From a virus, in the IMG/VR virus record IMGVR_UViG_3300045988_073070: 64,000 bases of DNA; one strand, given 5' to 3'. Of this stretch, positions 1 to 64,000 are shown piece by piece; positions within the stretch are counted from its first letter, which is position 1; each line of letters opens with the position of its first letter. The notes below the pieces were generated by a model. The model made no database searches, was not told where the DNA came from, and saw only the letters and a program-made list of their open reading frames with translations. Position numbers and translations under genes: made by a program.

Positions 1-49
1 CTTTTTTTTGGTGCCCAAAGTTAAAAAGATAAAATAAATGACAAAAAGT

Positions 50-80
50 TTTGTAGTTACAAAAATACTCCGTAACTTTG
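50..80 (+). promoter_or_regulatory. Bacteroidota-type promoter P1 (-33 TTTG, 19 nt spacer, -7 TAACTTTG)
   Basis: TTTG at 50-53, 19-nt spacer, TAACTTTG at 73-80. Same architecture and nearly the same sequence as 1628-1658 and 55147-55177. AAGTTAAA box at 18-25. ATG at 107. Confidence 0.7.
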
Positions 81-106
81 TAACATAAACTTAAATAAAT
101 TGGATT

Positions 107-1585
107 ATGGCATTCATACCGAGCAAATATCAAAAGACCGTTTACACTTACATCAAGATAGGTAAAGGCAATGCGGTTATTGATGCAGTAGCAGGTTCAG
201 GGAAATCTACTACCATAGTGAATGCGCTCAAACAAATACCGAGCGCAAAGAGAGTTTTGTTTTTGGCTTTCAATAAAGCTATCGTTGAAGAACTGAAAAT
301 TAAAATCGGAAATCTACCAAACGTTGATATTAAAACACTTCATAGTTTGGGAGCTTCTATTTGTATGAGGAATTTGAATTGCCAAATACAAGATGATAAG
401 TATAAGATTTGGGTTAATAACGGAGTAAATTATAGCAATCTTGTTCCGACAGTCCCACTTCCAGATGAGCAAATGGGTACGTGGAAGCAAAATATCTTAA
501 AACTTATAGACCTTGGCAGAGTTAATTTGGTAAAGACGAAAGAAGCGTTGGAAGATTTATCATATAAACATGATATAGACCTTCTTGATAACGAAGCCGA
601 CCTTGCCTTGAAGGGTATTCAATGGGGAGAGCGAGAAACGGCAACCATTGATTTCACGGATATGATATATTTCCCGAACGTTAAACAATTGAAGATATTC
701 CAATATGATTGGGTATTCATAGACGAGTGCCAAGACTTAAATGCGGCTCAAAGGGAATTGTTCTTGAAATGCGTTAAGCCGAAAGGAAGATTTATTGCGG
801 TGGGAGACCCACGCCAAGCAATATACGGATTTGCTGGAGCTGACGTTGAAAGTTTCAATCTCTTGAAGAAGATTCCGAATACAGTGAAACTTCCACTATC
901 GGTTTGTTATCGTTGCGATGCCGACATTATAAGTTTAGCCAAAGAGATAGTGCCTCAAATAGAAGCACGTGATGGAGCACCTTCGGGAGAAGTAAACCGA
1001 GATTGTAAGATGGCAGATATTCAAGACGGTGATATGGTGCTTTGTCGTCTTTCAGCTCCTTTGGTTAAGTTGTGTATGAAATATATCGGTTCAGGCGTTA
1101 AGGCTTATGTCAAAGGAAGGGATATTGGAACCAACCTTATAAATATGATTAAAAAGACCAATCGCAAGCAGATTAAGGACGTTGAAGAACGTCTCCAGAA
1201 GGAGTTATCACGAATAGTAGGAAAAGTGGTTACAAGGCAGAAATGCACTGAGCAGGAAGCGAGAGAAAGCGATGTGTACAAGAACTACGAAGATAAGGTC
1301 AAAGCAATCGAAGTCCTTTCAGAAGGATTAACAACCGCAAAAGAGGTCATTGACCGCATTGATACAATATTCTCCGATGGAAATAAATCGGGAATATGCT
1401 TGAGCACAATCCATAAATCGAAAGGATTGGAAGCCGACCGAGTATTCATCATATGTGAAGATAAGTTATATTTCAAGCCTTGTATGAATGTTCCTTGGAT
1501 GGCTGAGCAGGAAAAGAATTTGGTGTATGTAGCTTATACGAGGGCAAAACATTTTCTTGGATTCGTTAAGGATTTTGTAGCATAA
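107..1585 (+). CDS. UvrD/PcrA-like superfamily 1 DNA helicase
   Basis: Walker A AVAGSGKSTT and Walker B FIDECQD. GDPRQAIYGFAGA motif. C-terminal STIHKSKGLEADRVFI and YVAYTRAK motifs typical of UvrD-like helicases. Confidence 0.85.
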   Translation: MAFIPSKYQKTVYTYIKIGKGNAVIDAVAGSGKSTTIVNALKQIPSAKRVLFLAFNKAIVEELKIKIGNLPNVDIKTLHSLGASICMRNLNCQIQDDKYKIWVNNGVNYSNLVPTVPLPDEQMGTWKQNILKLIDLGRVNLVKTKEALEDLSYKHDIDLLDNEADLALKGIQWGERETATIDFTDMIYFPNVKQLKIFQYDWVFIDECQDLNAAQRELFLKCVKPKGRFIAVGDPRQAIYGFAGADVESFNLLKKIPNTVKLPLSVCYRCDADIISLAKEIVPQIEARDGAPSGEVNRDCKMADIQDGDMVLCRLSAPLVKLCMKYIGSGVKAYVKGRDIGTNLINMIKKTNRKQIKDVEERLQKELSRIVGKVVTRQKCTEQEARESDVYKNYEDKVKAIEVLSEGLTTAKEVIDRIDTIFSDGNKSGICLSTIHKSKGLEADRVFIICEDKLYFKPCMNVPWMAEQEKNLVYVAYTRAKHFLGFVKDFVA

Positions 1586-1627
1586 AAGTTAAAATTTGGT
1601 AAAAATCGAAAAAAGTTGGCAATTTAT

Positions 1628-1658
1628 TTTGCGGTTTGAAAAATAGTCCGTACCTTTG
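1628..1658 (+). promoter_or_regulatory. Bacteroidota-type promoter P2 (-33 TTTG, 19 nt, -7 TACCTTTG)
   Basis: TTTG 1628-1631, 19-nt spacer, TACCTTTG 1651-1658. Upstream AAGTTAAA box 1586-1593. Lies in the 122-nt gap before ATG 1708. Confidence 0.7.
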
Positions 1659-1707
1659 TATCATAATCGAAAAACAAATTGTAAATTAAATCGTAAATTT
1701 TTGGAAT

Positions 1708-2493
1708 ATGGAAGCAACAAATTTAGACAAGATTAAGACGAAACTTCAAAAGTTAATGCGTTTGTACGAAGGTGCAAAGAAAATCAACTCCGAAGGTGAA
1801 GCAAATGCTGCGGCTGCCGCAATTCAACGGCTGCTCACCCAGTACAATCTTACTATGGGTGATGTATCGCAGGAAGAACAAGACCGAGACGTGGTCAAAG
1901 AAAATATCATGTCTTGCTATCGTTTCAAATCAATCGGTGGTGATTGGGAGTTCCGTTTGATGTTCGTAGTTTGTAAGTGGAATTTCTGTAAGGTGTTCCG
2001 CTACGGCAAGACGAAAGACAAAAATATGATTTTCTTCGGTAAAGAGGAAAACATGGAAACCGTTAAGTGGTTGTACAATATGCTTTGTGAACGTTTTGTT
2101 TCTTTCGGGAAAGCGAGATACAAAGAGTATCAAGAGACTGAAGATTACTTGGTGAAGCCTATCGGACTTGACACCTACCTTCGGAGATACCTTGAAGGAT
2201 GCGCAAAAGGACTTGACGCAAAATTCCAAGAGGAAGCCGACCGTGAGAAAATCCAAAACGAAGATAAAGACTATTCAGCCAAAGTAACAGCGTTGGTAGT
2301 TCGGAACGGAGCAGAGATTGATAAGTATGTAGGCGAAAAGTTTGGCGGTTATCAGAAGGGCAGAGCGATGCCGAGTGCTAAAAGAGATTCATGTTTCGCA
2401 TACGGATTCAAAGATGGTAAGAATACTCAAATCAACAAACAAGTTGGAGAGTCAACCAGAGAACAAGCAAGTAAAGTTAAGTTGCTCAAATAA
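1708..2493 (+). CDS. DUF2786-like phage protein
   Basis: The N-terminal helix KLQKLMRLYEGAKKINSEGEANAAAAAIQRLLTQYNL resembles the DUF2786 signature seen in many phage early genes. Assignment is from memory only. Confidence 0.4.
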   Translation: MEATNLDKIKTKLQKLMRLYEGAKKINSEGEANAAAAAIQRLLTQYNLTMGDVSQEEQDRDVVKENIMSCYRFKSIGGDWEFRLMFVVCKWNFCKVFRYGKTKDKNMIFFGKEENMETVKWLYNMLCERFVSFGKARYKEYQETEDYLVKPIGLDTYLRRYLEGCAKGLDAKFQEEADREKIQNEDKDYSAKVTALVVRNGAEIDKYVGEKFGGYQKGRAMPSAKRDSCFAYGFKDGKNTQINKQVGESTREQASKVKLLK

Positions 2494-2515
2494 TCCAAAT
2501 ATTTAAGTTGAGAAT

Positions 2516-2556
2516 CGTGGGGCAGTTCCTTCGGGGATTAGTCCCACGGTTTATTT
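2516..2556 (+). terminator. Intrinsic terminator-like hairpin
   Basis: CGTGGG (2516-2521) pairs with CCCACG (2543-2548). An inner CC-UUCG-GG tetraloop hairpin lies between them. Followed by GTTTATTT. Confidence 0.55.
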
Positions 2557-2574
2557 AAGAAAAGATTAAAAGAC

Positions 2575-3549
2575 ATGAATATACTTTTTGACGGGAATTA
2601 CTTATTCCACAAAACGTTCTCCGTGTTCTCAACCTACTACAAAGGTCAAGATATGGGAGAAGTTCTTCAAGACAAGGAGAAGCAGCAGGTGCTATTGAGA
2701 AAGTGCATAATTGATATGTGCTTTGCTTTATCGAAGTTCCGAGATATAAAGCGAGTTGCGTTTGTAATAGATTCATCAAGCTGGCGTTACAGCATATACG
2801 ATGATTACAAGTACGCATTGACGAGAGTGAGAGACCCATTTTACAAGCATTTTCTGACGTGTTTAGATATGTTTGAGGCTCTTTTACGAAAGAAAGGAAT
2901 AATCGTCAGTAGAGTCATGGGAGCAGAAGGAGATGACCTGCTATATGTATGGTCAATTTACTTCGGATATATTCTTGACGAGCCGTTGGTGATTGTAACG
3001 GGTGATTCCGATATTCGTCAAATAATGAATAAGAATGTAGCGTTGTTCAATAACAATTCAAAGAATCTACGGATGTATTGCATACCAGACCGAGAAGTGT
3101 TTTGGAACGAATACATGGAAACCGATGTTCAGGTTGTAGCGACAAACCCATTTGAAGTTCTTCTGTATAAAGTAATAATGGGCGACACTTCGGACAATAT
3201 ACCGAAGCTCAAAAAGGGATTCGGGGATAAAGCATTTGAGAAATTCATAGCAAGCATATCTCCATACAGAGAGCCGAAAGACGTTGATTTGGTTAGTATG
3301 GCTCAATGGATTGCTGGACGTTTTTCCGAGTTCGCTGGAATGAAATATGAGGAAGTATTGGGACAAGTCCTATTTAATTTGAAGATGACTTGGTTGAATT
3401 TGTCTGTTTATAATGAAACCGACTACTACACCCAGAATGGCAAGAGCCTTCTTGAGAACATGCTTGACGATGTGAACGCCAACAAGAACAATTACAAGTA
3501 TAATAAGGCATACACGTTGGAAGATTTTTATGGTTCGTTAATTAAATAA
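2575..3549 (+). CDS. 5'-3' exonuclease / flap endonuclease (FEN, T4 RNase H-like)
   Basis: PIN-like N-terminus ILFDGNYLFHK, acidic motifs FVIDSSSWRY, GAEGDDLL and VTGDSDIRQI, and the H3TH motif GDTSDNIPKLKKGFGDKAFEKF. Confidence 0.85.
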   Translation: MNILFDGNYLFHKTFSVFSTYYKGQDMGEVLQDKEKQQVLLRKCIIDMCFALSKFRDIKRVAFVIDSSSWRYSIYDDYKYALTRVRDPFYKHFLTCLDMFEALLRKKGIIVSRVMGAEGDDLLYVWSIYFGYILDEPLVIVTGDSDIRQIMNKNVALFNNNSKNLRMYCIPDREVFWNEYMETDVQVVATNPFEVLLYKVIMGDTSDNIPKLKKGFGDKAFEKFIASISPYREPKDVDLVSMAQWIAGRFSEFAGMKYEEVLGQVLFNLKMTWLNLSVYNETDYYTQNGKSLLENMLDDVNANKNNYKYNKAYTLEDFYGSLIK

Positions 3550-3556
3550 AGAGACA

Positions 3557-3733
3557 ATGAAAAAGAAAACAATTATTTGGATTGCGGTTATTGTAGCCGT
3601 AGTTATCGGAGTTCTGGTGTATATGCACTACACTCCTGTTTGGGTGTCTATCTCAAACGTAATTTTCGGAGCTGTCGGCATTGTTGTAGGCTGGATTGCT
3701 CATGTGTTGTACAACAAATATATCAAAGAATAA
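3557..3733 (+). CDS. Small membrane protein with two predicted TM segments (58 aa, below the ORF-track cutoff)
   Basis: Hand translation from ATG 3557: MKKKTIIWIAVIVAVVIGVLVYMHYTPVWVSISNVIFGAVGIVVGWIAHVLYNKYIKE, stop at 3731-3733. It fills the gap between flanking genes exactly. Confidence 0.55.
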   Translation: MKKKTIIWIAVIVAVVIGVLVYMHYTPVWVSISNVIFGAVGIVVGWIAHVLYNKYIKE

Positions 3734-3737
3734 AATT

Positions 3738-4394
3738 ATGGGAAACGAAATTCATGATGCAATTCACGGAGCAAGAGCCGAAAGACTGAATTTGCTTTAC
3801 AAAAGTTTCGGGAGCGAAAAACCGAACGATGACACAATTCAGAAGGGAGAAGAAAATGAGAATCCCTTTGAAAAGGCAGCTCAAGAAGCGGATTTGGAAA
3901 AGTCCGATGTGATGAACGCTATTCAATATGGCGGTGACATTAAGGTAGCAAAGACGGGAAAGGAAATCAAGAAACAGGTAACTGATATTTTGATTCCCGA
4001 ATTAAACGCTCAACTTGCTACCAAAAAGAAAGAAGCAAACGAGTGTTTGAAATCTTGCGGGCAAGCTCCTACGAAAGATGTAAACCCGTGGTGGACTGAC
4101 GACCTACGTGTTGAAGTTCCTTACAAGGTGTACGATTGGGAAGAAATGAGCGTTAAGTCAACCGATGACCGTGTTGTTGATACTCTTTCCGCTGAACATT
4201 CAGCCGATATGGAGAAGAAATACAACTACGCAAAGACGGCAGATGAAGCTGCTGCGAGACGGGAATACAATGACTGTGTTCGTGCGGTATGTAATATTGT
4301 GGTAGATTTGGAAGCGTGTCGAATTTGCCAAAGTCTCAAGGATGCGACCGAGTATGAATTGACTCCGAAGCAATTCGCAACATTCCGCTTTTAA
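3738..4394 (+). CDS. Hypothetical protein
   Basis: Long ORF. Start moved to ATG 3738 (MGNEIHD), 4 nt after the stop of the small membrane ORF. The track start at 3696 would overlap that ORF. Confidence 0.6.
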   Translation: MGNEIHDAIHGARAERLNLLYKSFGSEKPNDDTIQKGEENENPFEKAAQEADLEKSDVMNAIQYGGDIKVAKTGKEIKKQVTDILIPELNAQLATKKKEANECLKSCGQAPTKDVNPWWTDDLRVEVPYKVYDWEEMSVKSTDDRVVDTLSAEHSADMEKKYNYAKTADEAAARREYNDCVRAVCNIVVDLEACRICQSLKDATEYELTPKQFATFRF

Positions 4395-4423
4395 CAGAAA
4401 GGACGGTGTTTTGAAGACAAAGA

Positions 4424-4460
4424 AAGCTCTGGGCTGTGAAGTTCGGAGCTTCTTTATTTT
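4424..4460 (+). terminator. Intrinsic terminator-like hairpin
   Basis: An 11-bp stem (4424-4434 with 4441-4451, three G-U pairs), 6-nt loop, then CTTTATTTT. Confidence 0.5.
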
Positions 4461-4491
4461 CCAGAGTTAATAAGGGAAAAAGTTCATAATT

Positions 4492-4833
4492 ATGCCATCA
4501 CAAAATACAGACCCAAAAGTTTGGAAATATTTCAAGACAGGAGACATTGTGAGAGATTCCGATGATAGTGTCTGGGGAAAGACCAAATTTGAAATAACGG
4601 GTTTTCACGGGAATTGGTATTGTCCTATGTTATCTACAAATATATGCGGCAAGTTCTATCCCAGCGGAAATCCTCAAAGATGTAACTTGGGTGTTCGAGA
4701 AGCAAAGTTAATATCAGCACCACGCAGACCGTTCCGAAATATGCCGAAGAAAGTTTTGATAAAACTAATGGGCAAAGGAAACGTTGAAGCCAAGCGAGAG
4801 TTCATGATGAGATTAAATACAAAAAGTTTATAA
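4492..4833 (+). CDS. Hypothetical protein
   Basis: ORF of 113 aa packed tightly before the next gene. No recognisable motif. Confidence 0.5.
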   Translation: MPSQNTDPKVWKYFKTGDIVRDSDDSVWGKTKFEITGFHGNWYCPMLSTNICGKFYPSGNPQRCNLGVREAKLISAPRRPFRNMPKKVLIKLMGKGNVEAKREFMMRLNTKSL

Positions 4834-4835
4834 AT

Positions 4836-5993
4836 ATGTTTGAGAATGCAGCATGGTACGACAAGTTACCTGACGAAAACTTGGAAGTGTACGAGCCTCA
4901 TTTGAGATTGTTCTTTGAGACTATGTACGAAAGACAAATGATTTGGAAACGTAGATTCATTGAGAAGAAAGAAAGACCTTGGACAGATAACAAGATATTT
5001 CAAGAATCGAAGTTTACCAACGTATATCGGGAATTGGACAGAAATAGTCAATGGCAAATCAAAAACATTCTCCTTGACGATTCTTTGACTTTGAAGAATC
5101 TTATTTGGAAGATGATGGTTTTCCGTTTCTTCAACAATCCTGAAACGTTCATGTTCGAGCCGAAAGGAAAGACCTTACAACCGAGCTTATTTGGAGCACC
5201 TATCAAGTCAGGACTTAAACAAGCTCAATCGAAAGACGAATTGATTGCGGCAACGAAGTGGAGAAACGGCATTCCAGATTATGACGAATATGATGAGGAC
5301 GAGTTCAGCCGATTTATTGCGGGCGTTCGCAGTTCGGGTCAGAATCCTTACACGACCGCTTACTTGATAAACTCTCAAGCTACACCTGGTCAGCCGAGAG
5401 ACTATTGTTATACAAGGGTGGTTATTCCTACGTTACATAAGAACATGGATAAGCTCATTGCTAAGGTGATGACAGCGAAGAAGCCAGAAGATATTATTGA
5501 GTACTTGAAAACGTTCCCTGCGGTGGCGGATTTTATTGCTCACGAGTTCTATCAGGACTTCACATACATACCGAGATACACCAACCGTAAATTCATGAAA
5601 TTTGACCAAAACGACTTTACGAATGTTGGGCCAGGTGCGTCAATTGGTATTCGTCTTATCTATCCGAGTTTGAAAACCGTTCGTGAGCAAAAGAAAGCTA
5701 TCTATTGGTTGAAAGACGAAGCCGATAAATGGCTTGAAAAGATAGGAAAGGAAAAGGGTGAGATGTTTCCTTATCTTGGTTGGGATTCGGCTGATGGAGA
5801 ATATTTCATATATGACTTGAAGAAGCAAAAGGAATATTCAAAGGATTCTGATGCCCGTATGTATAGTGGCATAACTCTTCACCAAATTGAGATGTGGTTA
5901 TGTGAGTTCCAGAAATATTGGAAGATGATTATTGGGGAAGGAAAACAGCGTTCCAAATTCGTTCCGAGAAGTAAAACCATTATAAAGAAATAA
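4836..5993 (+). CDS. Candidate thymidine-hypermodification protein (aGPT-pyrophosphorylase / 5-hmdU DNA kinase helical-domain-like)
   Basis: The N-terminal pattern YERQMIWKRRFIEKKERPWTDNKIFQESKFTNVYRELDRNSQW matches my recollection of the R-x-I-W-x-R-R...PWT-D...F-T/C-N-V-Y/x-R-E-x-D-R signature of this family. There is no P-loop. Not verified by search. Confidence 0.45.
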   Translation: MFENAAWYDKLPDENLEVYEPHLRLFFETMYERQMIWKRRFIEKKERPWTDNKIFQESKFTNVYRELDRNSQWQIKNILLDDSLTLKNLIWKMMVFRFFNNPETFMFEPKGKTLQPSLFGAPIKSGLKQAQSKDELIAATKWRNGIPDYDEYDEDEFSRFIAGVRSSGQNPYTTAYLINSQATPGQPRDYCYTRVVIPTLHKNMDKLIAKVMTAKKPEDIIEYLKTFPAVADFIAHEFYQDFTYIPRYTNRKFMKFDQNDFTNVGPGASIGIRLIYPSLKTVREQKKAIYWLKDEADKWLEKIGKEKGEMFPYLGWDSADGEYFIYDLKKQKEYSKDSDARMYSGITLHQIEMWLCEFQKYWKMIIGEGKQRSKFVPRSKTIIKK

Positions 5994-6000
5994 AAGCCTT

Positions 6001-6336
6001 ATGTATGCGAAGAAGCTAACAACGATGAAAGAGCCGTTGGATATTGATTTACAACTTGCCGCAGCTGAAATTGATACTTCCGTACCGAGAATGAAATATC
6101 TGTCGAATACAGTCATGGAAACTGCCTTCGATATAGAAGCGTTCAAACTACTTTGGGAAGACATACGCACCAACGCTCCTGAAATTACGAGCCTTGACGG
6201 AAATACCGTTTTGGTAGAGTATCTTGAAGAAGCCATAATCATTCACGAGAGCTTGGAGAACAAATACATTATATTCGATTCCTCAATCACTCATAAGGTT
6301 GAGGAAGCACTTAACAGTTATAAGGAAGTAAATTGA
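6001..6336 (+). CDS. Hypothetical protein
   Basis: ORF of 111 aa, co-directional and tightly packed. Confidence 0.5.
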   Translation: MYAKKLTTMKEPLDIDLQLAAAEIDTSVPRMKYLSNTVMETAFDIEAFKLLWEDIRTNAPEITSLDGNTVLVEYLEEAIIIHESLENKYIIFDSSITHKVEEALNSYKEVN

Positions 6337-6364
6337 TTTTACAAACTTTTTAATACGTTAAGAA

Positions 6365-6877
6365 ATGAGAGATTATGTATTTGTAAACAAAGACACCAAA
6401 GCAAAGGCGACCTTGCGTACAGACATAATTGATGGTAACGAAAGATTTACTATCATGTGGCTGGAAGGTGTACAAGGAACGGAATTTGAGAAGATTATGC
6501 CGTTCAAACCTGGCACTGTTATTACCAAGAAAGAAATGGAAGAGTGGTTTGAAACTTTCCAAGGCATTCTTGACGGGTACATCTACGGTGGTGAACAAGT
6601 AGTTCTTATGGGAGCTGAAACGTTTGACCTGACCATTACTCCGACTATCACGGGAGCGACTTCATGCCAACTCACGCTTTCGGGAACGAAGGAAGGAGCA
6701 GAGCCGATTCAGGACACTGTTACCGTTAATACGGGTGAGGCAAAAGTTCTCAAAATCATTGATGGTTGGGAATACAAAATCACCCTTCCTACGGGAACAA
6801 TTACAAGTGGAGACCCAGGCACTTGGACAGCCGATGCCGACAAAGCGGTTGCGTTGGCTATTACTATTGAGCCGTGA
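6365..6877 (+). CDS. Hypothetical protein
   Basis: ORF of 170 aa, followed by a terminator. Confidence 0.5.
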   Translation: MRDYVFVNKDTKAKATLRTDIIDGNERFTIMWLEGVQGTEFEKIMPFKPGTVITKKEMEEWFETFQGILDGYIYGGEQVVLMGAETFDLTITPTITGATSCQLTLSGTKEGAEPIQDTVTVNTGEAKVLKIIDGWEYKITLPTGTITSGDPGTWTADADKAVALAITIEP

Positions 6878-6906
6878 TAACAATAATTTCTGCTCAGTAA
6901 GAAGAA

Positions 6907-6940
6907 GGAGACAAAAATCAAAATTGTCTCCTTTCTTTTT
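6907..6940 (+). terminator. Rho-independent terminator
   Basis: Perfect 8-bp stem GGAGACAA (6907-6914) with TTGTCTCC (6924-6931), then TTTCTTTTT. Confidence 0.75.
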
Positions 6941-6946
6941 GTTCAC

Positions 6947-8719
6947 ATGTTTAACAGTTATAGATACTCAAAAGAAAATATAAATTGTATAACAGATATG
7001 GCGGAATTATGGCAACAATTGGACGCTATTGATTTAGCAAACGCCAAGTTACGGGTTAAGAAAATGAGGACGATTGAAAAGGCAATTCGCTCTGATTCTC
7101 CTGACGATATACTACGAGCACAGAGAGCTTTGAGTAATATTCAAGCAAGAGATGAACAGACAATTGGCCCAAAGGCGTATTTCATTGACCCACTTGAATT
7201 CAATTCAAACTTGGGTTACAAAGACAAGTCATTTTCTTTGACGTACACTACGTTGAAGCGAATGTCTAAAACTCCCATTATCAATTCCATCATAAAGACA
7301 AGGAAGAATCAAGTAGCAGACTTTGCAGAGCCTCAAGAGAATAAATATCAAACGGGGTTTGTTATCCGAAAGAAGCCGAAGGGTGGAACTGAGCAGAAGA
7401 TGGATAACAAAGACAAGAAGATTGCTTTTGCTATTACTGATTTTCTTTTGAAGGGTGGTAACGTAGGAGAATGGGAACATGATGACTTCGATACCTTTAT
7501 CAGAAAGATTGTAGAAGATTCCTTGACTTATGACCAAATGACCTTTGAGATTATGCGAAATCGAAGGGGGCAAGTAGAATCGTTTATTGCAACAGATGCA
7601 GCAACATTCCGCATGGCCAACTCCTATTTTGCAAAAGACTATGACACTGCGTATTTCAAAAAAGACAAAGGACTTTGGGGAATAGATAAGGAAGATTATG
7701 GGCCAAAAATCAAGGGTTACTATCCCGCTTATGTTCAGGTTTACCAAAACATAAAGGTTGGAGAGTTTTACCCATGGGAGCTTTGTTTTGGAGTTCGCAA
7801 TCCTTCTACTTCTATTTTTGCGAATGGTTACGGATGCTCAGAACTTGAAGAGCTTATCAACGTTGTAACATCCATGCTCTGGGGAGACGAATACAACCGA
7901 AGATTTTTCAGTCAGGGTTCAGCTCCGAAGGGAATGTTGAGAGTAAAAGGAACGGTAAACGAAGCGGCACTACAACAGTTCAAGCAGCAATGGCAGTCTA
8001 TGATTACGGGAGTTATGCAAGCATGGAAAACTCCTGTGGTAAATCAAGACGTTGAATGGATTGACCTTCAAAAGAACAACCGTGATATGGAATACACGGC
8101 TTGGATGGAATATCTTATCAAGATTGCTTGTGCTATATATAATATTGACCCTGTTGAGATAGGTTGGGACATCAGCCGTTCTTCGGGCGGTGGCGGACTT
8201 TTTGAAGGAAGTCAAGAACAAAGACTTCAACACTCCAAAGACAAAGGTTTATATCCATTACTGAAATTCCTTCAAAGGAAAATCAATAAGTATATCATTG
8301 AGCAAATTCATCCAGACTTTGAGCTTGTATTTATGGGCTTGAACGGTATGACTATTGAGCAAGAACTTGAAATGGATATTAAGAAAGTTCAACACTTTGC
8401 TACAATAAATGAAATACGGGAGAAATACGAGATGAAGCCTTTGGATGATGGAGACATTATTGAAAGCACCGTATATATGCAAGCACGTAATGCAGCAGCT
8501 GGTTTGGGCGGTATGCCAGGTCAAGGGAATCCGAATCAACCTCAATCGGGCGTTCCTACTCCTGATGGAGAGGAAGAACAAGCAGAGGAACAGAATCCAT
8601 TTGATTTATATGCCGAAGGAGACGAGGAAGAAACCGAAGATGGGGACGACACTGAAAAGGCAGAAAATTCGTTTGTAAAGGCTTTTGATAGTTTCATGGA
8701 AAAAGAATTAAACAAATAA
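6947..8719 (+). CDS. Portal protein
   Basis: 590 aa, first gene of the virion block. Central segment ELEELINVVTSMLWGDEYNRRFFSQGSAPKGMLRV is portal-like. Acidic, Pro/Gly-rich C-terminus. The start may instead be the in-frame ATG at 6998. Confidence 0.65.
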   Translation: MFNSYRYSKENINCITDMAELWQQLDAIDLANAKLRVKKMRTIEKAIRSDSPDDILRAQRALSNIQARDEQTIGPKAYFIDPLEFNSNLGYKDKSFSLTYTTLKRMSKTPIINSIIKTRKNQVADFAEPQENKYQTGFVIRKKPKGGTEQKMDNKDKKIAFAITDFLLKGGNVGEWEHDDFDTFIRKIVEDSLTYDQMTFEIMRNRRGQVESFIATDAATFRMANSYFAKDYDTAYFKKDKGLWGIDKEDYGPKIKGYYPAYVQVYQNIKVGEFYPWELCFGVRNPSTSIFANGYGCSELEELINVVTSMLWGDEYNRRFFSQGSAPKGMLRVKGTVNEAALQQFKQQWQSMITGVMQAWKTPVVNQDVEWIDLQKNNRDMEYTAWMEYLIKIACAIYNIDPVEIGWDISRSSGGGGLFEGSQEQRLQHSKDKGLYPLLKFLQRKINKYIIEQIHPDFELVFMGLNGMTIEQELEMDIKKVQHFATINEIREKYEMKPLDDGDIIESTVYMQARNAAAGLGGMPGQGNPNQPQSGVPTPDGEEEQAEEQNPFDLYAEGDEEETEDGDDTEKAENSFVKAFDSFMEKELNK

Positions 8720-8724
8720 TAGTT

Positions 8725-10608
8725 ATGGCAGGTAGCAAAAATTTAGGACAAGTGGCGGGTATCTACGTTGGTACCACGCCACCTGAAAATATCAAAATGA
8801 TATGGTGGGATAGCACTTCCAGCCAACAGTGTCATAAAGTCTATGACTACAATCTAAAACAATGGGTAATACTTAATCAAGGTATTCTTTCAACCATTAC
8901 TTATACGGAGCTGCGAAATATAGCTTTGACGGTTGGGTTATCTCTTGGTAAGTTCTATGTTGTTACGGATAAAGGAAATGTGCTTGCTCTATCCATTACC
9001 AGAACGAAAGTACAATATGTGGATATTTCTGGAAACCTTTTGGTTGACGATTTGGGTTCAAATATCCAATATTATGTATCTTCAAACAATCTTACCATAG
9101 ATGGTGAGACGGGAGTGTTCAACCAAGAAAGCACGAAGCTGAATTTCAATTTCGTTGAAGCCGTTCCGAACGTAGATACAGCGTACATCTACGGTAAAGA
9201 TAGAACTTCATCAAGTTCTTCGGTCATGCGTTTGATTAAGTTCAAGTTGAGTTCCCTTATTTCAACAGTAACGGGAAATGCTTTGACTTGGAACTCTGGA
9301 TTGTATTTCAATTTCAATCAAACTCTTTTGGACTTGGGAGACAAGAAGGGCGGTGTTGTTCTTTTCGACACTTATACAAAGGAACAAGAAGTACAAGACC
9401 AATCTATTGAGAACATAGCGAACAATTACAATGCTCTTGTTTCGCAAGTGAATGCTCTTGTAACGTCAGCGACTTCGGACGTTAATATAATGAACAAAAA
9501 GATAACGGCATTACAGACGGGTGGAGAGCCTATTGATGCCGCAGCAGGTGATACTCTGTACACCGTCTTATCGAAGTTTCAGAGATACATAAACAAGTTC
9601 AAATACGCCACTGGAATCAGCATTAGCAAGAACTTCAAGGAAGCTACCGACCCAGAGTACATAAATAATAATGACACTGTGGAATCGGCATTCTCAAAGG
9701 TTCAATATTGGTTGAAGAATATTTATAGCACTTTGTCGCTATCGAAGGACTTCAAACCAGCAACTGACCCGTCATATGGTACTCCGATTCCTGAATGTGC
9801 TCCGCTTGACCCAATTGAAACTGCTATATCAAAACTTCAAGGAGTTCTGAATGATATTGGGACGATTACGGATGGCAATATAAAATCCAAACAACAAGCT
9901 GTCAATTCAAGTGGTCAAAATCGGGGAAACCGAATGGAGATAAATTTGAATCAAGGCTCTATTGCTATAAAAGCAGACCAATATGGCGGTGGAAGTACGG
10001 CTGCTGATGTTACCATAGACACTTCTGGATTTAGTGCTTACAGTCAAGCAGCTGGGAAATCTGCTCAATTAAATATGAGCGGATTATATACCAACGGTGG
10101 CGGTCAAACAAACGGTTATCCGTACAACGGACACGCTTCAGCTAATATATTTATGACAGGAAATTACGGTTCAGAATATCCTACATTGGGAGATTGGATT
10201 GCTGGATTGTATGCTTGGTCAAATAATAATTCTACATCAGCATATCCTTATGCAGATTACGGAGCTTATATTGAAAAGTTATGTGCAGCAGGACTGATTC
10301 TTGCTTGTCGTAGGTTAAGTGATTCTGATTCTGGATTGACTCTTGGTAATTTTAATTGCTATATTTCTTGTTATAACCAAAATGAGAATATAACAATTAA
10401 TCTTCCACCGAAACCGCAAACAGGACAGTGTTTATGGATTAGACAGGTTAATCCGAACGGTTGTGTAATAAATGGTAATGGAAAAAACATTGTAAGAAAT
10501 GCAAATGAATCGGGCGGTGCATCAAGTGTTACAGTATCGGAAAGAGGTGCTTTGTATTTCCTTTGTTTTGATGGGCAATTTTGGATGATGAATAAGCAAA
10601 ATAATTAA
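8725..10608 (+). CDS. Fibre-like virion protein (possible neck or head fibre)
   Basis: The N-terminus GQVAGIYVGTTPPENIKMIWWDSTS...HKVYDYNLKQWVIL resembles the conserved N-terminal motif of phage fibre proteins. The C-terminal Gly/Asn-rich region looks beta-rich. Lies directly after the portal gene. Confidence 0.4.
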   Translation: MAGSKNLGQVAGIYVGTTPPENIKMIWWDSTSSQQCHKVYDYNLKQWVILNQGILSTITYTELRNIALTVGLSLGKFYVVTDKGNVLALSITRTKVQYVDISGNLLVDDLGSNIQYYVSSNNLTIDGETGVFNQESTKLNFNFVEAVPNVDTAYIYGKDRTSSSSSVMRLIKFKLSSLISTVTGNALTWNSGLYFNFNQTLLDLGDKKGGVVLFDTYTKEQEVQDQSIENIANNYNALVSQVNALVTSATSDVNIMNKKITALQTGGEPIDAAAGDTLYTVLSKFQRYINKFKYATGISISKNFKEATDPEYINNNDTVESAFSKVQYWLKNIYSTLSLSKDFKPATDPSYGTPIPECAPLDPIETAISKLQGVLNDIGTITDGNIKSKQQAVNSSGQNRGNRMEINLNQGSIAIKADQYGGGSTAADVTIDTSGFSAYSQAAGKSAQLNMSGLYTNGGGQTNGYPYNGHASANIFMTGNYGSEYPTLGDWIAGLYAWSNNNSTSAYPYADYGAYIEKLCAAGLILACRRLSDSDSGLTLGNFNCYISCYNQNENITINLPPKPQTGQCLWIRQVNPNGCVINGNGKNIVRNANESGGASSVTVSERGALYFLCFDGQFWMMNKQNN

Positions 10609-10612
10609 TATT

Positions 10613-11176
10613 ATGGAACAGAAAGTAAAAATTTTGAGCAAGTATTCGATTGATGCAATTGATTACGATTTTGAGAAAAAGAAAGCCGAAGCGAGAATGA
10701 AAGACCGCATTGAGGCTTTGGGCGTTGACCTTGCCGAAGTTAAGAAGATAAATGCCAAGAAAAAGAAAACCGAAGAAGATGAATTGATTCTTGCTTCGGT
10801 TGTGGAAATTGAGAAGGAATATTCAACCCGCATGGATGAAATAAGCCAATACAAAGAGTTGATTGTTCCACCCGTTCCCGAAACTACTGACCTTGACCAA
10901 GCTGTTCCGTATTACGAAGAAAAGGACGGCAAAGTTGAGATGCTTTGGGAAGTTACTTTGAATGAACCTACCAGAGTTGTGGAAAAAATAGATTCTTTGA
11001 AGAAGTCTCTTTCAGATGGTGATTATAAAATCACAAAGTGCTATGAGGCAAGTCTCTTGAAAAAAGAACTGCCTTATGATTTGGAAACTCTTTCGGAAGA
11101 AAGGAACAAAATGCGTGAAGAAATTAACCGTTTGGAAGCATTACTGCCGAGTGATGTGAAGACTGTCAAACTTTAA
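10613..11176 (+). CDS. Hypothetical coiled-coil protein
   Basis: ORF of 187 aa, rich in K and E. Confidence 0.5.
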   Translation: MEQKVKILSKYSIDAIDYDFEKKKAEARMKDRIEALGVDLAEVKKINAKKKKTEEDELILASVVEIEKEYSTRMDEISQYKELIVPPVPETTDLDQAVPYYEEKDGKVEMLWEVTLNEPTRVVEKIDSLKKSLSDGDYKITKCYEASLLKKELPYDLETLSEERNKMREEINRLEALLPSDVKTVKL

Positions 11177-11188
11177 TAAGACAATCTC

Positions 11189-11749
11189 ATGTGCAAGATA
11201 GTTTATTTAACGTCCAGACGTTTCGATGAGCCTTCAAACAAATTCAAGAAGGCTCTTGCGGACGAATTAAGAAAGCGAAATGTTGAAGTTGTGGTAGATA
11301 GTTCGTATGACTTCTTTAATTACTTTCGCAAGCATAAAACGTATGGAATAGCACTTGCGTTCGACTTTTACCGAGACGGGAAAGAAGGATGCGGACTGAC
11401 GTTGAATAAAAATTGTTCTGCCATTGGGAGAGACTTTGCCTACAATCTGTCGAATGAATATGATATAACAACTCCGAGAATACATTGGCGAGATTTTAAG
11501 TATGTCAATTCAGACGACAGAGAGTGGTACAAGTTTTTCAATAAAGTCAGCTCAACAACAAAGGCAATATTTTATCTATGCACTTATACCAATGAAAGCG
11601 ATTGGAACGCTTTTTCCGTGGCATTTGAAAATATCATAAAATTATTTGCTGATGAGATAGTTCGTTGTTTACGCTCTGAATATGATACAGAGGACTATCG
11701 CAAGAGGGTGAAAAGAGCAAAATTACGAACCAATAAAGTAAATAAATAA
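11189..11749 (+). CDS. Hypothetical protein
   Basis: ORF of 186 aa. Loose resemblance to the Amidase_3 fold, but the metal ligands are missing (see rejected list). Confidence 0.45.
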   Translation: MCKIVYLTSRRFDEPSNKFKKALADELRKRNVEVVVDSSYDFFNYFRKHKTYGIALAFDFYRDGKEGCGLTLNKNCSAIGRDFAYNLSNEYDITTPRIHWRDFKYVNSDDREWYKFFNKVSSTTKAIFYLCTYTNESDWNAFSVAFENIIKLFADEIVRCLRSEYDTEDYRKRVKRAKLRTNKVNK

Positions 11750-11753
11750 CGCC

Positions 11754-12218
11754 ATGGAGTGGTCATCAATAATTTCGCTAATATTCGGTGCGGGCGGTAT
11801 CGGGTATGCTATAATAGCGAGAATCTTGGACAGGCGAAAGTATGAGCAAGAAGTTCGCAATGCACAAGCAGAAGCTGACTTGAAAGGAGACGATTTTTGG
11901 AAGAAGCGTTATGATGTTCTCCAATGCGAGGTTCAAAGCAAGGATGTCTGGTGGAAGGAACGTTATGATACATTATACAAAGAATTTCAACAAGAGAGGC
12001 AATTGAATAATGAAATAGTTAAATCCTTCCGTACAGAGTTAAATGAAATGAGAAGCGATTACGAGAAGCAACGAGAGCTTGACAAACAAAAATATGAAAA
12101 GCTATTGGAGCAATATCGTAAATTCGAGGAAGAAAGTCAACAACAGGAAAACGAATATAAACAACGTATTTCTCAGCTTGAGAATTTGGTTGCGAAGTAT
12201 GAAAAAAGATTGATGTAA
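11754..12218 (+). CDS. Membrane-anchored coiled-coil protein
   Basis: N-terminal TM segment SSIISLIFGAGGIGYAIIARIL, then about 120 aa of heptad-like charged sequence. Confidence 0.5.
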   Translation: MEWSSIISLIFGAGGIGYAIIARILDRRKYEQEVRNAQAEADLKGDDFWKKRYDVLQCEVQSKDVWWKERYDTLYKEFQQERQLNNEIVKSFRTELNEMRSDYEKQRELDKQKYEKLLEQYRKFEEESQQQENEYKQRISQLENLVAKYEKRLM

Positions 12219-12793
12219 TGAACAAGAGTATAACCATATCAGTAGGCGGTATCATAGCAATAGCCATTGCTGTATTTATCGGTTATCTTTGGGGGCAATC
12301 AAACGTGACCATTCCAGAGGCAGAGATAAAAGAAGTTGTAAAATGGGAGAAAGAGCCGTATGCGGTTCATGATACTATTTATGAGCCAAAACCATATCGG
12401 GTTGAAGTTCCCGTTGACCGACCTGTTTTTATTCCGACCGATACTGCAGCACTGTTTGCGGTTTGGTGTGATTATTACTTGAAAAGAGATTACAAATTGG
12501 ACTTCTCTAATGATACGCTGGGAACGTTCATAGTAAATGCGTCTATCCAAGAAAATAAGCTGCTTTCTGCCACTTCTACGGTTCAACCTGTAAGGAAGAT
12601 TGTAGAAAGGGAGAAAACTGTTTATAAAGTGCCCGCAATGCAACCTTGGGTTATGATAGGAACGTCACCAACGTTGAATACTCAAAAGATTCAATTTGGT
12701 TTGGATATAAAGAACAAGTACATCTTCGGAGCTTCGGGAATACGTTTGGATGATAAATATGGTTATACATTAGATTTTGGAATTAAGTTTTAA
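12218..12793 (+). CDS. Membrane-anchored protein
   Basis: N-terminal TM segment ITISVGGIIAIAIAVFIGYLWG. Its start codon overlaps the previous stop (ATGTAATG context). Confidence 0.5.
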   Translation: MNKSITISVGGIIAIAIAVFIGYLWGQSNVTIPEAEIKEVVKWEKEPYAVHDTIYEPKPYRVEVPVDRPVFIPTDTAALFAVWCDYYLKRDYKLDFSNDTLGTFIVNASIQENKLLSATSTVQPVRKIVEREKTVYKVPAMQPWVMIGTSPTLNTQKIQFGLDIKNKYIFGASGIRLDDKYGYTLDFGIKF

Positions 12794-12807
12794 CAAATAG
12801 AGCGATT

Positions 12808-12999
12808 ATGAACAACAAGAAGGAAGTTGTAAAGAATAATCATTTCATTCCTTCTCCGTTTCCAGCTGTTACCGCTTATGAGAATGAATTTGTAAAAGTG
12901 TGGAACAATAATACGGCTGAGGCAGTTGCAGAGGTTTTGAAATATATGGCCAAAGCTACTGCCTTCGCTATTAAAGAAACGAAGGAGACAAAGAAATGA
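12808..12999 (+). CDS. Hypothetical small protein
   Basis: ORF of 63 aa. Its stop overlaps the next start (ATGA). Confidence 0.4.
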   Translation: MNNKKEVVKNNHFIPSPFPAVTAYENEFVKVWNNNTAEAVAEVLKYMAKATAFAIKETKETKK

Positions 13000-13928
13000 T
13001 ATTCAATCAGGCACAGATTCAAGATATGCTATCAATACTCAAAAGGTATGAGTTGTTGTTTATAGCAGGACAGTTGGGATTGGATTTTCTCTCTCAATCG
13101 GATAAGGATATTTTGATTGCCGCAGGGGTGGACTTGGATAAGTTCAAAAACCAAAAAGGAATAATTGAACATGCCTTTCTTTTCGGAATCCTTGCTGAAG
13201 CTATCGGAGACAAGAGAGCTCAAAATATGACTTATGCTCAATTCAAGAAGTTTCTTGCTTCGGGAAATTTCATACCATTGACCGAAGAAGAAGAATTTGC
13301 CTTGCAAACTTTGAAGAATCGGGCATACACCGATATTACGAGTTTGGGAAGTAGAATGAGAACGGGGTTGAGCAATAACATTCTACGAAACAATCAACAG
13401 CAATCGGTTTTAGTACAACGGATGATTAAGCAAAAGGCAATTAAAGCAGCCGAGCTACGAGTTGGAGCGAGAGGACTTGCGGCAGACCTTGCTGAAACGT
13501 CAAAGGATTGGGAAGTTGATTGGTTGAGAATTGCGTACTATCTTACTCACGAAGCGTTCAATTCAGGACGTGCTCAAAGTATATTAAAGAATTACGGAGC
13601 TGATGCTGAGGTTTACTTCGATGTGTACGAGGGTGCTTGTAAGCATTGTCGTGAACTTCTTTTAACCGACCCAGAGGACGTAAACAGTGAGCCGATTGTG
13701 TTTAAGCTCAAGGACATTATAGCAAACGGCAATAATATTGGTAGAAAGGTTGCTGAATGGAAAGCTACCATATCACCTATACACCCATATTGTCGTTGTA
13801 CTATTAATCACAAAAAGAAGGGTTTTGCTTGGAATCCTGACCTGCGTGCTTTCACAACTCCGATAAAGAAAGTATCTAAAAATCCAAAGTTAAAGAATGT
13901 AAAGTTAAACATAAAAGTTTCAAAGTAG
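12996..13928 (+). CDS. Head morphogenesis protein (Mu F / SPP1 gp7-like)
   Basis: C-terminal ISPIHPYCRCT matches the P-x-H-P-x-C-R-C signature of the Phage_Mu_F family. Located in the head module. Confidence 0.6.
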   Translation: MIFNQAQIQDMLSILKRYELLFIAGQLGLDFLSQSDKDILIAAGVDLDKFKNQKGIIEHAFLFGILAEAIGDKRAQNMTYAQFKKFLASGNFIPLTEEEEFALQTLKNRAYTDITSLGSRMRTGLSNNILRNNQQQSVLVQRMIKQKAIKAAELRVGARGLAADLAETSKDWEVDWLRIAYYLTHEAFNSGRAQSILKNYGADAEVYFDVYEGACKHCRELLLTDPEDVNSEPIVFKLKDIIANGNNIGRKVAEWKATISPIHPYCRCTINHKKKGFAWNPDLRAFTTPIKKVSKNPKLKNVKLNIKVSK

Positions 13929-13932
13929 TATT

Positions 13933-14889
13933 ATGGCTAAAAAGAAAATTGTACAACAGCCACCGTTCACGGTTTTAATAGAGCCGACCGAAGGCTGTAA
14001 TTTGGGGTGTTCATTTTGTGGGTTAAGAGGTATGCGTGAAAAAGGAACGAAGCCTTGGAATCATATGAGCACTAAAACTGCAAAGCGTATTGCGACCGAA
14101 ATAGCGAAAGCTGGTTGGAATAGCAAAATTGTATTCGCTCAACATGGAGAGCCAACGTTGAATCCGAAAATCTTTGAGATTGTGAAGATATTCCGAGAAG
14201 CGTTGCCAAATAGTATTTTCCATATGTACACAAATGGTTATGCGGCAAACCGAGCCGAAGACACCGAAGCGTATGTGAGCGAGTTGTTTGCGTCTGGAAT
14301 TAACAATCTTATCGTGGATTGCTATACAGACGAAGGAGATTGGAACTTCATCAATAAGTTAGAGAAGGAAAGTTGGAATATTGAATTTTACACAAAGGGA
14401 GTTCCGTTGTACACTAACAATCGCAAACCAAGAATCCTTTTACTTCCACCGATTAAGACCGACCATAAAATAACAAGAAAACTTGCTAACCATTGCGGAG
14501 CTGCCGCACCTTTGGATAAGTCTTATAACAATAAGCGTTGCGCCATGCCGTTCCGTGAGTTAGCTTTCCGATACGATGGCAACGTTTCTTTATGTTGCGA
14601 TGACTTTCGTGGGGAATATCCGATTGCTAATATCAATGATATGGGAATCGTTGAACTTTGGAATCACGAACGTTTTCAAGCAGCAAGGATTATGTTGTAT
14701 AATTACAGCCGTCATTTCAGACCATGCAGCGGTTGTACTAACATTAGTATGCGTGTAGGATTCTTGCCTGATAGTTCGGGTCAAGAGAGCCTTCCAGAAA
14801 TTACTCCAGAAATCAAGAAGTTAGCACAAAGTGTGCACAAAGATGGCTTCTTGTCTCCTATAATCATAAAAAGGAAATGGGAAAAATAA
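13933..14889 (+). CDS. Radical SAM enzyme with a SPASM/twitch-like C-terminal Cys cluster
   Basis: CX3CX2C motif in EPTEGCNLGCSFCG. GGEP-type SAM motif QHGEPTLNP. C-terminal cysteines in CAMPFRELAFRYDGNVSLCCDDF and RPCSGCTN. Confidence 0.85.
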   Translation: MAKKKIVQQPPFTVLIEPTEGCNLGCSFCGLRGMREKGTKPWNHMSTKTAKRIATEIAKAGWNSKIVFAQHGEPTLNPKIFEIVKIFREALPNSIFHMYTNGYAANRAEDTEAYVSELFASGINNLIVDCYTDEGDWNFINKLEKESWNIEFYTKGVPLYTNNRKPRILLLPPIKTDHKITRKLANHCGAAAPLDKSYNNKRCAMPFRELAFRYDGNVSLCCDDFRGEYPIANINDMGIVELWNHERFQAARIMLYNYSRHFRPCSGCTNISMRVGFLPDSSGQESLPEITPEIKKLAQSVHKDGFLSPIIIKRKWEK

Positions 14890-15563
14890 AACAAAAATAT
14901 CTCATAATAGCTCCGCATTCCGATGATGCTCTTTTTTGTTGTTCTCACGTTTTGTTCTTCCCTGAATATGAAGTTCAGGTTTTGACCGTAGAGAATGACG
15001 AGAAACGAGTTTCAGAAGATGCGAAGTTATTCGAGTTCTTAAACATTCCCTTTCATCATTTGGAGCTTGATTTTAAGGATGAAAGTTATTACGGATATAA
15101 TAAGGCATACCCGAAGGGAATAACATTGGAGCATGCTTACAAATATCTGAATGAATACTTCGGGCGTGAGACTTTGAGCGAGATAGAAGACACATTGATT
15201 GAATGGGCAAGAAAGTTTTTGAAGAAAAATAAAGGGTATAAGATTCTTGCCCCTTGGGGAGTTGGACACCCTTTTCACTTCTTTGTTCGAGAAACATTAC
15301 AATCGGGATTCTCCGATATGGACTATTATCGGGAATTTCCTCACTCATACAAGAGACGTTCTCAAGCGCAAGTTGAAGAACAAAAGAAAGATTGGTATTT
15401 AGAACGTTCAGTACCAGTGGAAGAGTTTGCTGATATTAAGTGGAAATTAGCATACAAGTTCTATCGTTCTCAATCGGGTTTACTCTTTTACGAACAGGGT
15501 TATATAAAGAAAAACCTGCCTGAAGAAATATGGCGAAGATATGATTCAGACTTACCATTTTAA
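14877..15563 (+). CDS. PIG-L / LmbE family deacetylase
   Basis: N-terminal YLIIAPHSDDALF matches the (A/P)HPDD(E) motif, and a second His motif GVGHPFH is present. The start overlaps the radical SAM gene by 13 nt. Confidence 0.7.
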   Translation: MGKIKQKYLIIAPHSDDALFCCSHVLFFPEYEVQVLTVENDEKRVSEDAKLFEFLNIPFHHLELDFKDESYYGYNKAYPKGITLEHAYKYLNEYFGRETLSEIEDTLIEWARKFLKKNKGYKILAPWGVGHPFHFFVRETLQSGFSDMDYYREFPHSYKRRSQAQVEEQKKDWYLERSVPVEEFADIKWKLAYKFYRSQSGLLFYEQGYIKKNLPEEIWRRYDSDLPF

Positions 15564-15568
15564 GGATT

Positions 15569-17008
15569 ATGAGAATACTTATAGCAGATTTTGAGATTGC
15601 TAAATACGGTGGAATCGTAGAGCATGTAACAGCGAAGGTCAAGGCATTAAAAGCTCTTGGCCACGTTGTCGATATAGCTCAATTGTCCGCTGCCGCAACA
15701 ACTCAAAAAACTTATGATAACAAAGTGAAGAAATTTGAGGATGGTACTTTCAGTGAAGGCTTGAAGGTTAATTCTCAAAATGGCGGTTATGAATACGATG
15801 AAGCAACTGGATATTGGAAGAACAATTATTATGGATTCTTTCTTCCACCCAGTAACCGTATCGGAGTATTTGAAAAGAACGCTTTGGAACGATGGCATAA
15901 TCTTGTTGAGAAGTTCGATTTGATTATGTGGAACTTTATGCCTACGAAGTCAAGTGCTTGGGGAAAGGGTGATTTTTCTTTTTGGTGGAAGTTCTATGAC
16001 CTTCCTACCGATAAGATAAAGCAAATATTCATTGCTCACGATGCGTACTTTGATGTACGTGCTTCAAACGTTACTGCCCTACGGGAGAAGATATTGTTTA
16101 TAGAGTGTGCTCATATTGCTGCATATCGTTGTTGCGAGCATCTGGGAATACCAAGAACGTTATTGTTGAATCCGAGATACCTTGAAGAAGGAGCGAGAAT
16201 GCCAATCAAGATGATGCAGAAGCGTGAAATTGACTTCTTTGCCGCTCATATATTCAAGTCTATGAAGCACGTTGACGACCTTATCAGAGCCGTACCGCAT
16301 TTCAATCAAAAATCGGAATACTCCGTACAGATAGCAGGTTCAGGAATAGAACAAGCCTATATGGTAGCTCCTACGAAATGTAAAGAGCCATACAAGATAA
16401 GTAGAAAGCGTGACCCAGATATTGATTCAGAATATCTTGGACAAAAGATTTGGGATGTAGCGGAACAATATGGCATGGAATATCTTGGTCAGATAAGCTC
16501 CGAAGAAGTAAACCGAAAGTTGAGGAACGCTAAATTTGCGATTGACCCAAGTTGGGCTGCTCATTATTCTCAATATTGTCGTACTCATATAAACGGCTTT
16601 ATTATCGAAGCTATGTTGAATGGGTGTTATCCTGTTTTGCGTGATTATAGAGGACTGATGAAGGGCGTGGACGAGGATTTATATGACCCGTTGTTTGAAA
16701 ACATCAACGCAATCATTATTCCATGGAACGCTACACCGAAGGAATTTGCGAAGGCTTTGAAGAAAGCCGAGAGAATGAGCCCAGCCAAATATTTGAAAGA
16801 TACCAGAGAGAATTTTGCTTTGGTTCACGAGTTATTCAACGCAAAGAATAACATGAAAGAAGTCATTCGACTTGTTAAGGGTGGAAAGAAACTTGTAAAC
16901 AAAGAGCTTGAAAAAGGTAAGGATTCACCAACGGTTAAGAAAATTACAAAAGAGATAATGGAAGATTTTTACCATATTGATTTACCGATTGAGTGGGAGA
17001 CTGATTAA
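15569..17008 (+). CDS. GT-B fold glycosyltransferase (GT4-like)
   Basis: N-terminal MRILIADFEIAKYGGIVEHV...LKALGHVV, and C-terminal INGFIIEAMLNGCYPVL, which matches the E-x-F-G...EAM-x-x-G-x-PV motif of Glycos_transf_1. Confidence 0.7.
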   Translation: MRILIADFEIAKYGGIVEHVTAKVKALKALGHVVDIAQLSAAATTQKTYDNKVKKFEDGTFSEGLKVNSQNGGYEYDEATGYWKNNYYGFFLPPSNRIGVFEKNALERWHNLVEKFDLIMWNFMPTKSSAWGKGDFSFWWKFYDLPTDKIKQIFIAHDAYFDVRASNVTALREKILFIECAHIAAYRCCEHLGIPRTLLLNPRYLEEGARMPIKMMQKREIDFFAAHIFKSMKHVDDLIRAVPHFNQKSEYSVQIAGSGIEQAYMVAPTKCKEPYKISRKRDPDIDSEYLGQKIWDVAEQYGMEYLGQISSEEVNRKLRNAKFAIDPSWAAHYSQYCRTHINGFIIEAMLNGCYPVLRDYRGLMKGVDEDLYDPLFENINAIIIPWNATPKEFAKALKKAERMSPAKYLKDTRENFALVHELFNAKNNMKEVIRLVKGGKKLVNKELEKGKDSPTVKKITKEIMEDFYHIDLPIEWETD

Positions 17009-17068
17009 GCCCAGTTATTATCTAACCATATGTAACGATAAATCATAAATGTTTAATAATCGTAAAAT

Positions 17069-19072
17069 ATGGACGAAATTAAAAAAGCACGCCAAGTAGG
17101 CGACCAACACCCATCAAAGCCTTGGGTGTGGACGGAGTACAAGCCTGGCAAGTTTGATTGGAGACCTATGAAGGGAAAGAAGGCAACAACGGCTTCTTCT
17201 GACGATGATTCGGGAGATGACGACAATGCTGGAGCAACCAAGAAAACTCCGTCAAAGCCTTCTGCCGCACAAGTAGCAGGAGCGAAGGCGAAAGCTGGCA
17301 AACCCATGAACTCTCAGCAACTGTTAGTTTGGGCTCAAAAGACTTCTGATGATAACCTTCTCAAAGTAGCTAACAGCAAGAACGGAAACGCTCAAATGCG
17401 AAAGATAGCGTATGACGCTTTAGAAGCAAGAGGGTTTGATATGTCGCAAGTTGATACTTCGGGAACGCTTGCCCAACTTATGAAGATGACAGGCAAAGGA
17501 AGTCCGAAAGCTCCGACAACGGGAGATGATGACGATGAGGTTGATGTAGCCGATACAAACGAAGAAGCCGAAGTTGATATTGATGACGATTCCGATGGAG
17601 ATTCAGACGGCATCAAAATTACGGAAAAGTGGTATCTTGACAAAAATGACGACCGTGTCAAAAAGATGTTCAATCTGAAAACAAAAGAAGGACGTATCAA
17701 ATACGACCAGTTTGTTTATCGGATGAAGAAAAAAGAGAAGGATTACAAAGACCCAGTTGAAGTAGTTCAGGACTTGAACGAACAATATTTGGAGTTCCTT
17801 GATAACGATGAACAACGGTTCATGATTTCAGCAGGTGGAGCTGGTATTGGTAAATCATACGGCTTCAATAAAATGGCTGAACTCCTTAATATGAAACCGT
17901 TCGAGGAAGGAGACTCACCAGGGGATGGAGATTACGACATATTTGAAGCTCCTGACGTTAATTCAGGCAAACAGCTTTTGAATATTCTCAAAGCCCATAA
18001 CGGTAAAATCATTGTATTTGATGATAACGATAAAGTGTTGAAGAGAGCCGACTGCGCAAGTGTTATGAAGAAGGCTACTGCTACAACAGGCAGACGTATC
18101 GTTGGCGACCCAGATGATATCAAACAGAACTTTGAATTCACTGGACGTATCATTATCATGACCAACAAAGACCTTTCGCAGTTATCCGAGAACGAAGACA
18201 CGAAAGCGATTATCAGCCGTGCAATGATGGTATCGGAAATCTACATGACCGTACCAGAAACAATCCAAGTAATGGAGAGCCGTTATCAGGATTATGAATT
18301 CAAACAAGCTCCAAGACTTGACGATGAAGGAGAAGATAAGAAGGAGCGTGATGAAATTTTGAGTCTTATCAAAAAGAATCAGAAGAACATTGACCCTGCT
18401 CAATTCACAACCCGTACTTTCCAAGAGATTTTGGTGAACAAAAGAAAAGTGGACAACGCAAATGAAAAGCGTTCCAATCCAGCGTTTGCTGCTCTTATCG
18501 GTACAAAGAATAAGGATTGGAAAGAAGTGGCATTGGGAGTTCTCACGAAAGCTGCTGTGAATGATATTGAAGGAAGCTCCGAAGATACTTTTGAGAAAGG
18601 AGAGGACGATGAGTTGGAGAAGGCTGAGGATATTATTTTGGGAGATGAATTCAAAAAAGGGTATTCTGCTGATGACGGAGTTGATTACACCGTAGATGAT
18701 GAAGAGGAAGAAGACATGGATGAAGTCACAAAGGCTGAACTGCTCCTTCTTGGCGATGATTACGGAGTTTTTGAAAAAGCTGAATTTTCCGAGAAACAAC
18801 GCAAAAGTTTGGCTAAGAAAAAAGAAGCCATGCCCGATGGTTCATTCCCAATTCGTAATACTTCGGATTTGAAGAACGCAATTCAGGCGGTTGGAAGAGC
18901 GAAAGACCCAGCAAAAGCGAAAGCATGGATTAAGAAACGTGCGAAAGCTCTTGGAAAGGAAGATTTGCTGCCCGACACTTGGAAAGCGAACACAAATGAC
19001 TTCTTTGGTGAAGATATGGACTTGCAAAAAGCTCAAAGCATTCTTGGAATTGGAAGCGGAATAATGGGATAA
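17069..19072 (+). CDS. Acidic protein with an AAA-like P-loop NTPase core
   Basis: Walker A ISAGGAGIGKSYG, Walker B KIIVFDDND, sensor-1-like RIIIMTNKD. Long D/E tracts. C-terminal motif MPDGSFPIRNTSDLKNAIQAVGRAKDPAKAKAWIKKRAKALG. Confidence 0.55.
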   Translation: MDEIKKARQVGDQHPSKPWVWTEYKPGKFDWRPMKGKKATTASSDDDSGDDDNAGATKKTPSKPSAAQVAGAKAKAGKPMNSQQLLVWAQKTSDDNLLKVANSKNGNAQMRKIAYDALEARGFDMSQVDTSGTLAQLMKMTGKGSPKAPTTGDDDDEVDVADTNEEAEVDIDDDSDGDSDGIKITEKWYLDKNDDRVKKMFNLKTKEGRIKYDQFVYRMKKKEKDYKDPVEVVQDLNEQYLEFLDNDEQRFMISAGGAGIGKSYGFNKMAELLNMKPFEEGDSPGDGDYDIFEAPDVNSGKQLLNILKAHNGKIIVFDDNDKVLKRADCASVMKKATATTGRRIVGDPDDIKQNFEFTGRIIIMTNKDLSQLSENEDTKAIISRAMMVSEIYMTVPETIQVMESRYQDYEFKQAPRLDDEGEDKKERDEILSLIKKNQKNIDPAQFTTRTFQEILVNKRKVDNANEKRSNPAFAALIGTKNKDWKEVALGVLTKAAVNDIEGSSEDTFEKGEDDELEKAEDIILGDEFKKGYSADDGVDYTVDDEEEEDMDEVTKAELLLLGDDYGVFEKAEFSEKQRKSLAKKKEAMPDGSFPIRNTSDLKNAIQAVGRAKDPAKAKAWIKKRAKALGKEDLLPDTWKANTNDFFGEDMDLQKAQSILGIGSGIMG

Positions 19073-19075
19073 AAT

Positions 19076-21442
19076 ATGGAAGATATAAGAAAGGCATTGG
19101 AAACAATAGCTCTTCAAAATGCGAAGGGCAAAGTGTCTGATGACCTTCTTATAAAGGCTTGCGATGCTTACAAGATTAAGTCCGAGACGTTTGACGATTC
19201 TTATGACTATCATGTATGCGTCGCAAAGTCTTTATATGACCACATAAATGGTATAGAGCCGAACGATGAAATCAATAAGGCTATCGTGCCAGGTCAAACG
19301 AAGGTTGTTGATGGAGTGGTGTATATTTACACTGCCACTCCGAACGCAAAGACACAATATGATTGGCGTGTTCTAAAACCAAAGACCGCATCAAAAGTGG
19401 GGCGTCAGGTAGATGCGGCAAAAGCCGATTCAAAACAGAAGTACGTCAATGAATTATTCCCCAATGATTTAAGCACGTTAAAGGTGATTAAAAAGTTAGG
19501 TGGAAGTACGGGAGCGCAACTTGTTGAAGATAGCAGAGGCAATCAGTACGTGATGAAGAAGGGCAGTAATACGTCCAACGAGCACGTCAAGTCCGAGTAT
19601 ATGACCAACCAGTTGTACGACCTTCTTGGTTTACGAGTTCCCGACTTTGAATTGTACGAGGAAAACGGAGAAGCAATATTGTTGTCAAAATTCATACCGA
19701 TGACCCGTATGCCGTCTGCAAAAGATTATGATGAGATGGCGAAGGGTTTTGCGGTTGATGCGTTGTTAGCTAACTGGGATATTTATCAAAACGACAATTG
19801 CTTAATTGATTCGGCTGGTAGAGTTATCCGAGTGGATAATGGCGGTGCTATGGAGTATCGTGCTCAAGGTTCAAAGAAAACTTTTGGTAAGAGTGTTACA
19901 GACTTCAACTCAATGTTGAACTACAATCCGAGTGTTCTTGGAAATCTATCGTTACAAGATAAAGTGAATCAGTTGGATGAGCTTTTGAAGAAACGTGATG
20001 ATGTAATAGGATTCTTGGTTGAAAGTAATTCTAATTTAGTAGGAGTATTTGATGGGCGTTTCAAAGACCTTGAAAATATCAAGAATCAACTTGAAGCGAA
20101 AATAAACAAGAATCAACGCAAGATTACTCCGAGAAAGCTCAAGAGTGATGCGGACATGTACAGAGAGTTATCCGAAGATGAATTGGATGCTATCTGGAAA
20201 GCTCAACAAGGTAGTGATTATTATAGCAAACTCAATGCTACGAATTACACCGTTGGTTGGGAGCTTTTGAGTGCTATTTGCGAAGAACGAGGATTCACTG
20301 CCCGTCCAGAGGTTGTAGATGAAACGGAGTATTGGAATAGAGTAAAGGGTTCAAAGTATCAAATATTTCGTGGGCTATCGTCTGGAAGCGGACATGATGC
20401 GGAATATTATGCTGATGACTTCCGATATAATGACAACTGTTTCTATGGAACTATTGGTATTCACGGTTCAGGACTTTATTTCCACGTGAACGATGGTACT
20501 GGTAATAAGGACAACACAAAGACTACTTTCAAAAATTCCGATGCTTATAAGAACGCAAGGAGTTATGCAGGTAGTTCGGGAGAAATACTTGAGTGCGCTC
20601 TTGACCCCAAAGCAACTGTTGCATTAGTTCCCGACTTGAAGAAAGAGATTCTTTCAATGGTAACATTCGACAAAGCAGCAGTTGATGCGAAGCAGCTTGA
20701 GATTGATTCTCTTAACAAGACCTTATCGCAGCAGCAGGATGACCTTAACAATATAACGGATAAGACCGAGAAGGACATCAAAACAAAGATGCACTGGGAT
20801 AACGATGTTCTTGTTATGCACCAATTGGAAATCGACAATACTGACTGGGGAGCTACGGACGCAGACGGCAATCCAGATTATCCGAGCTTTGAGGATTTTG
20901 TTGAAAAGAAGATGTTTGATTGGGTTAAGAAGAATGGCGGTACTGTTACAGAGAAGGGGAAAGGAAGCGATGTGTATATTTTGAAACTTCCCAATTCCAA
21001 AGAGCCTTTCATGATGAGCCGTTTCCAATACGAGAACAACGCAATCAAAAGAAAGAATGCGTTTTCAAAGCCGTACAACTATCCAGTGAAACGATTTTCC
21101 GATTGGTTGATGAAAGAGCATTACAACGTTATTAACAAAAAGGTTGAGAAGGCTATCGACCAAATTGGTTCAAAGGTTCAAGAGATACAAGCCGACATAA
21201 AACTCACCAAGACCGAGTTGAATACAAAGATTGGTGAGATGAACGACTTGAAGAAGACAAAAGACCCAAATGGGGATATTCTTTCTGGAATCTACGAATC
21301 AGTCAGAAAAGGAAGCAAAGAAGCTATTGGAACATACGCAGCTCTCAAGGGCATTGACGCCATAGTAGAGCCGCATGGAAACGGTGGGCCAAATTCCTTT
21401 ATGATTGTTCTTAATCGTAGTAAAGTAATTGTTAAAAGATAA
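19076..21442 (+). CDS. Large multidomain protein: atypical kinase-like domain plus ADP-ribosyltransferase-like domain
   Basis: Kinase-like string: GGSTGAQLV...YVMKKG...SEYMTNQLY...DALLANWDIYQNDNCLID...IRVDNGG. ART/PARP-like string: YQIFRGLS...GIHGSGLYFH...SSGEILECAL. Coiled-coil C-terminal third. Confidence 0.35.
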   Translation: MEDIRKALETIALQNAKGKVSDDLLIKACDAYKIKSETFDDSYDYHVCVAKSLYDHINGIEPNDEINKAIVPGQTKVVDGVVYIYTATPNAKTQYDWRVLKPKTASKVGRQVDAAKADSKQKYVNELFPNDLSTLKVIKKLGGSTGAQLVEDSRGNQYVMKKGSNTSNEHVKSEYMTNQLYDLLGLRVPDFELYEENGEAILLSKFIPMTRMPSAKDYDEMAKGFAVDALLANWDIYQNDNCLIDSAGRVIRVDNGGAMEYRAQGSKKTFGKSVTDFNSMLNYNPSVLGNLSLQDKVNQLDELLKKRDDVIGFLVESNSNLVGVFDGRFKDLENIKNQLEAKINKNQRKITPRKLKSDADMYRELSEDELDAIWKAQQGSDYYSKLNATNYTVGWELLSAICEERGFTARPEVVDETEYWNRVKGSKYQIFRGLSSGSGHDAEYYADDFRYNDNCFYGTIGIHGSGLYFHVNDGTGNKDNTKTTFKNSDAYKNARSYAGSSGEILECALDPKATVALVPDLKKEILSMVTFDKAAVDAKQLEIDSLNKTLSQQQDDLNNITDKTEKDIKTKMHWDNDVLVMHQLEIDNTDWGATDADGNPDYPSFEDFVEKKMFDWVKKNGGTVTEKGKGSDVYILKLPNSKEPFMMSRFQYENNAIKRKNAFSKPYNYPVKRFSDWLMKEHYNVINKKVEKAIDQIGSKVQEIQADIKLTKTELNTKIGEMNDLKKTKDPNGDILSGIYESVRKGSKEAIGTYAALKGIDAIVEPHGNGGPNSFMIVLNRSKVIVKR

Positions 21443-21446
21443 AGTT

Positions 21447-21812
21447 ATGAACAGAGAAAGATTGGTTTCAATAGTAGGTGGACGAGCCAACCGAGTTGTT
21501 GGGCTCAAAAAACCGAGTGAGCTGATTCCGTTCAAGGGCAAGTTTCCTCTGTTAGAGCCTTACCAAAATGAAGCATTCCATAAAGCTATCGAAGAAACGG
21601 AATACATTGAAAACCTTCCAGAAGATATTCAAAAAATCGTTGAAAAGGGTAGCAGAATTGTAATCATGGAAGAAGGCTTTCAGAGATACCTGAACGAAAA
21701 CGGACTTCAAAAAAGCGACTTCTTGAAGTTGTCCAATTCCGATAAATCAAATTATCTTGTAAATTGGATGAACCAAGATTGTATTGATTATTCACAATTA
21801 ACCATAAAGTAA
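21447..21812 (+). CDS. Hypothetical protein
   Basis: ORF. Start moved to ATG 21447 (MNRERL), just after the upstream stop at 21442. Confidence 0.5.
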   Translation: MNRERLVSIVGGRANRVVGLKKPSELIPFKGKFPLLEPYQNEAFHKAIEETEYIENLPEDIQKIVEKGSRIVIMEEGFQRYLNENGLQKSDFLKLSNSDKSNYLVNWMNQDCIDYSQLTIK

Positions 21813-21813
21813 G

Positions 21814-22224
21814 ATGGCAGATTTTGAGAAAGCATTCCAGCGTACCGAGAAGCACGAAGGAAAGAATGTATGGACGAACATTGACGGTGATTCGGGAAAG
21901 GAAACTTGGAGCGGCATAAGCCGTGCTGCCAATCCTAAATGGGCAGGTTGGGCTATCCTTGATAAAATACCGAATAAAAAGAACAACCAAGTTATAAGCA
22001 CTCCAGAGTTGGAGCGTTTGAAACGAGAGTTGTACAAAAGTAATTATTGGAATCCCGTTTGGGGCGACCGTATCAAGAATCAGAAAGTTGCTGAAGATAT
22101 GTATGATATGGGCGTTAATGCTGGCCCAGCAACTTCCATAAAGTTATCCGAGCGACAATTCAAAATGACCGAAACGGGAAAGATGAGTGAAGCTCTATTA
22201 AACAAATTAAATTCAGTGGTATGA
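21814..22224 (+). CDS. Endolysin, GH108-like muramidase
   Basis: N-terminus FEKAFQRTEKHEGKNVWTNIDGDSGKETWSGISRAANPKW fits the GH108 pattern (catalytic E in the EGG-like motif, D-x-G-G/x-x-T-x-x-GI). Confidence 0.6.
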   Translation: MADFEKAFQRTEKHEGKNVWTNIDGDSGKETWSGISRAANPKWAGWAILDKIPNKKNNQVISTPELERLKRELYKSNYWNPVWGDRIKNQKVAEDMYDMGVNAGPATSIKLSERQFKMTETGKMSEALLNKLNSVV

Positions 22225-22535
22225 AAAAGGTCATATTTTTATTGCTAATAGTCTTATGCTCCTGCGGTAGTAAGAACGTACAGACGAGTGAAGAAAGTCC
22301 GCAGATAGTGCCTGAAATCGTGTACGTTGAAGATACTACGAGAGTAATGGAGCTTGAAGCGAGAATCCGAGTTATGGAAGATTCTTTGAAATTCTATCGG
22401 GATTCAATTCCATACGATACTTATATCAATGCCCGTAGGATTGAGAAAATCAAATACTACATAAGTATAACCGAGAAAAAACCTACAAATCAAAAATTTT
22501 TCTATGGGTGGATAAGAAGAACGATGAGTGAATAA
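22221..22535 (+). CDS. Lipoprotein (possible spanin-like lysis accessory protein)
   Basis: Signal peptide and lipobox MKKVIFLLLIVLCSCG. The start overlaps the endolysin stop (ATGA). Confidence 0.5.
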   Translation: MKKVIFLLLIVLCSCGSKNVQTSEESPQIVPEIVYVEDTTRVMELEARIRVMEDSLKFYRDSIPYDTYINARRIEKIKYYISITEKKPTNQKFFYGWIRRTMSE

Positions 22536-22565
22536 TAAAGCCAAGAGACAAAAGCAGCTATAAAG

Positions 22566-22602
22566 AGGTCAAGAGATTAAAAACTTTTGACCTTTTTATT
22601 TT
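22566..22602 (+). terminator. Rho-independent terminator
   Basis: AGGTCAA (22566-22572) pairs perfectly with TTGACCT (22587-22593), followed by TTTTATTTT. Confidence 0.7.
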
Positions 22603-22604
22603 AT

Positions 22605-24218
22605 ATGGCTACAAAAAGTAAAAGCAATTTGGACAAATTCACCTTCTGGTGTCCTCTGGATATTCAGAAAGCCGTTATTGACCCAGAAACAGGTCAAGAG
22701 GTAATGAGGTTGGGGGGAATAGCTTCAACGTCAGACGAGGACAGTGATGGTGAATTTCTTGACCCGAAAGGGTTTGACATAAAACCGTTAATCAATAGTG
22801 GTATGGTAAATTGGCATCATCAAGCCAAAGGACAGCCTGCTACTATTATCGGAGAGCCTTCAAAAGCAGAGATACGCCCAGAAGGACTTTATATTGAAAC
22901 TGACTTGTATCCTTCTTCTGCTATCGCACGAGATGTGTGGGATTTGGCTCAAACTCTTGAGAAAGATTCAAAGACAAGGCGGTTGGGGTATTCTATCGAA
23001 GGAAAAGTTGTAAAGCGTAAATCCAATGATAAAAAGTCTCCTGACTATAAGAAGATAGTCAAGGCAATTATTACGGGAGTAGCAATCACTCATCAACCAA
23101 AGAATCCTAAAACTTTCGCAAATATAATCAAAGGCGAGATTGATGAGGATTTTGAAGATGAAGTTGAGGAAGCATTGGACACTGAAAACGGTAAAGCTCT
23201 CAAGAAAGAATCGGTTGATAAGAAGTTAAAAAAACAAACTTTTTCAAAATCCGAAGCAATTGAGAAGCTATTCAAAGACATTCCAGGTATAGATATTGAG
23301 AAAGCAGAAAAAATTTATTTAATGACATCTAAATTTGCTAATATGAAAGGTAAAAAAAGAGTCACCGATGAAGACATCAGCAAAGCATACGAAGCTCTTG
23401 GGCTTGAGATAGAAGCTGCTGACGATATTCAGAAGGGTGATGGTTGCGCTGCTAATGGCGGTGGCACCAAAAAGCAGCCTATCAAGAAGGCTAAAAAAAC
23501 GGCAGACGATGTTGGCGATGACGGAGACGAAACGGACGAAGAAGATGAGGACGATGACGACTTCGAGGAAGCCAAAAAGGCCAAAGGTAAAATGAAAAAA
23601 GCCAAGGATGACGAAGGCGATGAAACTGATGATGACGAGCCAGACGATGAGGAAGATGATGAAGACGGAAAAGTTTTCACCAAAAAATCCAAAGGTAGCA
23701 AAATGAAGAAAGGTGGAGACGGTGCAAACCGCTTTGACCGTATCGAAAAGGCTATGGCTACGAGTTACGCAAATCAGACGCAGCTCATTCGTGCTCTTGG
23801 CGTTATGGTAAAGAACTCTGTTCAGAAAACAGAGGAAGTTCTTGCGAAGAACGATGAACTTTTGGACATTGTAAAGGCGCAGGAAGAAACTATCAGCGTA
23901 ATGTCCGAAAAGTTGGAAGAGTACGGTTCAGAGCCTTCGGGGTTCAAGTCTCACCGCAATGTTCAGGGCGTTGACCGTAGCTTTGCGAAAGCAGAGGATT
24001 CAGACATCACCAAAGGTGGTAAACGTGGACTTGGTAAAAATCAAATTCCTATCGGTAACAAAAAGGTTGTTGCAGACCTTCTTGACCAAGCGACCTTTGC
24101 AAAAGGTTATGACGAGGAATTTAGCAAGGCTTGTACTACCTACGAAGCAAGTGGTGCTCTGCCTGCAAACATCATAGCACGTATCAAGAACGAGCTTGGA
24201 TTTGAAATTGTAAAATAA
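22605..24218 (+). CDS. Prohead protease (HK97/U35-like) fused to a scaffold-like region
   Basis: N-terminus GGIASTSDEDSDGEFLDPKGFD...VNWHHQAKGQPATIIGEP...GYSIEGKV resembles prohead serine proteases. The rest is highly charged D/E/K tracts and coiled coil. Start set to ATG 22605, because the track start (TTG 22587) lies inside the terminator stem. Confidence 0.6.
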   Translation: MATKSKSNLDKFTFWCPLDIQKAVIDPETGQEVMRLGGIASTSDEDSDGEFLDPKGFDIKPLINSGMVNWHHQAKGQPATIIGEPSKAEIRPEGLYIETDLYPSSAIARDVWDLAQTLEKDSKTRRLGYSIEGKVVKRKSNDKKSPDYKKIVKAIITGVAITHQPKNPKTFANIIKGEIDEDFEDEVEEALDTENGKALKKESVDKKLKKQTFSKSEAIEKLFKDIPGIDIEKAEKIYLMTSKFANMKGKKRVTDEDISKAYEALGLEIEAADDIQKGDGCAANGGGTKKQPIKKAKKTADDVGDDGDETDEEDEDDDDFEEAKKAKGKMKKAKDDEGDETDDDEPDDEEDDEDGKVFTKKSKGSKMKKGGDGANRFDRIEKAMATSYANQTQLIRALGVMVKNSVQKTEEVLAKNDELLDIVKAQEETISVMSEKLEEYGSEPSGFKSHRNVQGVDRSFAKAEDSDITKGGKRGLGKNQIPIGNKKVVADLLDQATFAKGYDEEFSKACTTYEASGALPANIIARIKNELGFEIVK

Positions 24219-24238
24219 ACCATTTATAAAGGAAAATT

Positions 24239-25738
24239 ATGACACCTGAAAGATTAACAATTAACCTGTCTGACTACGGTTATGCCGCTCAGCAGGATGG
24301 GTATCATATCGGTATGGGTAGTTCCGAAAACGTTGACCAGCTCAACAAAGCTCTTGCTGCGGAACAGATAACTGGTATGCAAACCCAGAACATGACGGAT
24401 GCCTCTGGTGCTCCGTTGAAGGTTGAATCTTTGGAGAAAACTCTGAAGCATATCACCTTCCGTGAGAGTGATATTCGCTTGTGGAAAGACCTTCCCAAGA
24501 AACCTGCTTACAATACCGTGGAAGAGTACAATCAGCAAACTTCTTATGGTGCTAACCGTGGCGGTTGGAATCGTGAAGGGGAATTGCCTGAGGAAGAAGA
24601 TTCCATCTTTGTTCGTAGAGCGCAGTTGGTGAAATACTTGGGTGTAACCAAGTCCGTAACTCACCAGATGACGCTTGTGAACACGATGATTGGTTCTGTA
24701 ATGGAACGCACAATCAAAGATGGTACGCTTTGGATTCTCCGTACTTTGAACCAAGGTTTGTACTTCGGTAACGAAAAACTCATTCCTGAACAGTTCAATG
24801 GATTCCTTGCTCAGCAAATGCAGTCTGACGCTTGGGCTTCTTATGCGGCTTACATGGATTCGGAAAACGTTATTGACTTGCGTGGTAACGCATTGACCGA
24901 AGATGCCATTGAAAGCGGTGCCAACTCTATCGTAGAAAACTACGGATTGGGAACACAGATTTATGGCCCACCTGCTGTACTGTCCAACTTTGTGAAGAAC
25001 TTCTACGGTAACAAGTTTATCGTTCCGAATACTCCTTCAATGTCTGACGGTATCATGGGTCAGAGGGTTCAGGCTTTCGATAGCCAGTTTGGACGTATCG
25101 GATTGAACCATGACGTGTTCTTCAAGAAACTTCCTGCTAAAAATTCCGTATCACCCGCCAACTCTCAGAAAGCTCCGAACAAACCTGTTTGGGACACTAC
25201 AACTCCTGCAGCAGTTCAGAGCAATGTTACTGGAACGAAGTGGGCGAGTGAAGATGCCGGCAACGTTATGTACGCTGTATCTGCTATTAACCGTTTCGGT
25301 GAATCCGAGCTTTCAATTTACGCAACAGCGGTTGCTGCCGTTGCTAATTGCGCAATTGACTTGAAGTTTACCGATGGTGGTGGCGTGAATAAAGCAACTG
25401 CTTATCGCATCTATCGTACCAAGGTTGGTGGAAGTGCTACTGGCATGTTCTATCCGTTGTTTGAAGTTTCTTTGGACGATTTGACCCGTGGTTACGATGG
25501 CGGTGGAGCTGGTATTATCCGAGACATGAACCGCTTCTTGCCCGACACTGACCAATCAATGCTTGTACAGTTCGACAACGAGGTTGTTGAGTTTGCTCAG
25601 TTAGCTCCGCTGATGAAGATGGATTTGGCTGTTCTTTCTCCTGCCTTCCGATTCATGGTGCTTCTGTATGGAACTCCGTTCTTGTACGCTCCGAAGAAAA
25701 TGGTGCGCTTAATCAATATCGGAAAGACCATCAAATAA
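24239..25738 (+). CDS. Major capsid protein
   Basis: 499 aa, directly after the protease/scaffold gene and followed by a strong terminator. Called by position and size. Confidence 0.6.
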   Translation: MTPERLTINLSDYGYAAQQDGYHIGMGSSENVDQLNKALAAEQITGMQTQNMTDASGAPLKVESLEKTLKHITFRESDIRLWKDLPKKPAYNTVEEYNQQTSYGANRGGWNREGELPEEEDSIFVRRAQLVKYLGVTKSVTHQMTLVNTMIGSVMERTIKDGTLWILRTLNQGLYFGNEKLIPEQFNGFLAQQMQSDAWASYAAYMDSENVIDLRGNALTEDAIESGANSIVENYGLGTQIYGPPAVLSNFVKNFYGNKFIVPNTPSMSDGIMGQRVQAFDSQFGRIGLNHDVFFKKLPAKNSVSPANSQKAPNKPVWDTTTPAAVQSNVTGTKWASEDAGNVMYAVSAINRFGESELSIYATAVAAVANCAIDLKFTDGGGVNKATAYRIYRTKVGGSATGMFYPLFEVSLDDLTRGYDGGGAGIIRDMNRFLPDTDQSMLVQFDNEVVEFAQLAPLMKMDLAVLSPAFRFMVLLYGTPFLYAPKKMVRLINIGKTIK

Positions 25739-25769
25739 ACCGAGAAAAAAAATTGTCTAACAGAGAGAA

Positions 25770-25799
25770 GGGGTGGGTGCTTTGCCCCACTCCTTTTTT
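25770..25799 (+). terminator. Rho-independent terminator
   Basis: GGGGTGGG (25770-25777) pairs with CCCACTCC (25786-25793, one G-U), followed by TTTTTT. Confidence 0.7.
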
Positions 25800-25818
25800 C
25801 GTAAATTGTAAAACAAAT

Positions 25819-26262
25819 ATGAAAATTAAAGCAAAAAATCCGAAGATTGCGTCAATGAAGTTAATCGTGCCCGTAGATGGCGAAATTTCGATTGACGGTA
25901 ACGGTGTAGCCGATGTATCAGCGAAGTGCGCAGTAGCATTGGTAACGGGCACTAATGATTGGGCGTACGCAAGTAAAGCGAAGAACGCACCCGAAGTAGA
26001 GGACGAGGATGATGAGGAAGAAGATGACACTGACGAGGCATCTGACCGTGACAAATTTGAAGCTCACCTGAAAACTCTCAAGCTGGAAGAAATGAAAGCT
26101 ATGGCAGAAGAAGGAGAGATGCCGAAAGAGGAATGGGAAAAACTCAACTCCAAGAAACTCATGTCAGCCTACCTACTCAAAAAGTACGATGAAGCCGAAG
26201 CAAACGGTGAATTGGACGAGGATGATGAGGAAGAAGATGACACTGACGAGGATGGAAAGTAA
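25819..26262 (+). CDS. Acidic head-module protein with an internal repeat
   Basis: Start moved to ATG 25819 (MKIKAKNPK), because the track start lies inside the terminator. Contains two copies of EDEDDEEEDDTDE encoded by a 38-nt perfect repeat. Confidence 0.55.
   Translation: MKIKAKNPKIASMKLIVPVDGEISIDGNGVADVSAKCAVALVTGTNDWAYASKAKNAPEVEDEDDEEEDDTDEASDRDKFEAHLKTLKLEEMKAMAEEGEMPKEEWEKLNSKKLMSAYLLKKYDEAEANGELDEDDEEEDDTDEDGK
26001..26251 (+). repeat. 38-nt perfect direct repeat (26001-26038 and 26214-26251)
   Basis: GGACGAGGATGATGAGGAAGAAGATGACACTGACGAGG occurs twice, 213 nt apart and in frame. Confidence 0.9.
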
Positions 26263-26286
26263 TAACCTATAAAACATTGTCTTGAT

Positions 26287-27084
26287 ATGCCAAGTTTGAA
26301 GCTGAAAATATTATACAACAAGAATGAGGGTTTAATAATGAGCCCAACGGAGTTATCCGAGCTTTACTTGTTTGGTATTCCTATGTGCACCAACGATGGA
26401 AGAAAAGTGTCTATGCAGAGCATTAAGAACGCTATTCAAGTTGCTCAAACAAAGGTTGAGAATCTTTTCAGTATCAAACTCGCAAAACAGGTCATATATG
26501 AAAACCGTGATTTTATACGGCAAGAATTTATGTCTTGGGGGTATATCAAGACAATGTATCCTATTGATTACATAGACAATTTGGAAGGTTGGATAAACGA
26601 TGTTTGTCAAATAACCTATCCGAGAGAATGGCTGTCCATTAAGAAGATTGAAGCGGTTGCTGTTTATCGAAACATTTACCTTATACCAAATACTGGAAGT
26701 AAGGAAGGAGCAACGATGACTCAAAACTCTTTAATCTACAACGGCATCAGTCCGCATCTTGGTTGGTTTGGTCAAACTTACATTCCAAACTATTGGCGTA
26801 CAAGATACATTACAGGTTGGGATAAGATTCCAGCCGACCTTCTTGACTTTGTAGCAAAATTAGCAGCGTTGAACGTTCTTGCTATTATTGGAGATATAAT
26901 TTATGGAGTAGGATTGACGAGTATCAATATAACATTGGACGGTGTAAGTCAAGTAACTCCGCTTTCACGTTCCGCACAAGGCGGTTTATTTGCAGGAAGA
27001 ATAAAATTGTATCTTGACCAAATGAACAATGAACTCCCAACGCTTACTTCACGTTATCGGGGAATCCCTTTTGAAGTATTATAG
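26287..27084 (+). CDS. Virion protein (head completion or connector region)
   Basis: ORF of 265 aa between the capsid and sheath genes. Function assigned by position only. Confidence 0.4.
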   Translation: MPSLKLKILYNKNEGLIMSPTELSELYLFGIPMCTNDGRKVSMQSIKNAIQVAQTKVENLFSIKLAKQVIYENRDFIRQEFMSWGYIKTMYPIDYIDNLEGWINDVCQITYPREWLSIKKIEAVAVYRNIYLIPNTGSKEGATMTQNSLIYNGISPHLGWFGQTYIPNYWRTRYITGWDKIPADLLDFVAKLAALNVLAIIGDIIYGVGLTSINITLDGVSQVTPLSRSAQGGLFAGRIKLYLDQMNNELPTLTSRYRGIPFEVL

Positions 27085-27086
27085 CG

Positions 27087-27908
27087 ATGGCAAAACAAGA
27101 AAGAAAAAGCATACTTACAGGACACCCTGTAACAGCTACAACCCCACCTGCCCCAGCGAATCCTGCTGCGTATTGGCGGGTGGATGACTTTAATAAGCTC
27201 ATATATTCACAAGGATATGACGCATTAATTGACCGAGCTATGCGATGTCCTTGTGTTGATAGAACTTCTGGTCAGGCTCTATCTACTTGTCAAAACTGTT
27301 TAGGCAGGGGATGGTTTTTTGTTGACCGAAGGGAAACGAGAGTTATTGCACAATCCATGGACAATAAAAAGAGATATGAAGCGTGGGGAGAAGTAAACCG
27401 TGGCACGGCTTCGATTACAACGAGAGGTTCAGACAAATTGGGCTTTATGGATAGAATCATATTGACGGAATTGGAAGCGTATTTCTCCGAGATATTAAGA
27501 CCAATCATGTACCGACAATTGGTAGCATATCCCGTTTACGAGCCTTTGGAAGTTACAAGCATATATTTGTTCACGGCTGACAATGCTCCTTTGTATCCTA
27601 TTCCAGAAGATATGTATGAAGTGGACGGTAACAAAATAGTATTTGACCCGAAGTTATGGGAACACGTTGGAGCGAGTGATATGAATAAAGTTCCTTTGAC
27701 TATTTCGATACGTTATTCACACCACCCAGTTTTCCATGTGATAGATGCTAATAGAGAGCTGATGAAAGTTCGGGAGAGGAATTGTTCTATGTCCGAAGAA
27801 CAGCTCACGCAAATGCCGATAAATGTGTCCGCAAGGAAAGCTCATTATATCTTCAACGCTCAGAATTTCGGAGTGGAGATGTTTGAAAATTCAATAACGC
27901 AAAAATGA
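27087..27908 (+). CDS. Virion protein with a Cys4 motif
   Basis: ORF of 273 aa. CPCVDRTSGQALSTCQNCLGRG forms a C-x-C...C-x2-C zinc-ribbon-like motif. Confidence 0.4.
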   Translation: MAKQERKSILTGHPVTATTPPAPANPAAYWRVDDFNKLIYSQGYDALIDRAMRCPCVDRTSGQALSTCQNCLGRGWFFVDRRETRVIAQSMDNKKRYEAWGEVNRGTASITTRGSDKLGFMDRIILTELEAYFSEILRPIMYRQLVAYPVYEPLEVTSIYLFTADNAPLYPIPEDMYEVDGNKIVFDPKLWEHVGASDMNKVPLTISIRYSHHPVFHVIDANRELMKVRERNCSMSEEQLTQMPINVSARKAHYIFNAQNFGVEMFENSITQK

Positions 27909-28708
27909 AACCAATAATCATAGATTTGTCGGGGTTACAATCTCAATTCGGACTTGCTGCCGATACGATTGACCAACTAACTGAGACTTGCGTAAATGCA
28001 GTCACAGCGGCAATCTATGCTAATTGGGAAGCTCTGGCGAAACAAAAACTTCATTCAACCCTTCCTGAATACGTTCAAAATCTTATAAGGGTTGACAAAG
28101 GACGTTTTGAGAAGCAAATAATGTTGACGGGCGTTCTTCCGAATATGATTGAGCAGGGAGCAACTGCCTTTGATATGAAGGAAGGATTCAAAAAATCCCA
28201 AAAAGTAAAATACACCATTCCCGTTTATAACAAGAAAGGTAAACAAGTTTACAAAGGCGGTGATTGGTATTTAACAATTCCCTTTCGTATCGGAGTACCA
28301 GGCACGTTGGGTCAAGCAGGATTTACAGGACAAATGCCCCAAGAGATATACAACTTGATGAGGAAGCGTGGGGCAGGAAAGGGTTTGACTTTATCGGAAA
28401 TTCCAGAGCCGTACAATGTACCACGCTCAAGAGCTGCAATTGAAGCTACACCAACAACTCCTTACTATGGAGAGTATCAACATAAAAATTCTATCTATGA
28501 AGGATTAACAAAAAGGAAAGCTCAATACAGTAAGACTTCTCAAAACACATATGGAACATTCCGAAGGGCAGGAGCAAATTCTGACCCATTGAGCTGGATA
28601 AACAAAGGAATCAAAGCGTACCATCTTGCCGAACAAGCCGTTCAAGATACGGACGTTGAGACTATCGTAGAAAACGAAGTGTTGGACTATTTAGAAAATA
28701 TATTATGA
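27905..28708 (+). CDS. Virion protein (neck or tail completion region)
   Basis: ORF of 267 aa with ATGA overlaps at both ends. Confidence 0.4.
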   Translation: MKPIIIDLSGLQSQFGLAADTIDQLTETCVNAVTAAIYANWEALAKQKLHSTLPEYVQNLIRVDKGRFEKQIMLTGVLPNMIEQGATAFDMKEGFKKSQKVKYTIPVYNKKGKQVYKGGDWYLTIPFRIGVPGTLGQAGFTGQMPQEIYNLMRKRGAGKGLTLSEIPEPYNVPRSRAAIEATPTTPYYGEYQHKNSIYEGLTKRKAQYSKTSQNTYGTFRRAGANSDPLSWINKGIKAYHLAEQAVQDTDVETIVENEVLDYLENIL

Positions 28709-29424
28709 GCGCAATACTCTTACCAGAAGTAATTATTTACAAAACTCTGGAATCAATTGTAAAGTTGCTTCGAGACGATTTGCAAAATAATCGTGAGAAC
28801 GCAACAATATTGTATCGTTTACTTGGAGTTGATGAGGACGGTAAACCGCTTTCAATGAATCTTTATAACTTCTTTACGCAAGCCAAGAAGATTATAACAA
28901 CTCCAGAGAATCTGAATGTACACTTTGGGTATAATCAGGAAACCGCAAAACAAATAGCTTTACACATTATCCTTCCAGCAGAGCAAGGCAAGTCCGCTAT
29001 CGGAGAAGATGAAGGATATTTGGATGAGGACGAAGTTAATGCCGTTGGAGATAGAGTTGTACAGCAGCAATTTACAAACACCTTTGAGAGCACTTATCAG
29101 ATTATGATAACGGGATATAACTCAAGCGAGGTGAACTTGGTTTACAATATCCTTAAAAGCATGCTCCTGATGGTTAATGAGCATCTTGAAATATTGGGGT
29201 TGAGGATTCCCGTTTTATCGGGGAATGATATCATAATGCAAGATGACCTTGTACCTGTTCCAATATTTCATAAGGTCATCAATCTTTCTTTTACATACGA
29301 GCTTACTGTTCCAAAATTGCTTAAAGATGAAATCATGAAAGGCTTTTGGCAAAATGTTAGAATTTGTGACCCGTTTGACGAAAGTAGATGTATTCCCATT
29401 AAGCCGAGAGGCAAGCAAGTATAG
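28705..29424 (+). CDS. Virion protein (neck or tail completion region)
   Basis: ORF of 239 aa immediately before the sheath gene. Confidence 0.4.
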   Translation: MSAILLPEVIIYKTLESIVKLLRDDLQNNRENATILYRLLGVDEDGKPLSMNLYNFFTQAKKIITTPENLNVHFGYNQETAKQIALHIILPAEQGKSAIGEDEGYLDEDEVNAVGDRVVQQQFTNTFESTYQIMITGYNSSEVNLVYNILKSMLLMVNEHLEILGLRIPVLSGNDIIMQDDLVPVPIFHKVINLSFTYELTVPKLLKDEIMKGFWQNVRICDPFDESRCIPIKPRGKQV

Positions 29425-29467
29425 ATTATTGAGAAATCATAGAAATTCATAAATTTAATTTGAAGTT

Positions 29468-31090
29468 ATGGCAACAGTTGTTAATTTTCACGGTAAGGAC
29501 TATGTTGAACCTGGTTCTTATGCAGCAACGGTTTACAACCCAACTTCTGTCGTTAATGTCGCTACGTTCGGGAACGTGATGATTATTGATACGGGGTTGA
29601 GCATCAACGGCTCTTATGAATTTGCTGGCGGTTCAGGCGTACACGGAGAACTCAATCAAGGCTTAAAGTCTGTATATGAGTTCGACAATTACGAGGACTT
29701 CTTGGCATTCATGGGCGGTGGATTCGTTGGAAATCTTGCTGAAAAAATCTTTACTCCGATGGACGGAGTAGCTGGTGCGCCCAAGCTCTATTATACGAGA
29801 GCAGCAACGACCAAATGCGCAAACATAACTCTTACAATGTCATCAGGGAATACTCTGAATCTGAAATGTAAGAACGAAGGTATTGCGGGAAATGGTCAAG
29901 CTGTATCGGGCGTTTTGAAAGTAGGTTATGCATGTAAGATTATCGCAGGTGAAACTGCTGATACATTTATTTTACAAGCATACAAAGGCTCTTTTATGGG
30001 AGTGGACGAAGCAGGGGAAGCCTACGGAGCGAAAGACTTGGAGAATGCTACTCCAAACCTCATTGCTGAATCTCCTGAATGTGCTACGTTACAAGACCTG
30101 TACAATTGGGCAAGTACCAATAAACAGATGCTTGCTAATTTCGTAGTAAGTATGACGGGAGACGGAGCAACCGAAGTAGTGGCAATTGACCAAACTCTTG
30201 CTACGGGTGGTACAACCGAGTTTTTGAGCGGTAATGAATATGCTGACGTTTTGGAAGCTATTACGGAGCTTGATGTAACGTTCTTCCTTTGTACAAACAA
30301 AAATGCTTCTAATGGAAAGGGAGTTGATGCAGCTACAAACGGCAAGTTATTTACGTTCTTGAAACAAACTGCGAAGTACACCGAATTTATGGTTGTGCCT
30401 GGTGGACAAGACGATACCGACTTGTTTGGTGACGCTAATACTTCTCAGTCAATTGCGAAGTATTTCAATTCAGGACAGGTTGTTTGCGTACACGGTGCTC
30501 CGCAGGTTACGAGAAAAGACCAAAACGGAACGAAGGATTTGCCGACCATTTATTTGGCTGCGGCTATCGTAGGACTTAATGCGGGTATGGCTGCTCAAAC
30601 TCCTTTGACATTCAAACGAGTTGGTTACCAAAATTTCGTTTACGACTTGAAACAAAGGGAACGTGTGAGAGCTTTACAGGCAGGTATCATGCACGTTCGG
30701 AACGTAGCAGGATATTGGTGCGTGAACCAAGGGATTACCACTTTGCTGGAGAACAAGAAAACTATTGCAGACGATGGTCAAAGTTTTGAGCTTTCAATCG
30801 AGCTTATCAAGGCTCAGTTGAACAAAGAACTTATCATTGAAGGACAAACGAGATTCACGGGTAACACCGCTGCTCAAGCAAGTCCTCAATCGGTTAAGAA
30901 CTTTACAGAGACCAAACTGCAATCGTTGGTTGCATATCCTGGCAATGATAATTTGCTTATCAGTTGGAAGAACGTAAAAGTTGTTGCTAAAAACAGCGAC
31001 TACTTTATCACGTATGACTTTACTCCGAACGTTCCTGTGAATAAGACGTTCTTTATTGGTAACATTCTTGACTTCTACGTTGAAGCATAA
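29468..31090 (+). CDS. Tail sheath protein
   Basis: 540 aa, followed by a 166-aa tube-sized gene, a terminator, two small chaperone-sized ORFs and the tape measure. This is the canonical gene order of contractile-tailed phages. Confidence 0.6.
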   Translation: MATVVNFHGKDYVEPGSYAATVYNPTSVVNVATFGNVMIIDTGLSINGSYEFAGGSGVHGELNQGLKSVYEFDNYEDFLAFMGGGFVGNLAEKIFTPMDGVAGAPKLYYTRAATTKCANITLTMSSGNTLNLKCKNEGIAGNGQAVSGVLKVGYACKIIAGETADTFILQAYKGSFMGVDEAGEAYGAKDLENATPNLIAESPECATLQDLYNWASTNKQMLANFVVSMTGDGATEVVAIDQTLATGGTTEFLSGNEYADVLEAITELDVTFFLCTNKNASNGKGVDAATNGKLFTFLKQTAKYTEFMVVPGGQDDTDLFGDANTSQSIAKYFNSGQVVCVHGAPQVTRKDQNGTKDLPTIYLAAAIVGLNAGMAAQTPLTFKRVGYQNFVYDLKQRERVRALQAGIMHVRNVAGYWCVNQGITTLLENKKTIADDGQSFELSIELIKAQLNKELIIEGQTRFTGNTAAQASPQSVKNFTETKLQSLVAYPGNDNLLISWKNVKVVAKNSDYFITYDFTPNVPVNKTFFIGNILDFYVEA

Positions 31091-31108
31091 CATTAAAACT
31101 ATTGTATT

Positions 31109-31609
31109 ATGGCTAAAAAAGAAAGAGTATTCACCGCACCGCTTGCGGTTATACAAATAAATAGCGTTACAGTGGGGAAGATGAAGAATGTACGCATTAC
31201 CGAGAACATCAGACGTGGACGGGTATCAGGTTTGGGGCGACTCAATCCCGAAGAACTACCTGCGTTGGAATGGACTGGAAGTTTGTCATGTTCTTCCTAC
31301 ACTATCAATTTCAATCTTTTGGCGAATAAGCTCAAGAAAGGTACTTTCAGGAATGCTGGGACTATCGAAGAATGGGCAAACGCTATCTTGATGCAAGAGG
31401 ACGGCTTGGAAATAGCTATCTTGAAGAAAGTGAAAGACGGTGAAATTGATTTGGAAACAGGTTTGGTAAAAACCAAGTACGAAACATTTGCCAAGGTATC
31501 GGGAGCGTTCGCAACCCGTGAAGGATTCGATGTTCAGGAAGGTCAAATTTCAGGTAGAGATACCGAGTTTGAATACACTGACCCGATTCTTTACAACGAT
31601 ATTGCTTGA
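31109..31609 (+). CDS. Tail tube protein
   Basis: 166 aa, between the sheath gene and the terminator. Called by position and size. Confidence 0.55.
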   Translation: MAKKERVFTAPLAVIQINSVTVGKMKNVRITENIRRGRVSGLGRLNPEELPALEWTGSLSCSSYTINFNLLANKLKKGTFRNAGTIEEWANAILMQEDGLEIAILKKVKDGEIDLETGLVKTKYETFAKVSGAFATREGFDVQEGQISGRDTEFEYTDPILYNDIA

Positions 31610-31635
31610 TACGTTGTTTAATCAATTATAGAGAA

Positions 31636-31666
31636 GGTGTACTGTAAATCACGGTACGCCTTTTTT
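31636..31666 (+). terminator. Rho-independent terminator
   Basis: 10-bp stem 31636-31645 with 31651-31660 (two G-U pairs), 5-nt loop, then TTTTTT. Confidence 0.7.
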
Positions 31667-31690
31667 ATTAACAATTAATTGTAAAGTAAA

Positions 31691-32092
31691 ATGGAAAATT
31701 TAGAAAGACAAAAGACGTTCAATTTTCAAGGCGAAAAGGTTACTGTTAAATTTCCCAACGTAGGGCAAATGATTGACATGGAATCTTTGAAGCAATCTTT
31801 GACGGGGAATAAGTACGGAGCTATGTCAGCATCAGGAGTGAAAAGTATGTTCTATGCTCTTGATATGGTAGATGCTCTTTCGTTCTTCGAGGTTATGTGC
31901 CCCAAGATTAAAAGGATTCTTGAGGTAAAGAGTTTCACCGAGATGTCTCCAGAGGAAATGAAACCCGTTGTAGCAGCTTATAAGGAGCATGTAGCACCTT
32001 GGTATAATAAATTGTTACAAGACCTTTACAAATTAGGAGAAAGCGATGGAGAATCAAAAGAAACCACAAACGCTGACGAAGAGAGTAAATGA
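31691..32092 (+). CDS. Tail assembly chaperone (gpG/gpE-like position)
   Basis: 133 aa with an acidic C-terminus, immediately upstream of the tape measure gene. Confidence 0.5.
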   Translation: MENLERQKTFNFQGEKVTVKFPNVGQMIDMESLKQSLTGNKYGAMSASGVKSMFYALDMVDALSFFEVMCPKIKRILEVKSFTEMSPEEMKPVVAAYKEHVAPWYNKLLQDLYKLGESDGESKETTNADEESK

Positions 32093-32396
32093 CTTCATAG
32101 TTGAGTGGTCAAGATTCACCGTTGACCTCTGGTGGCGAAGGCGTTACAACATTCCTTTTGGTTCTCCTGCCCATAGAGCTATGAACTTCATAGACATGGC
32201 GATTGAGTACCAAGAGGCATTGTTGTGGAATAAAGCTATTAATCAACCATACGAGGAAGTTGTTGATGAAGAACAAGAAGCATACATTGATAAACAACTC
32301 AAGGATTCCGAAGAAAAGACCGTAAAAATGACCCAAGAGGAAATTGACGAAGATTACGAAAACTTAGATTTGGATGAATTTGATAACAAAGAATAA
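32046..32396 (+). CDS. Second chaperone-region ORF overlapping the first by 47 nt
   Basis: 116 aa, acidic, ends 5 nt before the tape measure start. Lies in the +1 frame relative to 31691-32092. Confidence 0.45.
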   Translation: MENQKKPQTLTKRVNDFIVEWSRFTVDLWWRRRYNIPFGSPAHRAMNFIDMAIEYQEALLWNKAINQPYEEVVDEEQEAYIDKQLKDSEEKTVKMTQEEIDEDYENLDLDEFDNKE

Positions 32397-32401
32397 GTAA
32401 T

Positions 32402-34411
32402 ATGGATGTAACTGTTAATATTCGTGGTAATGCTCAGGGATTGAGAGATGAGCTGGACAATGTAACTCCTGACCAAACAGCTCCCACTCCAACACCTGGC
32501 AGAGCACCCGATGATTCCAGACCGCCAACACTTCCACCGAGCGACCGACTTATTGACGACCTTCGGAGAGCCGTCATGCAGCAAGGTGCTGTAATGGTGC
32601 CAGGTTCAGCAAACTATCGTCAAATATTGGGACAAGTAGGGCAGAATCAACGTACTACCATGGAAGATGATATTTCGTCAAGATACGGAGCAAGGAGAGC
32701 CGATGTCCAATCAAGAATGTCCGCTGAATATGAAAAGATAGACAAAGAAATTGAAGCGAGACGACAAGAAGGTTTGAGGAATCTTGGGCCAAATGCTAAT
32801 GACCCATTCTACCAAGCTATGCTCAATCAGCAATTGGAGAGTGAACGTGATAGACGTTATCGGAGAGCTGGAACAATGTTCGATTCTGAAATGGAAGAAA
32901 TCGACAATCAAGAAGCCCAAGAACGTATTGATGCCGAAAAAGAATTGACTGAAGCTATCCGAAGGCTTACAGGAGAAATGGAGCAACGGGATAAGGAAAG
33001 TGAAACAGGCGGTGACCCAAATTCCTATATCAATAAGCTCCGTGAGCAAAGACGGCAATTGTTGATTGACCGTGATAATGCTCCTGATGAAGAATCGGCA
33101 ATGGCGGCTCAAGGACGTTTGAATGCCGTAGATGACCAGTTGCGTAGAGTGATGAACGGTGGTGGAGCAAAGCAGGGATTCGGAGCGAAGATGCCAGGAT
33201 TGGTAATGGGAGCGATTGGCGTTGGTTCTTCTTTAAGCGAAGGAGACTTGGGCGGTGCTATGATGAGTGGCGGCTCTATGGGTTTAATGATGGGTGCGAA
33301 TCCGTATGTAATGGCTGCTATTATTGCAGGCGGTGGACTTTGGAAAGGAGCTACGGGAATATCAAGAGGGTATGACGACTTGGGACAAATTGCTGCTTAT
33401 CGAGCTACTGCTGGCGGTATGAGGGGTGAAGCTGGTATGGGATATTTGGCTCAAAATATAGGCAGTCAAACAGCCAACGGATTACAGCCAGCCGACCTCA
33501 ATTTATCTATGGATGAGTTTTACGAACAAGCATCCAAACGAATAAAAGCGAGAGGAACATCAGACGATTGGTACAGGGAAACTATGTCTCAATTAAGTTT
33601 GGAACGTACATTAGCACTTGACCAAGGTAGTCTGGAACGTGGTTCTCAATATGACCGTTACGGAACGAATGTGACGGATGCTATAAGCCGTTTGGTAACT
33701 GTACTTCAAGGAATAGAAGGTTCAGGAGTATCAAGCGGAGACTTTACAAGGGTACAAGAGAAGTTTGATATACAACAGCAGTTGATGGCTTCTTATATGG
33801 GACGTACCGACCGACCTGATTACACTTGGGCAAACAATACTCTTGCTGCTTTCTCTGCTACGGGAGTTCAACAAGATTCCCGAATGGGAACGGATATTGC
33901 ATCATTCCAGAATATGATTCAGAATCCGATGAACGAACGTATGAGAGCGTTGATATATGGAACGGTTGCAGACCTTATGCCCGAAACTGGCGGACGTATG
34001 GACTTAATTGACCGAGCTATCCGAGACCCAGAGAACGAAGGTAAAATCATGCAAGCAGTCGTACAACGTATTCAACAACAGTTTGGCGGTACTGATACGA
34101 CAATGGGATATTTCGCATTCAAGTCCTTACTTCCGAATATAGCACCTGACCGATTGGATGAATACATAGAACAATTTACAGGCGGTAACTATGCAGGTGG
34201 ATTGTTGAAGAGTATGGCTGGTTTTGGAAACCAAGGTAGGCTTGATGAAATTGGTACAAATAATAAATCCGCTTGGTCATCAGAAGCAGCTGAATTAACG
34301 AGTGCTATGACAAAGGGAATAACCGATATATTGAACACTTTGAAAAATACAGGTGTTAAGGTATTCTTTGGAAGTGGAGTAACTCCCAATTCAACTAAAC
34401 AAGGACAATAA
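32402..34411 (+). CDS. Tail tape measure protein
   Basis: 669 aa. Charged coiled-coil N-terminal half and a Gly/Met/Ala-rich hydrophobic stretch GAIGVGSSLSEGDLGGAMMSGGSMGLMMGANPYVMAAIIAGGGLW. Position follows the chaperones. Confidence 0.7.
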   Translation: MDVTVNIRGNAQGLRDELDNVTPDQTAPTPTPGRAPDDSRPPTLPPSDRLIDDLRRAVMQQGAVMVPGSANYRQILGQVGQNQRTTMEDDISSRYGARRADVQSRMSAEYEKIDKEIEARRQEGLRNLGPNANDPFYQAMLNQQLESERDRRYRRAGTMFDSEMEEIDNQEAQERIDAEKELTEAIRRLTGEMEQRDKESETGGDPNSYINKLREQRRQLLIDRDNAPDEESAMAAQGRLNAVDDQLRRVMNGGGAKQGFGAKMPGLVMGAIGVGSSLSEGDLGGAMMSGGSMGLMMGANPYVMAAIIAGGGLWKGATGISRGYDDLGQIAAYRATAGGMRGEAGMGYLAQNIGSQTANGLQPADLNLSMDEFYEQASKRIKARGTSDDWYRETMSQLSLERTLALDQGSLERGSQYDRYGTNVTDAISRLVTVLQGIEGSGVSSGDFTRVQEKFDIQQQLMASYMGRTDRPDYTWANNTLAAFSATGVQQDSRMGTDIASFQNMIQNPMNERMRALIYGTVADLMPETGGRMDLIDRAIRDPENEGKIMQAVVQRIQQQFGGTDTTMGYFAFKSLLPNIAPDRLDEYIEQFTGGNYAGGLLKSMAGFGNQGRLDEIGTNNKSAWSSEAAELTSAMTKGITDILNTLKNTGVKVFFGSGVTPNSTKQGQ

Positions 34412-35724
34412 TGGCAGAAAAAGATAACAATAATTTCATTTGGCTTTATCACCGCTATCGTTCCGTAAAGACCGTTGAGGACTTCATGGAACGTGAGCAT
34501 ATTTACAATATAGAGCTGAAAGACTTCTTTGAGTTGAATCGGGAATTGATTTGGCAACAATATACCGATTACGATAAAACCATTGAAAAAGCAGGAACTG
34601 GTAAGTGGCCAGAGTCAGCGTCAGACCTTACTGAGAACTCATGGTTGCCCTGCCCTTGTAACCTCAAAATACAAGCAACGAAAGTTACGGCTGAGTTAGC
34701 CATCAGTCAGACCAACTTCCAGTCAGAAACAGGCGATTTTTATGCCTTTGCATCTGATGAGATAGCAAACATAATTCAAGACGGGGGTTATCAGATAGCC
34801 GAAGCCGTGAAGAGGAATCCCGTTGCGAGAGTTTATGGTTGGTTTAAGTCAATGTATTTCGTACATTCATTGAAGAATGAGGGTTTGGCTTATACTTTGA
34901 ATGACGATTTTTTTGATATATCTCAATTCATTGTAAACTTATCAACGCTTCAAGCGAAAGATGGTGGAAGTTTCTCTATGCGTTTACCTATTGTAAATAT
35001 ATTCAAATACGCTAATGGAGTTGGTGTAAATGATAATGATGTTGTTTATAGTGGGACGCCATACGCAGATTTGAAAAAAGATGGAAATAGTTATCGGAAT
35101 TTGTACATGAAAGACGAGGAATTTTATTCCAAGAATATGTACGGAGAACTTGAATCAAACTATTTCAATTGGCTAATCAGTTCAAACGACCTTCTGTTCA
35201 TATCCTTTGAGCAATTGGAAATGGAAGAGGATTCCGACAAGGATGAAATGAGAACGAAAATAGCGAACGGAGTTTTTGATATGATAGCTTTGGTAGATGA
35301 CGTTAAGGTTGTAGCTGATTCTGCGGGTTCAAATGGATATGTAGAAGTAACGGGAAGGGATTTGATGAAACTTCTTATTGAGGATGGCTCTTTCTTTTTT
35401 AATCCTTCAACGACTTCTGACCCAAGCAATATATTCATGAATGAACAAAGCTATGGTAAGCAAGGAGACATACGAGAAGCCGACCAGATAAATAATACCT
35501 ACAATAATCCAATAAACCGACTTCGGAGAGTAACGGGAGAAATTGATATATTTGCCAATAGAATCAATATGGATTTGAGCTATATATTGAAGGGCGTTAT
35601 TTCTCAATTGTCGAATGTTGAGGTTGTGCCTGGATTTGTATTCGATGCTTGGGGCGAAAAAAGAACAACCTATTTGGAATTACAACCATTAAGAAAAGAG
35701 GAAACAACGAATGGCAACAATTAA
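34411..35724 (+). CDS. Tail or baseplate hub-region protein
   Basis: 437 aa. The start overlaps the tape measure stop. Function assigned by position only. Confidence 0.4.
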   Translation: MAEKDNNNFIWLYHRYRSVKTVEDFMEREHIYNIELKDFFELNRELIWQQYTDYDKTIEKAGTGKWPESASDLTENSWLPCPCNLKIQATKVTAELAISQTNFQSETGDFYAFASDEIANIIQDGGYQIAEAVKRNPVARVYGWFKSMYFVHSLKNEGLAYTLNDDFFDISQFIVNLSTLQAKDGGSFSMRLPIVNIFKYANGVGVNDNDVVYSGTPYADLKKDGNSYRNLYMKDEEFYSKNMYGELESNYFNWLISSNDLLFISFEQLEMEEDSDKDEMRTKIANGVFDMIALVDDVKVVADSAGSNGYVEVTGRDLMKLLIEDGSFFFNPSTTSDPSNIFMNEQSYGKQGDIREADQINNTYNNPINRLRRVTGEIDIFANRINMDLSYILKGVISQLSNVEVVPGFVFDAWGEKRTTYLELQPLRKEETTNGNN

Positions 35725-37303
35725 AACTTTCATGAAAGGCTTTTTGGTAGGTCAATCGCAACTTAATGTTACAAGCGACTTCGGCAAAAGACATATGAAT
35801 GGTAAGATAAGAAACCATAACGGGATTGACTTTGGCGTTCCCGTAGGTACTGTTTTGAAAGCTCCTTTGGCTGGTACGGTTATAAAGAAAACTGTTCAAA
35901 AGAACGGAGCTGGATTGTACGTTGCTATAAGATACATTGCTGATATGGGTATGTATTTTGATATATACTTTATGCACATGCATACTGTTGAATCAAGCAT
36001 ATCCGTTGGCGTATCAGTAGCCGAAGGTCAAACGATAGGAACGACTGGCGGAGCGAAGGGAGACCCAAACGCAGGGCATTCAACTGGCCCACATTTACAT
36101 CTTGAAGTTCGTAGAAGTGGAACTGTACCTGTTGACCCAAAGTATTGGTTTTTAGCAAAGGAAAGACTTTATTCAGTTAAGTACAAAAAGATATTGAACT
36201 ATGGAGACCCAACTTGGTTATCATTTACGGATGCTTCTTTGAAATCTCAAACAGCTTATAAGTATTCAGCCCAAGCCGATATGACAATGGCTGATGCTAC
36301 TGAATATGTTCCGATAAAAAAGAAATCTCAACCCAATACCGAAGCGAAAGAGAGACTTGCCCCAGGCATTTGGCAGATAACTAAACTTTTGGTTGATAGC
36401 TCCGTTGCTGATAAGCAAGTTTTTGATTCGGGAATATCTACTCAAATGGGAAGTATATTGAATTTCTTCCATAAGGTTTGTCAAGAGCCTTTGGTTGAAA
36501 TGATGGGAGACACGTTTGGTAGTCAATATTATTGGATAGTTCGCAGACCGCCTTTTGATAAAGAGAATCTGACGAAGCTGATAGAAAGTGCGAACTTTGT
36601 ACTGAACGGAGATGATATCATAAATACCAATTTATCTTGGAACAACCAAGAGATATTTTCATGGTATCGTTATGTGCCGTATGGCGACCTTTTGGGAATA
36701 CCCGAAGCTCAATTGTTCATGCCTGCGGTGTTCTTCCCAGAATTTGCTGCGGTATGGGGAAGCCGACCGCTTGCTGTAGAATCTAACTATTACAATTGGG
36801 CTCAATCAGGACGTTGGAATAATGATAAGACCGAGCAAAAGAATAACGGAGACAGAATCATTCGCAATGCAGTACGTGATTTCAAATACCTTATTGAAAG
36901 CAATGCTTACAATGCATTCACCCGAAGGGGCACAATAACACTCATGGGCGACCGAAGAATCAAACGGGGAACGTTGGTGACTCATACTTCTGGTGAGATA
37001 TTCTATGTGGATTCGGTTCAAAATGAATATTCTGTTTTCGATAAGCAAATAACGAGAACAACAACGCTTACCGTCTCCAGAGGAATGTATCCAAAATTTA
37101 TTGATGGTTTTGAGATTAATAACAAAAAGTATAGTTATTTCAACATCATAGACTTTGGTGAATTAGACATTGAACAGATAACTTCGGAGAATTGGAAAAA
37201 GCAAATTTCAAAATGGAAAGTTGATATTGATAACTTCGGATTCTTTATGTCCAAGCAACAACTGTTTTGGAGTAACATTTGGTTAAATAGAAAAAAGCAA
37301 TAA
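35711..37303 (+). CDS. Tail-associated peptidoglycan hydrolase with a Peptidase_M23 domain
   Basis: HNGIDFGVPVGTVLKAPLAGTV and GHSTGPHLHLEVR match the H-x-x-x-D and H-x-H zinc motifs of LytM/M23 peptidases. A C-terminal region of about 370 aa follows. Confidence 0.8.
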   Translation: MATIKTFMKGFLVGQSQLNVTSDFGKRHMNGKIRNHNGIDFGVPVGTVLKAPLAGTVIKKTVQKNGAGLYVAIRYIADMGMYFDIYFMHMHTVESSISVGVSVAEGQTIGTTGGAKGDPNAGHSTGPHLHLEVRRSGTVPVDPKYWFLAKERLYSVKYKKILNYGDPTWLSFTDASLKSQTAYKYSAQADMTMADATEYVPIKKKSQPNTEAKERLAPGIWQITKLLVDSSVADKQVFDSGISTQMGSILNFFHKVCQEPLVEMMGDTFGSQYYWIVRRPPFDKENLTKLIESANFVLNGDDIINTNLSWNNQEIFSWYRYVPYGDLLGIPEAQLFMPAVFFPEFAAVWGSRPLAVESNYYNWAQSGRWNNDKTEQKNNGDRIIRNAVRDFKYLIESNAYNAFTRRGTITLMGDRRIKRGTLVTHTSGEIFYVDSVQNEYSVFDKQITRTTTLTVSRGMYPKFIDGFEINNKKYSYFNIIDFGELDIEQITSENWKKQISKWKVDIDNFGFFMSKQQLFWSNIWLNRKKQ

Positions 37304-37304
37304 T

Positions 37305-38279
37305 ATGAATACCATTGGACTTGTAAAGGTTGAGACGGGAGTAGGTTCAGGCGGTGTAGGCTTTTTAGTCGTACCAGATGAAATTGACCGTGTGCAATAT
37401 ATAGAAGATTGCTACCGCACTCAAACCGTTTCGATGAACGGTGGTGAGGGTTACGGTTATTACAATTCAGTACGATGCCCGCAAAACATTCTTGAAAATC
37501 TTCAATTCCCTACGGAAACGAGCCGTGGGACACCTGTCGTTTGGGTCAAGGACGGTATGAGTCATTTGCCCGTTATCGTTGGTTGGCTACGTCCAGAAGG
37601 AGACTTTTATGCGTTGGGAGAAAATCAATGGAGAGTTTCAAGAGGTAACGACAAGCGGAATGTTGAGCTATTTGTTGATGGTAATGTAGCTGCTCTTCAA
37701 ATCAGCGTCATGGGCGATAGTGAAGAGCCTGCCAACGTTGATATAAAATTGACGAGCCAAAATCAAGATTCCGTATTTAATCTTTCTTCGGATAATGAAA
37801 TAAATCTTAATGCAGCCAAAAAGGCTACCATTTCAGGAGACAATGAGTTGGACTTCAATATCAAGGAAAAGGGAGAAGTCAAGGGTCAAATAAGATACTT
37901 GATTGGGGAAGGACTTTCAATCATATCCGAGAAGAACGTTTCATGGACTATCCGAGATGATGAGGATAAGGAATTGACTACAATGACGTACAAGGCTGGT
38001 ACGGGCTTTGTATATAAAGACGAATTTGGAAATGAGATAAAGTGTTCTGACGGACTGGTAGAATTGATTAGCAAGCAAATAAACCACAATAGCGGAAAAG
38101 AGCCGATGGTTTTGGGAGATACGCTTGAAAAGATATTGAATGACCTTTTAACGGCAATACAAAAATTAACCGTTATTTCTCCTGTGGGAGCTACATCACC
38201 GCCAGTTAATATAGCCGACTTTGCTGAAATACAAGCGAGGTTGGATACAATCAAAAGTAAAAAATCTAATTTGGAATAA
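37305..38279 (+). CDS. Baseplate hub/spike protein (gpV / Mu gp45-like)
   Basis: 324 aa. The C-terminus GKEPMVLGDTLEKILNDLLTAIQKLTVISPVGATSPPVNIADFAEIQARLDTIKS resembles the conserved tail of spike and baseplate V proteins. Confidence 0.4.
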   Translation: MNTIGLVKVETGVGSGGVGFLVVPDEIDRVQYIEDCYRTQTVSMNGGEGYGYYNSVRCPQNILENLQFPTETSRGTPVVWVKDGMSHLPVIVGWLRPEGDFYALGENQWRVSRGNDKRNVELFVDGNVAALQISVMGDSEEPANVDIKLTSQNQDSVFNLSSDNEINLNAAKKATISGDNELDFNIKEKGEVKGQIRYLIGEGLSIISEKNVSWTIRDDEDKELTTMTYKAGTGFVYKDEFGNEIKCSDGLVELISKQINHNSGKEPMVLGDTLEKILNDLLTAIQKLTVISPVGATSPPVNIADFAEIQARLDTIKSKKSNLE

Positions 38280-38281
38280 TT

Positions 38282-38548
38282 ATGCCATTAGCAACAGAAG
38301 TATTGAGAACAACTCTCAAAGCAAAAATCAAGGAAGCTCTTGACCAACCGATTGATGAAAAATCGGATTCCGAAGCGGTAAAGAATAGATTTGCCGAAAA
38401 CATATCAAACGCAATAGCCGATGGCGTTGACGCTTGGATTAAGACAGCGACCGTTACAGTGGCTCAAGGAATACCAGTGGCAACAGCAGGAAGTCCTACG
38501 GCACAGACAGGTGCAACAACAGCTCCTGGCACTGGAACAATCTCTTAA
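38282..38548 (+). CDS. Small baseplate-region protein
   Basis: ORF of 88 aa, tightly packed. Confidence 0.4.
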   Translation: MPLATEVLRTTLKAKIKEALDQPIDEKSDSEAVKNRFAENISNAIADGVDAWIKTATVTVAQGIPVATAGSPTAQTGATTAPGTGTIS

Positions 38549-38576
38549 CAGTTATTAAGTTGTAAAATTAAACAGT

Positions 38577-39329
38577 ATGGGAGTTTTAGGAAATTCAGTA
38601 AACGAAGTATTGGAACAATCGAGGTCATTAGTGATGACGGTTGGGAAGGCTGCTTTACACTCTATAGCTCCAGACAACTTTGAATATTATCTTTGTTCTT
38701 TGGAACTTATTGATAGTGCTGGAAATACAAAGGGTTTTTTGTCTTTCGTTGTTATGCCAAATAACTATATGGAGACGAGAACAACGGTTGGTTCGGTTAC
38801 TAAAACCCAAAGTGGTGTAACTACATTATATAACAGCACATTCGCTCCGAGAGATATTTCAATTCAAGGAACGTTTGGACGAAAATTGAGACTTTTGCTT
38901 GGCTTAAAAGAGGTTGAGGATAAGAATGATAAAAGTATTCCATTTTTCAATGGTCAATTCGGCAAAGTATTAGGTCAGGAAGTTCTGGTGAAGACGGGAT
39001 ATGGTTTGACGAAGATGCTACAAAAGATGGTTGAAACTACTTATAAGACCGATGAGCAAGGTGGTTCACATATACTTCTTTTTAGCAATTATTCTTTGAA
39101 TACCAATTACGTTGTAGAAGTTTTGCAGGATTCTTACAGTCAAAGTATAGATAACAATATGCTTTGGTTTTATTCTTTGGAAATGAAAGCCGTTGCACCT
39201 CAATCAGCCGTACAACGTGGAGAGAATTTTAGCAAGACCGCTCAACTAATAACAACCGTTGCAGCAGGAGCGATAGCGAAGGGAATTGGTAATATATTGA
39301 ACTCCGTAACAAGAGCGATAAATTTGTGA
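38577..39329 (+). CDS. Baseplate-region protein
   Basis: ORF of 250 aa. Confidence 0.4.
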   Translation: MGVLGNSVNEVLEQSRSLVMTVGKAALHSIAPDNFEYYLCSLELIDSAGNTKGFLSFVVMPNNYMETRTTVGSVTKTQSGVTTLYNSTFAPRDISIQGTFGRKLRLLLGLKEVEDKNDKSIPFFNGQFGKVLGQEVLVKTGYGLTKMLQKMVETTYKTDEQGGSHILLFSNYSLNTNYVVEVLQDSYSQSIDNNMLWFYSLEMKAVAPQSAVQRGENFSKTAQLITTVAAGAIAKGIGNILNSVTRAINL

Positions 39330-39330
39330 T

Positions 39331-40251
39331 ATGGAAAGTATTGTAATAGAATTTCAAAAAGTAACGAAATATCCGTTGGTTGAGTTTCTGACTCAATACA
39401 GGAATTTTATGCTCAATTCCTATCCAGAGATTGACCGCTATTTTTCGGGAGAAACTGCGTCAATAGATAACGCTCATTTGATTGCTCTGAAGAACTTGAC
39501 TAATGAGTGTGGTAATTGTATGTCGCAATTCAAAAACTTTGCTAATAAGTTCGACAAGTGCGGTTATTGGGAATTGATGGAATATATAGGAAATTTGGAA
39601 GATACGATTGATAAAATCAACAAACTTCCGAAGTTCCGCAGAACGTCTTTGACCAAGCGAGGTTATCAACCAGTAGTTCAAGTAGCAACGGATGTTGGCG
39701 GATTCCGTACTATGGAAGATGTTGCGAATATTGTTCAAAATCTAAACCAAGATAATTTCAATTGGGTTGATTTGATGTTAAGCAATGACTTAAACGAGGT
39801 AGATTGGGAGATTGATAAACTCACTCCGTTGAACGTATTGATAAATAATACGGTTGATGTAGTAGTTACAACGATTCTTGACCAACCTATCGGAAAGCGT
39901 ATCTATGGGAAGGATATAAACAGAAAGATTACTTTTGTAGATAACGACTTGGATATAAAGATTTGGCAAGATAATATTGAACAAAAGTGCGATATATTGT
40001 TAAGTCTGAAACGTGGCGATGTTCCCGAAAATATGTTATTTGGTCAAAACACTGAATTGACTATCGGAGTAACGTCAAAAAGTTTCTCCTATCCAGAGTT
40101 GGTTAAAAATCTACAAAACACGTTCTTACAAAACGACTTGTTCCAATATGTAGAAATAACCAAGTTTCAATATGAGAACGGCTCTATGTTTATGTATTGC
40201 GAGATTAAGACAAAATATGATTATAAAACCGAAAGAAAGATTGTAGTATGA
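39331..40251 (+). CDS. Baseplate-region protein
   Basis: ORF of 306 aa. Confidence 0.4.
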   Translation: MESIVIEFQKVTKYPLVEFLTQYRNFMLNSYPEIDRYFSGETASIDNAHLIALKNLTNECGNCMSQFKNFANKFDKCGYWELMEYIGNLEDTIDKINKLPKFRRTSLTKRGYQPVVQVATDVGGFRTMEDVANIVQNLNQDNFNWVDLMLSNDLNEVDWEIDKLTPLNVLINNTVDVVVTTILDQPIGKRIYGKDINRKITFVDNDLDIKIWQDNIEQKCDILLSLKRGDVPENMLFGQNTELTIGVTSKSFSYPELVKNLQNTFLQNDLFQYVEITKFQYENGSMFMYCEIKTKYDYKTERKIVV

Positions 40252-41444
40252 TTACAAAAATAATTCCTGTAAATGAGCTCAAGCAGATGTTCCTTGAAAT
40301 CTTTCTTAACAAGACGGATAAGGTCAACGATGTTTCTCAAGAATCTGTATTGAATGGCTTTGCCTTCGGATGCGCCAAAGTGGGTCAGAAGTGTTTGGTC
40401 AATCAAGCGATTGTTGAGGGGCATATTTTTCCTGATACGGCTTATGGAAAGTATTTGGATGACCTTGCTAAAATTCGTGGCGTAGCTCCGAGATTTGGCG
40501 CACAAGGCTCTTCCACTTATTTGAGATTGGTAGGAGATGAAGGAACGACCTATTTGGCTGATGTGACTACCTTTACAAGTTCTTCGGGCGTTAATTTCTC
40601 TTTGGAAAATGACGTTGTGATAGGTGTGAATGGTTTTGCTTATGCAAAAGTCAAAAGCGATTCCGAAGGAGCTTCAACGAACGTTGACCCATTGTCTATA
40701 AATAAGCTCACCCCAGTTCCTTCTGGACATATAGCTTGTACAAATGAATACCGAGCTACGGGTGGACGAGACGATGAGGATGACGATTTGTTCCGAATAA
40801 GAATCAAAGAAAGCGTAAACCAATTGGCGAGAAATACACTGTCTTATTTGGAGCAAGTGTTTATGAAAATAAACAATAATGTTTTGAAAGTTCATAAGGG
40901 CGGTGTTGATAGCGATGGAAGATTCAACTTGATTGTGGTATCGGTAAATGGACAAGACTTCACGGATGAAGAATTTAACCAGATATTGAGCCAAAGCGAG
41001 GAATTTTTGACGTTATCGGAGTTATTGAGCACATCAACTGGATATTCCTTGAAACTCAATAATGTTAATTGGTTACCTGTTGACGTGGAGTTCCGAGTGG
41101 ATATTGACCCAGCCTATGACCAAGATAAAGTAAGAAGGGAAATCCAAATTCAGATGGGCAAGATGTTTGACTATCGTTTCTGGAAGTACGGGGATAAAGT
41201 TGAATGGGAAAACCTTTTATATGCCGCCAAGAACGTTGATGGAGTGCGATATGTGCCCGATACGCATTTTTCACCTCATGCTGATATAAACGTTCCCGAA
41301 TATCGACTACCACGCATAAGAGGGTTTGTAATGCGTGACCTTGATGGGAATATCATAGAAGATAATGGCGGTGTATTGAGTGAGTTCTTCTATCCCAACG
41401 AAATTGATTATTCATTCCAAGCATCTGTATTAACGACAATATGA
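40248..41444 (+). CDS. Baseplate J-like wedge protein
   Basis: 398 aa. VLNGFAFGCAKVGQKCLVNQAIVEGHIFPDTAYGKYLDDLAKIRGVAPRFGAQGS resembles the Baseplate_J N-terminal pattern. Confidence 0.5.
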   Translation: MITKIIPVNELKQMFLEIFLNKTDKVNDVSQESVLNGFAFGCAKVGQKCLVNQAIVEGHIFPDTAYGKYLDDLAKIRGVAPRFGAQGSSTYLRLVGDEGTTYLADVTTFTSSSGVNFSLENDVVIGVNGFAYAKVKSDSEGASTNVDPLSINKLTPVPSGHIACTNEYRATGGRDDEDDDLFRIRIKESVNQLARNTLSYLEQVFMKINNNVLKVHKGGVDSDGRFNLIVVSVNGQDFTDEEFNQILSQSEEFLTLSELLSTSTGYSLKLNNVNWLPVDVEFRVDIDPAYDQDKVRREIQIQMGKMFDYRFWKYGDKVEWENLLYAAKNVDGVRYVPDTHFSPHADINVPEYRLPRIRGFVMRDLDGNIIEDNGGVLSEFFYPNEIDYSFQASVLTTI

Positions 41445-41755
41445 CAACCGAAGTACCAACAAGAACAATAACCGAGATGAAGGATGGAGAAGGCGTGAAC
41501 TTATCTATCCTTTGCGTTCCTTCAATACAGGATGATGGTTCGGAAAATCCGACAATTTATTCATCCAAAGTATTGGAAGAGCCTTTGACCGTTGATACAG
41601 TTGATGGAATAGAAGGTGAGTTGATAATTTCTTCCGAAGAAACAAATGCAGGAAGTCTCAACAACGCTGGCGACTTTATAGTCAATACCGAGATTGATGA
41701 CGCTGATAAGTATTCGGTTGACCAAACAGAGGGGGATTTGCTATATGAAGAATAA
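41441..41755 (+). CDS. Small acidic baseplate-region protein
   Basis: ORF of 104 aa. Confidence 0.4.
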   Translation: MTTEVPTRTITEMKDGEGVNLSILCVPSIQDDGSENPTIYSSKVLEEPLTVDTVDGIEGELIISSEETNAGSLNNAGDFIVNTEIDDADKYSVDQTEGDLLYEE

Positions 41756-43430
41756 CAAACTATTAGCAGTTGGAGATATATTGATTGTAAACGTCCATTC
41801 TCAAATGAGTGGACGGGTTCAATTGTTATCCTTTGTAGATGACCTCACAGGAATTGATACCAATAGAAACATACAAAGAGAGTTCCGAATAACGGTTGAT
41901 GATACGTTCTGGACTGAATGGACAAATTTGACCGATGAGAATTTAGCAAAGACCGATTCAACGTTTGTTGATGGATTCTTTACAATTCAAGTTCGTTACA
42001 CACGCATAGGCTCTGACGAGACGGGAGAAATAGAGTTCAACAGTATTAACTTCTCAGGACACGTTGAACCCAAGATTTTAGTAGCACCTACAATCGAAGG
42101 CAGCATCTTCGCTGATACTATTAATGAGCCTGAATTAAAAGTCTTGGAAAGGAACATTTTCAAGAAATTATATTATCGTGGAATTTTACCTCAATATATC
42201 ATACGTGCCGACAATTCCGATATAAAAGAAGATAAGGACTTTGCTGACCTTTGGAGTTCGGTTGCTAAATTCTTTGGTTTGTTTATACGATTCTTCAAGA
42301 GATATGAAAATTTCAACGATGATTATTCTTTGTTGTATGAATACGTTCGACAGAATGGTTTGTATTTTGATGAGTCAAAAATAACTCTTGAAGATTTACA
42401 ATATTTAGCTCAGCACTTCTATGACCAGATTCGTCAAAGAGGAACGAATATGATATTCAAGAAAAAAGGAGATGTCTTGGCTGATGGAACTATTGTACCG
42501 ATTAATGGCGAATTTATTCGTTTGATGAGAACGAAGATATATGATGAGCTTTTGTATGAAGTCCTTCCTTTGAACAAAATAGGTTGGTGCGTTGGTCAAT
42601 CATCTCCGATGTGGAGAGGTACATCACGCTCCAAATTTTTGAATAAAACAAAAGAAGATACCGAGAATTTCCAAGACCTATCTAATTTTGTATTGAATCG
42701 TGAAGGCAATGCTTCATACGCTCTATCTACTTTTGATGGCAAACAAGTTTTGATGTTAAGAGCCAATACGGGTGGAACGGCAGGACTTGGAAGATTGGAT
42801 GAAGAACAAGACGTTTCAAACAATCTCTATATTGCCGATTCAAGAATGGATTATGAGATAACTTTCGCTTTCCGAATTTTGAGCACTTCCAGCGCAAATT
42901 CTCATTTACGTTTCGGAGTTGAGGGATTTGATTCATCAAAGAATAAATTGAACGATGCTTTCATTTTACCAAGTGGTGATTCTGTTTCTGAATCCTTCTT
43001 TGATATTGATACGCTGAATAAGCGAAAGGATTGCTGGTATTATGTTCGTGGAATCATACACGCCTATTCTACCCAGAATGTTGACGAGAATCCGAAAACT
43101 AATATTGGATTTGGGAACAACTTATATTTCAATAACTCTTTTGTCAAATATATATTGCCGAAGATTCAAGTCACTGGTACTTCCGATACCCAAATAGCAA
43201 TTTGGGATTATAAGATAAGACCTTTGGTGAGAGGAACAAATATATTGCCGTTGAAAGACGGTCAAGCGAACGCAATGAGCTTGGGATTTATTCAAAGTTC
43301 ACGTGTATTCTTTATATACGTTAAGAGCAATAACAATTCCTTGTCTCAACAAGAGTTGACCGAGATAGTAAACAAATATTTACTTCCGTTCAACTTCAAC
43401 ACCATTTATGTATATATTAACAATTTCTAA
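41745..43430 (+). CDS. Baseplate or tail-fibre-region protein
   Basis: Start set to ATG 41745 (MKNNKLLAV), an 11-nt overlap with the upstream gene. 561 aa. Confidence 0.45.
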   Translation: MKNNKLLAVGDILIVNVHSQMSGRVQLLSFVDDLTGIDTNRNIQREFRITVDDTFWTEWTNLTDENLAKTDSTFVDGFFTIQVRYTRIGSDETGEIEFNSINFSGHVEPKILVAPTIEGSIFADTINEPELKVLERNIFKKLYYRGILPQYIIRADNSDIKEDKDFADLWSSVAKFFGLFIRFFKRYENFNDDYSLLYEYVRQNGLYFDESKITLEDLQYLAQHFYDQIRQRGTNMIFKKKGDVLADGTIVPINGEFIRLMRTKIYDELLYEVLPLNKIGWCVGQSSPMWRGTSRSKFLNKTKEDTENFQDLSNFVLNREGNASYALSTFDGKQVLMLRANTGGTAGLGRLDEEQDVSNNLYIADSRMDYEITFAFRILSTSSANSHLRFGVEGFDSSKNKLNDAFILPSGDSVSESFFDIDTLNKRKDCWYYVRGIIHAYSTQNVDENPKTNIGFGNNLYFNNSFVKYILPKIQVTGTSDTQIAIWDYKIRPLVRGTNILPLKDGQANAMSLGFIQSSRVFFIYVKSNNNSLSQQELTEIVNKYLLPFNFNTIYVYINNF

Positions 43431-43443
43431 AAATAAGAACGCT

Positions 43444-44823
43444 ATGTCAAAGTTGAAAATTAGTGAAAATTTATTCCTTGAAGTAGCGGAGCTGAACAGG
43501 CTTGTCCGATTCCTTAAAACAGAAGGATATGAGCAGCTTGTAAAGTCTATGGTAAAGTCATACGGAATAGTTAGCAATGCTGAAAATAACTATTACAAGG
43601 TGACTTCAAAGGTTGGTACTTCCAATAGTATCATTATCAATCCTGGCATTGCCTTTGATTCCCAGCTCCGAGCTATCAAAATGGAAAACTCACTGGACAT
43701 GACCATAACCAATACGGGTATGGTACGTTGGTTGATTTTGCAATATAAATCTACCAATTTTGAGAAAGGAACGGTTGCTGTAACCGCTGACGGAACGATT
43801 CAAGGAACAGGAACAGCTTTCACAGAAGTATTAAGAGGACAACCAAACTTTCCAACGAAAGTAGTTTTCAATTCTTCTACCAATACAGAAGAATATGAAG
43901 TTGTATCGGTAACCAATGATAATTCGGCAATCCTTTCAGGCTCTTTCATTCCCGAAGCTGGTTTGAGGTATTCTGTTGTTGGAGCTTTCACACCTGGTTT
44001 TGAACCGACCGAAGAAAACAAAAGAATTTATGAAATGGATAGTTATGAAATAACCATCATAGATTCGGCTGACGTTCCTTCCTTGACTGCTGACCAATTC
44101 GTTTTGGCTTCAATAGAGTTTTCTGGCAATGGTATGATAATAACCGACAGACGGTCAGGATATATGTTTAATAGCTCAAGTTACACGGGCGGTATCAAGC
44201 CGACTACGGATGAGCTTGTAAGTTTGTTGAGGATTCAAAGGATTCAAACAAACCTTTTGGAAGTTTCTATTGAACATGGATATTCCATAACGGGTTTTGA
44301 AGTAATAGAAACCACAACGGCAACGATATTCCGAATAAAAGCAGGTAGTAGCAATTTCTTGGGCACTGGAGCTATTCCCAACAGTATGTTCAAGAATTGG
44401 GTATTGATTAACAAAAATACTTTGAAAAAAGTAGCTATTGACGACAATACCGACCATGACTTGTATATCTCCAAATTTGATGAGGACGTTATCGCAGGGG
44501 ACGTATCGCAATTTGCTGTTTGTCCACCATATCCAGAATTGGAATACCGAATTTCATACGCTGGAGATAGTGTTTCGGCAGCTCCTTCTTTCCATCTGGT
44601 TACGCAAGGAAGTAATGCGAACAAAATATTGATTCCCGTTCCGTATGGAGTTATAACAATCAGTTTGCGTTTTCGTCTTATTGACGGAGATGAATCAACT
44701 CCTTGGCAAAAATTCTCAATAGCCGAATATGTCAACGAGAACGGAGAAAAGCAAATGATTGGAGATTCTCAATTTATAATCACGGTGAACGAGCCTGTTG
44801 TTGAACTCAGAAATTATTCGTAA
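43444..44823 (+). CDS. Tail-fibre-region protein
   Basis: Start set to ATG 43444 (MSKLKISEN), after the upstream stop at 43430. 459 aa. Confidence 0.45.
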   Translation: MSKLKISENLFLEVAELNRLVRFLKTEGYEQLVKSMVKSYGIVSNAENNYYKVTSKVGTSNSIIINPGIAFDSQLRAIKMENSLDMTITNTGMVRWLILQYKSTNFEKGTVAVTADGTIQGTGTAFTEVLRGQPNFPTKVVFNSSTNTEEYEVVSVTNDNSAILSGSFIPEAGLRYSVVGAFTPGFEPTEENKRIYEMDSYEITIIDSADVPSLTADQFVLASIEFSGNGMIITDRRSGYMFNSSSYTGGIKPTTDELVSLLRIQRIQTNLLEVSIEHGYSITGFEVIETTTATIFRIKAGSSNFLGTGAIPNSMFKNWVLINKNTLKKVAIDDNTDHDLYISKFDEDVIAGDVSQFAVCPPYPELEYRISYAGDSVSAAPSFHLVTQGSNANKILIPVPYGVITISLRFRLIDGDESTPWQKFSIAEYVNENGEKQMIGDSQFIITVNEPVVELRNYS

Positions 44824-44827
44824 AGAT

Positions 44828-45727
44828 ATGATGATATATTTAACAGGTGCACAAGCACCATTAACAAAGTCTGACTGGGCAAGTCCCCAGTCAGACGTTA
44901 ATAAGAGTTTGGGTGGGTATGTTTCTTCAACTACAGTTCCCAACGGAGCTTTGAATGTAGTCTTTGACCTTATTTCTTCTTATACTTTGGAGAAGCGTAC
45001 ACCTGAAACTCTTGCTTTTGCGTTGATAAACAAGTTCGATAAACCTGTTAAAGACGTTGAGCTGAAACTTGTAACAGATGAAGGAAATTTGGCTATGTTC
45101 AAGATAGCAGCCGTTTCAGTGGATTCCGAGACTATGGCAATGGAACATATTGCTAATAGATATGAACAGCCGATTAATGCCGAGTTTCATGACGCTTCTT
45201 TCTATCGAGCAGCTGTTGACGTTCGTATCGTTACGCCAGCCGTTAAGGGGGAAGAAATTGTATTTTATCCGATGAACGTTGTTGTGGAAGTAAAAGAAAG
45301 CGGATTGGAAGGAACATGGGAAGCAATTTGCGATGCTTTTGACGATGATGACACCTATCGGGCGAAACGACTTACAGCTGATACTTTCAGAATCGAAAGA
45401 AGGGATGAAACGGTGCTTTCCGAGCCGTTACCATGCTCTTTTATATCCACGGAAGGTTCTTCCTTCATTTTCGATGGAGAATTGCGTAACAAGGCAAATA
45501 ACACTGTTCTTTTATCTGATGAACTTGCGGCAGGAGCTTGCATTGGAATTTGGGTTCAAAGACGTATTAAACGCACCAAAGGATTATCCAACGAAGAAAT
45601 ACTCAAAAACTACAAAGATAAGTTTAATTATCCGACTATTGAAGAGGTTGATTTGGTTATCAATTATAACGAAGTTGAAGACGATAAGAACTATCAGGAA
45701 AACGAGTACGATGAAGAATATTCATAA
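44828..45727 (+). CDS. Tail-fibre-region protein
   Basis: Start set to ATG 44828 (MMIYLTGAQ), after the upstream stop at 44823. 299 aa. Confidence 0.45.
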   Translation: MMIYLTGAQAPLTKSDWASPQSDVNKSLGGYVSSTTVPNGALNVVFDLISSYTLEKRTPETLAFALINKFDKPVKDVELKLVTDEGNLAMFKIAAVSVDSETMAMEHIANRYEQPINAEFHDASFYRAAVDVRIVTPAVKGEEIVFYPMNVVVEVKESGLEGTWEAICDAFDDDDTYRAKRLTADTFRIERRDETVLSEPLPCSFISTEGSSFIFDGELRNKANNTVLLSDELAAGACIGIWVQRRIKRTKGLSNEEILKNYKDKFNYPTIEEVDLVINYNEVEDDKNYQENEYDEEYS

Positions 45728-45750
45728 TTTATAAATAATTTACAACGATT

Positions 45751-48700
45751 ATGGCGGGTTATAATGACACGAAGGCAATGATTATCAGTACCCTTATGGG
45801 AAGACCTGCGGGTACTGAAATTCAGCCTGAAAATCAACAAGCGTATGAGTTAAATATGCTTGACTACATTCGGAGCTTGGAATTGATTTCAAGCAGTTCT
45901 ATTATCGGAGTGGCTGACGAATCAACAACTCCGGTGCAACCCGATAATGCAAGGGTGAGTTATATTGCGGGAGTTGCTCAAAATAGAACAGTTACTTTCC
46001 AAAATTTTATAGGACAAAATGGTCAGCCATTGTCGATTACTACGAGTGATATGGAAGCCTATCTTGTAATATTACTTTGGAATGCTCAATATTGGACAAT
46101 GCAGGCAATTCCAACAAATATAATAAGTTCGGCAGAAACGGCTTATTTTTATTACAATTACAACATACGAAAGACATACACATCAGTATCGGCAATGAAC
46201 GCTGATTCTGTCAATCCTATTGGAGTTGATGGAAAGCCTATAAAAGTCGGTGATTTAGTTAGCATTGTTAATAGCAATAATAGTAGTGAGAATGGAATGT
46301 ATAGTTACACTGGTTCAGAGTGGCAATTCCAAACAAGTTATAATTTTCAGTTAGTTCAATCATTAGGCAATGACCCAAATGTTGGCGTATCTCAACAAGG
46401 ATTAACGAAAGTGATAAATCGCTCAAATGTTGTTAACCCATCATCCATAAATTGGGTATCTGGCTCATATATCAATACAACTGGCGGAACGACTAATAAT
46501 TCAACTTTCTCTCATAGTGAAAATTATATTGATATTTCAGGAGCTATTTCCATAGACATAACATCAATATTTTATACAAACGCTTGCTTGGCATTTTATG
46601 ACGAAAATCAAACTTTCATTTCAAATATTCAAGAAAGCAGCGGTAATGATACAACCGTGATTAGAAAATCTTACGGAGTTCCTTTCAGAGCAAAATATAT
46701 TCGTATATCTTGTTTAACTTCTTTCAAAGATTATTGCATATTGTCGTTTACTTCCAATTCTGATTTGAAATCAATTGGAAATATTAAAGCTGCATTTGCT
46801 ATTCCGAGAATAAACTTCACAAAAAGAAGTCCATTAAAGTGGGATGACTTAATCACAGTCAATAATTCCACTGGAACTGTAACTTTCAATACTCCGAGTG
46901 TGGTTTTTGGATTGCCTTACAATAATTCAAATTATATTCGTTTTGATAATTTTCAAATTCAATTCGATATAACGAAAGAATGGGGCGTTGCTTGTGTTCG
47001 TGTTCCCGCTAATTGGTTAAGCGGTACGAATCAAGCGGTATTACTGAATACGGCTGACGTGGAATTGCATTATTATGGAGATGCTTGGGAGTTGACGCCT
47101 GACCGAATACCGCTTTGGTTTTGGAATAAAAATACTGGTAATTTATTTTCTCCGTATTTTTCTCTGTTGATGATTACTGAAAATTATCCTTCTCTTGTTA
47201 CTACTGTAAGTGGACTAAATGCTCAGTTTGTCAAACTGAGCGGATATTTTAATTCAGCATTTGAAATTAAGCAAGAGCCGCAATATGACGGTATTTTTGT
47301 AAAAGCAGGAGTTGGATATTGGACAGCCGCAGTTGGTAGTCCAATAGCAATCAATCCTGCCGCATCTTATTATTACATGAACATAATGGATGTAACTCCT
47401 GGTCAAAGATTACGTCTTTCTGGTTTTTATACTCCGCAATCTGGTATAGGGATATGTGCTTATATAGATGCAAACGGCAATTATCTTTCAAGACTTTCTT
47501 CAGGAGCTAACTTTGCTACTGGAGAATATGATGTTAAGATTCCAGATAACGTTTATAAAATAGGTATATATTTTAATAATACAGGCGGTTCAGCATGGCC
47601 AGTTGAAAATGCTAAAATTATATTGGGCGATTATTCTATAAAATTATTAGCTGAAGCCCTTCCAGAAGGATTGGAAGATTTAGCAAATATTCCTACGAGA
47701 GTTGCTGATTTGGAAAATGTTGAAGATTTTTGTTATGACGTTAAACAGCAAAAAGTTTACGATTATGAACTTTACGGCAAAGGAGTTTGGCAATCAACGG
47801 GTCAAGTTGTAGGACAACCAGTATTATTATCAGCAAGTGAAAATTACGATGCTCAACCGTTAATTTCAGTAAAACAGGGCGATTATGTTAACGTAAAGGG
47901 AGTATATTCTGCGAGTTCTGGAGTAGGATGTTTCGCATTAATAGATGCAAACGGCAATTATCTTGGTAGAAAGAATTTCGGTAATGCCATTGAATCAGAT
48001 TCAGTTTTGGGTAACTATAAGTTTCTCATTGATAATGCTGCTACTGTTAAAATAGGTTGGTATATTGATAATAGACAATCCGAAACTTTTCCACCTGCTA
48101 ATGCTAAAATTATATTGAACGAAGGTGATTTAACTTTATCTTTGACAGATGAGTACAAGACTGTTTTAGAAGAAAGTTTGAAATTAAATCCAGAAAGTGA
48201 AATGGATTTAGTTGCTCAAATGTATAATCGTGGAGCAACTAATAAGAAAGCTAACACAAAGAAGAAATGTATTTTGATTTGGGGCCAAAGTAATGCTGAT
48301 GGACGAGATGCTTTGGCAGATGCTCCGCAATACATAAAAGACTTGAATTACATTTTGCCCAAAGCTCAACTTTGTAATAATGCAGCTGGTACGTTCGCTG
48401 TATGGAATCAAACTACTGCTTGGGCGTTCAAATTGATAACGGCTTATTATTTAACTGAAGTAGATAATGAGGAATGTTATTTTATCAATTTGACTGTTGG
48501 CGGTACAAGTATGGCGGAAACAGGAACAACTACTCAGCACTGGACGCCGTTCTTCGATAAATTAGCATCCACAGATACTTCATTGTTGAGAAATCTTGAA
48601 GATAGAACAAGAAATGCTTTGAAAGCTCTTTCGGATGAATTTGAAATCGTTGGTATCATAGGTCATCAAGGAGAAGGTGACAAAGACGCAGTTTCAGCAG

Positions 48701-49530
48701 CTCAATATCATAAAAATTTGATATGTTTTATATCTTATTTAAGAGGCGTTGTTGGAAACCCTTATTTGCCTTTTGTTTCGGGAACTATTCCACATCTTTC
48801 GAGTTCTTATAATAAGGTGGTTGAGGAAGCTCAATTGCAGGCTATGCGAGAGGACTATTATACATATTATGTAGATTTGTCCCAAGGAACAATGTTTGAC
48901 GGTTTGCACTTTGATGCGGCAACTTCTGAATATTTCGGTATTTCTGTTTATAATAAGTTGAAAGAATACTTCGCATTAGCAGCATTGAGAAAATTATACA
49001 ACGATAAACCTGTTTTGCAAAACAACTCTGGACAAATAAAAGTAGGTTATACAGGATTATCAAGAACTAATTTTGTAAATGGTACTGTATATGCCCTTCC
49101 TTTTAATACGGCAGTAGCTACGGTTGCCCCTTCTCCGCTGACTAAATATCCATATGGCAGTGTTAAAAGTTATGCTGCTATGTATTCATCTTCATCAAGA
49201 AAATTGAGAGAGAACAATGTTTATGGACAAGTTCATCGTTGGAGAATTCAAGCAACCTATTCAGGAAAGGCTTCTGCTAATAATGGTCAATTGGAGTTTC
49301 GTTTGAACAATACGGTAAGCGGATTTATTGTAACATCTGAAATTACATTACCAAGCGGATTAACAGAGGGAAATATAACTTGCGAATTAACCACAATAGC
49401 GGACAGCAATTCATTGTCTGGAACTAATGGTTATGTTCTGGAAGTTATAAGTTCATTCACTGACGCTAATTTAGTTGTCAATGTTACTTCTATAACGAGA
49501 ATAAGCGAAGCAACTGAAAATGTGTCGTAG
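45751..49530 (+). CDS. Large tail fibre/spike protein with duplicated beta-rich modules and an SASA/SGNH-type carbohydrate esterase domain
   Basis: 1259 aa, the last structural gene. KKCILIWGQSNADGR (about nt 48260-48300) matches the GQSN-x-x-G motif of sialate O-acetylesterase-like (SASA) enzymes. Two paralogous modules each contain (Y/L)IDANGNYL ... NAKIIL. Confidence 0.6.
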   Translation: MAGYNDTKAMIISTLMGRPAGTEIQPENQQAYELNMLDYIRSLELISSSSIIGVADESTTPVQPDNARVSYIAGVAQNRTVTFQNFIGQNGQPLSITTSDMEAYLVILLWNAQYWTMQAIPTNIISSAETAYFYYNYNIRKTYTSVSAMNADSVNPIGVDGKPIKVGDLVSIVNSNNSSENGMYSYTGSEWQFQTSYNFQLVQSLGNDPNVGVSQQGLTKVINRSNVVNPSSINWVSGSYINTTGGTTNNSTFSHSENYIDISGAISIDITSIFYTNACLAFYDENQTFISNIQESSGNDTTVIRKSYGVPFRAKYIRISCLTSFKDYCILSFTSNSDLKSIGNIKAAFAIPRINFTKRSPLKWDDLITVNNSTGTVTFNTPSVVFGLPYNNSNYIRFDNFQIQFDITKEWGVACVRVPANWLSGTNQAVLLNTADVELHYYGDAWELTPDRIPLWFWNKNTGNLFSPYFSLLMITENYPSLVTTVSGLNAQFVKLSGYFNSAFEIKQEPQYDGIFVKAGVGYWTAAVGSPIAINPAASYYYMNIMDVTPGQRLRLSGFYTPQSGIGICAYIDANGNYLSRLSSGANFATGEYDVKIPDNVYKIGIYFNNTGGSAWPVENAKIILGDYSIKLLAEALPEGLEDLANIPTRVADLENVEDFCYDVKQQKVYDYELYGKGVWQSTGQVVGQPVLLSASENYDAQPLISVKQGDYVNVKGVYSASSGVGCFALIDANGNYLGRKNFGNAIESDSVLGNYKFLIDNAATVKIGWYIDNRQSETFPPANAKIILNEGDLTLSLTDEYKTVLEESLKLNPESEMDLVAQMYNRGATNKKANTKKKCILIWGQSNADGRDALADAPQYIKDLNYILPKAQLCNNAAGTFAVWNQTTAWAFKLITAYYLTEVDNEECYFINLTVGGTSMAETGTTTQHWTPFFDKLASTDTSLLRNLEDRTRNALKALSDEFEIVGIIGHQGEGDKDAVSAAQYHKNLICFISYLRGVVGNPYLPFVSGTIPHLSSSYNKVVEEAQLQAMREDYYTYYVDLSQGTMFDGLHFDAATSEYFGISVYNKLKEYFALAALRKLYNDKPVLQNNSGQIKVGYTGLSRTNFVNGTVYALPFNTAVATVAPSPLTKYPYGSVKSYAAMYSSSSRKLRENNVYGQVHRWRIQATYSGKASANNGQLEFRLNNTVSGFIVTSEITLPSGLTEGNITCELTTIADSNSLSGTNGYVLEVISSFTDANLVVNVTSITRISEATENVS

Positions 49531-49559
49531 TGTATTGCTTAAATAAGTGAAGTTAATTA

Positions 49560-49598
49560 AGAGACGGGAGTGTATTGCTTTCGTCTCTTTTTCTTTTG
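49560..49598 (+). terminator. Rho-independent terminator ending the structural block
   Basis: 10-bp stem AGAGACGGGA (49560-49569) with TTTCGTCTCT (49579-49588, two G-U pairs), then TTTTCTTTTG. Confidence 0.7.
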
Positions 49599-49766
49599 TA
49601 TTCGTGCTATCGTATATCGGTGAAGGGAAATTATCACGGTTAATAATAGCAGTGCCGAGCAAGCATGAAAATGCTCACTATCCGAAGCGAGGTTCAAAGT
49701 TATAAACGGAGCGTGAACGTCTTCACCAGTAACGCCAATTAAAATCGCAGCACTGTCCTTTATCAA

Positions 49767-49885
49767 ACGGGGGTAAATTTCTGACAACTGCGTACTCATA
49801 CCCAAGTAAATTGATTGTTTAACAAAAAGGGGGAACGGGGGTCAAAATTTCTTTGCTTCTCACCCCAAGTAAAATTCAAAGATTG
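49767..49885 (+). repeat. Two imperfect copies of a direct repeat of about 50 nt, immediately upstream of the replication module
   Basis: Unit A 49767-49817 and unit B 49835-49885 share ACGGGGGT(C)AAA(A)TTTCT ... CCCAAGTAAA(A)TT ... GATTG. Unit B ends 2 nt before ATG 49888. Confidence 0.7.
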
Positions 49886-49887
49886 CG

Positions 49888-50253
49888 ATGAAGAAAACAG
49901 TTTGGAGCATATTTCGGGATTTGGTCAACTCCAAAGAGGTTGGCACCGAAATTACAAGGCAAGAGATTCTTGACGAAATAGAACGACAACTCATTGAGTA
50001 TGGAACGTTCATTGAAACAAAAGGAGTAAAACGAGCAAGATTTTCATCAGTTACGTTGGATTGTGCTCGCAATATGGCTACGGGCAGATATTATCTTGAA
50101 AAGACCGAGCGAGTTGGTCACTATAAGATAATTTGTCATTTTCCGCCAGATTACACCGTGTCGCAGTTGAGACGAGATTACGACCGAGAAATGGCGATGA
50201 TGGCTGAAAGAAATAATCATGGTAGCAATTGTAAAGATAAATCGGATAAATAA
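49888..50253 (+). CDS. Hypothetical protein (first gene of the replication module)
   Basis: ORF of 121 aa. Confidence 0.5.
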   Translation: MKKTVWSIFRDLVNSKEVGTEITRQEILDEIERQLIEYGTFIETKGVKRARFSSVTLDCARNMATGRYYLEKTERVGHYKIICHFPPDYTVSQLRRDYDREMAMMAERNNHGSNCKDKSDK

Positions 50254-51709
50254 TTTGACTTATTCGTTCAAGCTATCTACCAAAGAAGGTATAAGGCATG
50301 TTGCGAAAGCATTAACGTTTCGCAATCCAGACCCATTTGCGTATAGTAGCAGAATAGAGAAGTTTGATAAAAAGAAGTTTACGTTCAAAATAGGCATGAT
50401 GCCAACGCTTGAACGTTATTTAACCAAGAAAGGCGTTGAGTACGAAGTAGAGGACTACGCATTTGATTTGCCCGTTGGGGTTGAAGTGGATGACCGAATG
50501 ACGGGCAAATACATTCACCAAAAGAGAGCCGTTGAAGCATTCTTCCGAAAGAGGTTTGGAATCATAGTTGTCCCAACGAGAGGCGGAAAGACTTTCATTG
50601 CTTCCGAGATTTGCCGAATATTCTTGAATACGGATGACGGCAAATTTTTATTCCTTACAGATAACACAACGTTGTTTAATCAAGCTGTTGGAGACTTACA
50701 AGAGTTCTTCCAGAGATACGGTGGTGTAGAGGTAGGAGAGATAAAAGCTGGCAAGATTGACACTGGCAAGCGCGTAACTGTTGGAATGATTCAAACCGTC
50801 CAAAGTACACTATCGAAGCGTTGTAAGGACAAAAAGAAGAAAGCGGAGCTGACGAAGTATTTGCGTGAGTTGAAGTTTCTTTGTGTCGATGAGATACATG
50901 ATAACTGCTCCGATTCCAAATTGTCGATATACAAGAAGTGTAAGCGGTTGGAATATCAACTTTGTCTTTCAGCAACTCCGTATCGCACGGGAGCTTTGGT
51001 GCAAAATTTGAAGCTCAAGGAATGGAGTGGTGATGTTGTTTATACAATAACCGAAGCAAAGTTGAGGAAACGAAAAGTGTTGTCGGATTACAAAGTGTTC
51101 ATGCTTTTGGTAAATCATAACAATCTTGAATACGATACGAAGGTTGATGATTATGACCAATACCGAAAGGACTTGATATTTCATTCAGCCTATCGGAACG
51201 GGGTATTGCGTATGGTGGTTAAGATTCTACGGAGATTGAACCTGAAAACTTTACTACTATTCCAATCGAAAGAGCATGGCTACACGATGGAACGGCTCAC
51301 GGGCATACCTTTTATCTGCGGTGATAATACGGGTGAGGAAAGAGAGGAAGCAAAAGAAGCCTTCTTGGAAGGAAAAGGCGGTATGTTGTCTGCTTCGGGG
51401 ATATTCAAGAAAGGCGTAACACTTCCAGCCGTGGAAGTAATGATTAACGTAGATGGCGGATTGGAAGATGCTAATACGATTCAGAAAAAAGGGCGTGTTC
51501 TTGGAGCTACCAAAGATAAACAACGGAGCTTGATAATAGACTTCTTTGACGAGTTTGACGCATACTTCTCAGACCATTCGGGGGCAAGGTTACAGACCTA
51601 TATTGACGCTATCGGAGAGAAGCGTGTGGGAATCCTTGATACCGAAATTGACGATTGCTACGAGACTTTGGAACGATGGATTAAAAGGTGGTTCAAATTA
51701 GATGAATAG
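50219..51709 (+). CDS. Superfamily 2 DEAD/DEAH-box helicase
   Basis: Motif I VVPTRGGKTFIA, motif II CVDEIHD, motif III SATPYR. The C-terminal helicase domain contains KKGRVLG. Confidence 0.75.
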   Translation: MVAIVKINRINNLTYSFKLSTKEGIRHVAKALTFRNPDPFAYSSRIEKFDKKKFTFKIGMMPTLERYLTKKGVEYEVEDYAFDLPVGVEVDDRMTGKYIHQKRAVEAFFRKRFGIIVVPTRGGKTFIASEICRIFLNTDDGKFLFLTDNTTLFNQAVGDLQEFFQRYGGVEVGEIKAGKIDTGKRVTVGMIQTVQSTLSKRCKDKKKKAELTKYLRELKFLCVDEIHDNCSDSKLSIYKKCKRLEYQLCLSATPYRTGALVQNLKLKEWSGDVVYTITEAKLRKRKVLSDYKVFMLLVNHNNLEYDTKVDDYDQYRKDLIFHSAYRNGVLRMVVKILRRLNLKTLLLFQSKEHGYTMERLTGIPFICGDNTGEEREEAKEAFLEGKGGMLSASGIFKKGVTLPAVEVMINVDGGLEDANTIQKKGRVLGATKDKQRSLIIDFFDEFDAYFSDHSGARLQTYIDAIGEKRVGILDTEIDDCYETLERWIKRWFKLDE

Positions 51710-52298
51710 GAAACAAAAACAATTGTATAGACAATCGGTTGATATGTTTATAGATATGTTGGAAACGATAACCAAACGGAAATGTAATTACAGGTGTAAT
51801 GATTCCGATGTTGGTTCGTTTGAAACGTTCTGTAACGAGTTCGACACGAATATTATCGGCATGTCCTTTATCAAGACGTATCTTGAATACCAATTCCAAA
51901 GTTGGTTCAATACGGGAACGGATAAGGACTATTCAAGAACAGTCAGATTCAGTTGGATGTTTGGAGCGAAAGCAATAAAACGCTGGCGAGTATTCAAACC
52001 CGAAGTGAACGTGAAGATTGTTCGAGGTCACATAAAAAAGTTGGGTATCTACAAACCGAAGGTGAGCCGAGAAACGAAGATACCAGAGTTAATTTTAAGG
52101 ATAAGACCTGCTGAAGAAAACTTCAAAAGGGAGTATCACAACACCCAGAGGGGATTCGCATGGTGTATAGCGAATACAACGTTGTATAACCATAAAAGTT
52201 CCCTTTGTGTTCGTTGTAGCTTCAAGAACGAATGTAAGGAAGTTCTGGAGAAACAATATCCAAAAGTATATGTAAAACGAGGTTATGGCAAGAAATAA
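51702..52298 (+). CDS. Hypothetical protein
   Basis: ORF of 198 aa between two helicase genes. Contains Cys pairs (CNYRC, CVRCSFKNEC). Confidence 0.5.
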   Translation: MNRKQKQLYRQSVDMFIDMLETITKRKCNYRCNDSDVGSFETFCNEFDTNIIGMSFIKTYLEYQFQSWFNTGTDKDYSRTVRFSWMFGAKAIKRWRVFKPEVNVKIVRGHIKKLGIYKPKVSRETKIPELILRIRPAEENFKREYHNTQRGFAWCIANTTLYNHKSSLCVRCSFKNECKEVLEKQYPKVYVKRGYGKK

Positions 52299-53664
52299 CG
52301 CATTAACAAGTAATTATATCAACGAGCTATTTGCGGCTGCGTTTCAACGTAGGGGTGTATTTGATACGATTCGTGAATATCTCAAATTCTCCTACTTACA
52401 AACCGAAGCCGAAAAGCAACTATGGCAGTGGGCGGTTAAACAATACGACCGAACAGGCAAAGTACCAACGATTGGTCAACTACAACAACAGTTCTCCGAG
52501 AATGAGAAAGTGTTGGATTTTATTGTAGATATAGCCGATGTTGAGTTTGACGATGAAGATAATTTTGAGGAAGGCTTGATGCATACTTTTGAGGACTTTA
52601 TCAAAAAGATGAAGTTTCTTGAGGTAAACGATAAAATTGTTGATATTTATAATAGGGGTGAGAAAGACAAAGCGTATGAGACTTTTGTGAAGTATGCTGA
52701 GGACTTTGGTAAATTCTCTATTATGAAGCCGAAGTTTGAGACGGTGTTTGGAGACTTCGGAGAACGTCAAGCAAAACGAAAGAGCGAGGATTACAATTTC
52801 AGGTTCAAGATTCCTACGGGAATAGATGAAATTGATTATAGGCTTGGCGGTGATTACGGTGGGCCAGAAACGGGTGAATGCGTTCTTTGGCTTGGAGATT
52901 CGGGAGCTGGTAAGAGTCAGTGTTTGGTTCATCTTGGTATAGCTGCCGCACGTCAAGGATTCCGAGTTGCGCACTTTCAGTTGGAAGGTACAAAGGAACA
53001 ATGCTTGAATCGTTACGATGCTGCTTGGACAGGTACGTTATATCAAGATGTGAAACTTGGTAACATTACCGATAAGAAAATGGAAGTTACCAAGCGTATC
53101 ATCAAGAAGCTCAAAAAGTCTGATGTTATTGTAAGCTCCGAAGAAAAGTGGGGTGGTAAGAGCCTTGTTGATGTTCGTAGGGAACTGAAAGAAATGGAGA
53201 AAATCTATGGCAAGATAGATGTAATTGTCATAGACTACTTGGAATTGTTAGAGGTTGGTGATGGTATAGTGTATATGCCAAAAGATGAGCGATTCCGTCA
53301 GGCGAAACTTGCGAAGGGTATGAAGGCTTTGGCGATGGAGTTTAATGCCGTAGTACATACCGCAACCCAAGCAAGTAATATTCCCGAAGAACAGAAGAAC
53401 GACCCAGAGTTTGTAATAACGAGAGCGCAGTTGAGTGAGGATAAGGGAAAGATACGACCGTTTGATATTTTCATAACGATTAATCAAACCCGTGATGAGA
53501 TGCGAGAGGAAATCATGCGACTTCATACAGATAAGCTCCGAGACTATAAAAACGGAGAGCCTGTTCACATTTGTAATAATTTTGCTTATTCACGTTTCTA
53601 CGATAGAATGAGAACATTGAATACAGATTGGGATGAAAGAGAGGAAGCGAACGAGGAAGATTGA
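52285..53664 (+). CDS. dnaB: DnaB-like replicative helicase
   Basis: RecA-like C-terminal domain with Walker A LGDSGAGKSQC and Walker B-like VIVIDYLELL. Helical N-terminal domain. Adjacent to the primase gene. Confidence 0.75.
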   Translation: MARNNALTSNYINELFAAAFQRRGVFDTIREYLKFSYLQTEAEKQLWQWAVKQYDRTGKVPTIGQLQQQFSENEKVLDFIVDIADVEFDDEDNFEEGLMHTFEDFIKKMKFLEVNDKIVDIYNRGEKDKAYETFVKYAEDFGKFSIMKPKFETVFGDFGERQAKRKSEDYNFRFKIPTGIDEIDYRLGGDYGGPETGECVLWLGDSGAGKSQCLVHLGIAAARQGFRVAHFQLEGTKEQCLNRYDAAWTGTLYQDVKLGNITDKKMEVTKRIIKKLKKSDVIVSSEEKWGGKSLVDVRRELKEMEKIYGKIDVIVIDYLELLEVGDGIVYMPKDERFRQAKLAKGMKALAMEFNAVVHTATQASNIPEEQKNDPEFVITRAQLSEDKGKIRPFDIFITINQTRDEMREEIMRLHTDKLRDYKNGEPVHICNNFAYSRFYDRMRTLNTDWDEREEANEED

Positions 53665-54610
53665 TGAAGCGGATTTGAAAGACATTCTTGTCAATCCGAC
53701 TTTGAACCGTAGAGGACAATACATTTGCGATTGTCCTTTTTGCGGAAAGGAAAAGCATTTTTATATCTCCAAAGATACCCAGATGTGGGATTGTAAGAAG
53801 TGCGGCGAATATGGAAATATTTACAAACTTCTAAAACGTCTCAATAAAACCTACCTTCTGGGTGGAGCTACGATTGAGGACACCGATATTCTTACCAGTA
53901 TCAAGGTATGGTTGGAAGAGCAAGCAGAATCTGACGATACAGTATTGGAAGAACTTCCTGTGAAGAAGTTACCTGTGGGGTGGAAGATAAGCGAAAAGAG
54001 CACACCGTATTTATTGGGTAGAGGCATTACACCCGAAGATTGCAAGCGGTATAATATCGGAGCTACTGATTTGTATAGAAAGTACAAGAATTATGTTATC
54101 ATTCCGATTTACGACAATGGTGAAATAAGAGGATTCTTGGGACGATACGGAGCAAAACACGTTCCCGAAGATAAGTTGCGTTACAACAACAGTACGAATA
54201 CTGAGTTTGGTCAATTGCTATTCGGATATGACGAGATTGTAAAGAATAAGACTTTGACCGTTATTTTGGTAGAAGGTGTCTTTGATAAGATAGCGGTTGA
54301 CAAAGTTCTTCGATTATGGGAAATTGACGAAATAAAGTGCGTTTGTACGTTCGGCAAGAAGATAAGCCCAGAGCAACAAAAGAAACTTATACAAAAGGGA
54401 ATTGAGAATGTTGTTTTGTTATATGACTTCGATGCTATCAAGGATATAAAAAAGTATGGATTGGAACTTGAAGAATCGTTCAATACAACTATTACTTATA
54501 CAATGAAAAAGGACATTGATGAGTGTACCAAAGATGAAGCATTGGAAGTTTTTAACAACGTAAAACGACCGAGAGAGTTTAATGAGGATGTTATTGGAAA
54601 ATTAAAGTAG
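53633..54610 (+). CDS. DnaG-like primase (zinc finger + TOPRIM)
   Basis: CHC2-type zinc finger CDCPFCGKEKHFYISKDTQMWDCKKCGEYG. TOPRIM motifs ILVEGVFDK and LLYDFDAIKD. Confidence 0.8.
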   Translation: MKERKRTRKIDEADLKDILVNPTLNRRGQYICDCPFCGKEKHFYISKDTQMWDCKKCGEYGNIYKLLKRLNKTYLLGGATIEDTDILTSIKVWLEEQAESDDTVLEELPVKKLPVGWKISEKSTPYLLGRGITPEDCKRYNIGATDLYRKYKNYVIIPIYDNGEIRGFLGRYGAKHVPEDKLRYNNSTNTEFGQLLFGYDEIVKNKTLTVILVEGVFDKIAVDKVLRLWEIDEIKCVCTFGKKISPEQQKKLIQKGIENVVLLYDFDAIKDIKKYGLELEESFNTTITYTMKKDIDECTKDEALEVFNNVKRPREFNEDVIGKLK

Positions 54611-54613
54611 GTT

Positions 54614-55048
54614 ATGGAACATACAAAAACAAGAAACCTTTCAGTTGCCGAATATTTTTTGCAGTTACAAAAAGAATATTTGACTGCTGAGTTTAGGCGA
54701 AAAATATATTTCAATCCCAAAGATAAGGCGTATTACCAGAAGGTGATGGGCTTCAAGAAGGAGAAGATTGAAAGTATAGCAAAAAGAAATCGTTTGAAGA
54801 GCATTTTTAATGACAACGTTACTTTAAGCGAGATACAAAGAGAATTGTTCACTTTGGACGGAAAGCCGAAGTTTGAGATGACGGATATTGACCGTGAAAA
54901 TTACTACGCAACGGGCAATGAGTTTTCCTATAAAGGAGAAATATGGACGCTTGACCAAGTGAACGATGATGGAAGTTTAACGCTTTATTCATTGAGCCGT
55001 GAGCAATATGAAAATGCAACCCAAGATGAGGTTTGCCGAATATTATAA
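54614..55048 (+). CDS. Hypothetical protein
   Basis: ORF of 144 aa, last gene before the inverted repeat and promoter P3. Confidence 0.5.
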   Translation: MEHTKTRNLSVAEYFLQLQKEYLTAEFRRKIYFNPKDKAYYQKVMGFKKEKIESIAKRNRLKSIFNDNVTLSEIQRELFTLDGKPKFEMTDIDRENYYATGNEFSYKGEIWTLDQVNDDGSLTLYSLSREQYENATQDEVCRIL

Positions 55049-55073
55049 AAGAACTTGCGAAAACCCAATTTAA

Positions 55074-55136
55074 GTTTGGTTTTACCTGAGAATTGCTTAA
55101 CAAAAGTTAAATTTTTGGGTAAAACCAAACTTTTTT
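55074..55136 (+). repeat. 12-bp perfect inverted repeat followed by T6 (terminator-like or operator-like)
   Basis: GTTTGGTTTTAC (55074-55085) and its exact reverse complement GTAAAACCAAAC (55119-55130) are separated by 33 nt and followed by TTTTTT (55131-55136). Confidence 0.7.
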
Positions 55137-55146
55137 CGTAAAAAAT

Positions 55147-55177
55147 TTTGTAGTTTGGAAAATAGTCTCTATCTTTG
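55147..55177 (+). promoter_or_regulatory. Bacteroidota-type promoter P3 (-33 TTTG, 19 nt, -7 TATCTTTG)
   Basis: TTTG 55147-55150, 19-nt spacer, TATCTTTG 55170-55177. AAGTTAAA box at 55104-55111. 27 nt upstream of ATG 55204. Confidence 0.7.
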
Positions 55178-55184
55178 TATCAGA

Positions 55185-55202
55185 ATCGTAAATCAAATTG
55201 TA
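55185..55202 (+). repeat. 18-nt leader motif ATCGTAAATCAAATTGTA (identical second copy at 62115-62132)
   Basis: Exact 18-mer ending 1 nt before ATG 55204. The second copy ends inside ATG 62132. Related ATCGTAAA and AATTGTAAA half-motifs precede other start codons. Confidence 0.8.
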
Positions 55203-55203
55203 A

Positions 55204-55854
55204 ATGACGATGGAGAAAAAACAAAAAATTTCAGAAACTTTGTACCATAGATACGAGTATCTTGCAAAGAAATATGCAAGCCGTATTTATTCATACGAAC
55301 AATTATCATACGAGTTCGATGATTTGGTGCAGGAGTTCCGAATAAAGATATTCACGTCAATAAAGAGCTACGGAAAGCGTTGGTTAAAATATCGGAAAGA
55401 AGGTTATGCGAAACCTGTGCCCTTGAAATATTATCTTGAAGCTGCTTGTGCTAATAAAATGAGAGACTTCATGAAATATATAACAAGGGAAAATTACAAA
55501 GTAAGGATTGACGAAATCAATTATGACTTTGGGGTGGAAATGGATTCCGAGATTATTCCAGAGCTTAACAAGTTCGTCATTAACGGAATAGATTTATTGG
55601 AAGGATTAACGGGAAAGGAGAGAGCAATATTCAGTTTGTATCTCCGTGGGCATAGCTCAAAAATTCTTACCAAAGTTTATTTTAACAACGCCAAAGAGAA
55701 GGCAAAACGAAAAGAAATTTTGGACAGTGGTGACGAGCCGTTTGGAGTAGCAGATATAATAGAAATGCAATGTAACTTCTTAATCAAAAAGTATGGTAGT
55801 GAATTGCAGCAACTCCGTAGGACTTTCGCAACTTACAACTTTGATGAAGAGTAA
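55204..55854 (+). CDS. Phage-encoded sigma-70 family (ECF-like) sigma factor
   Basis: Region-2-like FDDLVQEFRIKIFTSIKSY and region-4 HTH-like LTGKERAIFSLYLRGHSSKILTKVY. Size of 216 aa fits the family. Confidence 0.5.
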   Translation: MTMEKKQKISETLYHRYEYLAKKYASRIYSYEQLSYEFDDLVQEFRIKIFTSIKSYGKRWLKYRKEGYAKPVPLKYYLEAACANKMRDFMKYITRENYKVRIDEINYDFGVEMDSEIIPELNKFVINGIDLLEGLTGKERAIFSLYLRGHSSKILTKVYFNNAKEKAKRKEILDSGDEPFGVADIIEMQCNFLIKKYGSELQQLRRTFATYNFDEE

Positions 55855-55899
55855 CAAATAATTAGACAATTTTTAATAAACAATTAAATCGTAAAAAAG

Positions 55900-57243
55900 A
55901 TGGCAACTAAATTGACCGCCAATGTGGCAAAGAGAGTTAAAGCATTAGGAATTAATGCAACAACTGACGAGGCAGCACGCCCAAAACTTCTGGAAATTCT
56001 GGAAGAGAATGGAATTGAGCAGATGGACGATGAGGACATCACAACTCTGGTAGAAATCGCAGAATCTTTCGTGGACGCAGATGCGGACGGGGATGATGAA
56101 GGAGACGAAGAAGCGGAAAACGATGCTTTGGCTGAAGAAGTTGAAGAGGAAGAAAAACCGAAAAAGGGAGCAAAGAAAGCTACCAAGAAAGCCGAGCCTG
56201 AACCCGAAGAAGAAGATGAGGACGAGGAAGAAGAAAGCGATGATGAGGAAGAATCTGACGAGGATTCCGAAGAAGGCGATGAGCTTGACGACATGGACAG
56301 AGGTGAGTTGAAAGACTACATCAAAGAAAACGAATTGGAAATCACCGTGAAGAAATCTTGGAGTGATGACGACATTCGTGAAAAAATCCGTGAAGCTATG
56401 GGCGATGAAGAGGATGAGGAAGAAGATGAAGCACCTGCTCCGAAAAAGAACGCCAAAACTGCGGCTGCTCCGAAAAAAGAGGAAAAGAAAGCCGACAAAA
56501 AAGAAGCTCCGAAGGCTTCAGCCAAAAAGGAAGACAAACCGAAGGCTGACAAAAAAGCTACTGCGAAACGTGGTAACAAACTTGACCCGAAGAACAACGA
56601 AGAAGACAGAAAACATTTTGACTTCTTGAAGAAGTTGTTCCCTGAAAAAGATTACATCTATGCTTGGGTTGCAAGTGCTGGCGTAACAATCAAGTACAAA
56701 GGCAAAAACAGCAACCGTTCTCTTATCAGCCTTGAAAATTGTACGCTCAAGGGAGAAGGAAAGAATGCGGTTATGACTTGCAACCTGTACCTGCTTATCT
56801 TCAACGGCAAATACGAAGCGTTGGAAAAAGCCGAAGTGGAATATGAAAAATGTTGGAGTGGTGCTCCGATGTTGAAAGCTATCGAAGTAAGCGAAGCCGT
56901 TGAGGTCATTGAATCTCTGAAAGACGAAATGGACAAGATGGTAGGCGGTATCGACAAGAAGTTGGGAGACAACCGCAAGAAAATGGAAGAAGGTTTGAAG
57001 AAGGACAAGAAAGCTGCCGGCAAAGCATCATCCAAGAAGGCTTCTGACGATGAAGAGGAAGAAGATGAGGACGAGGAAGAACAGCCGAAAGCAAAAGCGA
57101 AACCTGCCGCAAAGAAGGCTTCCAAAAAGGTAGAAGTGGAAGAGGACGAAGAAGATGAGGATGACGAGGAAGAAGCACCCGCACCGAAAAAGAAAGCGAC
57201 CTCAAAGACCGCTACCAAGAAAACGGTAAACAAAAAGAAATAA
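55900..57243 (+). CDS. Hyper-charged protein with D/E tracts, histone-H1-like K/A/P tracts and a central globular domain
   Basis: 447 aa. Acidic runs (EEEDEDEEEESDDEEESDEDSEEGDE), lysine-rich runs (AAPKKEEKKADKKEAPKASAKKEDKPKADKKATAKRG, and the C-terminal KKKATSKTATKKTVNKKK), and a non-repetitive core at roughly aa 225-340. Confidence 0.6.
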   Translation: MATKLTANVAKRVKALGINATTDEAARPKLLEILEENGIEQMDDEDITTLVEIAESFVDADADGDDEGDEEAENDALAEEVEEEEKPKKGAKKATKKAEPEPEEEDEDEEEESDDEEESDEDSEEGDELDDMDRGELKDYIKENELEITVKKSWSDDDIREKIREAMGDEEDEEEDEAPAPKKNAKTAAAPKKEEKKADKKEAPKASAKKEDKPKADKKATAKRGNKLDPKNNEEDRKHFDFLKKLFPEKDYIYAWVASAGVTIKYKGKNSNRSLISLENCTLKGEGKNAVMTCNLYLLIFNGKYEALEKAEVEYEKCWSGAPMLKAIEVSEAVEVIESLKDEMDKMVGGIDKKLGDNRKKMEEGLKKDKKAAGKASSKKASDDEEEEDEDEEEQPKAKAKPAAKKASKKVEVEEDEEDEDDEEEAPAPKKKATSKTATKKTVNKKK

Positions 57244-57272
57244 GCCCAACCAGACTTATTGTAATTGGAAAG

Positions 57273-57306
57273 GGAGTAGCTTGTAAAAGTTGCTCCTTTT
57301 CTTTTC
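57273..57306 (+). terminator. Intrinsic terminator-like hairpin
   Basis: GGAGTAGCTT (57273-57282) pairs with AAGTTGCTCC (57287-57296, two G-U pairs). GTAA loop, then TTTTCTTTTC. Confidence 0.6.
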
Positions 57307-57385
57307 TCCCAGCGTTATCAACGTTATAAGATACGAACGAAAGAATAAAGAAATTAAGTCATTTTAACAAATAAATTAAGTTGAT

Positions 57386-58585
57386 ATGGAAATTCCGAAA
57401 AACAATTGCTTTTTTCCCGATTATGGAGTGGCGAAAGTAGAAACGTTTGGGATGTTGTACCCTGTAATTAATGATTACATCTTAACCAACAAACAAAAAG
57501 AAGAAAGCCGAGCAGGAGATGTAAAGGAACTGCTGGACGTCAAAACAATCATAACCAATCCTTATCAACGTTGCGTTGGCGGTTATGGTAGAGACATCAA
57601 TGTATTCTTTCTTCTTGCCGAAGCTATGTGGATAGCTGTTGGAAGAAAAGATGTAGAGTTTTTGGAAATATTCAATTCACGTATGAAGGACTTCAGTGAT
57701 GACGGAAAGACTTTCCACGCACCATACGGATTCCGATTGCGTCATTGGGGTATTCGTACCGAAGACAAATATGAAAGCGGAGTTAATGCCGCTCAAGGAT
57801 ATGACCAAGTAGCAGATGCAATACGGCTCTTGTCCGAGAATCATAACACACGTCAGGTAGTTATGGCAATATGGAATCCGAGTTTTGACTTGGGAGCGAA
57901 AAGCAAGGACATTCCTTGTAACGACCTTGTGATGTTGAAGATTCGTGATGGTAAGATGGTCACCACAATTCAGAATCGGAGTAATGACCTTCATTGGGGA
58001 TTGCCGACAAATATATTCCAATTCTCTTTCTTGACCGAGATTATGGCGACTTGTCTTGGTATCGAATTGGGAACACAAACACACAACTCTCAAAGTCTTC
58101 ATATTTATGATTGGAACGGTACGGCAAAGAAGATGCAAGAAATCTTCAAGGCTTCGGGAACGGGGCATTCACTTTATGAAGCTACGCCAGCCGAAGCGAA
58201 ACCGATGGACTTTGCTTTCAATCATGAGGTTGCAATTAACCGTCTCCGTGAAGTAGATTCACATTTGAATATCGTTATCGAAAATCTTCTCAGGATAAAG
58301 AATGGAGAAGATGAGATACAAGACGAAATTAAGCAGCTACAAGACTTTTCAACCTTCTTCTTTAATACTTACCAGCTCCTGAAAATATACGTGCTCTACA
58401 AGCATAAAAACAAGCTGGCTAAAACGGATATTGAAAAGGATGCTATTCGCAAAACAGCGATAGCCGAAATTGAACTGTTGGAAGCCGAAGGAGCAAAAGA
58501 TTGGGACATGGCAATACTTGCAAAGAACTTCTTTCACGCAAGGTTAAGTAAACCAATGAAGCATAAATATCTTGGGAAGCTATGA
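57386..58585 (+). CDS. Thymidylate synthase superfamily enzyme, probably a deoxypyrimidine-monophosphate hydroxymethylase
   Basis: TS-fold motifs FHAPYGFRLRHWG, NTRQVVMAIWNP, DIPCND (catalytic Cys) and NRSNDLHWGLPTNIFQF, then SLHIY. The sequence is divergent and carries a helical C-terminal extension of about 100 aa. Confidence 0.7.
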   Translation: MEIPKNNCFFPDYGVAKVETFGMLYPVINDYILTNKQKEESRAGDVKELLDVKTIITNPYQRCVGGYGRDINVFFLLAEAMWIAVGRKDVEFLEIFNSRMKDFSDDGKTFHAPYGFRLRHWGIRTEDKYESGVNAAQGYDQVADAIRLLSENHNTRQVVMAIWNPSFDLGAKSKDIPCNDLVMLKIRDGKMVTTIQNRSNDLHWGLPTNIFQFSFLTEIMATCLGIELGTQTHNSQSLHIYDWNGTAKKMQEIFKASGTGHSLYEATPAEAKPMDFAFNHEVAINRLREVDSHLNIVIENLLRIKNGEDEIQDEIKQLQDFSTFFFNTYQLLKIYVLYKHKNKLAKTDIEKDAIRKTAIAEIELLEAEGAKDWDMAILAKNFFHARLSKPMKHKYLGKL

Positions 58586-61500
58586 CCGAAAGTTTACAAA
58601 AATGGATTGAAGAAAATCATTTGGTAATATCAGAATCGTCTTTGAATGGTTCTGATATTATCTCTATTGAAGGCATGGGAACATTCTTATACCTTCACCC
58701 GTTTGACGGGAAAATAATTGACGAAGATTTTGGCTTTATATTATCCGATGAAGAATTTGATATGTTGGATGAGGCGAAAGTGAACTTCATTCTATTTGAG
58801 TTTGGTCAAAAATTCTATTATTCGGGAATAAAGAAAACCAAAAACCGCTACAACGAATTAATCTTCAAACCTCAATTCAATGACTTCAAATATCTTGGAG
58901 TAACAAGCGAGGAATTTATAATGGACTTTTCTCACTTGGGCGTTCATTCGGAGTACGAAATATTGAATGGCTCTGGCGGTTGTGAGGTATGGGCAAAGAA
59001 AGCTAAATTCACTGGCGTTAAGGCTCTTGGAATATGCGACCGAAATACTTTGGCTGGAGCTTTATCATTCCAGAGCTTTTGCGATAAGTATGGCGTGAAA
59101 TCGGTTATCGGAGAAACCATAACCGTTGCCAAGGACTATGATGCTGAAAAAGAGAATCAAGAAACCTTTGAACTGAAAGCCTACATATTGAACTACGAGG
59201 GGTGGAAAAACCTTTTGTTGATTAATAAGGCTATGAACGTAGATTACAACGGATTCATTCCAGACAATGAATTGTATAAGCGAGGAAAGGGATTGGCGTT
59301 GGTCATACCCAAAGAATCGGAGTTCAATTACATTAAGGATGAAAAGAAGGAAGTTATCAAGCTCATAGCAAAGTATAAGAAGCATTTTACAAGAGTTTAT
59401 TATCAGATAGACACCGTTGAGTACGTTTCGGATTCTTTATTCAAGAAGCACTTGGAAAACATTGATACATATATCTGCGAATATAAGAAATATGTCAAAC
59501 CAATTCTCATAAATGATTCCTACTATCTTGACCGTGAAATGCACGAGTTGAAAGGAGTTCTGAACAAGGTATTAGGAAAAGCAGCACCCGAAGCATTGAA
59601 CCAATATTTCAAGAGTTGTCGAGAAACGTTTGATGAATATGCCGATTGGCTTGACGAGGTTGAACCGTTATTCCAGACAATCATAGAAGGTATTGAAAAT
59701 GCCAACCGATTAGCAGACCGAGTTGACTTCAAGATTCCTTCGGGAGAAAGAAAGCTGCCTCACTTCGAGGTTGATGACCCAGTAGCACTGTTCTTCGATA
59801 TGTTGGAGAAAGGAGTTCAAGAACGTCTTTCACATCTTCCAAAGAAAGAGTTTGAAGTGTATATGAAACGCTTGGAAATCGAATGTAATGTAATTGTACC
59901 GAATGACTTGGTTGATTACTTTATGATTCTTTGGGATATAATCAATTGGTGTAAAAAGAATGGTATAATGGTAGGCACTGGACGTGGTTCGGTTTGCGGT
60001 AGTCTTGTCGCTTATTGTTTACACATTACAGATGTTGACCCATTGAAATACGGATTGATGTTTGAACGTTTCTTGAACGAAACACGTGTATCGGGAGAGC
60101 GAGCAAAGTCAGCCGATAGTATGCCCGATATTGATGTGGACTTTCCAACGGAACACCGAGATGCGGTGAAGAACTATATCAAGGATAAATATGGGTATGA
60201 TTACACTTGTTCTATCGGAACGTACACCCGAATGAAACTCAAGACTTGCTTGAAGGACTTCGCCAAAGTAAAGGGTTTGCCGTTCGATGTAATGAATAAA
60301 CTCACGAAGGATATTGACGACCAAATTGAATACACTTGGGGAGACTTAATTGAATACGCAAGTAAATCGAAAGCCTTGTTCAAGTTCGTTCAGGAGAATC
60401 CTGATATTGTTCATTTGACGAAATACGGCATGTTACAATGCAAGGCTGCTTCGGTTCACCCTTCTGCTGCGATTATAGTTCCAAAGCATACGGTTGATGG
60501 AACAAACCGAGAAATTGATATTTGGGAATGGATGCCCGTTAAGAAAATTGATGGCGTTCTTGTATCGGAGTGGGAAGGTAAATACATAGACAAGTCTGGA
60601 TTCTTGAAAGAAGATATTTTGGGACTTAATCAGCTTGATAAGTTCAAGAGTATGGAGATATTGATTCAGAAGAACTACGGGAAAAAGATTGATTGGAATC
60701 AGATTCCTTTGGACGATGAAGAAACATTCAAATATTTCAAGAGAGGTTGGAATGAGGATGTATTCCAATTTGGTACACAAGGCTTGATGAATTATAGCCG
60801 ACAAGTGAAACCTGATACTTTGGCGCAACTAATAGCCATGACGGCTCTATTCCGACCTGGCCCAATGGAGCTTAATGCACACTCAGATTTTGCCGATATT
60901 AAGAACGGAAAGAAGAAGCCAACATACGACTTCGGAATGGAAGAGATAACTGGGGAAACCTTTGGATTATACGTCTATCAAGAGCAAATCATGAAGGGTG
61001 TAGTTGTGGGCGGTTTAACCGAAGTTGAATCAGACATTCTCCGTACTACTATCAAAAAGAAAGACGTCAAGACACTATCATCATATGGCGAAAAATTCAA
61101 AGAAGGATATTCAAAATTATTGGAGAAAAACGGCATAGAGAATCCGAAGGAATATGCGGAGAAGGTATGGGCAAAATTGCTTGCTTTCTCTGGATATGGT
61201 TTCAATAAATCTCATGCTGCGGCTTATTCCATAATGTCCTATTGGAGCCAATATATGAAAGTTAATTATCCGTTGGAGTTTTGGACAACTTCTTTGCAAT
61301 ATGCCAAAGAGGGTGAAGTGCCATACCGATTAGCGGAGTTAAAGAAAACAGGCGTTGAAATCGAAATACGACCGCCAGATGTTAATTTCTCCGAGCAAAC
61401 ATTCACTTGTGACCCGAAAGAACAACGCATCTTCTTCAGTTTAACAAAGATTAAGGATGTTGGTGAAAAGGTAGTTCCATATATCATGGCTGAACGTGAG

Positions 61501-62121
61501 AAGGGTGGAAGATTCTTTTCATTGGAAGAGTTCGTTGAAAGAGTTCCGTCAAAGGTAAACAAGAAAATCATAGAGAGGTTAATTGTTGCGGGAGCTTTTG
61601 ATATTGTTGAAAATGTAAAAAATCCGAGAGATAGAAAGAAGTTGTTGCAATGGTATCTTGATTATAAGAAAGCCGAAATGCCGAAAGATTATCAAGTGCC
61701 CGAAAGTGAAACAAATTCATTTTGGGTATTCGAGCAAAAACGTTTGACGGGATTTGGTGAAGTAGATTATGAGACAATGATTCGGGATGCTATTCCAAAT
61801 AAAAGAGTGGCAAAGTTATACGTTAATGACTTTGAGTTCTCCAATACGAAGGAAGGCAAAGAAGCCACAATTGCAGGCAAGTTAATATACTACCAAGAAC
61901 GTAGCATCAAGAACGGAACAATGGTCAGCGTTAATATAGACTGTAACAATACTATCATACCCGTAACACTTTGGCCAGATGCGGTTGAGAGACTTCCTGA
62001 AAATATATCGGAGTATAAAAACCGAGTTGTGGCAATATCTGGACGGGTCAAGAAAGATAAGTTCAAAAACCAAAAAGTTCTCTATTCAGATGATAGAACA
62101 AAAATTTATATAATATCGTAA
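58582..62121 (+). CDS. dnaE: DNA polymerase III alpha subunit (DnaE-type)
   Basis: PHP motifs HLGVHSEYEILNG and GICDRNTLAG. Palm and fingers motifs GRGSVCGSLVAYCLHITDVDP, MPDIDVDF and FNKSHAAAYS. C-terminal OB-like region. A leader of about 110 aa precedes the PHP domain. Confidence 0.9.
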   Translation: MTESLQKWIEENHLVISESSLNGSDIISIEGMGTFLYLHPFDGKIIDEDFGFILSDEEFDMLDEAKVNFILFEFGQKFYYSGIKKTKNRYNELIFKPQFNDFKYLGVTSEEFIMDFSHLGVHSEYEILNGSGGCEVWAKKAKFTGVKALGICDRNTLAGALSFQSFCDKYGVKSVIGETITVAKDYDAEKENQETFELKAYILNYEGWKNLLLINKAMNVDYNGFIPDNELYKRGKGLALVIPKESEFNYIKDEKKEVIKLIAKYKKHFTRVYYQIDTVEYVSDSLFKKHLENIDTYICEYKKYVKPILINDSYYLDREMHELKGVLNKVLGKAAPEALNQYFKSCRETFDEYADWLDEVEPLFQTIIEGIENANRLADRVDFKIPSGERKLPHFEVDDPVALFFDMLEKGVQERLSHLPKKEFEVYMKRLEIECNVIVPNDLVDYFMILWDIINWCKKNGIMVGTGRGSVCGSLVAYCLHITDVDPLKYGLMFERFLNETRVSGERAKSADSMPDIDVDFPTEHRDAVKNYIKDKYGYDYTCSIGTYTRMKLKTCLKDFAKVKGLPFDVMNKLTKDIDDQIEYTWGDLIEYASKSKALFKFVQENPDIVHLTKYGMLQCKAASVHPSAAIIVPKHTVDGTNREIDIWEWMPVKKIDGVLVSEWEGKYIDKSGFLKEDILGLNQLDKFKSMEILIQKNYGKKIDWNQIPLDDEETFKYFKRGWNEDVFQFGTQGLMNYSRQVKPDTLAQLIAMTALFRPGPMELNAHSDFADIKNGKKKPTYDFGMEEITGETFGLYVYQEQIMKGVVVGGLTEVESDILRTTIKKKDVKTLSSYGEKFKEGYSKLLEKNGIENPKEYAEKVWAKLLAFSGYGFNKSHAAAYSIMSYWSQYMKVNYPLEFWTTSLQYAKEGEVPYRLAELKKTGVEIEIRPPDVNFSEQTFTCDPKEQRIFFSLTKIKDVGEKVVPYIMAEREKGGRFFSLEEFVERVPSKVNKKIIERLIVAGAFDIVENVKNPRDRKKLLQWYLDYKKAEMPKDYQVPESETNSFWVFEQKRLTGFGEVDYETMIRDAIPNKRVAKLYVNDFEFSNTKEGKEATIAGKLIYYQERSIKNGTMVSVNIDCNNTIIPVTLWPDAVERLPENISEYKNRVVAISGRVKKDKFKNQKVLYSDDRTKIYIIS

Positions 62122-62131
62122 ATCAAATTGT

Positions 62132-62773
62132 ATGTTAAGCAAAATTATTTTAGGCAAGTACCTGCAACGACTTGACAACATCAAGCAATGGCAGGAAATG
62201 GACGTTTTCAAGGAAGAAAGCGTGAGTCAACATTCGTATAAAGATTCAATTTTTGCGAGAGTATTATTGGAAGATATATTCGGCAACAATCAAAGTCCGA
62301 AGGTAGTTCAGTTCAAATTAGATGTAGTTACAAGAACACTTCTTCACGACTGGGATGAAGCCTTGATTCTACGAGACATGTCTCACGAGACCAAATACAA
62401 TCCTTACAACGGAGAGGAAATCAGAAGGTGCTTAAATGCCCTTTCCAATCATATTGCGTTGAATGAGTTCCGAGAGGTTGACGAGGATTCTTGCGACACG
62501 GATTCGTCACGTATGATGTGGGGAATGATTTGCGCTTGTCCAGAGCCAGTAAAGAGTTTTGCTAAACTATGTGATTGGATTGCGTTATTCTTTTATATGC
62601 AAAGGGAAAAGCATCTGGGCAATAAGGACTTGGAGAAATCTTGGAACATTGCGGCAAGTAAATTTCCCGAAGCGATTGACAATGTAATAAATGTGTTGAA
62701 GGGATATTTCCCGAACGAGAAATTGAACTTTGATGAATTGTATAACTTAAAAACAATTTTTGAAGATGAGTAA
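62132..62773 (+). CDS. HD-domain phosphohydrolase (YfbR-like 5'-deoxynucleotidase)
   Basis: VSQHSY ... LLHDWDEALI gives the H...HD...E metal-ligand pattern of the YfbR-type HD family. Confidence 0.55.
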   Translation: MLSKIILGKYLQRLDNIKQWQEMDVFKEESVSQHSYKDSIFARVLLEDIFGNNQSPKVVQFKLDVVTRTLLHDWDEALILRDMSHETKYNPYNGEEIRRCLNALSNHIALNEFREVDEDSCDTDSSRMMWGMICACPEPVKSFAKLCDWIALFFYMQREKHLGNKDLEKSWNIAASKFPEAIDNVINVLKGYFPNEKLNFDELYNLKTIFEDE

Positions 62774-63068
62774 ACAGGAACAGGGTAAAGAGATGACCAA
62801 AGAAAGTATCAATGGCATCTTTGATGGCATGACTGATACGTTGTTGAAGAAGAATGCCGACTACAAAGGAGCGAGTTTTGACTTGGGTTTGAACGGGAAT
62901 ATGGTTCATATTTGGGACAAAGTTAGAAGATACAGAAGTATGGTGGAGAATCAGAATCACGGAATCACGCCAAACTTTGAAGGTATCGAAGACACTTTGA
63001 AAGATATTATTGGCTATGCCGTTATTGGCTTGCATATCTTGAAAAAGGAAAACGAAGAAAAGGAGTAA
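62760..63068 (+). CDS. DUF1599 / nucleotide-modification-associated domain 1 (Nmad1)-like protein
   Basis: 102 aa. LLKKNADYKGASFDLGLNGNMVHIWDKVRRYRSM fits my recollection of the K-N-x-D-Y-G ... D-K-x-x-R pattern of DUF1599. The start overlaps the HD gene by 14 nt. Confidence 0.45.
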   Translation: MKMSKQEQGKEMTKESINGIFDGMTDTLLKKNADYKGASFDLGLNGNMVHIWDKVRRYRSMVENQNHGITPNFEGIEDTLKDIIGYAVIGLHILKKENEEKE

Positions 63069-63075
63069 CATCAAT

Positions 63076-63597
63076 ATGGAAAAGAAAGTAATTACCATTG
63101 GCGGTCAAACCTACGTGTTAAGGTTTGATGACTTTGACGAAGATGTTGATATTGATTCTTTGTTAAAGATAGACTATTCCAATTTAATCGGAGAGCTTAT
63201 CACCTTCCCAGTCATTGTAAACCGTTTTGGTCAATTGCTTGCGGAAGCCGAAAGTCAAGTTGCTCTTGCTAAATTAAATTTGGAAGTAACGGAAGCCAAA
63301 CTCAAAGAATCAATGCGAGTTAAATTGGCAGACCGTAACGGGAAAGCTCCGAGCGTTGACGCTGTAAATTCTGCTGTTACGTTGGAGAAGGCATATCAGG
63401 CAATGCGTAGGAATTTGATTGAGAGACAAAAGACAAGAGACTATATGAATTCAATCTTTTGGTCAGCCAAAGATAAGAGCGAAAAGTTGGATAAATTGTC
63501 TTTGACTATTCAGCCGAATGATTTGCCCGATTCGGTTATCGAAGGTAGAGTGAACAACGTTCTTATAAAGAGAACAAAGAAATTAATTGGAGATTAA
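63076..63597 (+). CDS. Hypothetical coiled-coil protein
   Basis: ORF of 173 aa. Confidence 0.5.
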   Translation: MEKKVITIGGQTYVLRFDDFDEDVDIDSLLKIDYSNLIGELITFPVIVNRFGQLLAEAESQVALAKLNLEVTEAKLKESMRVKLADRNGKAPSVDAVNSAVTLEKAYQAMRRNLIERQKTRDYMNSIFWSAKDKSEKLDKLSLTIQPNDLPDSVIEGRVNNVLIKRTKKLIGD

Positions 63598-63622
63598 AAT
63601 AATTTTACAAATTCAAAAGATT

Positions 63623-64000
63623 ATGGCTGTAAAGAAAACAGAAAAGAAAGGTGGCGCAGATTTGAGAGCGCAACTCAGACCGACTTCAATCAAGAAGTTG
63701 AAGAAGGTTGTCGATGAAGACAATGAAATGGTAGGTGCTCAAAGTAATGAGTATCTCAACCTTGAGGATGGTAAAACGCTCAAGATTCGCATTTTCCCTG
63801 CACACCCTGGTCAAGAAAACTTCTATGTAGCAAAGAAATGTTACTGGTTGACCGTAGAAGGAAATGACGGAGAGCCGAGACGCACGACCGTTCTTGATTC
63901 CGTAGTTCATGGTGGAACAGAGAAAGACTTGTGTGCCGAGTTCATCAAGTACGCCAAAAAGAAATGGGCAAAGGATTCCGAGAAAATGGAGTGCTTCAGC
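63623..64000 (+). CDS. Partial CDS (5' part), possibly a T4 gp32-like ssDNA-binding protein
   Basis: Hand translation from ATG 63623 is open to the end of the window: MAVKKTEKKGGADLRAQL...YLNLEDGKTLKIRIFPAHPGQENFYVAKKCYWL. The pattern resembles the gp32 N-terminus (KLKLD..G.AVIRFLP). It is absent from the ORF track because there is no stop in the window. Confidence 0.4.
   Translation, partial: MAVKKTEKKGGADLRAQLRPTSIKKLKKVVDEDNEMVGAQSNEYLNLEDGKTLKIRIFPAHPGQENFYVAKKCYWLTVEGNDGEPRRTTVLDSVVHGGTEKDLCAEFIKYAKKKWAKDSEKMECFS

Follow-up and report, generated by a model that had tools for sequence, protein, structure and literature searches.

In the thymidylate synthase (TS) route, hydride transfer from the folate yields dTMP and dihydrofolate, and DHFR is a frequent companion of such dihydrofolate-releasing enzymes. 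Phages with modified thymine depart from this route to different extents. [quoted passage not shown] The predictions for the aGPT-Pplase and DUF1599 families reportedly go back to Iyer et al. (2013). The pyrimidine taken by the enzymes of the superfamily follows a selector residue, with Asn specifying dUMP and Asp specifying dCMP (PMC8670742). SPO1 gp29 carries the annotation of dUMP hydroxymethylase, and its characterisation is attributed to Wilhelm and Rueger (1992) by a citation in PMC8989533. Phage SPO1 stops at 5-hmdU and has no aGPT-Pplase genes (PMC5889632). A reconstructed pathway employed the homologue from phage SH-Ab 15599 for the dUMP hydroxymethylase step (PMC13458397). For phage ViI, the PF18723 protein gp160 was present in the original five-lysate mix, while the reconstituted pathway consisted of gp67/gp243, gp247 and gp226, without gp160 (PMC8989533).

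The window considered here is a stretch of 64,000 nucleotides of viral DNA. Its open reading frame at 57386..58585 (+ strand, ATG start) encodes a TS-fold enzyme of 399 aa, which was placed among the dUMP hydroxymethylases of the SPO1 type on the basis of Pfam and PHROG matches, the best cultured-phage matches, a neighbour-joining (NJ) tree and scores below all ThyA equivalog cut-offs. The best explanation of the whole locus, to which a probability of about 0.8 can be given, is that the product acts as an SPO1 gp29-type dUMP hydroxymethylase and that 5-hmdU would take the place of T in the phage DNA. The TS homology of this product is far beyond chance. The ORF matches Pfam Thymidylat_synt (3.9e-24, residues 76-253) and PHROG 5131 (1e-72, residues 24-362), and solved TS and MilA chains match the protein at 1e-18 to 1e-19.

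The first-pass annotation had described a TS-fold ORF with the catalytic Cys and the uracil-selecting Asn, and Pfam, PHROG and the alignment to E. coli ThyA confirmed both residues. The nucleophile is Cys178 (E. coli C146; codon 57917..57919, + strand) in the motif IPCND (residues 176-180). The uracil-versus-cytosine selector is Asn209 (E. coli N177; codon 58010..58012, + strand) in GLPTNIFQF (205-213). The motifs that had been quoted (PCND, NRSND, TRQ and GLPTNIFQF) were all found in the ORF, with NRSND at 197-201 and TRQ as part of NTRQ at 154-157. According to the same alignment, the protein also keeps R42 (R21 of E. coli ThyA), E79 (E58), Y114 (Y94), R156 (R126), R198 (R166), S199 (S167), D201 (D169), H239 (H207) and Y241 (Y209). 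The altered positions are H147 (N179), R127 (Q157) and Q165 (N197); L143 is replaced by D175, H51 by Asn, and the W80 position is not conserved and lies within a different motif. Cys178 is invariant in the 127 representatives of the family, all of which also have Asn at the His147 position. At the selector position, 123 of them carry Asn and four carry Asp. Asn209 corresponds to the selector of the SPO1, SP10, ViI, SH-Ab 15599, M6-like and Rhodoferax enzymes.

Among cultured phages, the best matches to the protein are the dUMP hydroxymethylases of SPO1, SP8, SP82G, CampHawk, SP10 and similar phages (40-46% identity, E from 1e-40 to 1e-48), followed by the M6-like and ViI-like enzymes, with canonical td/thyA ranking far lower. 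The identity to characterised dUMP hydroxymethylases is about 31-33% over the shared core. The family signature (Asn at E. coli (Ec) position 51, no W80, Asp at Ec143, Asn at Ec147, and FSDDG) is found in the protein and in 126-127 of the 127 representatives. It is shared by the known dUMP hydroxymethylases, apart from Ser at Ec51 in ViI, and is absent from all four canonical TS anchors; the argument from W80, L143 and H147 is a correlation over 14 anchor sequences and the representatives. More broadly, PCN, NRSNDLHWG, TRQ and FSDDG, combined with a long helical C-terminus, form the common signature of the SPO1, SP10, ViI-like and M6-like enzymes. The strongly diverged motifs and the tail that the first-pass annotation had pointed out are present, but other proteins have them too. 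They mark a family that was already known, the SPO1-gp29 type, so the enzyme is less unusual than first thought.

The phylogenetic check that had been proposed took the form of a simple NJ tree in which canonical TS was represented by few anchors, T4 td being left out because of its intron. In 100 of 100 bootstraps of this tree, the protein joins the six dUMP hydroxymethylases, known or assigned, outside canonical TS, and it never falls inside ThyA. It groups specifically with the SPO1, SP10, M6-like and Rhodoferax enzymes in 83 of 100 bootstraps, and sits in a large metagenomic clade of its own, apart from every characterised enzyme.

A divergent genuine thymidylate synthase, converting dUMP into dTMP and dihydrofolate and supplying dTTP for replication, has to be weighed against these data. 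Public pipelines do call the protein 'thymidylate synthase', and it possesses the TS fold, the catalytic Cys, E58, Y94, N177 and all but one of the arginines that hold the dUMP phosphate. However, every curated ThyA equivalog cut-off in NCBIfam was missed by a wide margin, the scores being 22-78 bits against cut-offs of 108-427 (77.9 vs 174.55, 70.3 vs 327 and 56.2 vs 108.35, the others lower). The folate and hydride-transfer environment of ThyA (Trp80, Leu143, His147 and the C-terminal lid) was not found in the protein; the four TS anchors have these elements, except for Val at Ec147 in EFDG1. The nearest relatives are demonstrated or assigned hydroxymethylases, not one of the 100 bootstraps places the protein with TS, and no scan of the tiled phage genome of about 97 kb revealed a DHFR gene. 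A genuine TS is consequently very improbable. The nearest matches, signature residues, tree, failed ThyA cut-offs and the structural match described below uphold the first-pass proposal, and a hydroxymethylase acting on dUMP, as opposed to a housekeeping ThyA, is well supported by all the computational tests applied.

The protein exceeds the canonical TS proteins compared with it (264-289 aa) by about 110-135 aa. It ends in a C-terminal helical region (residues 283-399; 58232..58582, + strand) that is conserved in the family and occurs neither in canonical TS nor in T4 gp42. The AlphaFold2 model of the protein (pLDDT 85.9, pTM 0.89) contains helices at residues 283-305, 312-321, 323-344, 348-370 and 374-384, and the block-mean pLDDT is mostly 92-97 across residues 271-380. 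It has no beta strand of at least three residues beyond residue 241. With no such strand after 241 and five long helices over 283-384, the last part of the TS fold appears to be remodelled, and in the model the canonical C-terminal strands and the terminal lid are replaced by helices. The C-terminal extension of about 100 aa noted at first is thus real as a long helical tail, but it is not simply appended, since the end of the TS fold itself is remodelled in the AlphaFold2 prediction. Residues Y329, L332, Y335, D374, L378, N381 and F383 of the tail are invariant through the family. The tail is homologous to those of SPO1 gp29 (383 aa) and of the SP10 (382 aa), M6-like (405 aa) and Rhodoferax phage P26218 (349 aa) enzymes, with which it shares a DW motif in the alignment.

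The best structural match of the model is the hydroxymethylase MilA, ahead of all TS chains. The TM-score on the target is 0.75-0.82 over 325-364 aligned columns including the tail, compared with 235-302 columns for TS chains. This match could speak for a hydroxymethylase acting on the ribonucleotide CMP, as MilA does, or on dCMP in the manner of T4 gp42. The four family representatives with Asp at the selector position indicate that dCMP-specific enzymes do arise within the family. Against this stand the Asn selector of the protein and of 123 of the 127 representatives, where T4 gp42 has Asp (D179), an identity of just 18% to T4 gp42, and the absence of dCTPase, glucosyltransferase and carbamoyltransferase genes adjoining the TS-like gene. 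Cytosine as the substrate is scarcely probable, even slightly less so than thymidylate synthesis.

For the preferred dUMP hydroxymethylase, the following reaction can be proposed by analogy with TS and T4 dCMP hydroxymethylase. Cys178 would add to C6 of dUMP while Asn209 would read the O4/N3-H face of uracil. The one-carbon unit of 5,10-methylene-tetrahydrofolate would be passed to C5, giving an exocyclic methylene intermediate. Water instead of hydride would then add to the methylene, and 5-hydroxymethyl-dUMP and tetrahydrofolate would be released. The loss of Trp80, the changes Leu143 to Asp, His147 to Asn and His51 to Asn, and the substitution of the lid by a helical domain would fit a switch from methylation to hydroxymethylation. 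The same covalent chemistry might also end in a product other than 5-hmdUMP, if a nucleophile other than water captured the methylene or if another one-carbon donor were used. The helical domain in place of the folate lid, the position of the clade apart from all characterised enzymes and the missing downstream kinase and transferase (see below) are consistent with such an outcome; it is nevertheless improbable to much the same degree as a genuine TS, being without precedent in the family, and the active-site residues are identical to those of SPO1 gp29 and SP10, which make 5-hmdUMP.

The gene belongs to a replication module. A gene for a DnaE-type DNA polymerase III alpha of 1179 aa follows at 58582..62121 (+ strand; Pfam PHP, DNA_pol3_alpha, finger and HHH_6 domains), and its start codon overlaps the stop codon of the TS-like gene (ATG and TGA within ATGA). 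Relatives with 51% and 42% identity have the two genes in the same order. In the gap that separates the TS-like gene from the gene before it, RNA folding revealed a strong terminator-like hairpin at 57267..57302 (+ strand), with -22.3 kcal/mol, z = -5.3 and none of 200 shuffles as stable, which was missing from the list of a simple terminator scan. The TS-like gene and DnaE probably start a new transcription unit, in which the hydroxymethylase gene would be transcribed together with that of the phage polymerase and probably be coupled to it in translation.

Further downstream, a YfbR-like HD-domain 5'-deoxynucleotidase of 213 aa is encoded at 62132..62773 (+ strand; Pfam YfbR-like, 1.5e-11). 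The NCBIfam 5'-deoxynucleotidase model covers positions 9-194 of its 197 in this protein, with a score below the cut-off. The gene is conserved in relatives, and Rhodoferax phage P26218 has a YfbR-like HD gene immediately after the TS-like gene of its hypermodification cluster. The protein is a candidate dTMP-clearing enzyme. It is followed by a DUF1599 protein ('Nucleotide modification associated domain 1') of 102 aa at 62760..63068 (+ strand; Pfam PF07659, 3.6e-07, 30.8 bits against a cut-off of 25; PHROG 1485, 2.3e-17). Searches of the PDB gave no informative sequence relatives for the DUF1599 protein, the HD protein or the proteins encoded at 3696-4394 and 17069-19072. A dUTPase gene lies about 1.2 kb before the start of the window. 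Of the typical helpers of hmU phages, dCMP deaminase, dNMP kinase and a dedicated dTTPase were not detected in the phage genome. In the proposed scheme, the dUTPase would supply dUMP, and 5-hmdUMP would be phosphorylated, presumably by host kinases since a phage dNMP kinase was not found, before 5-hmdU is built into the phage DNA replacing T. The removal of dTMP and dTTP could be carried out by the YfbR-like 5'-deoxynucleotidase and the DUF1599 protein, both assignments being guesses.

It had also been suggested that the enzyme feeds a hypermodification pathway. One part of this idea was supported by a gene at 4836..5993 (+ strand) for a stand-alone aGPT-Pplase clade 1 protein of 385 aa (PF18723, now HMUDK_hel; Pfam 2.7e-48), located about 51 kb from the hydroxymethylase gene. 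It has no kinase domain or Walker A motif. It aligns with residues 293-597 of SP10 gp186, the non-kinase C-terminal half, and with Orf49, whose gene adjoins that of the SH-Ab 15599 hydroxymethylase. Homologues occur in 366 cultured-phage records, mainly of ViI-like phages (Salmonella, Klebsiella, Escherichia, Dickeya and Serratia) and Vibrio phages, with few from Bacillus (SP10-like Goe26) and Lysinibacillus. The homologue in a Glutamicibacter phage is annotated as 'alpha-glutamyl/putrescinyl thymine pyrophosphorylase clade 1'. There is no solved sequence relative of the protein, and a Foldseek search with its model returned nothing significant, the top match being the 5-PmdU glycinyltransferase PaMx11 gp46, followed by HhH glycosylases (E = 1.6, TM 0.23-0.30), a ranking that is suggestive at most. 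The presence of this stand-alone protein suggests further processing of 5-hmdU within the DNA.

The other part of the suggestion was not supported, as neither 5-HMUDK nor ADDT was found in the tiled genome. This genome of about 97 kb was tiled from near-identical contigs (the window, L001, L017, L025 and L015), and the tiling closed. It was searched with Pfam on the larger ORFs, with phmmer using known 5-HMUDK and ADDT queries, and for Walker A motifs. No Pfam match to a P-loop 5-hmdU DNA kinase (PF18748 type; M6 gp54, ViI gp67, SP10 gp186N) was obtained in the scanned ORFs of the tiled genome, and phmmer with SP10 gp186N or the Rhodoferax kinase gave no match there. Apart from helicases, DnaB, RecA and TerL, Walker A motifs turned up only in a few unassigned ORFs, one of them encoding a protein of 667 aa. 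For the amino-acid:DNA transferase (aGPT-Pplase2/ADDT, PF18724), the tiled genome likewise gave no Pfam match, and phmmer searches started from the ADDT proteins of Rhodoferax and SH-Ab 15599 reached nothing below E = 0.4. Tailoring enzymes dependent on PLP or FAD were not found there either. A radical SAM/SPASM gene at 13933-14889 is the sole radical SAM gene and is located within a block of virion genes. It was considered as a relative of the SP10 (gp185) and M6-like radical SAM proteins and rejected, there being no meaningful similarity beyond the Cys motif.

These results may be read as an end point like that of SPO1, in which the dUMP hydroxymethylase makes 5-hmdU the final base of the virion and the PF18723 protein binds DNA or reverts some 5-hmdU to T. 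The failure to find a PF18748 kinase, a PF18724 transferase or PLP/FAD tailoring enzymes across the tiled genome argues for this, as do the virion-block location and lack of kinship of the radical SAM gene, the position of ViI gp160 outside the reconstituted enzyme set (PMC8989533) and the lack of a significant structural match for the PF18723 model. On the other hand, PF18723 in cultured phages occurs mostly in lineages with known or predicted thymine hypermodification (ViI-like, SP10-like, Vibrio phages of about 157 kb and Lysinibacillus phages), and Lee et al. (2018) reported that aGPT-Pplase clade 1 is absent from SPO1 (PMC5889632). Over the gut lineage, the PF18723 protein is 70-98% identical, more conserved than the hydroxymethylase, and Pfam and phmmer could have missed a kinase or transferase of divergent sequence. 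This end point is a realistic but tentative option. A bolder and rather doubtful proposal is that a widespread, uncultured lineage of Bacteroidota-type human-gut myophages of about 95-125 kb replaces thymine by way of the dUMP hydroxymethylase and processes 5-hmdU in DNA in a novel way via the clade 1 aGPT-Pplase without a P-loop 5-HMUDK or clade 2 transferase; the radical SAM/SPASM and glycosyltransferase-like genes at 13.9-17 kb might take part. If it were true, either thymine would be hypermodified in a way not seen before, or a clade 1 aGPT-Pplase would receive its first function, for example the long-sought conversion of 5-hmdU into T. The co-occurrence of a hydroxymethylase and a clade 1 aGPT-Pplase without recognisable 5-HMUDK or clade 2 makes this a good lineage in which to seek the clade 1 function.

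The phage is a common human-gut phage of about 97 kb known from metagenomes only. Megablast of positions 50000-64000 against the phage collection gave no match, and the lineage has no cultured close relative. Its DnaE and TerL point towards Bacteroides, Chryseobacterium and Cellulophaga phages (31-38% identity). An identical copy of the TS-like protein occurs in 56 indexed data blocks, and it has more than 600 close homologues, the best 120 of which are all about full length. The enzyme family has been known since SPO1 gp29, while this uncultured gut lineage is not known to use it. If the assignment holds, a prevalent lineage of human-gut phages would carry a non-canonical thymine in its DNA. 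Such a base would affect susceptibility to restriction and CRISPR and the evasion of host defence, and the chemistries of sequencing libraries could bias the recovery of these phages in virome work. As pipelines label the gene 'thymidylate synthase', this modification potential is hidden.

The finding extends a known system, the SPO1 gp29 family, rather than introducing a new one. With SPO1 gp29 (DUHM_BPSP1) and the SP8, SP82G and SP10 enzymes, the protein shares the TS fold, PCN, NRSNDLHWG, (D/N)TRQ, FSDDG, APYG-RLR and the Asn selector; it is similar to gp29 in length (383 vs 399 aa), in its homologous helical C-terminus and in lying beside replication genes. Unlike gp29, to which it is about 33% identical over the shared core, it belongs to its own metagenomic clade; the host is a Bacteroidota-type gut bacterium and not Bacillus, and the partner polymerase is of the DnaE type, whereas that of SPO1 (gp31) is of the Pol A type. 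The ViI/Vi01 060c, SH-Ab 15599, M6-like/YuA-like and Rhodoferax P26218 enzymes have the same signature residues. SH-Ab 15599 and ViI-like phages also combine the enzyme with PF18723, and Rhodoferax P26218 likewise pairs it with a YfbR-like HD phosphohydrolase. However, the identity to the hydroxymethylases of hypermodifying phages is 28-32%, PF18723 is not adjacent, and the P-loop 5-HMUDK and aGPT-Pplase2/ADDT that those phages encode, usually beside the hydroxymethylase, were not found here.

More distant members of the superfamily resemble the protein in part. MilA, the CMP 5-hydroxymethylase of mildiomycin synthesis (PDB 5JNH, 5B6D and 5JP9), is likewise a TS-superfamily hydroxymethylase, and the match reaches into the C-terminal helices; however, the identity is about 21%, and MilA works on a ribonucleotide of cytosine, within an antibiotic pathway of Streptomyces, whereas the phage protein keeps the Asn selector and belongs to a replication module. 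ThyA/Td share the fold, the catalytic Cys, E58, Y94, R21, R126, R166, S167, D169, N177, H207 and Y209, but the identity is about 20%, and the phage protein differs by the absence of W80, the changes L143 to D, H147 to N, H51 to N and R127 to Q, and the C-terminal helices. T4 gp42 resembles the protein in its hydroxymethylase chemistry (assigned in the present case), Asn at Ec51, Asp at Ec143 and a residue other than His at Ec147; unlike it, T4 gp42 has 246 aa, an Asp selector, a retained W80 and no helical tail.

The TS-like ORF at 57386-58585 on the plus strand encodes a protein of 399 aa that is most probably a dUMP hydroxymethylase giving 5-hmdUMP for DNA synthesis by the adjoining DnaE polymerase (probability of about 0.8). 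Its translation contains each of the motifs quoted in the first-pass annotation, namely NTRQ (residues 154-157), IPCND (176-180), NRSND (197-201) and GLPTNIFQF (205-213). At the sequence level, the protein is unambiguously homologous to members of the thymidylate synthase (TS) superfamily. The Pfam family Thymidylat_synt matches at 3.9e-24 over residues 76-253 only (profile positions 55-212 of 266), PHROG 5131 covers residues 24-362 at 1e-72, and solved TS chains and MilA, the CMP 5-hydroxymethylase of mildiomycin biosynthesis, match at 1e-18 to 1e-19. In the alignment with E. coli ThyA (taken from MG1655), catalytic Cys146 corresponds to C178 and selector Asn177 to N209, which confirms the earlier observation of a TS fold with the catalytic Cys and the uracil-specifying Asn. 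R21, E58, Y94, R126, R166, S167, D169, H207 and Y209 of ThyA are also retained; His147, Arg127 and Gln165 are substituted by Asn179, Gln157 and Asn197.

The motifs had been described as strongly diverged. They are present, but rather than being a divergence peculiar to this protein they form a signature common to known dUMP hydroxymethylases. The characterised or assigned enzymes compared were those of SPO1 (gp29, annotated in its record as dUMP hydroxymethylase), SP10, Acinetobacter phage SH-Ab 15599 (which served as the dUMP hydroxymethylase in PMC13458397), ViI/Vi01, an M6/YuA-like Pseudomonas phage and Rhodoferax phage P26218. All six are 346-405 aa long and share PCN, (N/Q)RS(N/G)D..WG, TRQ/TRR, FSDDG and a long C-terminal region, with minor variation in ViI and SH-Ab 15599. 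Four positions (E. coli numbering 51, 80, 143 and 147) separate these enzymes and the query from four canonical TS anchors, E. coli ThyA, Serratia PS2 td, Bacillus BM15 TS and Enterococcus EFDG1 TS. Position 51 is His or another residue in canonical TS and Asn in the hydroxymethylases and the query (Ser in ViI); Trp80 of the canonical IWDE motif is absent, with FSDDG found instead; Leu143 is replaced by Asp, and His147 (Val in EFDG1) by Asn. The hydroxymethylase state at each position was found in the query and in 126-127 of the 127 metagenomic representatives. Like the query, the dCMP hydroxymethylase T4 gp42 has Asn51, Asp143 and a non-His residue at 147, so these changes appear to be tied to hydroxymethylase chemistry and not to uracil binding. 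An independent association study on metagenomes likewise ranked 147 and 177 as the two most discriminating positions (PMC8670742).

In a neighbour-joining tree with 14 anchors and 36 metagenomic relatives, built on 312 well-occupied columns, the query falls in a large clade of proteins of about 400 aa, which is the sister of the SPO1/SP10/M6-like/Rhodoferax group, both lying within the hydroxymethylase assemblage. Every one of 100 bootstraps recovered a clade that united the query with all six dUMP hydroxymethylases and was free of any canonical TS. In 83 of these replicates, the query grouped with the SPO1, SP10, M6-like and Rhodoferax enzymes, leaving outside the ViI-like enzymes, Maribacter phage Molly_1, mycobacteriophage Papyrus and T4 gp42. 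Matches to seven NCBIfam ThyA equivalog models were all well under the curated cut-offs (e.g., 70 bits vs 327). The alternative of a housekeeping ThyA, already disfavoured in the first-pass annotation, predicts a place firmly within bona fide ThyA; the bootstraps and the sub-cut-off scores speak against it.

The AlphaFold2 model of the query, made from 26 family members, has a mean pLDDT of 85.9 and a pTM of 0.89. Its top seven PDB matches are all MilA chains (target TM 0.75-0.82), aligned over 325-364 columns and thus extending into the C-terminal helices, whereas TS chains align over 235-302 columns only. Of the viral models, that of a TS-like protein from Maribacter phage Colly_1 (359 aa) matches best. 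Past the strand at 227-241 the model is all helical (245-257, 263-266, 283-305, 312-321, 323-344, 348-370 and 374-384). The long helical tail noted earlier is thus seen in the model, but the supposed C-terminal extension of about 100 aa is predicted to replace the canonical TS C-terminal strands and terminal lid, not simply to prolong them. The remodelled lid and the missing Trp80 would favour tetrahydrofolate release and water attack over hydride transfer. Altogether, five independent computational criteria support family membership of this putative dUMP hydroxymethylase; the reaction that it catalyses, what becomes of its nucleotide product, and the functions given below to the HD, DUF1599 and PF18723 proteins are what we infer.

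The gene lies in a replication module. Helicase, DnaB and primase genes are found upstream, and its end overlaps the start of the gene for the 1179 aa DnaE polymerase (ATGA), an order kept in relatives with just 51% and 42% identity. In two related contigs (L033 and L034), a 189 aa ORF divides dnaE into two genes. Directly upstream of the TS-like gene, 55900-57243 (+) encodes an acidic low-complexity protein of 447 aa with very long D/E tracts and lysine/alanine-rich tracts, for which no family match was found; its length is 429-447 aa among near-identical contigs. Between the two genes, a 16 bp hairpin followed by a U-rich stretch (57267-57302, +; -22.3 kcal/mol, z = -5.3) is likely a terminator or regulatory element, and was not picked up by a simple terminator scan. 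Downstream of dnaE are a YfbR-like HD 5'-deoxynucleotidase (62132-62773, +; 1.5e-11), DUF1599, "Nucleotide modification associated domain 1" (62760-63068, +), and a 173 aa protein of PHROG 20212, the third gene of the plus-strand block 62132-63597. One related contig, L004, carries the HD gene in two pieces (105 and 131 aa), and the gene may be dispensable or frameshifted there. Past the window end follow a 447 aa SSB-like protein (L001 16239-17582; weak PHROG match to SSB), RecA and Mre11/Rad50-like proteins. A trimeric-type dUTPase gene lies about 1.2 kb ahead of the window start and adjoins a gene for a ferritin-like protein. The latter, an ECF-type sigma factor and a T4 endonuclease V-like pyrimidine-dimer glycosylase (Pyr_excise) are encoded in parts of this genome that the window does not cover (L025 11677-12201 and 17244-17696; L015 8959-9561).

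It was also proposed that the enzyme feeds a hypermodification pathway. In favour of this, the stand-alone PF18723 protein (aGPT-Pplase clade 1; Pfam name now HMUDK_hel; 2.7e-48; 385 aa) is encoded at 4836-5993 (+). It has no kinase domain, no Walker A motif was found in it, and it aligns with residues 293-597 of SP10 gp186, the C-terminal half listed as aG/PT-PPlase1, the N-terminal half being the kinase (Lee et al. 2018, PMC5889632). The gp186 kinase activity survives C-terminal deletion (PMC8989533). The protein also matches Orf49, the neighbour of the hydroxymethylase gene in SH-Ab 15599, and one phage homologue is annotated as [quoted passage not shown]. Homologues occur in 366 cultured-phage records, by name mostly ViI-like (Salmonella, Klebsiella, Escherichia, Dickeya, Serratia) or Vibrio phages; Vibrio phages of about 157 kb, Goe26 (an SP10-like Bacillus phage) and a Lysinibacillus phage are likewise among the matches listed. 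These cultured lineages are known or predicted thymine hypermodifiers. The distance from the homologue to the hydroxymethylase gene downstream of it is no more than about 1.1 kb in SP10, SH-Ab 15599 and LysYB1. Identity across the gut lineage is 70-98%, tighter than for the hydroxymethylase. ViI gp160 (clade 1) was part of the original five-lysate mix (Lee et al. 2018, PMC5889632) and is absent from the enzymes assigned in the 2021 reconstitution (PMC8989533). The model of the PF18723 protein (pLDDT 83.8) gave no significant PDB match, the top-ranked non-significant entry being the PaMx11 5-PmdU glycinyltransferase.

[quoted passage not shown] The genome beyond the window was tiled from near-identical contigs, which by BLASTN close a circle at about 96.5 kb. 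Neither 5-HMUDK nor ADDT was found in the tiled genome by Pfam on the larger ORFs or by phmmer with known kinases and transferases. Genome scans found no dCMP deaminase, dNMP kinase or DHFR. The pathway claim therefore rests on one associated gene, and its chances are about even. That the lineage handles 5-hmdU by a route without the known kinase-transferase pair seems rather unlikely.

A further block at 12996-19072 (+) has the portal gene (6947-8719) on one side and, on the other, a gene of lysis type (GH108, 21814-22224), and its arrangement is kept in related contigs. It encodes a radical SAM and SPASM protein (13933-14889, +; best PDB relative BtrN) showing no likeness to those of SP10 or M6-like phage. 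Flanking this gene are those for a GT1-like 479 aa protein (15569-17008; weak, under the Pfam cut-off), a protein of 667 aa containing a Walker-A-like GGAGIGKS, and uncharacterised proteins of 310 and 228 aa. The block could be a second modification module or serve virion glycan chemistry.

The lineage is widespread. A protein identical to the query was indexed in 56 data blocks, on contigs of up to 96.6-98.5 kb from ENA, JGI and Logan assemblies, one record being named "human.gut.metagenome". More than 600 homologues were found at E <= 1e-5; the best 120 show 57-99% identity, nearly all spanning 94-100% of the query and many on 87-103 kb contigs. A 50%-identity-clustered library holds 485 family representatives below 1e-30. 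No near-identical cultured phage was found; the closest DnaE and TerL relatives (31-38% identity) belong to phages of Chryseobacterium, Cellulophaga, Tenacibaculum and Bacteroides thetaiotaomicron. Matches to baseplate J and the sheath initiator indicate a contractile tail, and the phage would be a gut myophage of Bacteroidota hosts. After the baseplate genes, 45751-49530 (+) encodes a 1259 aa protein (1259-1330 aa between contigs) with a SASA domain (sialate O-acetylesterase-type carbohydrate esterase; residues 838-1066), probably a tail fibre or depolymerase targeting an acetylated host glycan. Near-identical genomes differ in mobile elements: one contig has a Hint/LAGLIDADG intein in the large terminase (L014 5294-8083; 929 aa vs 577 aa), and GIY-YIG/NUMOD3 homing endonuclease genes occupy differing sites (L003 19926-20579, L005 5631-6311, L017 11910-12584). 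Some TS-like homologues of 685-751 aa (P0128, P0164 and P0233) show two separate stretches of similarity to the query, a pattern suggestive of inteins or insertions inside the hydroxymethylase.

The cultured Maribacter phage Molly_1 (L036 4228-8987) has a TS-like homologue of 359 aa with Thr at position 147. The gene is directly 3' of beta-glucosyltransferase, NAD-dependent epimerase/dehydratase and UDP-glucose dehydrogenase-family genes, suggesting a glycosylated hydroxymethylpyrimidine. Rhodoferax phage P26218 carries, in this order, genes for ADDT, a P-loop kinase, a TS-like protein and a YfbR-like HD protein; the pairing of HD and hydroxymethylase genes thus recurs in a clear hypermodification cluster. 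Phages with hmU deplete dTTP and dTMP via dTTPase and dTMPase (PMC8989533), a function that the YfbR-like HD protein, and possibly also DUF1599, would fulfil here. The enzyme family, known since SPO1 gp29, gains a new member here from a prevalent lineage of uncultured gut phages.
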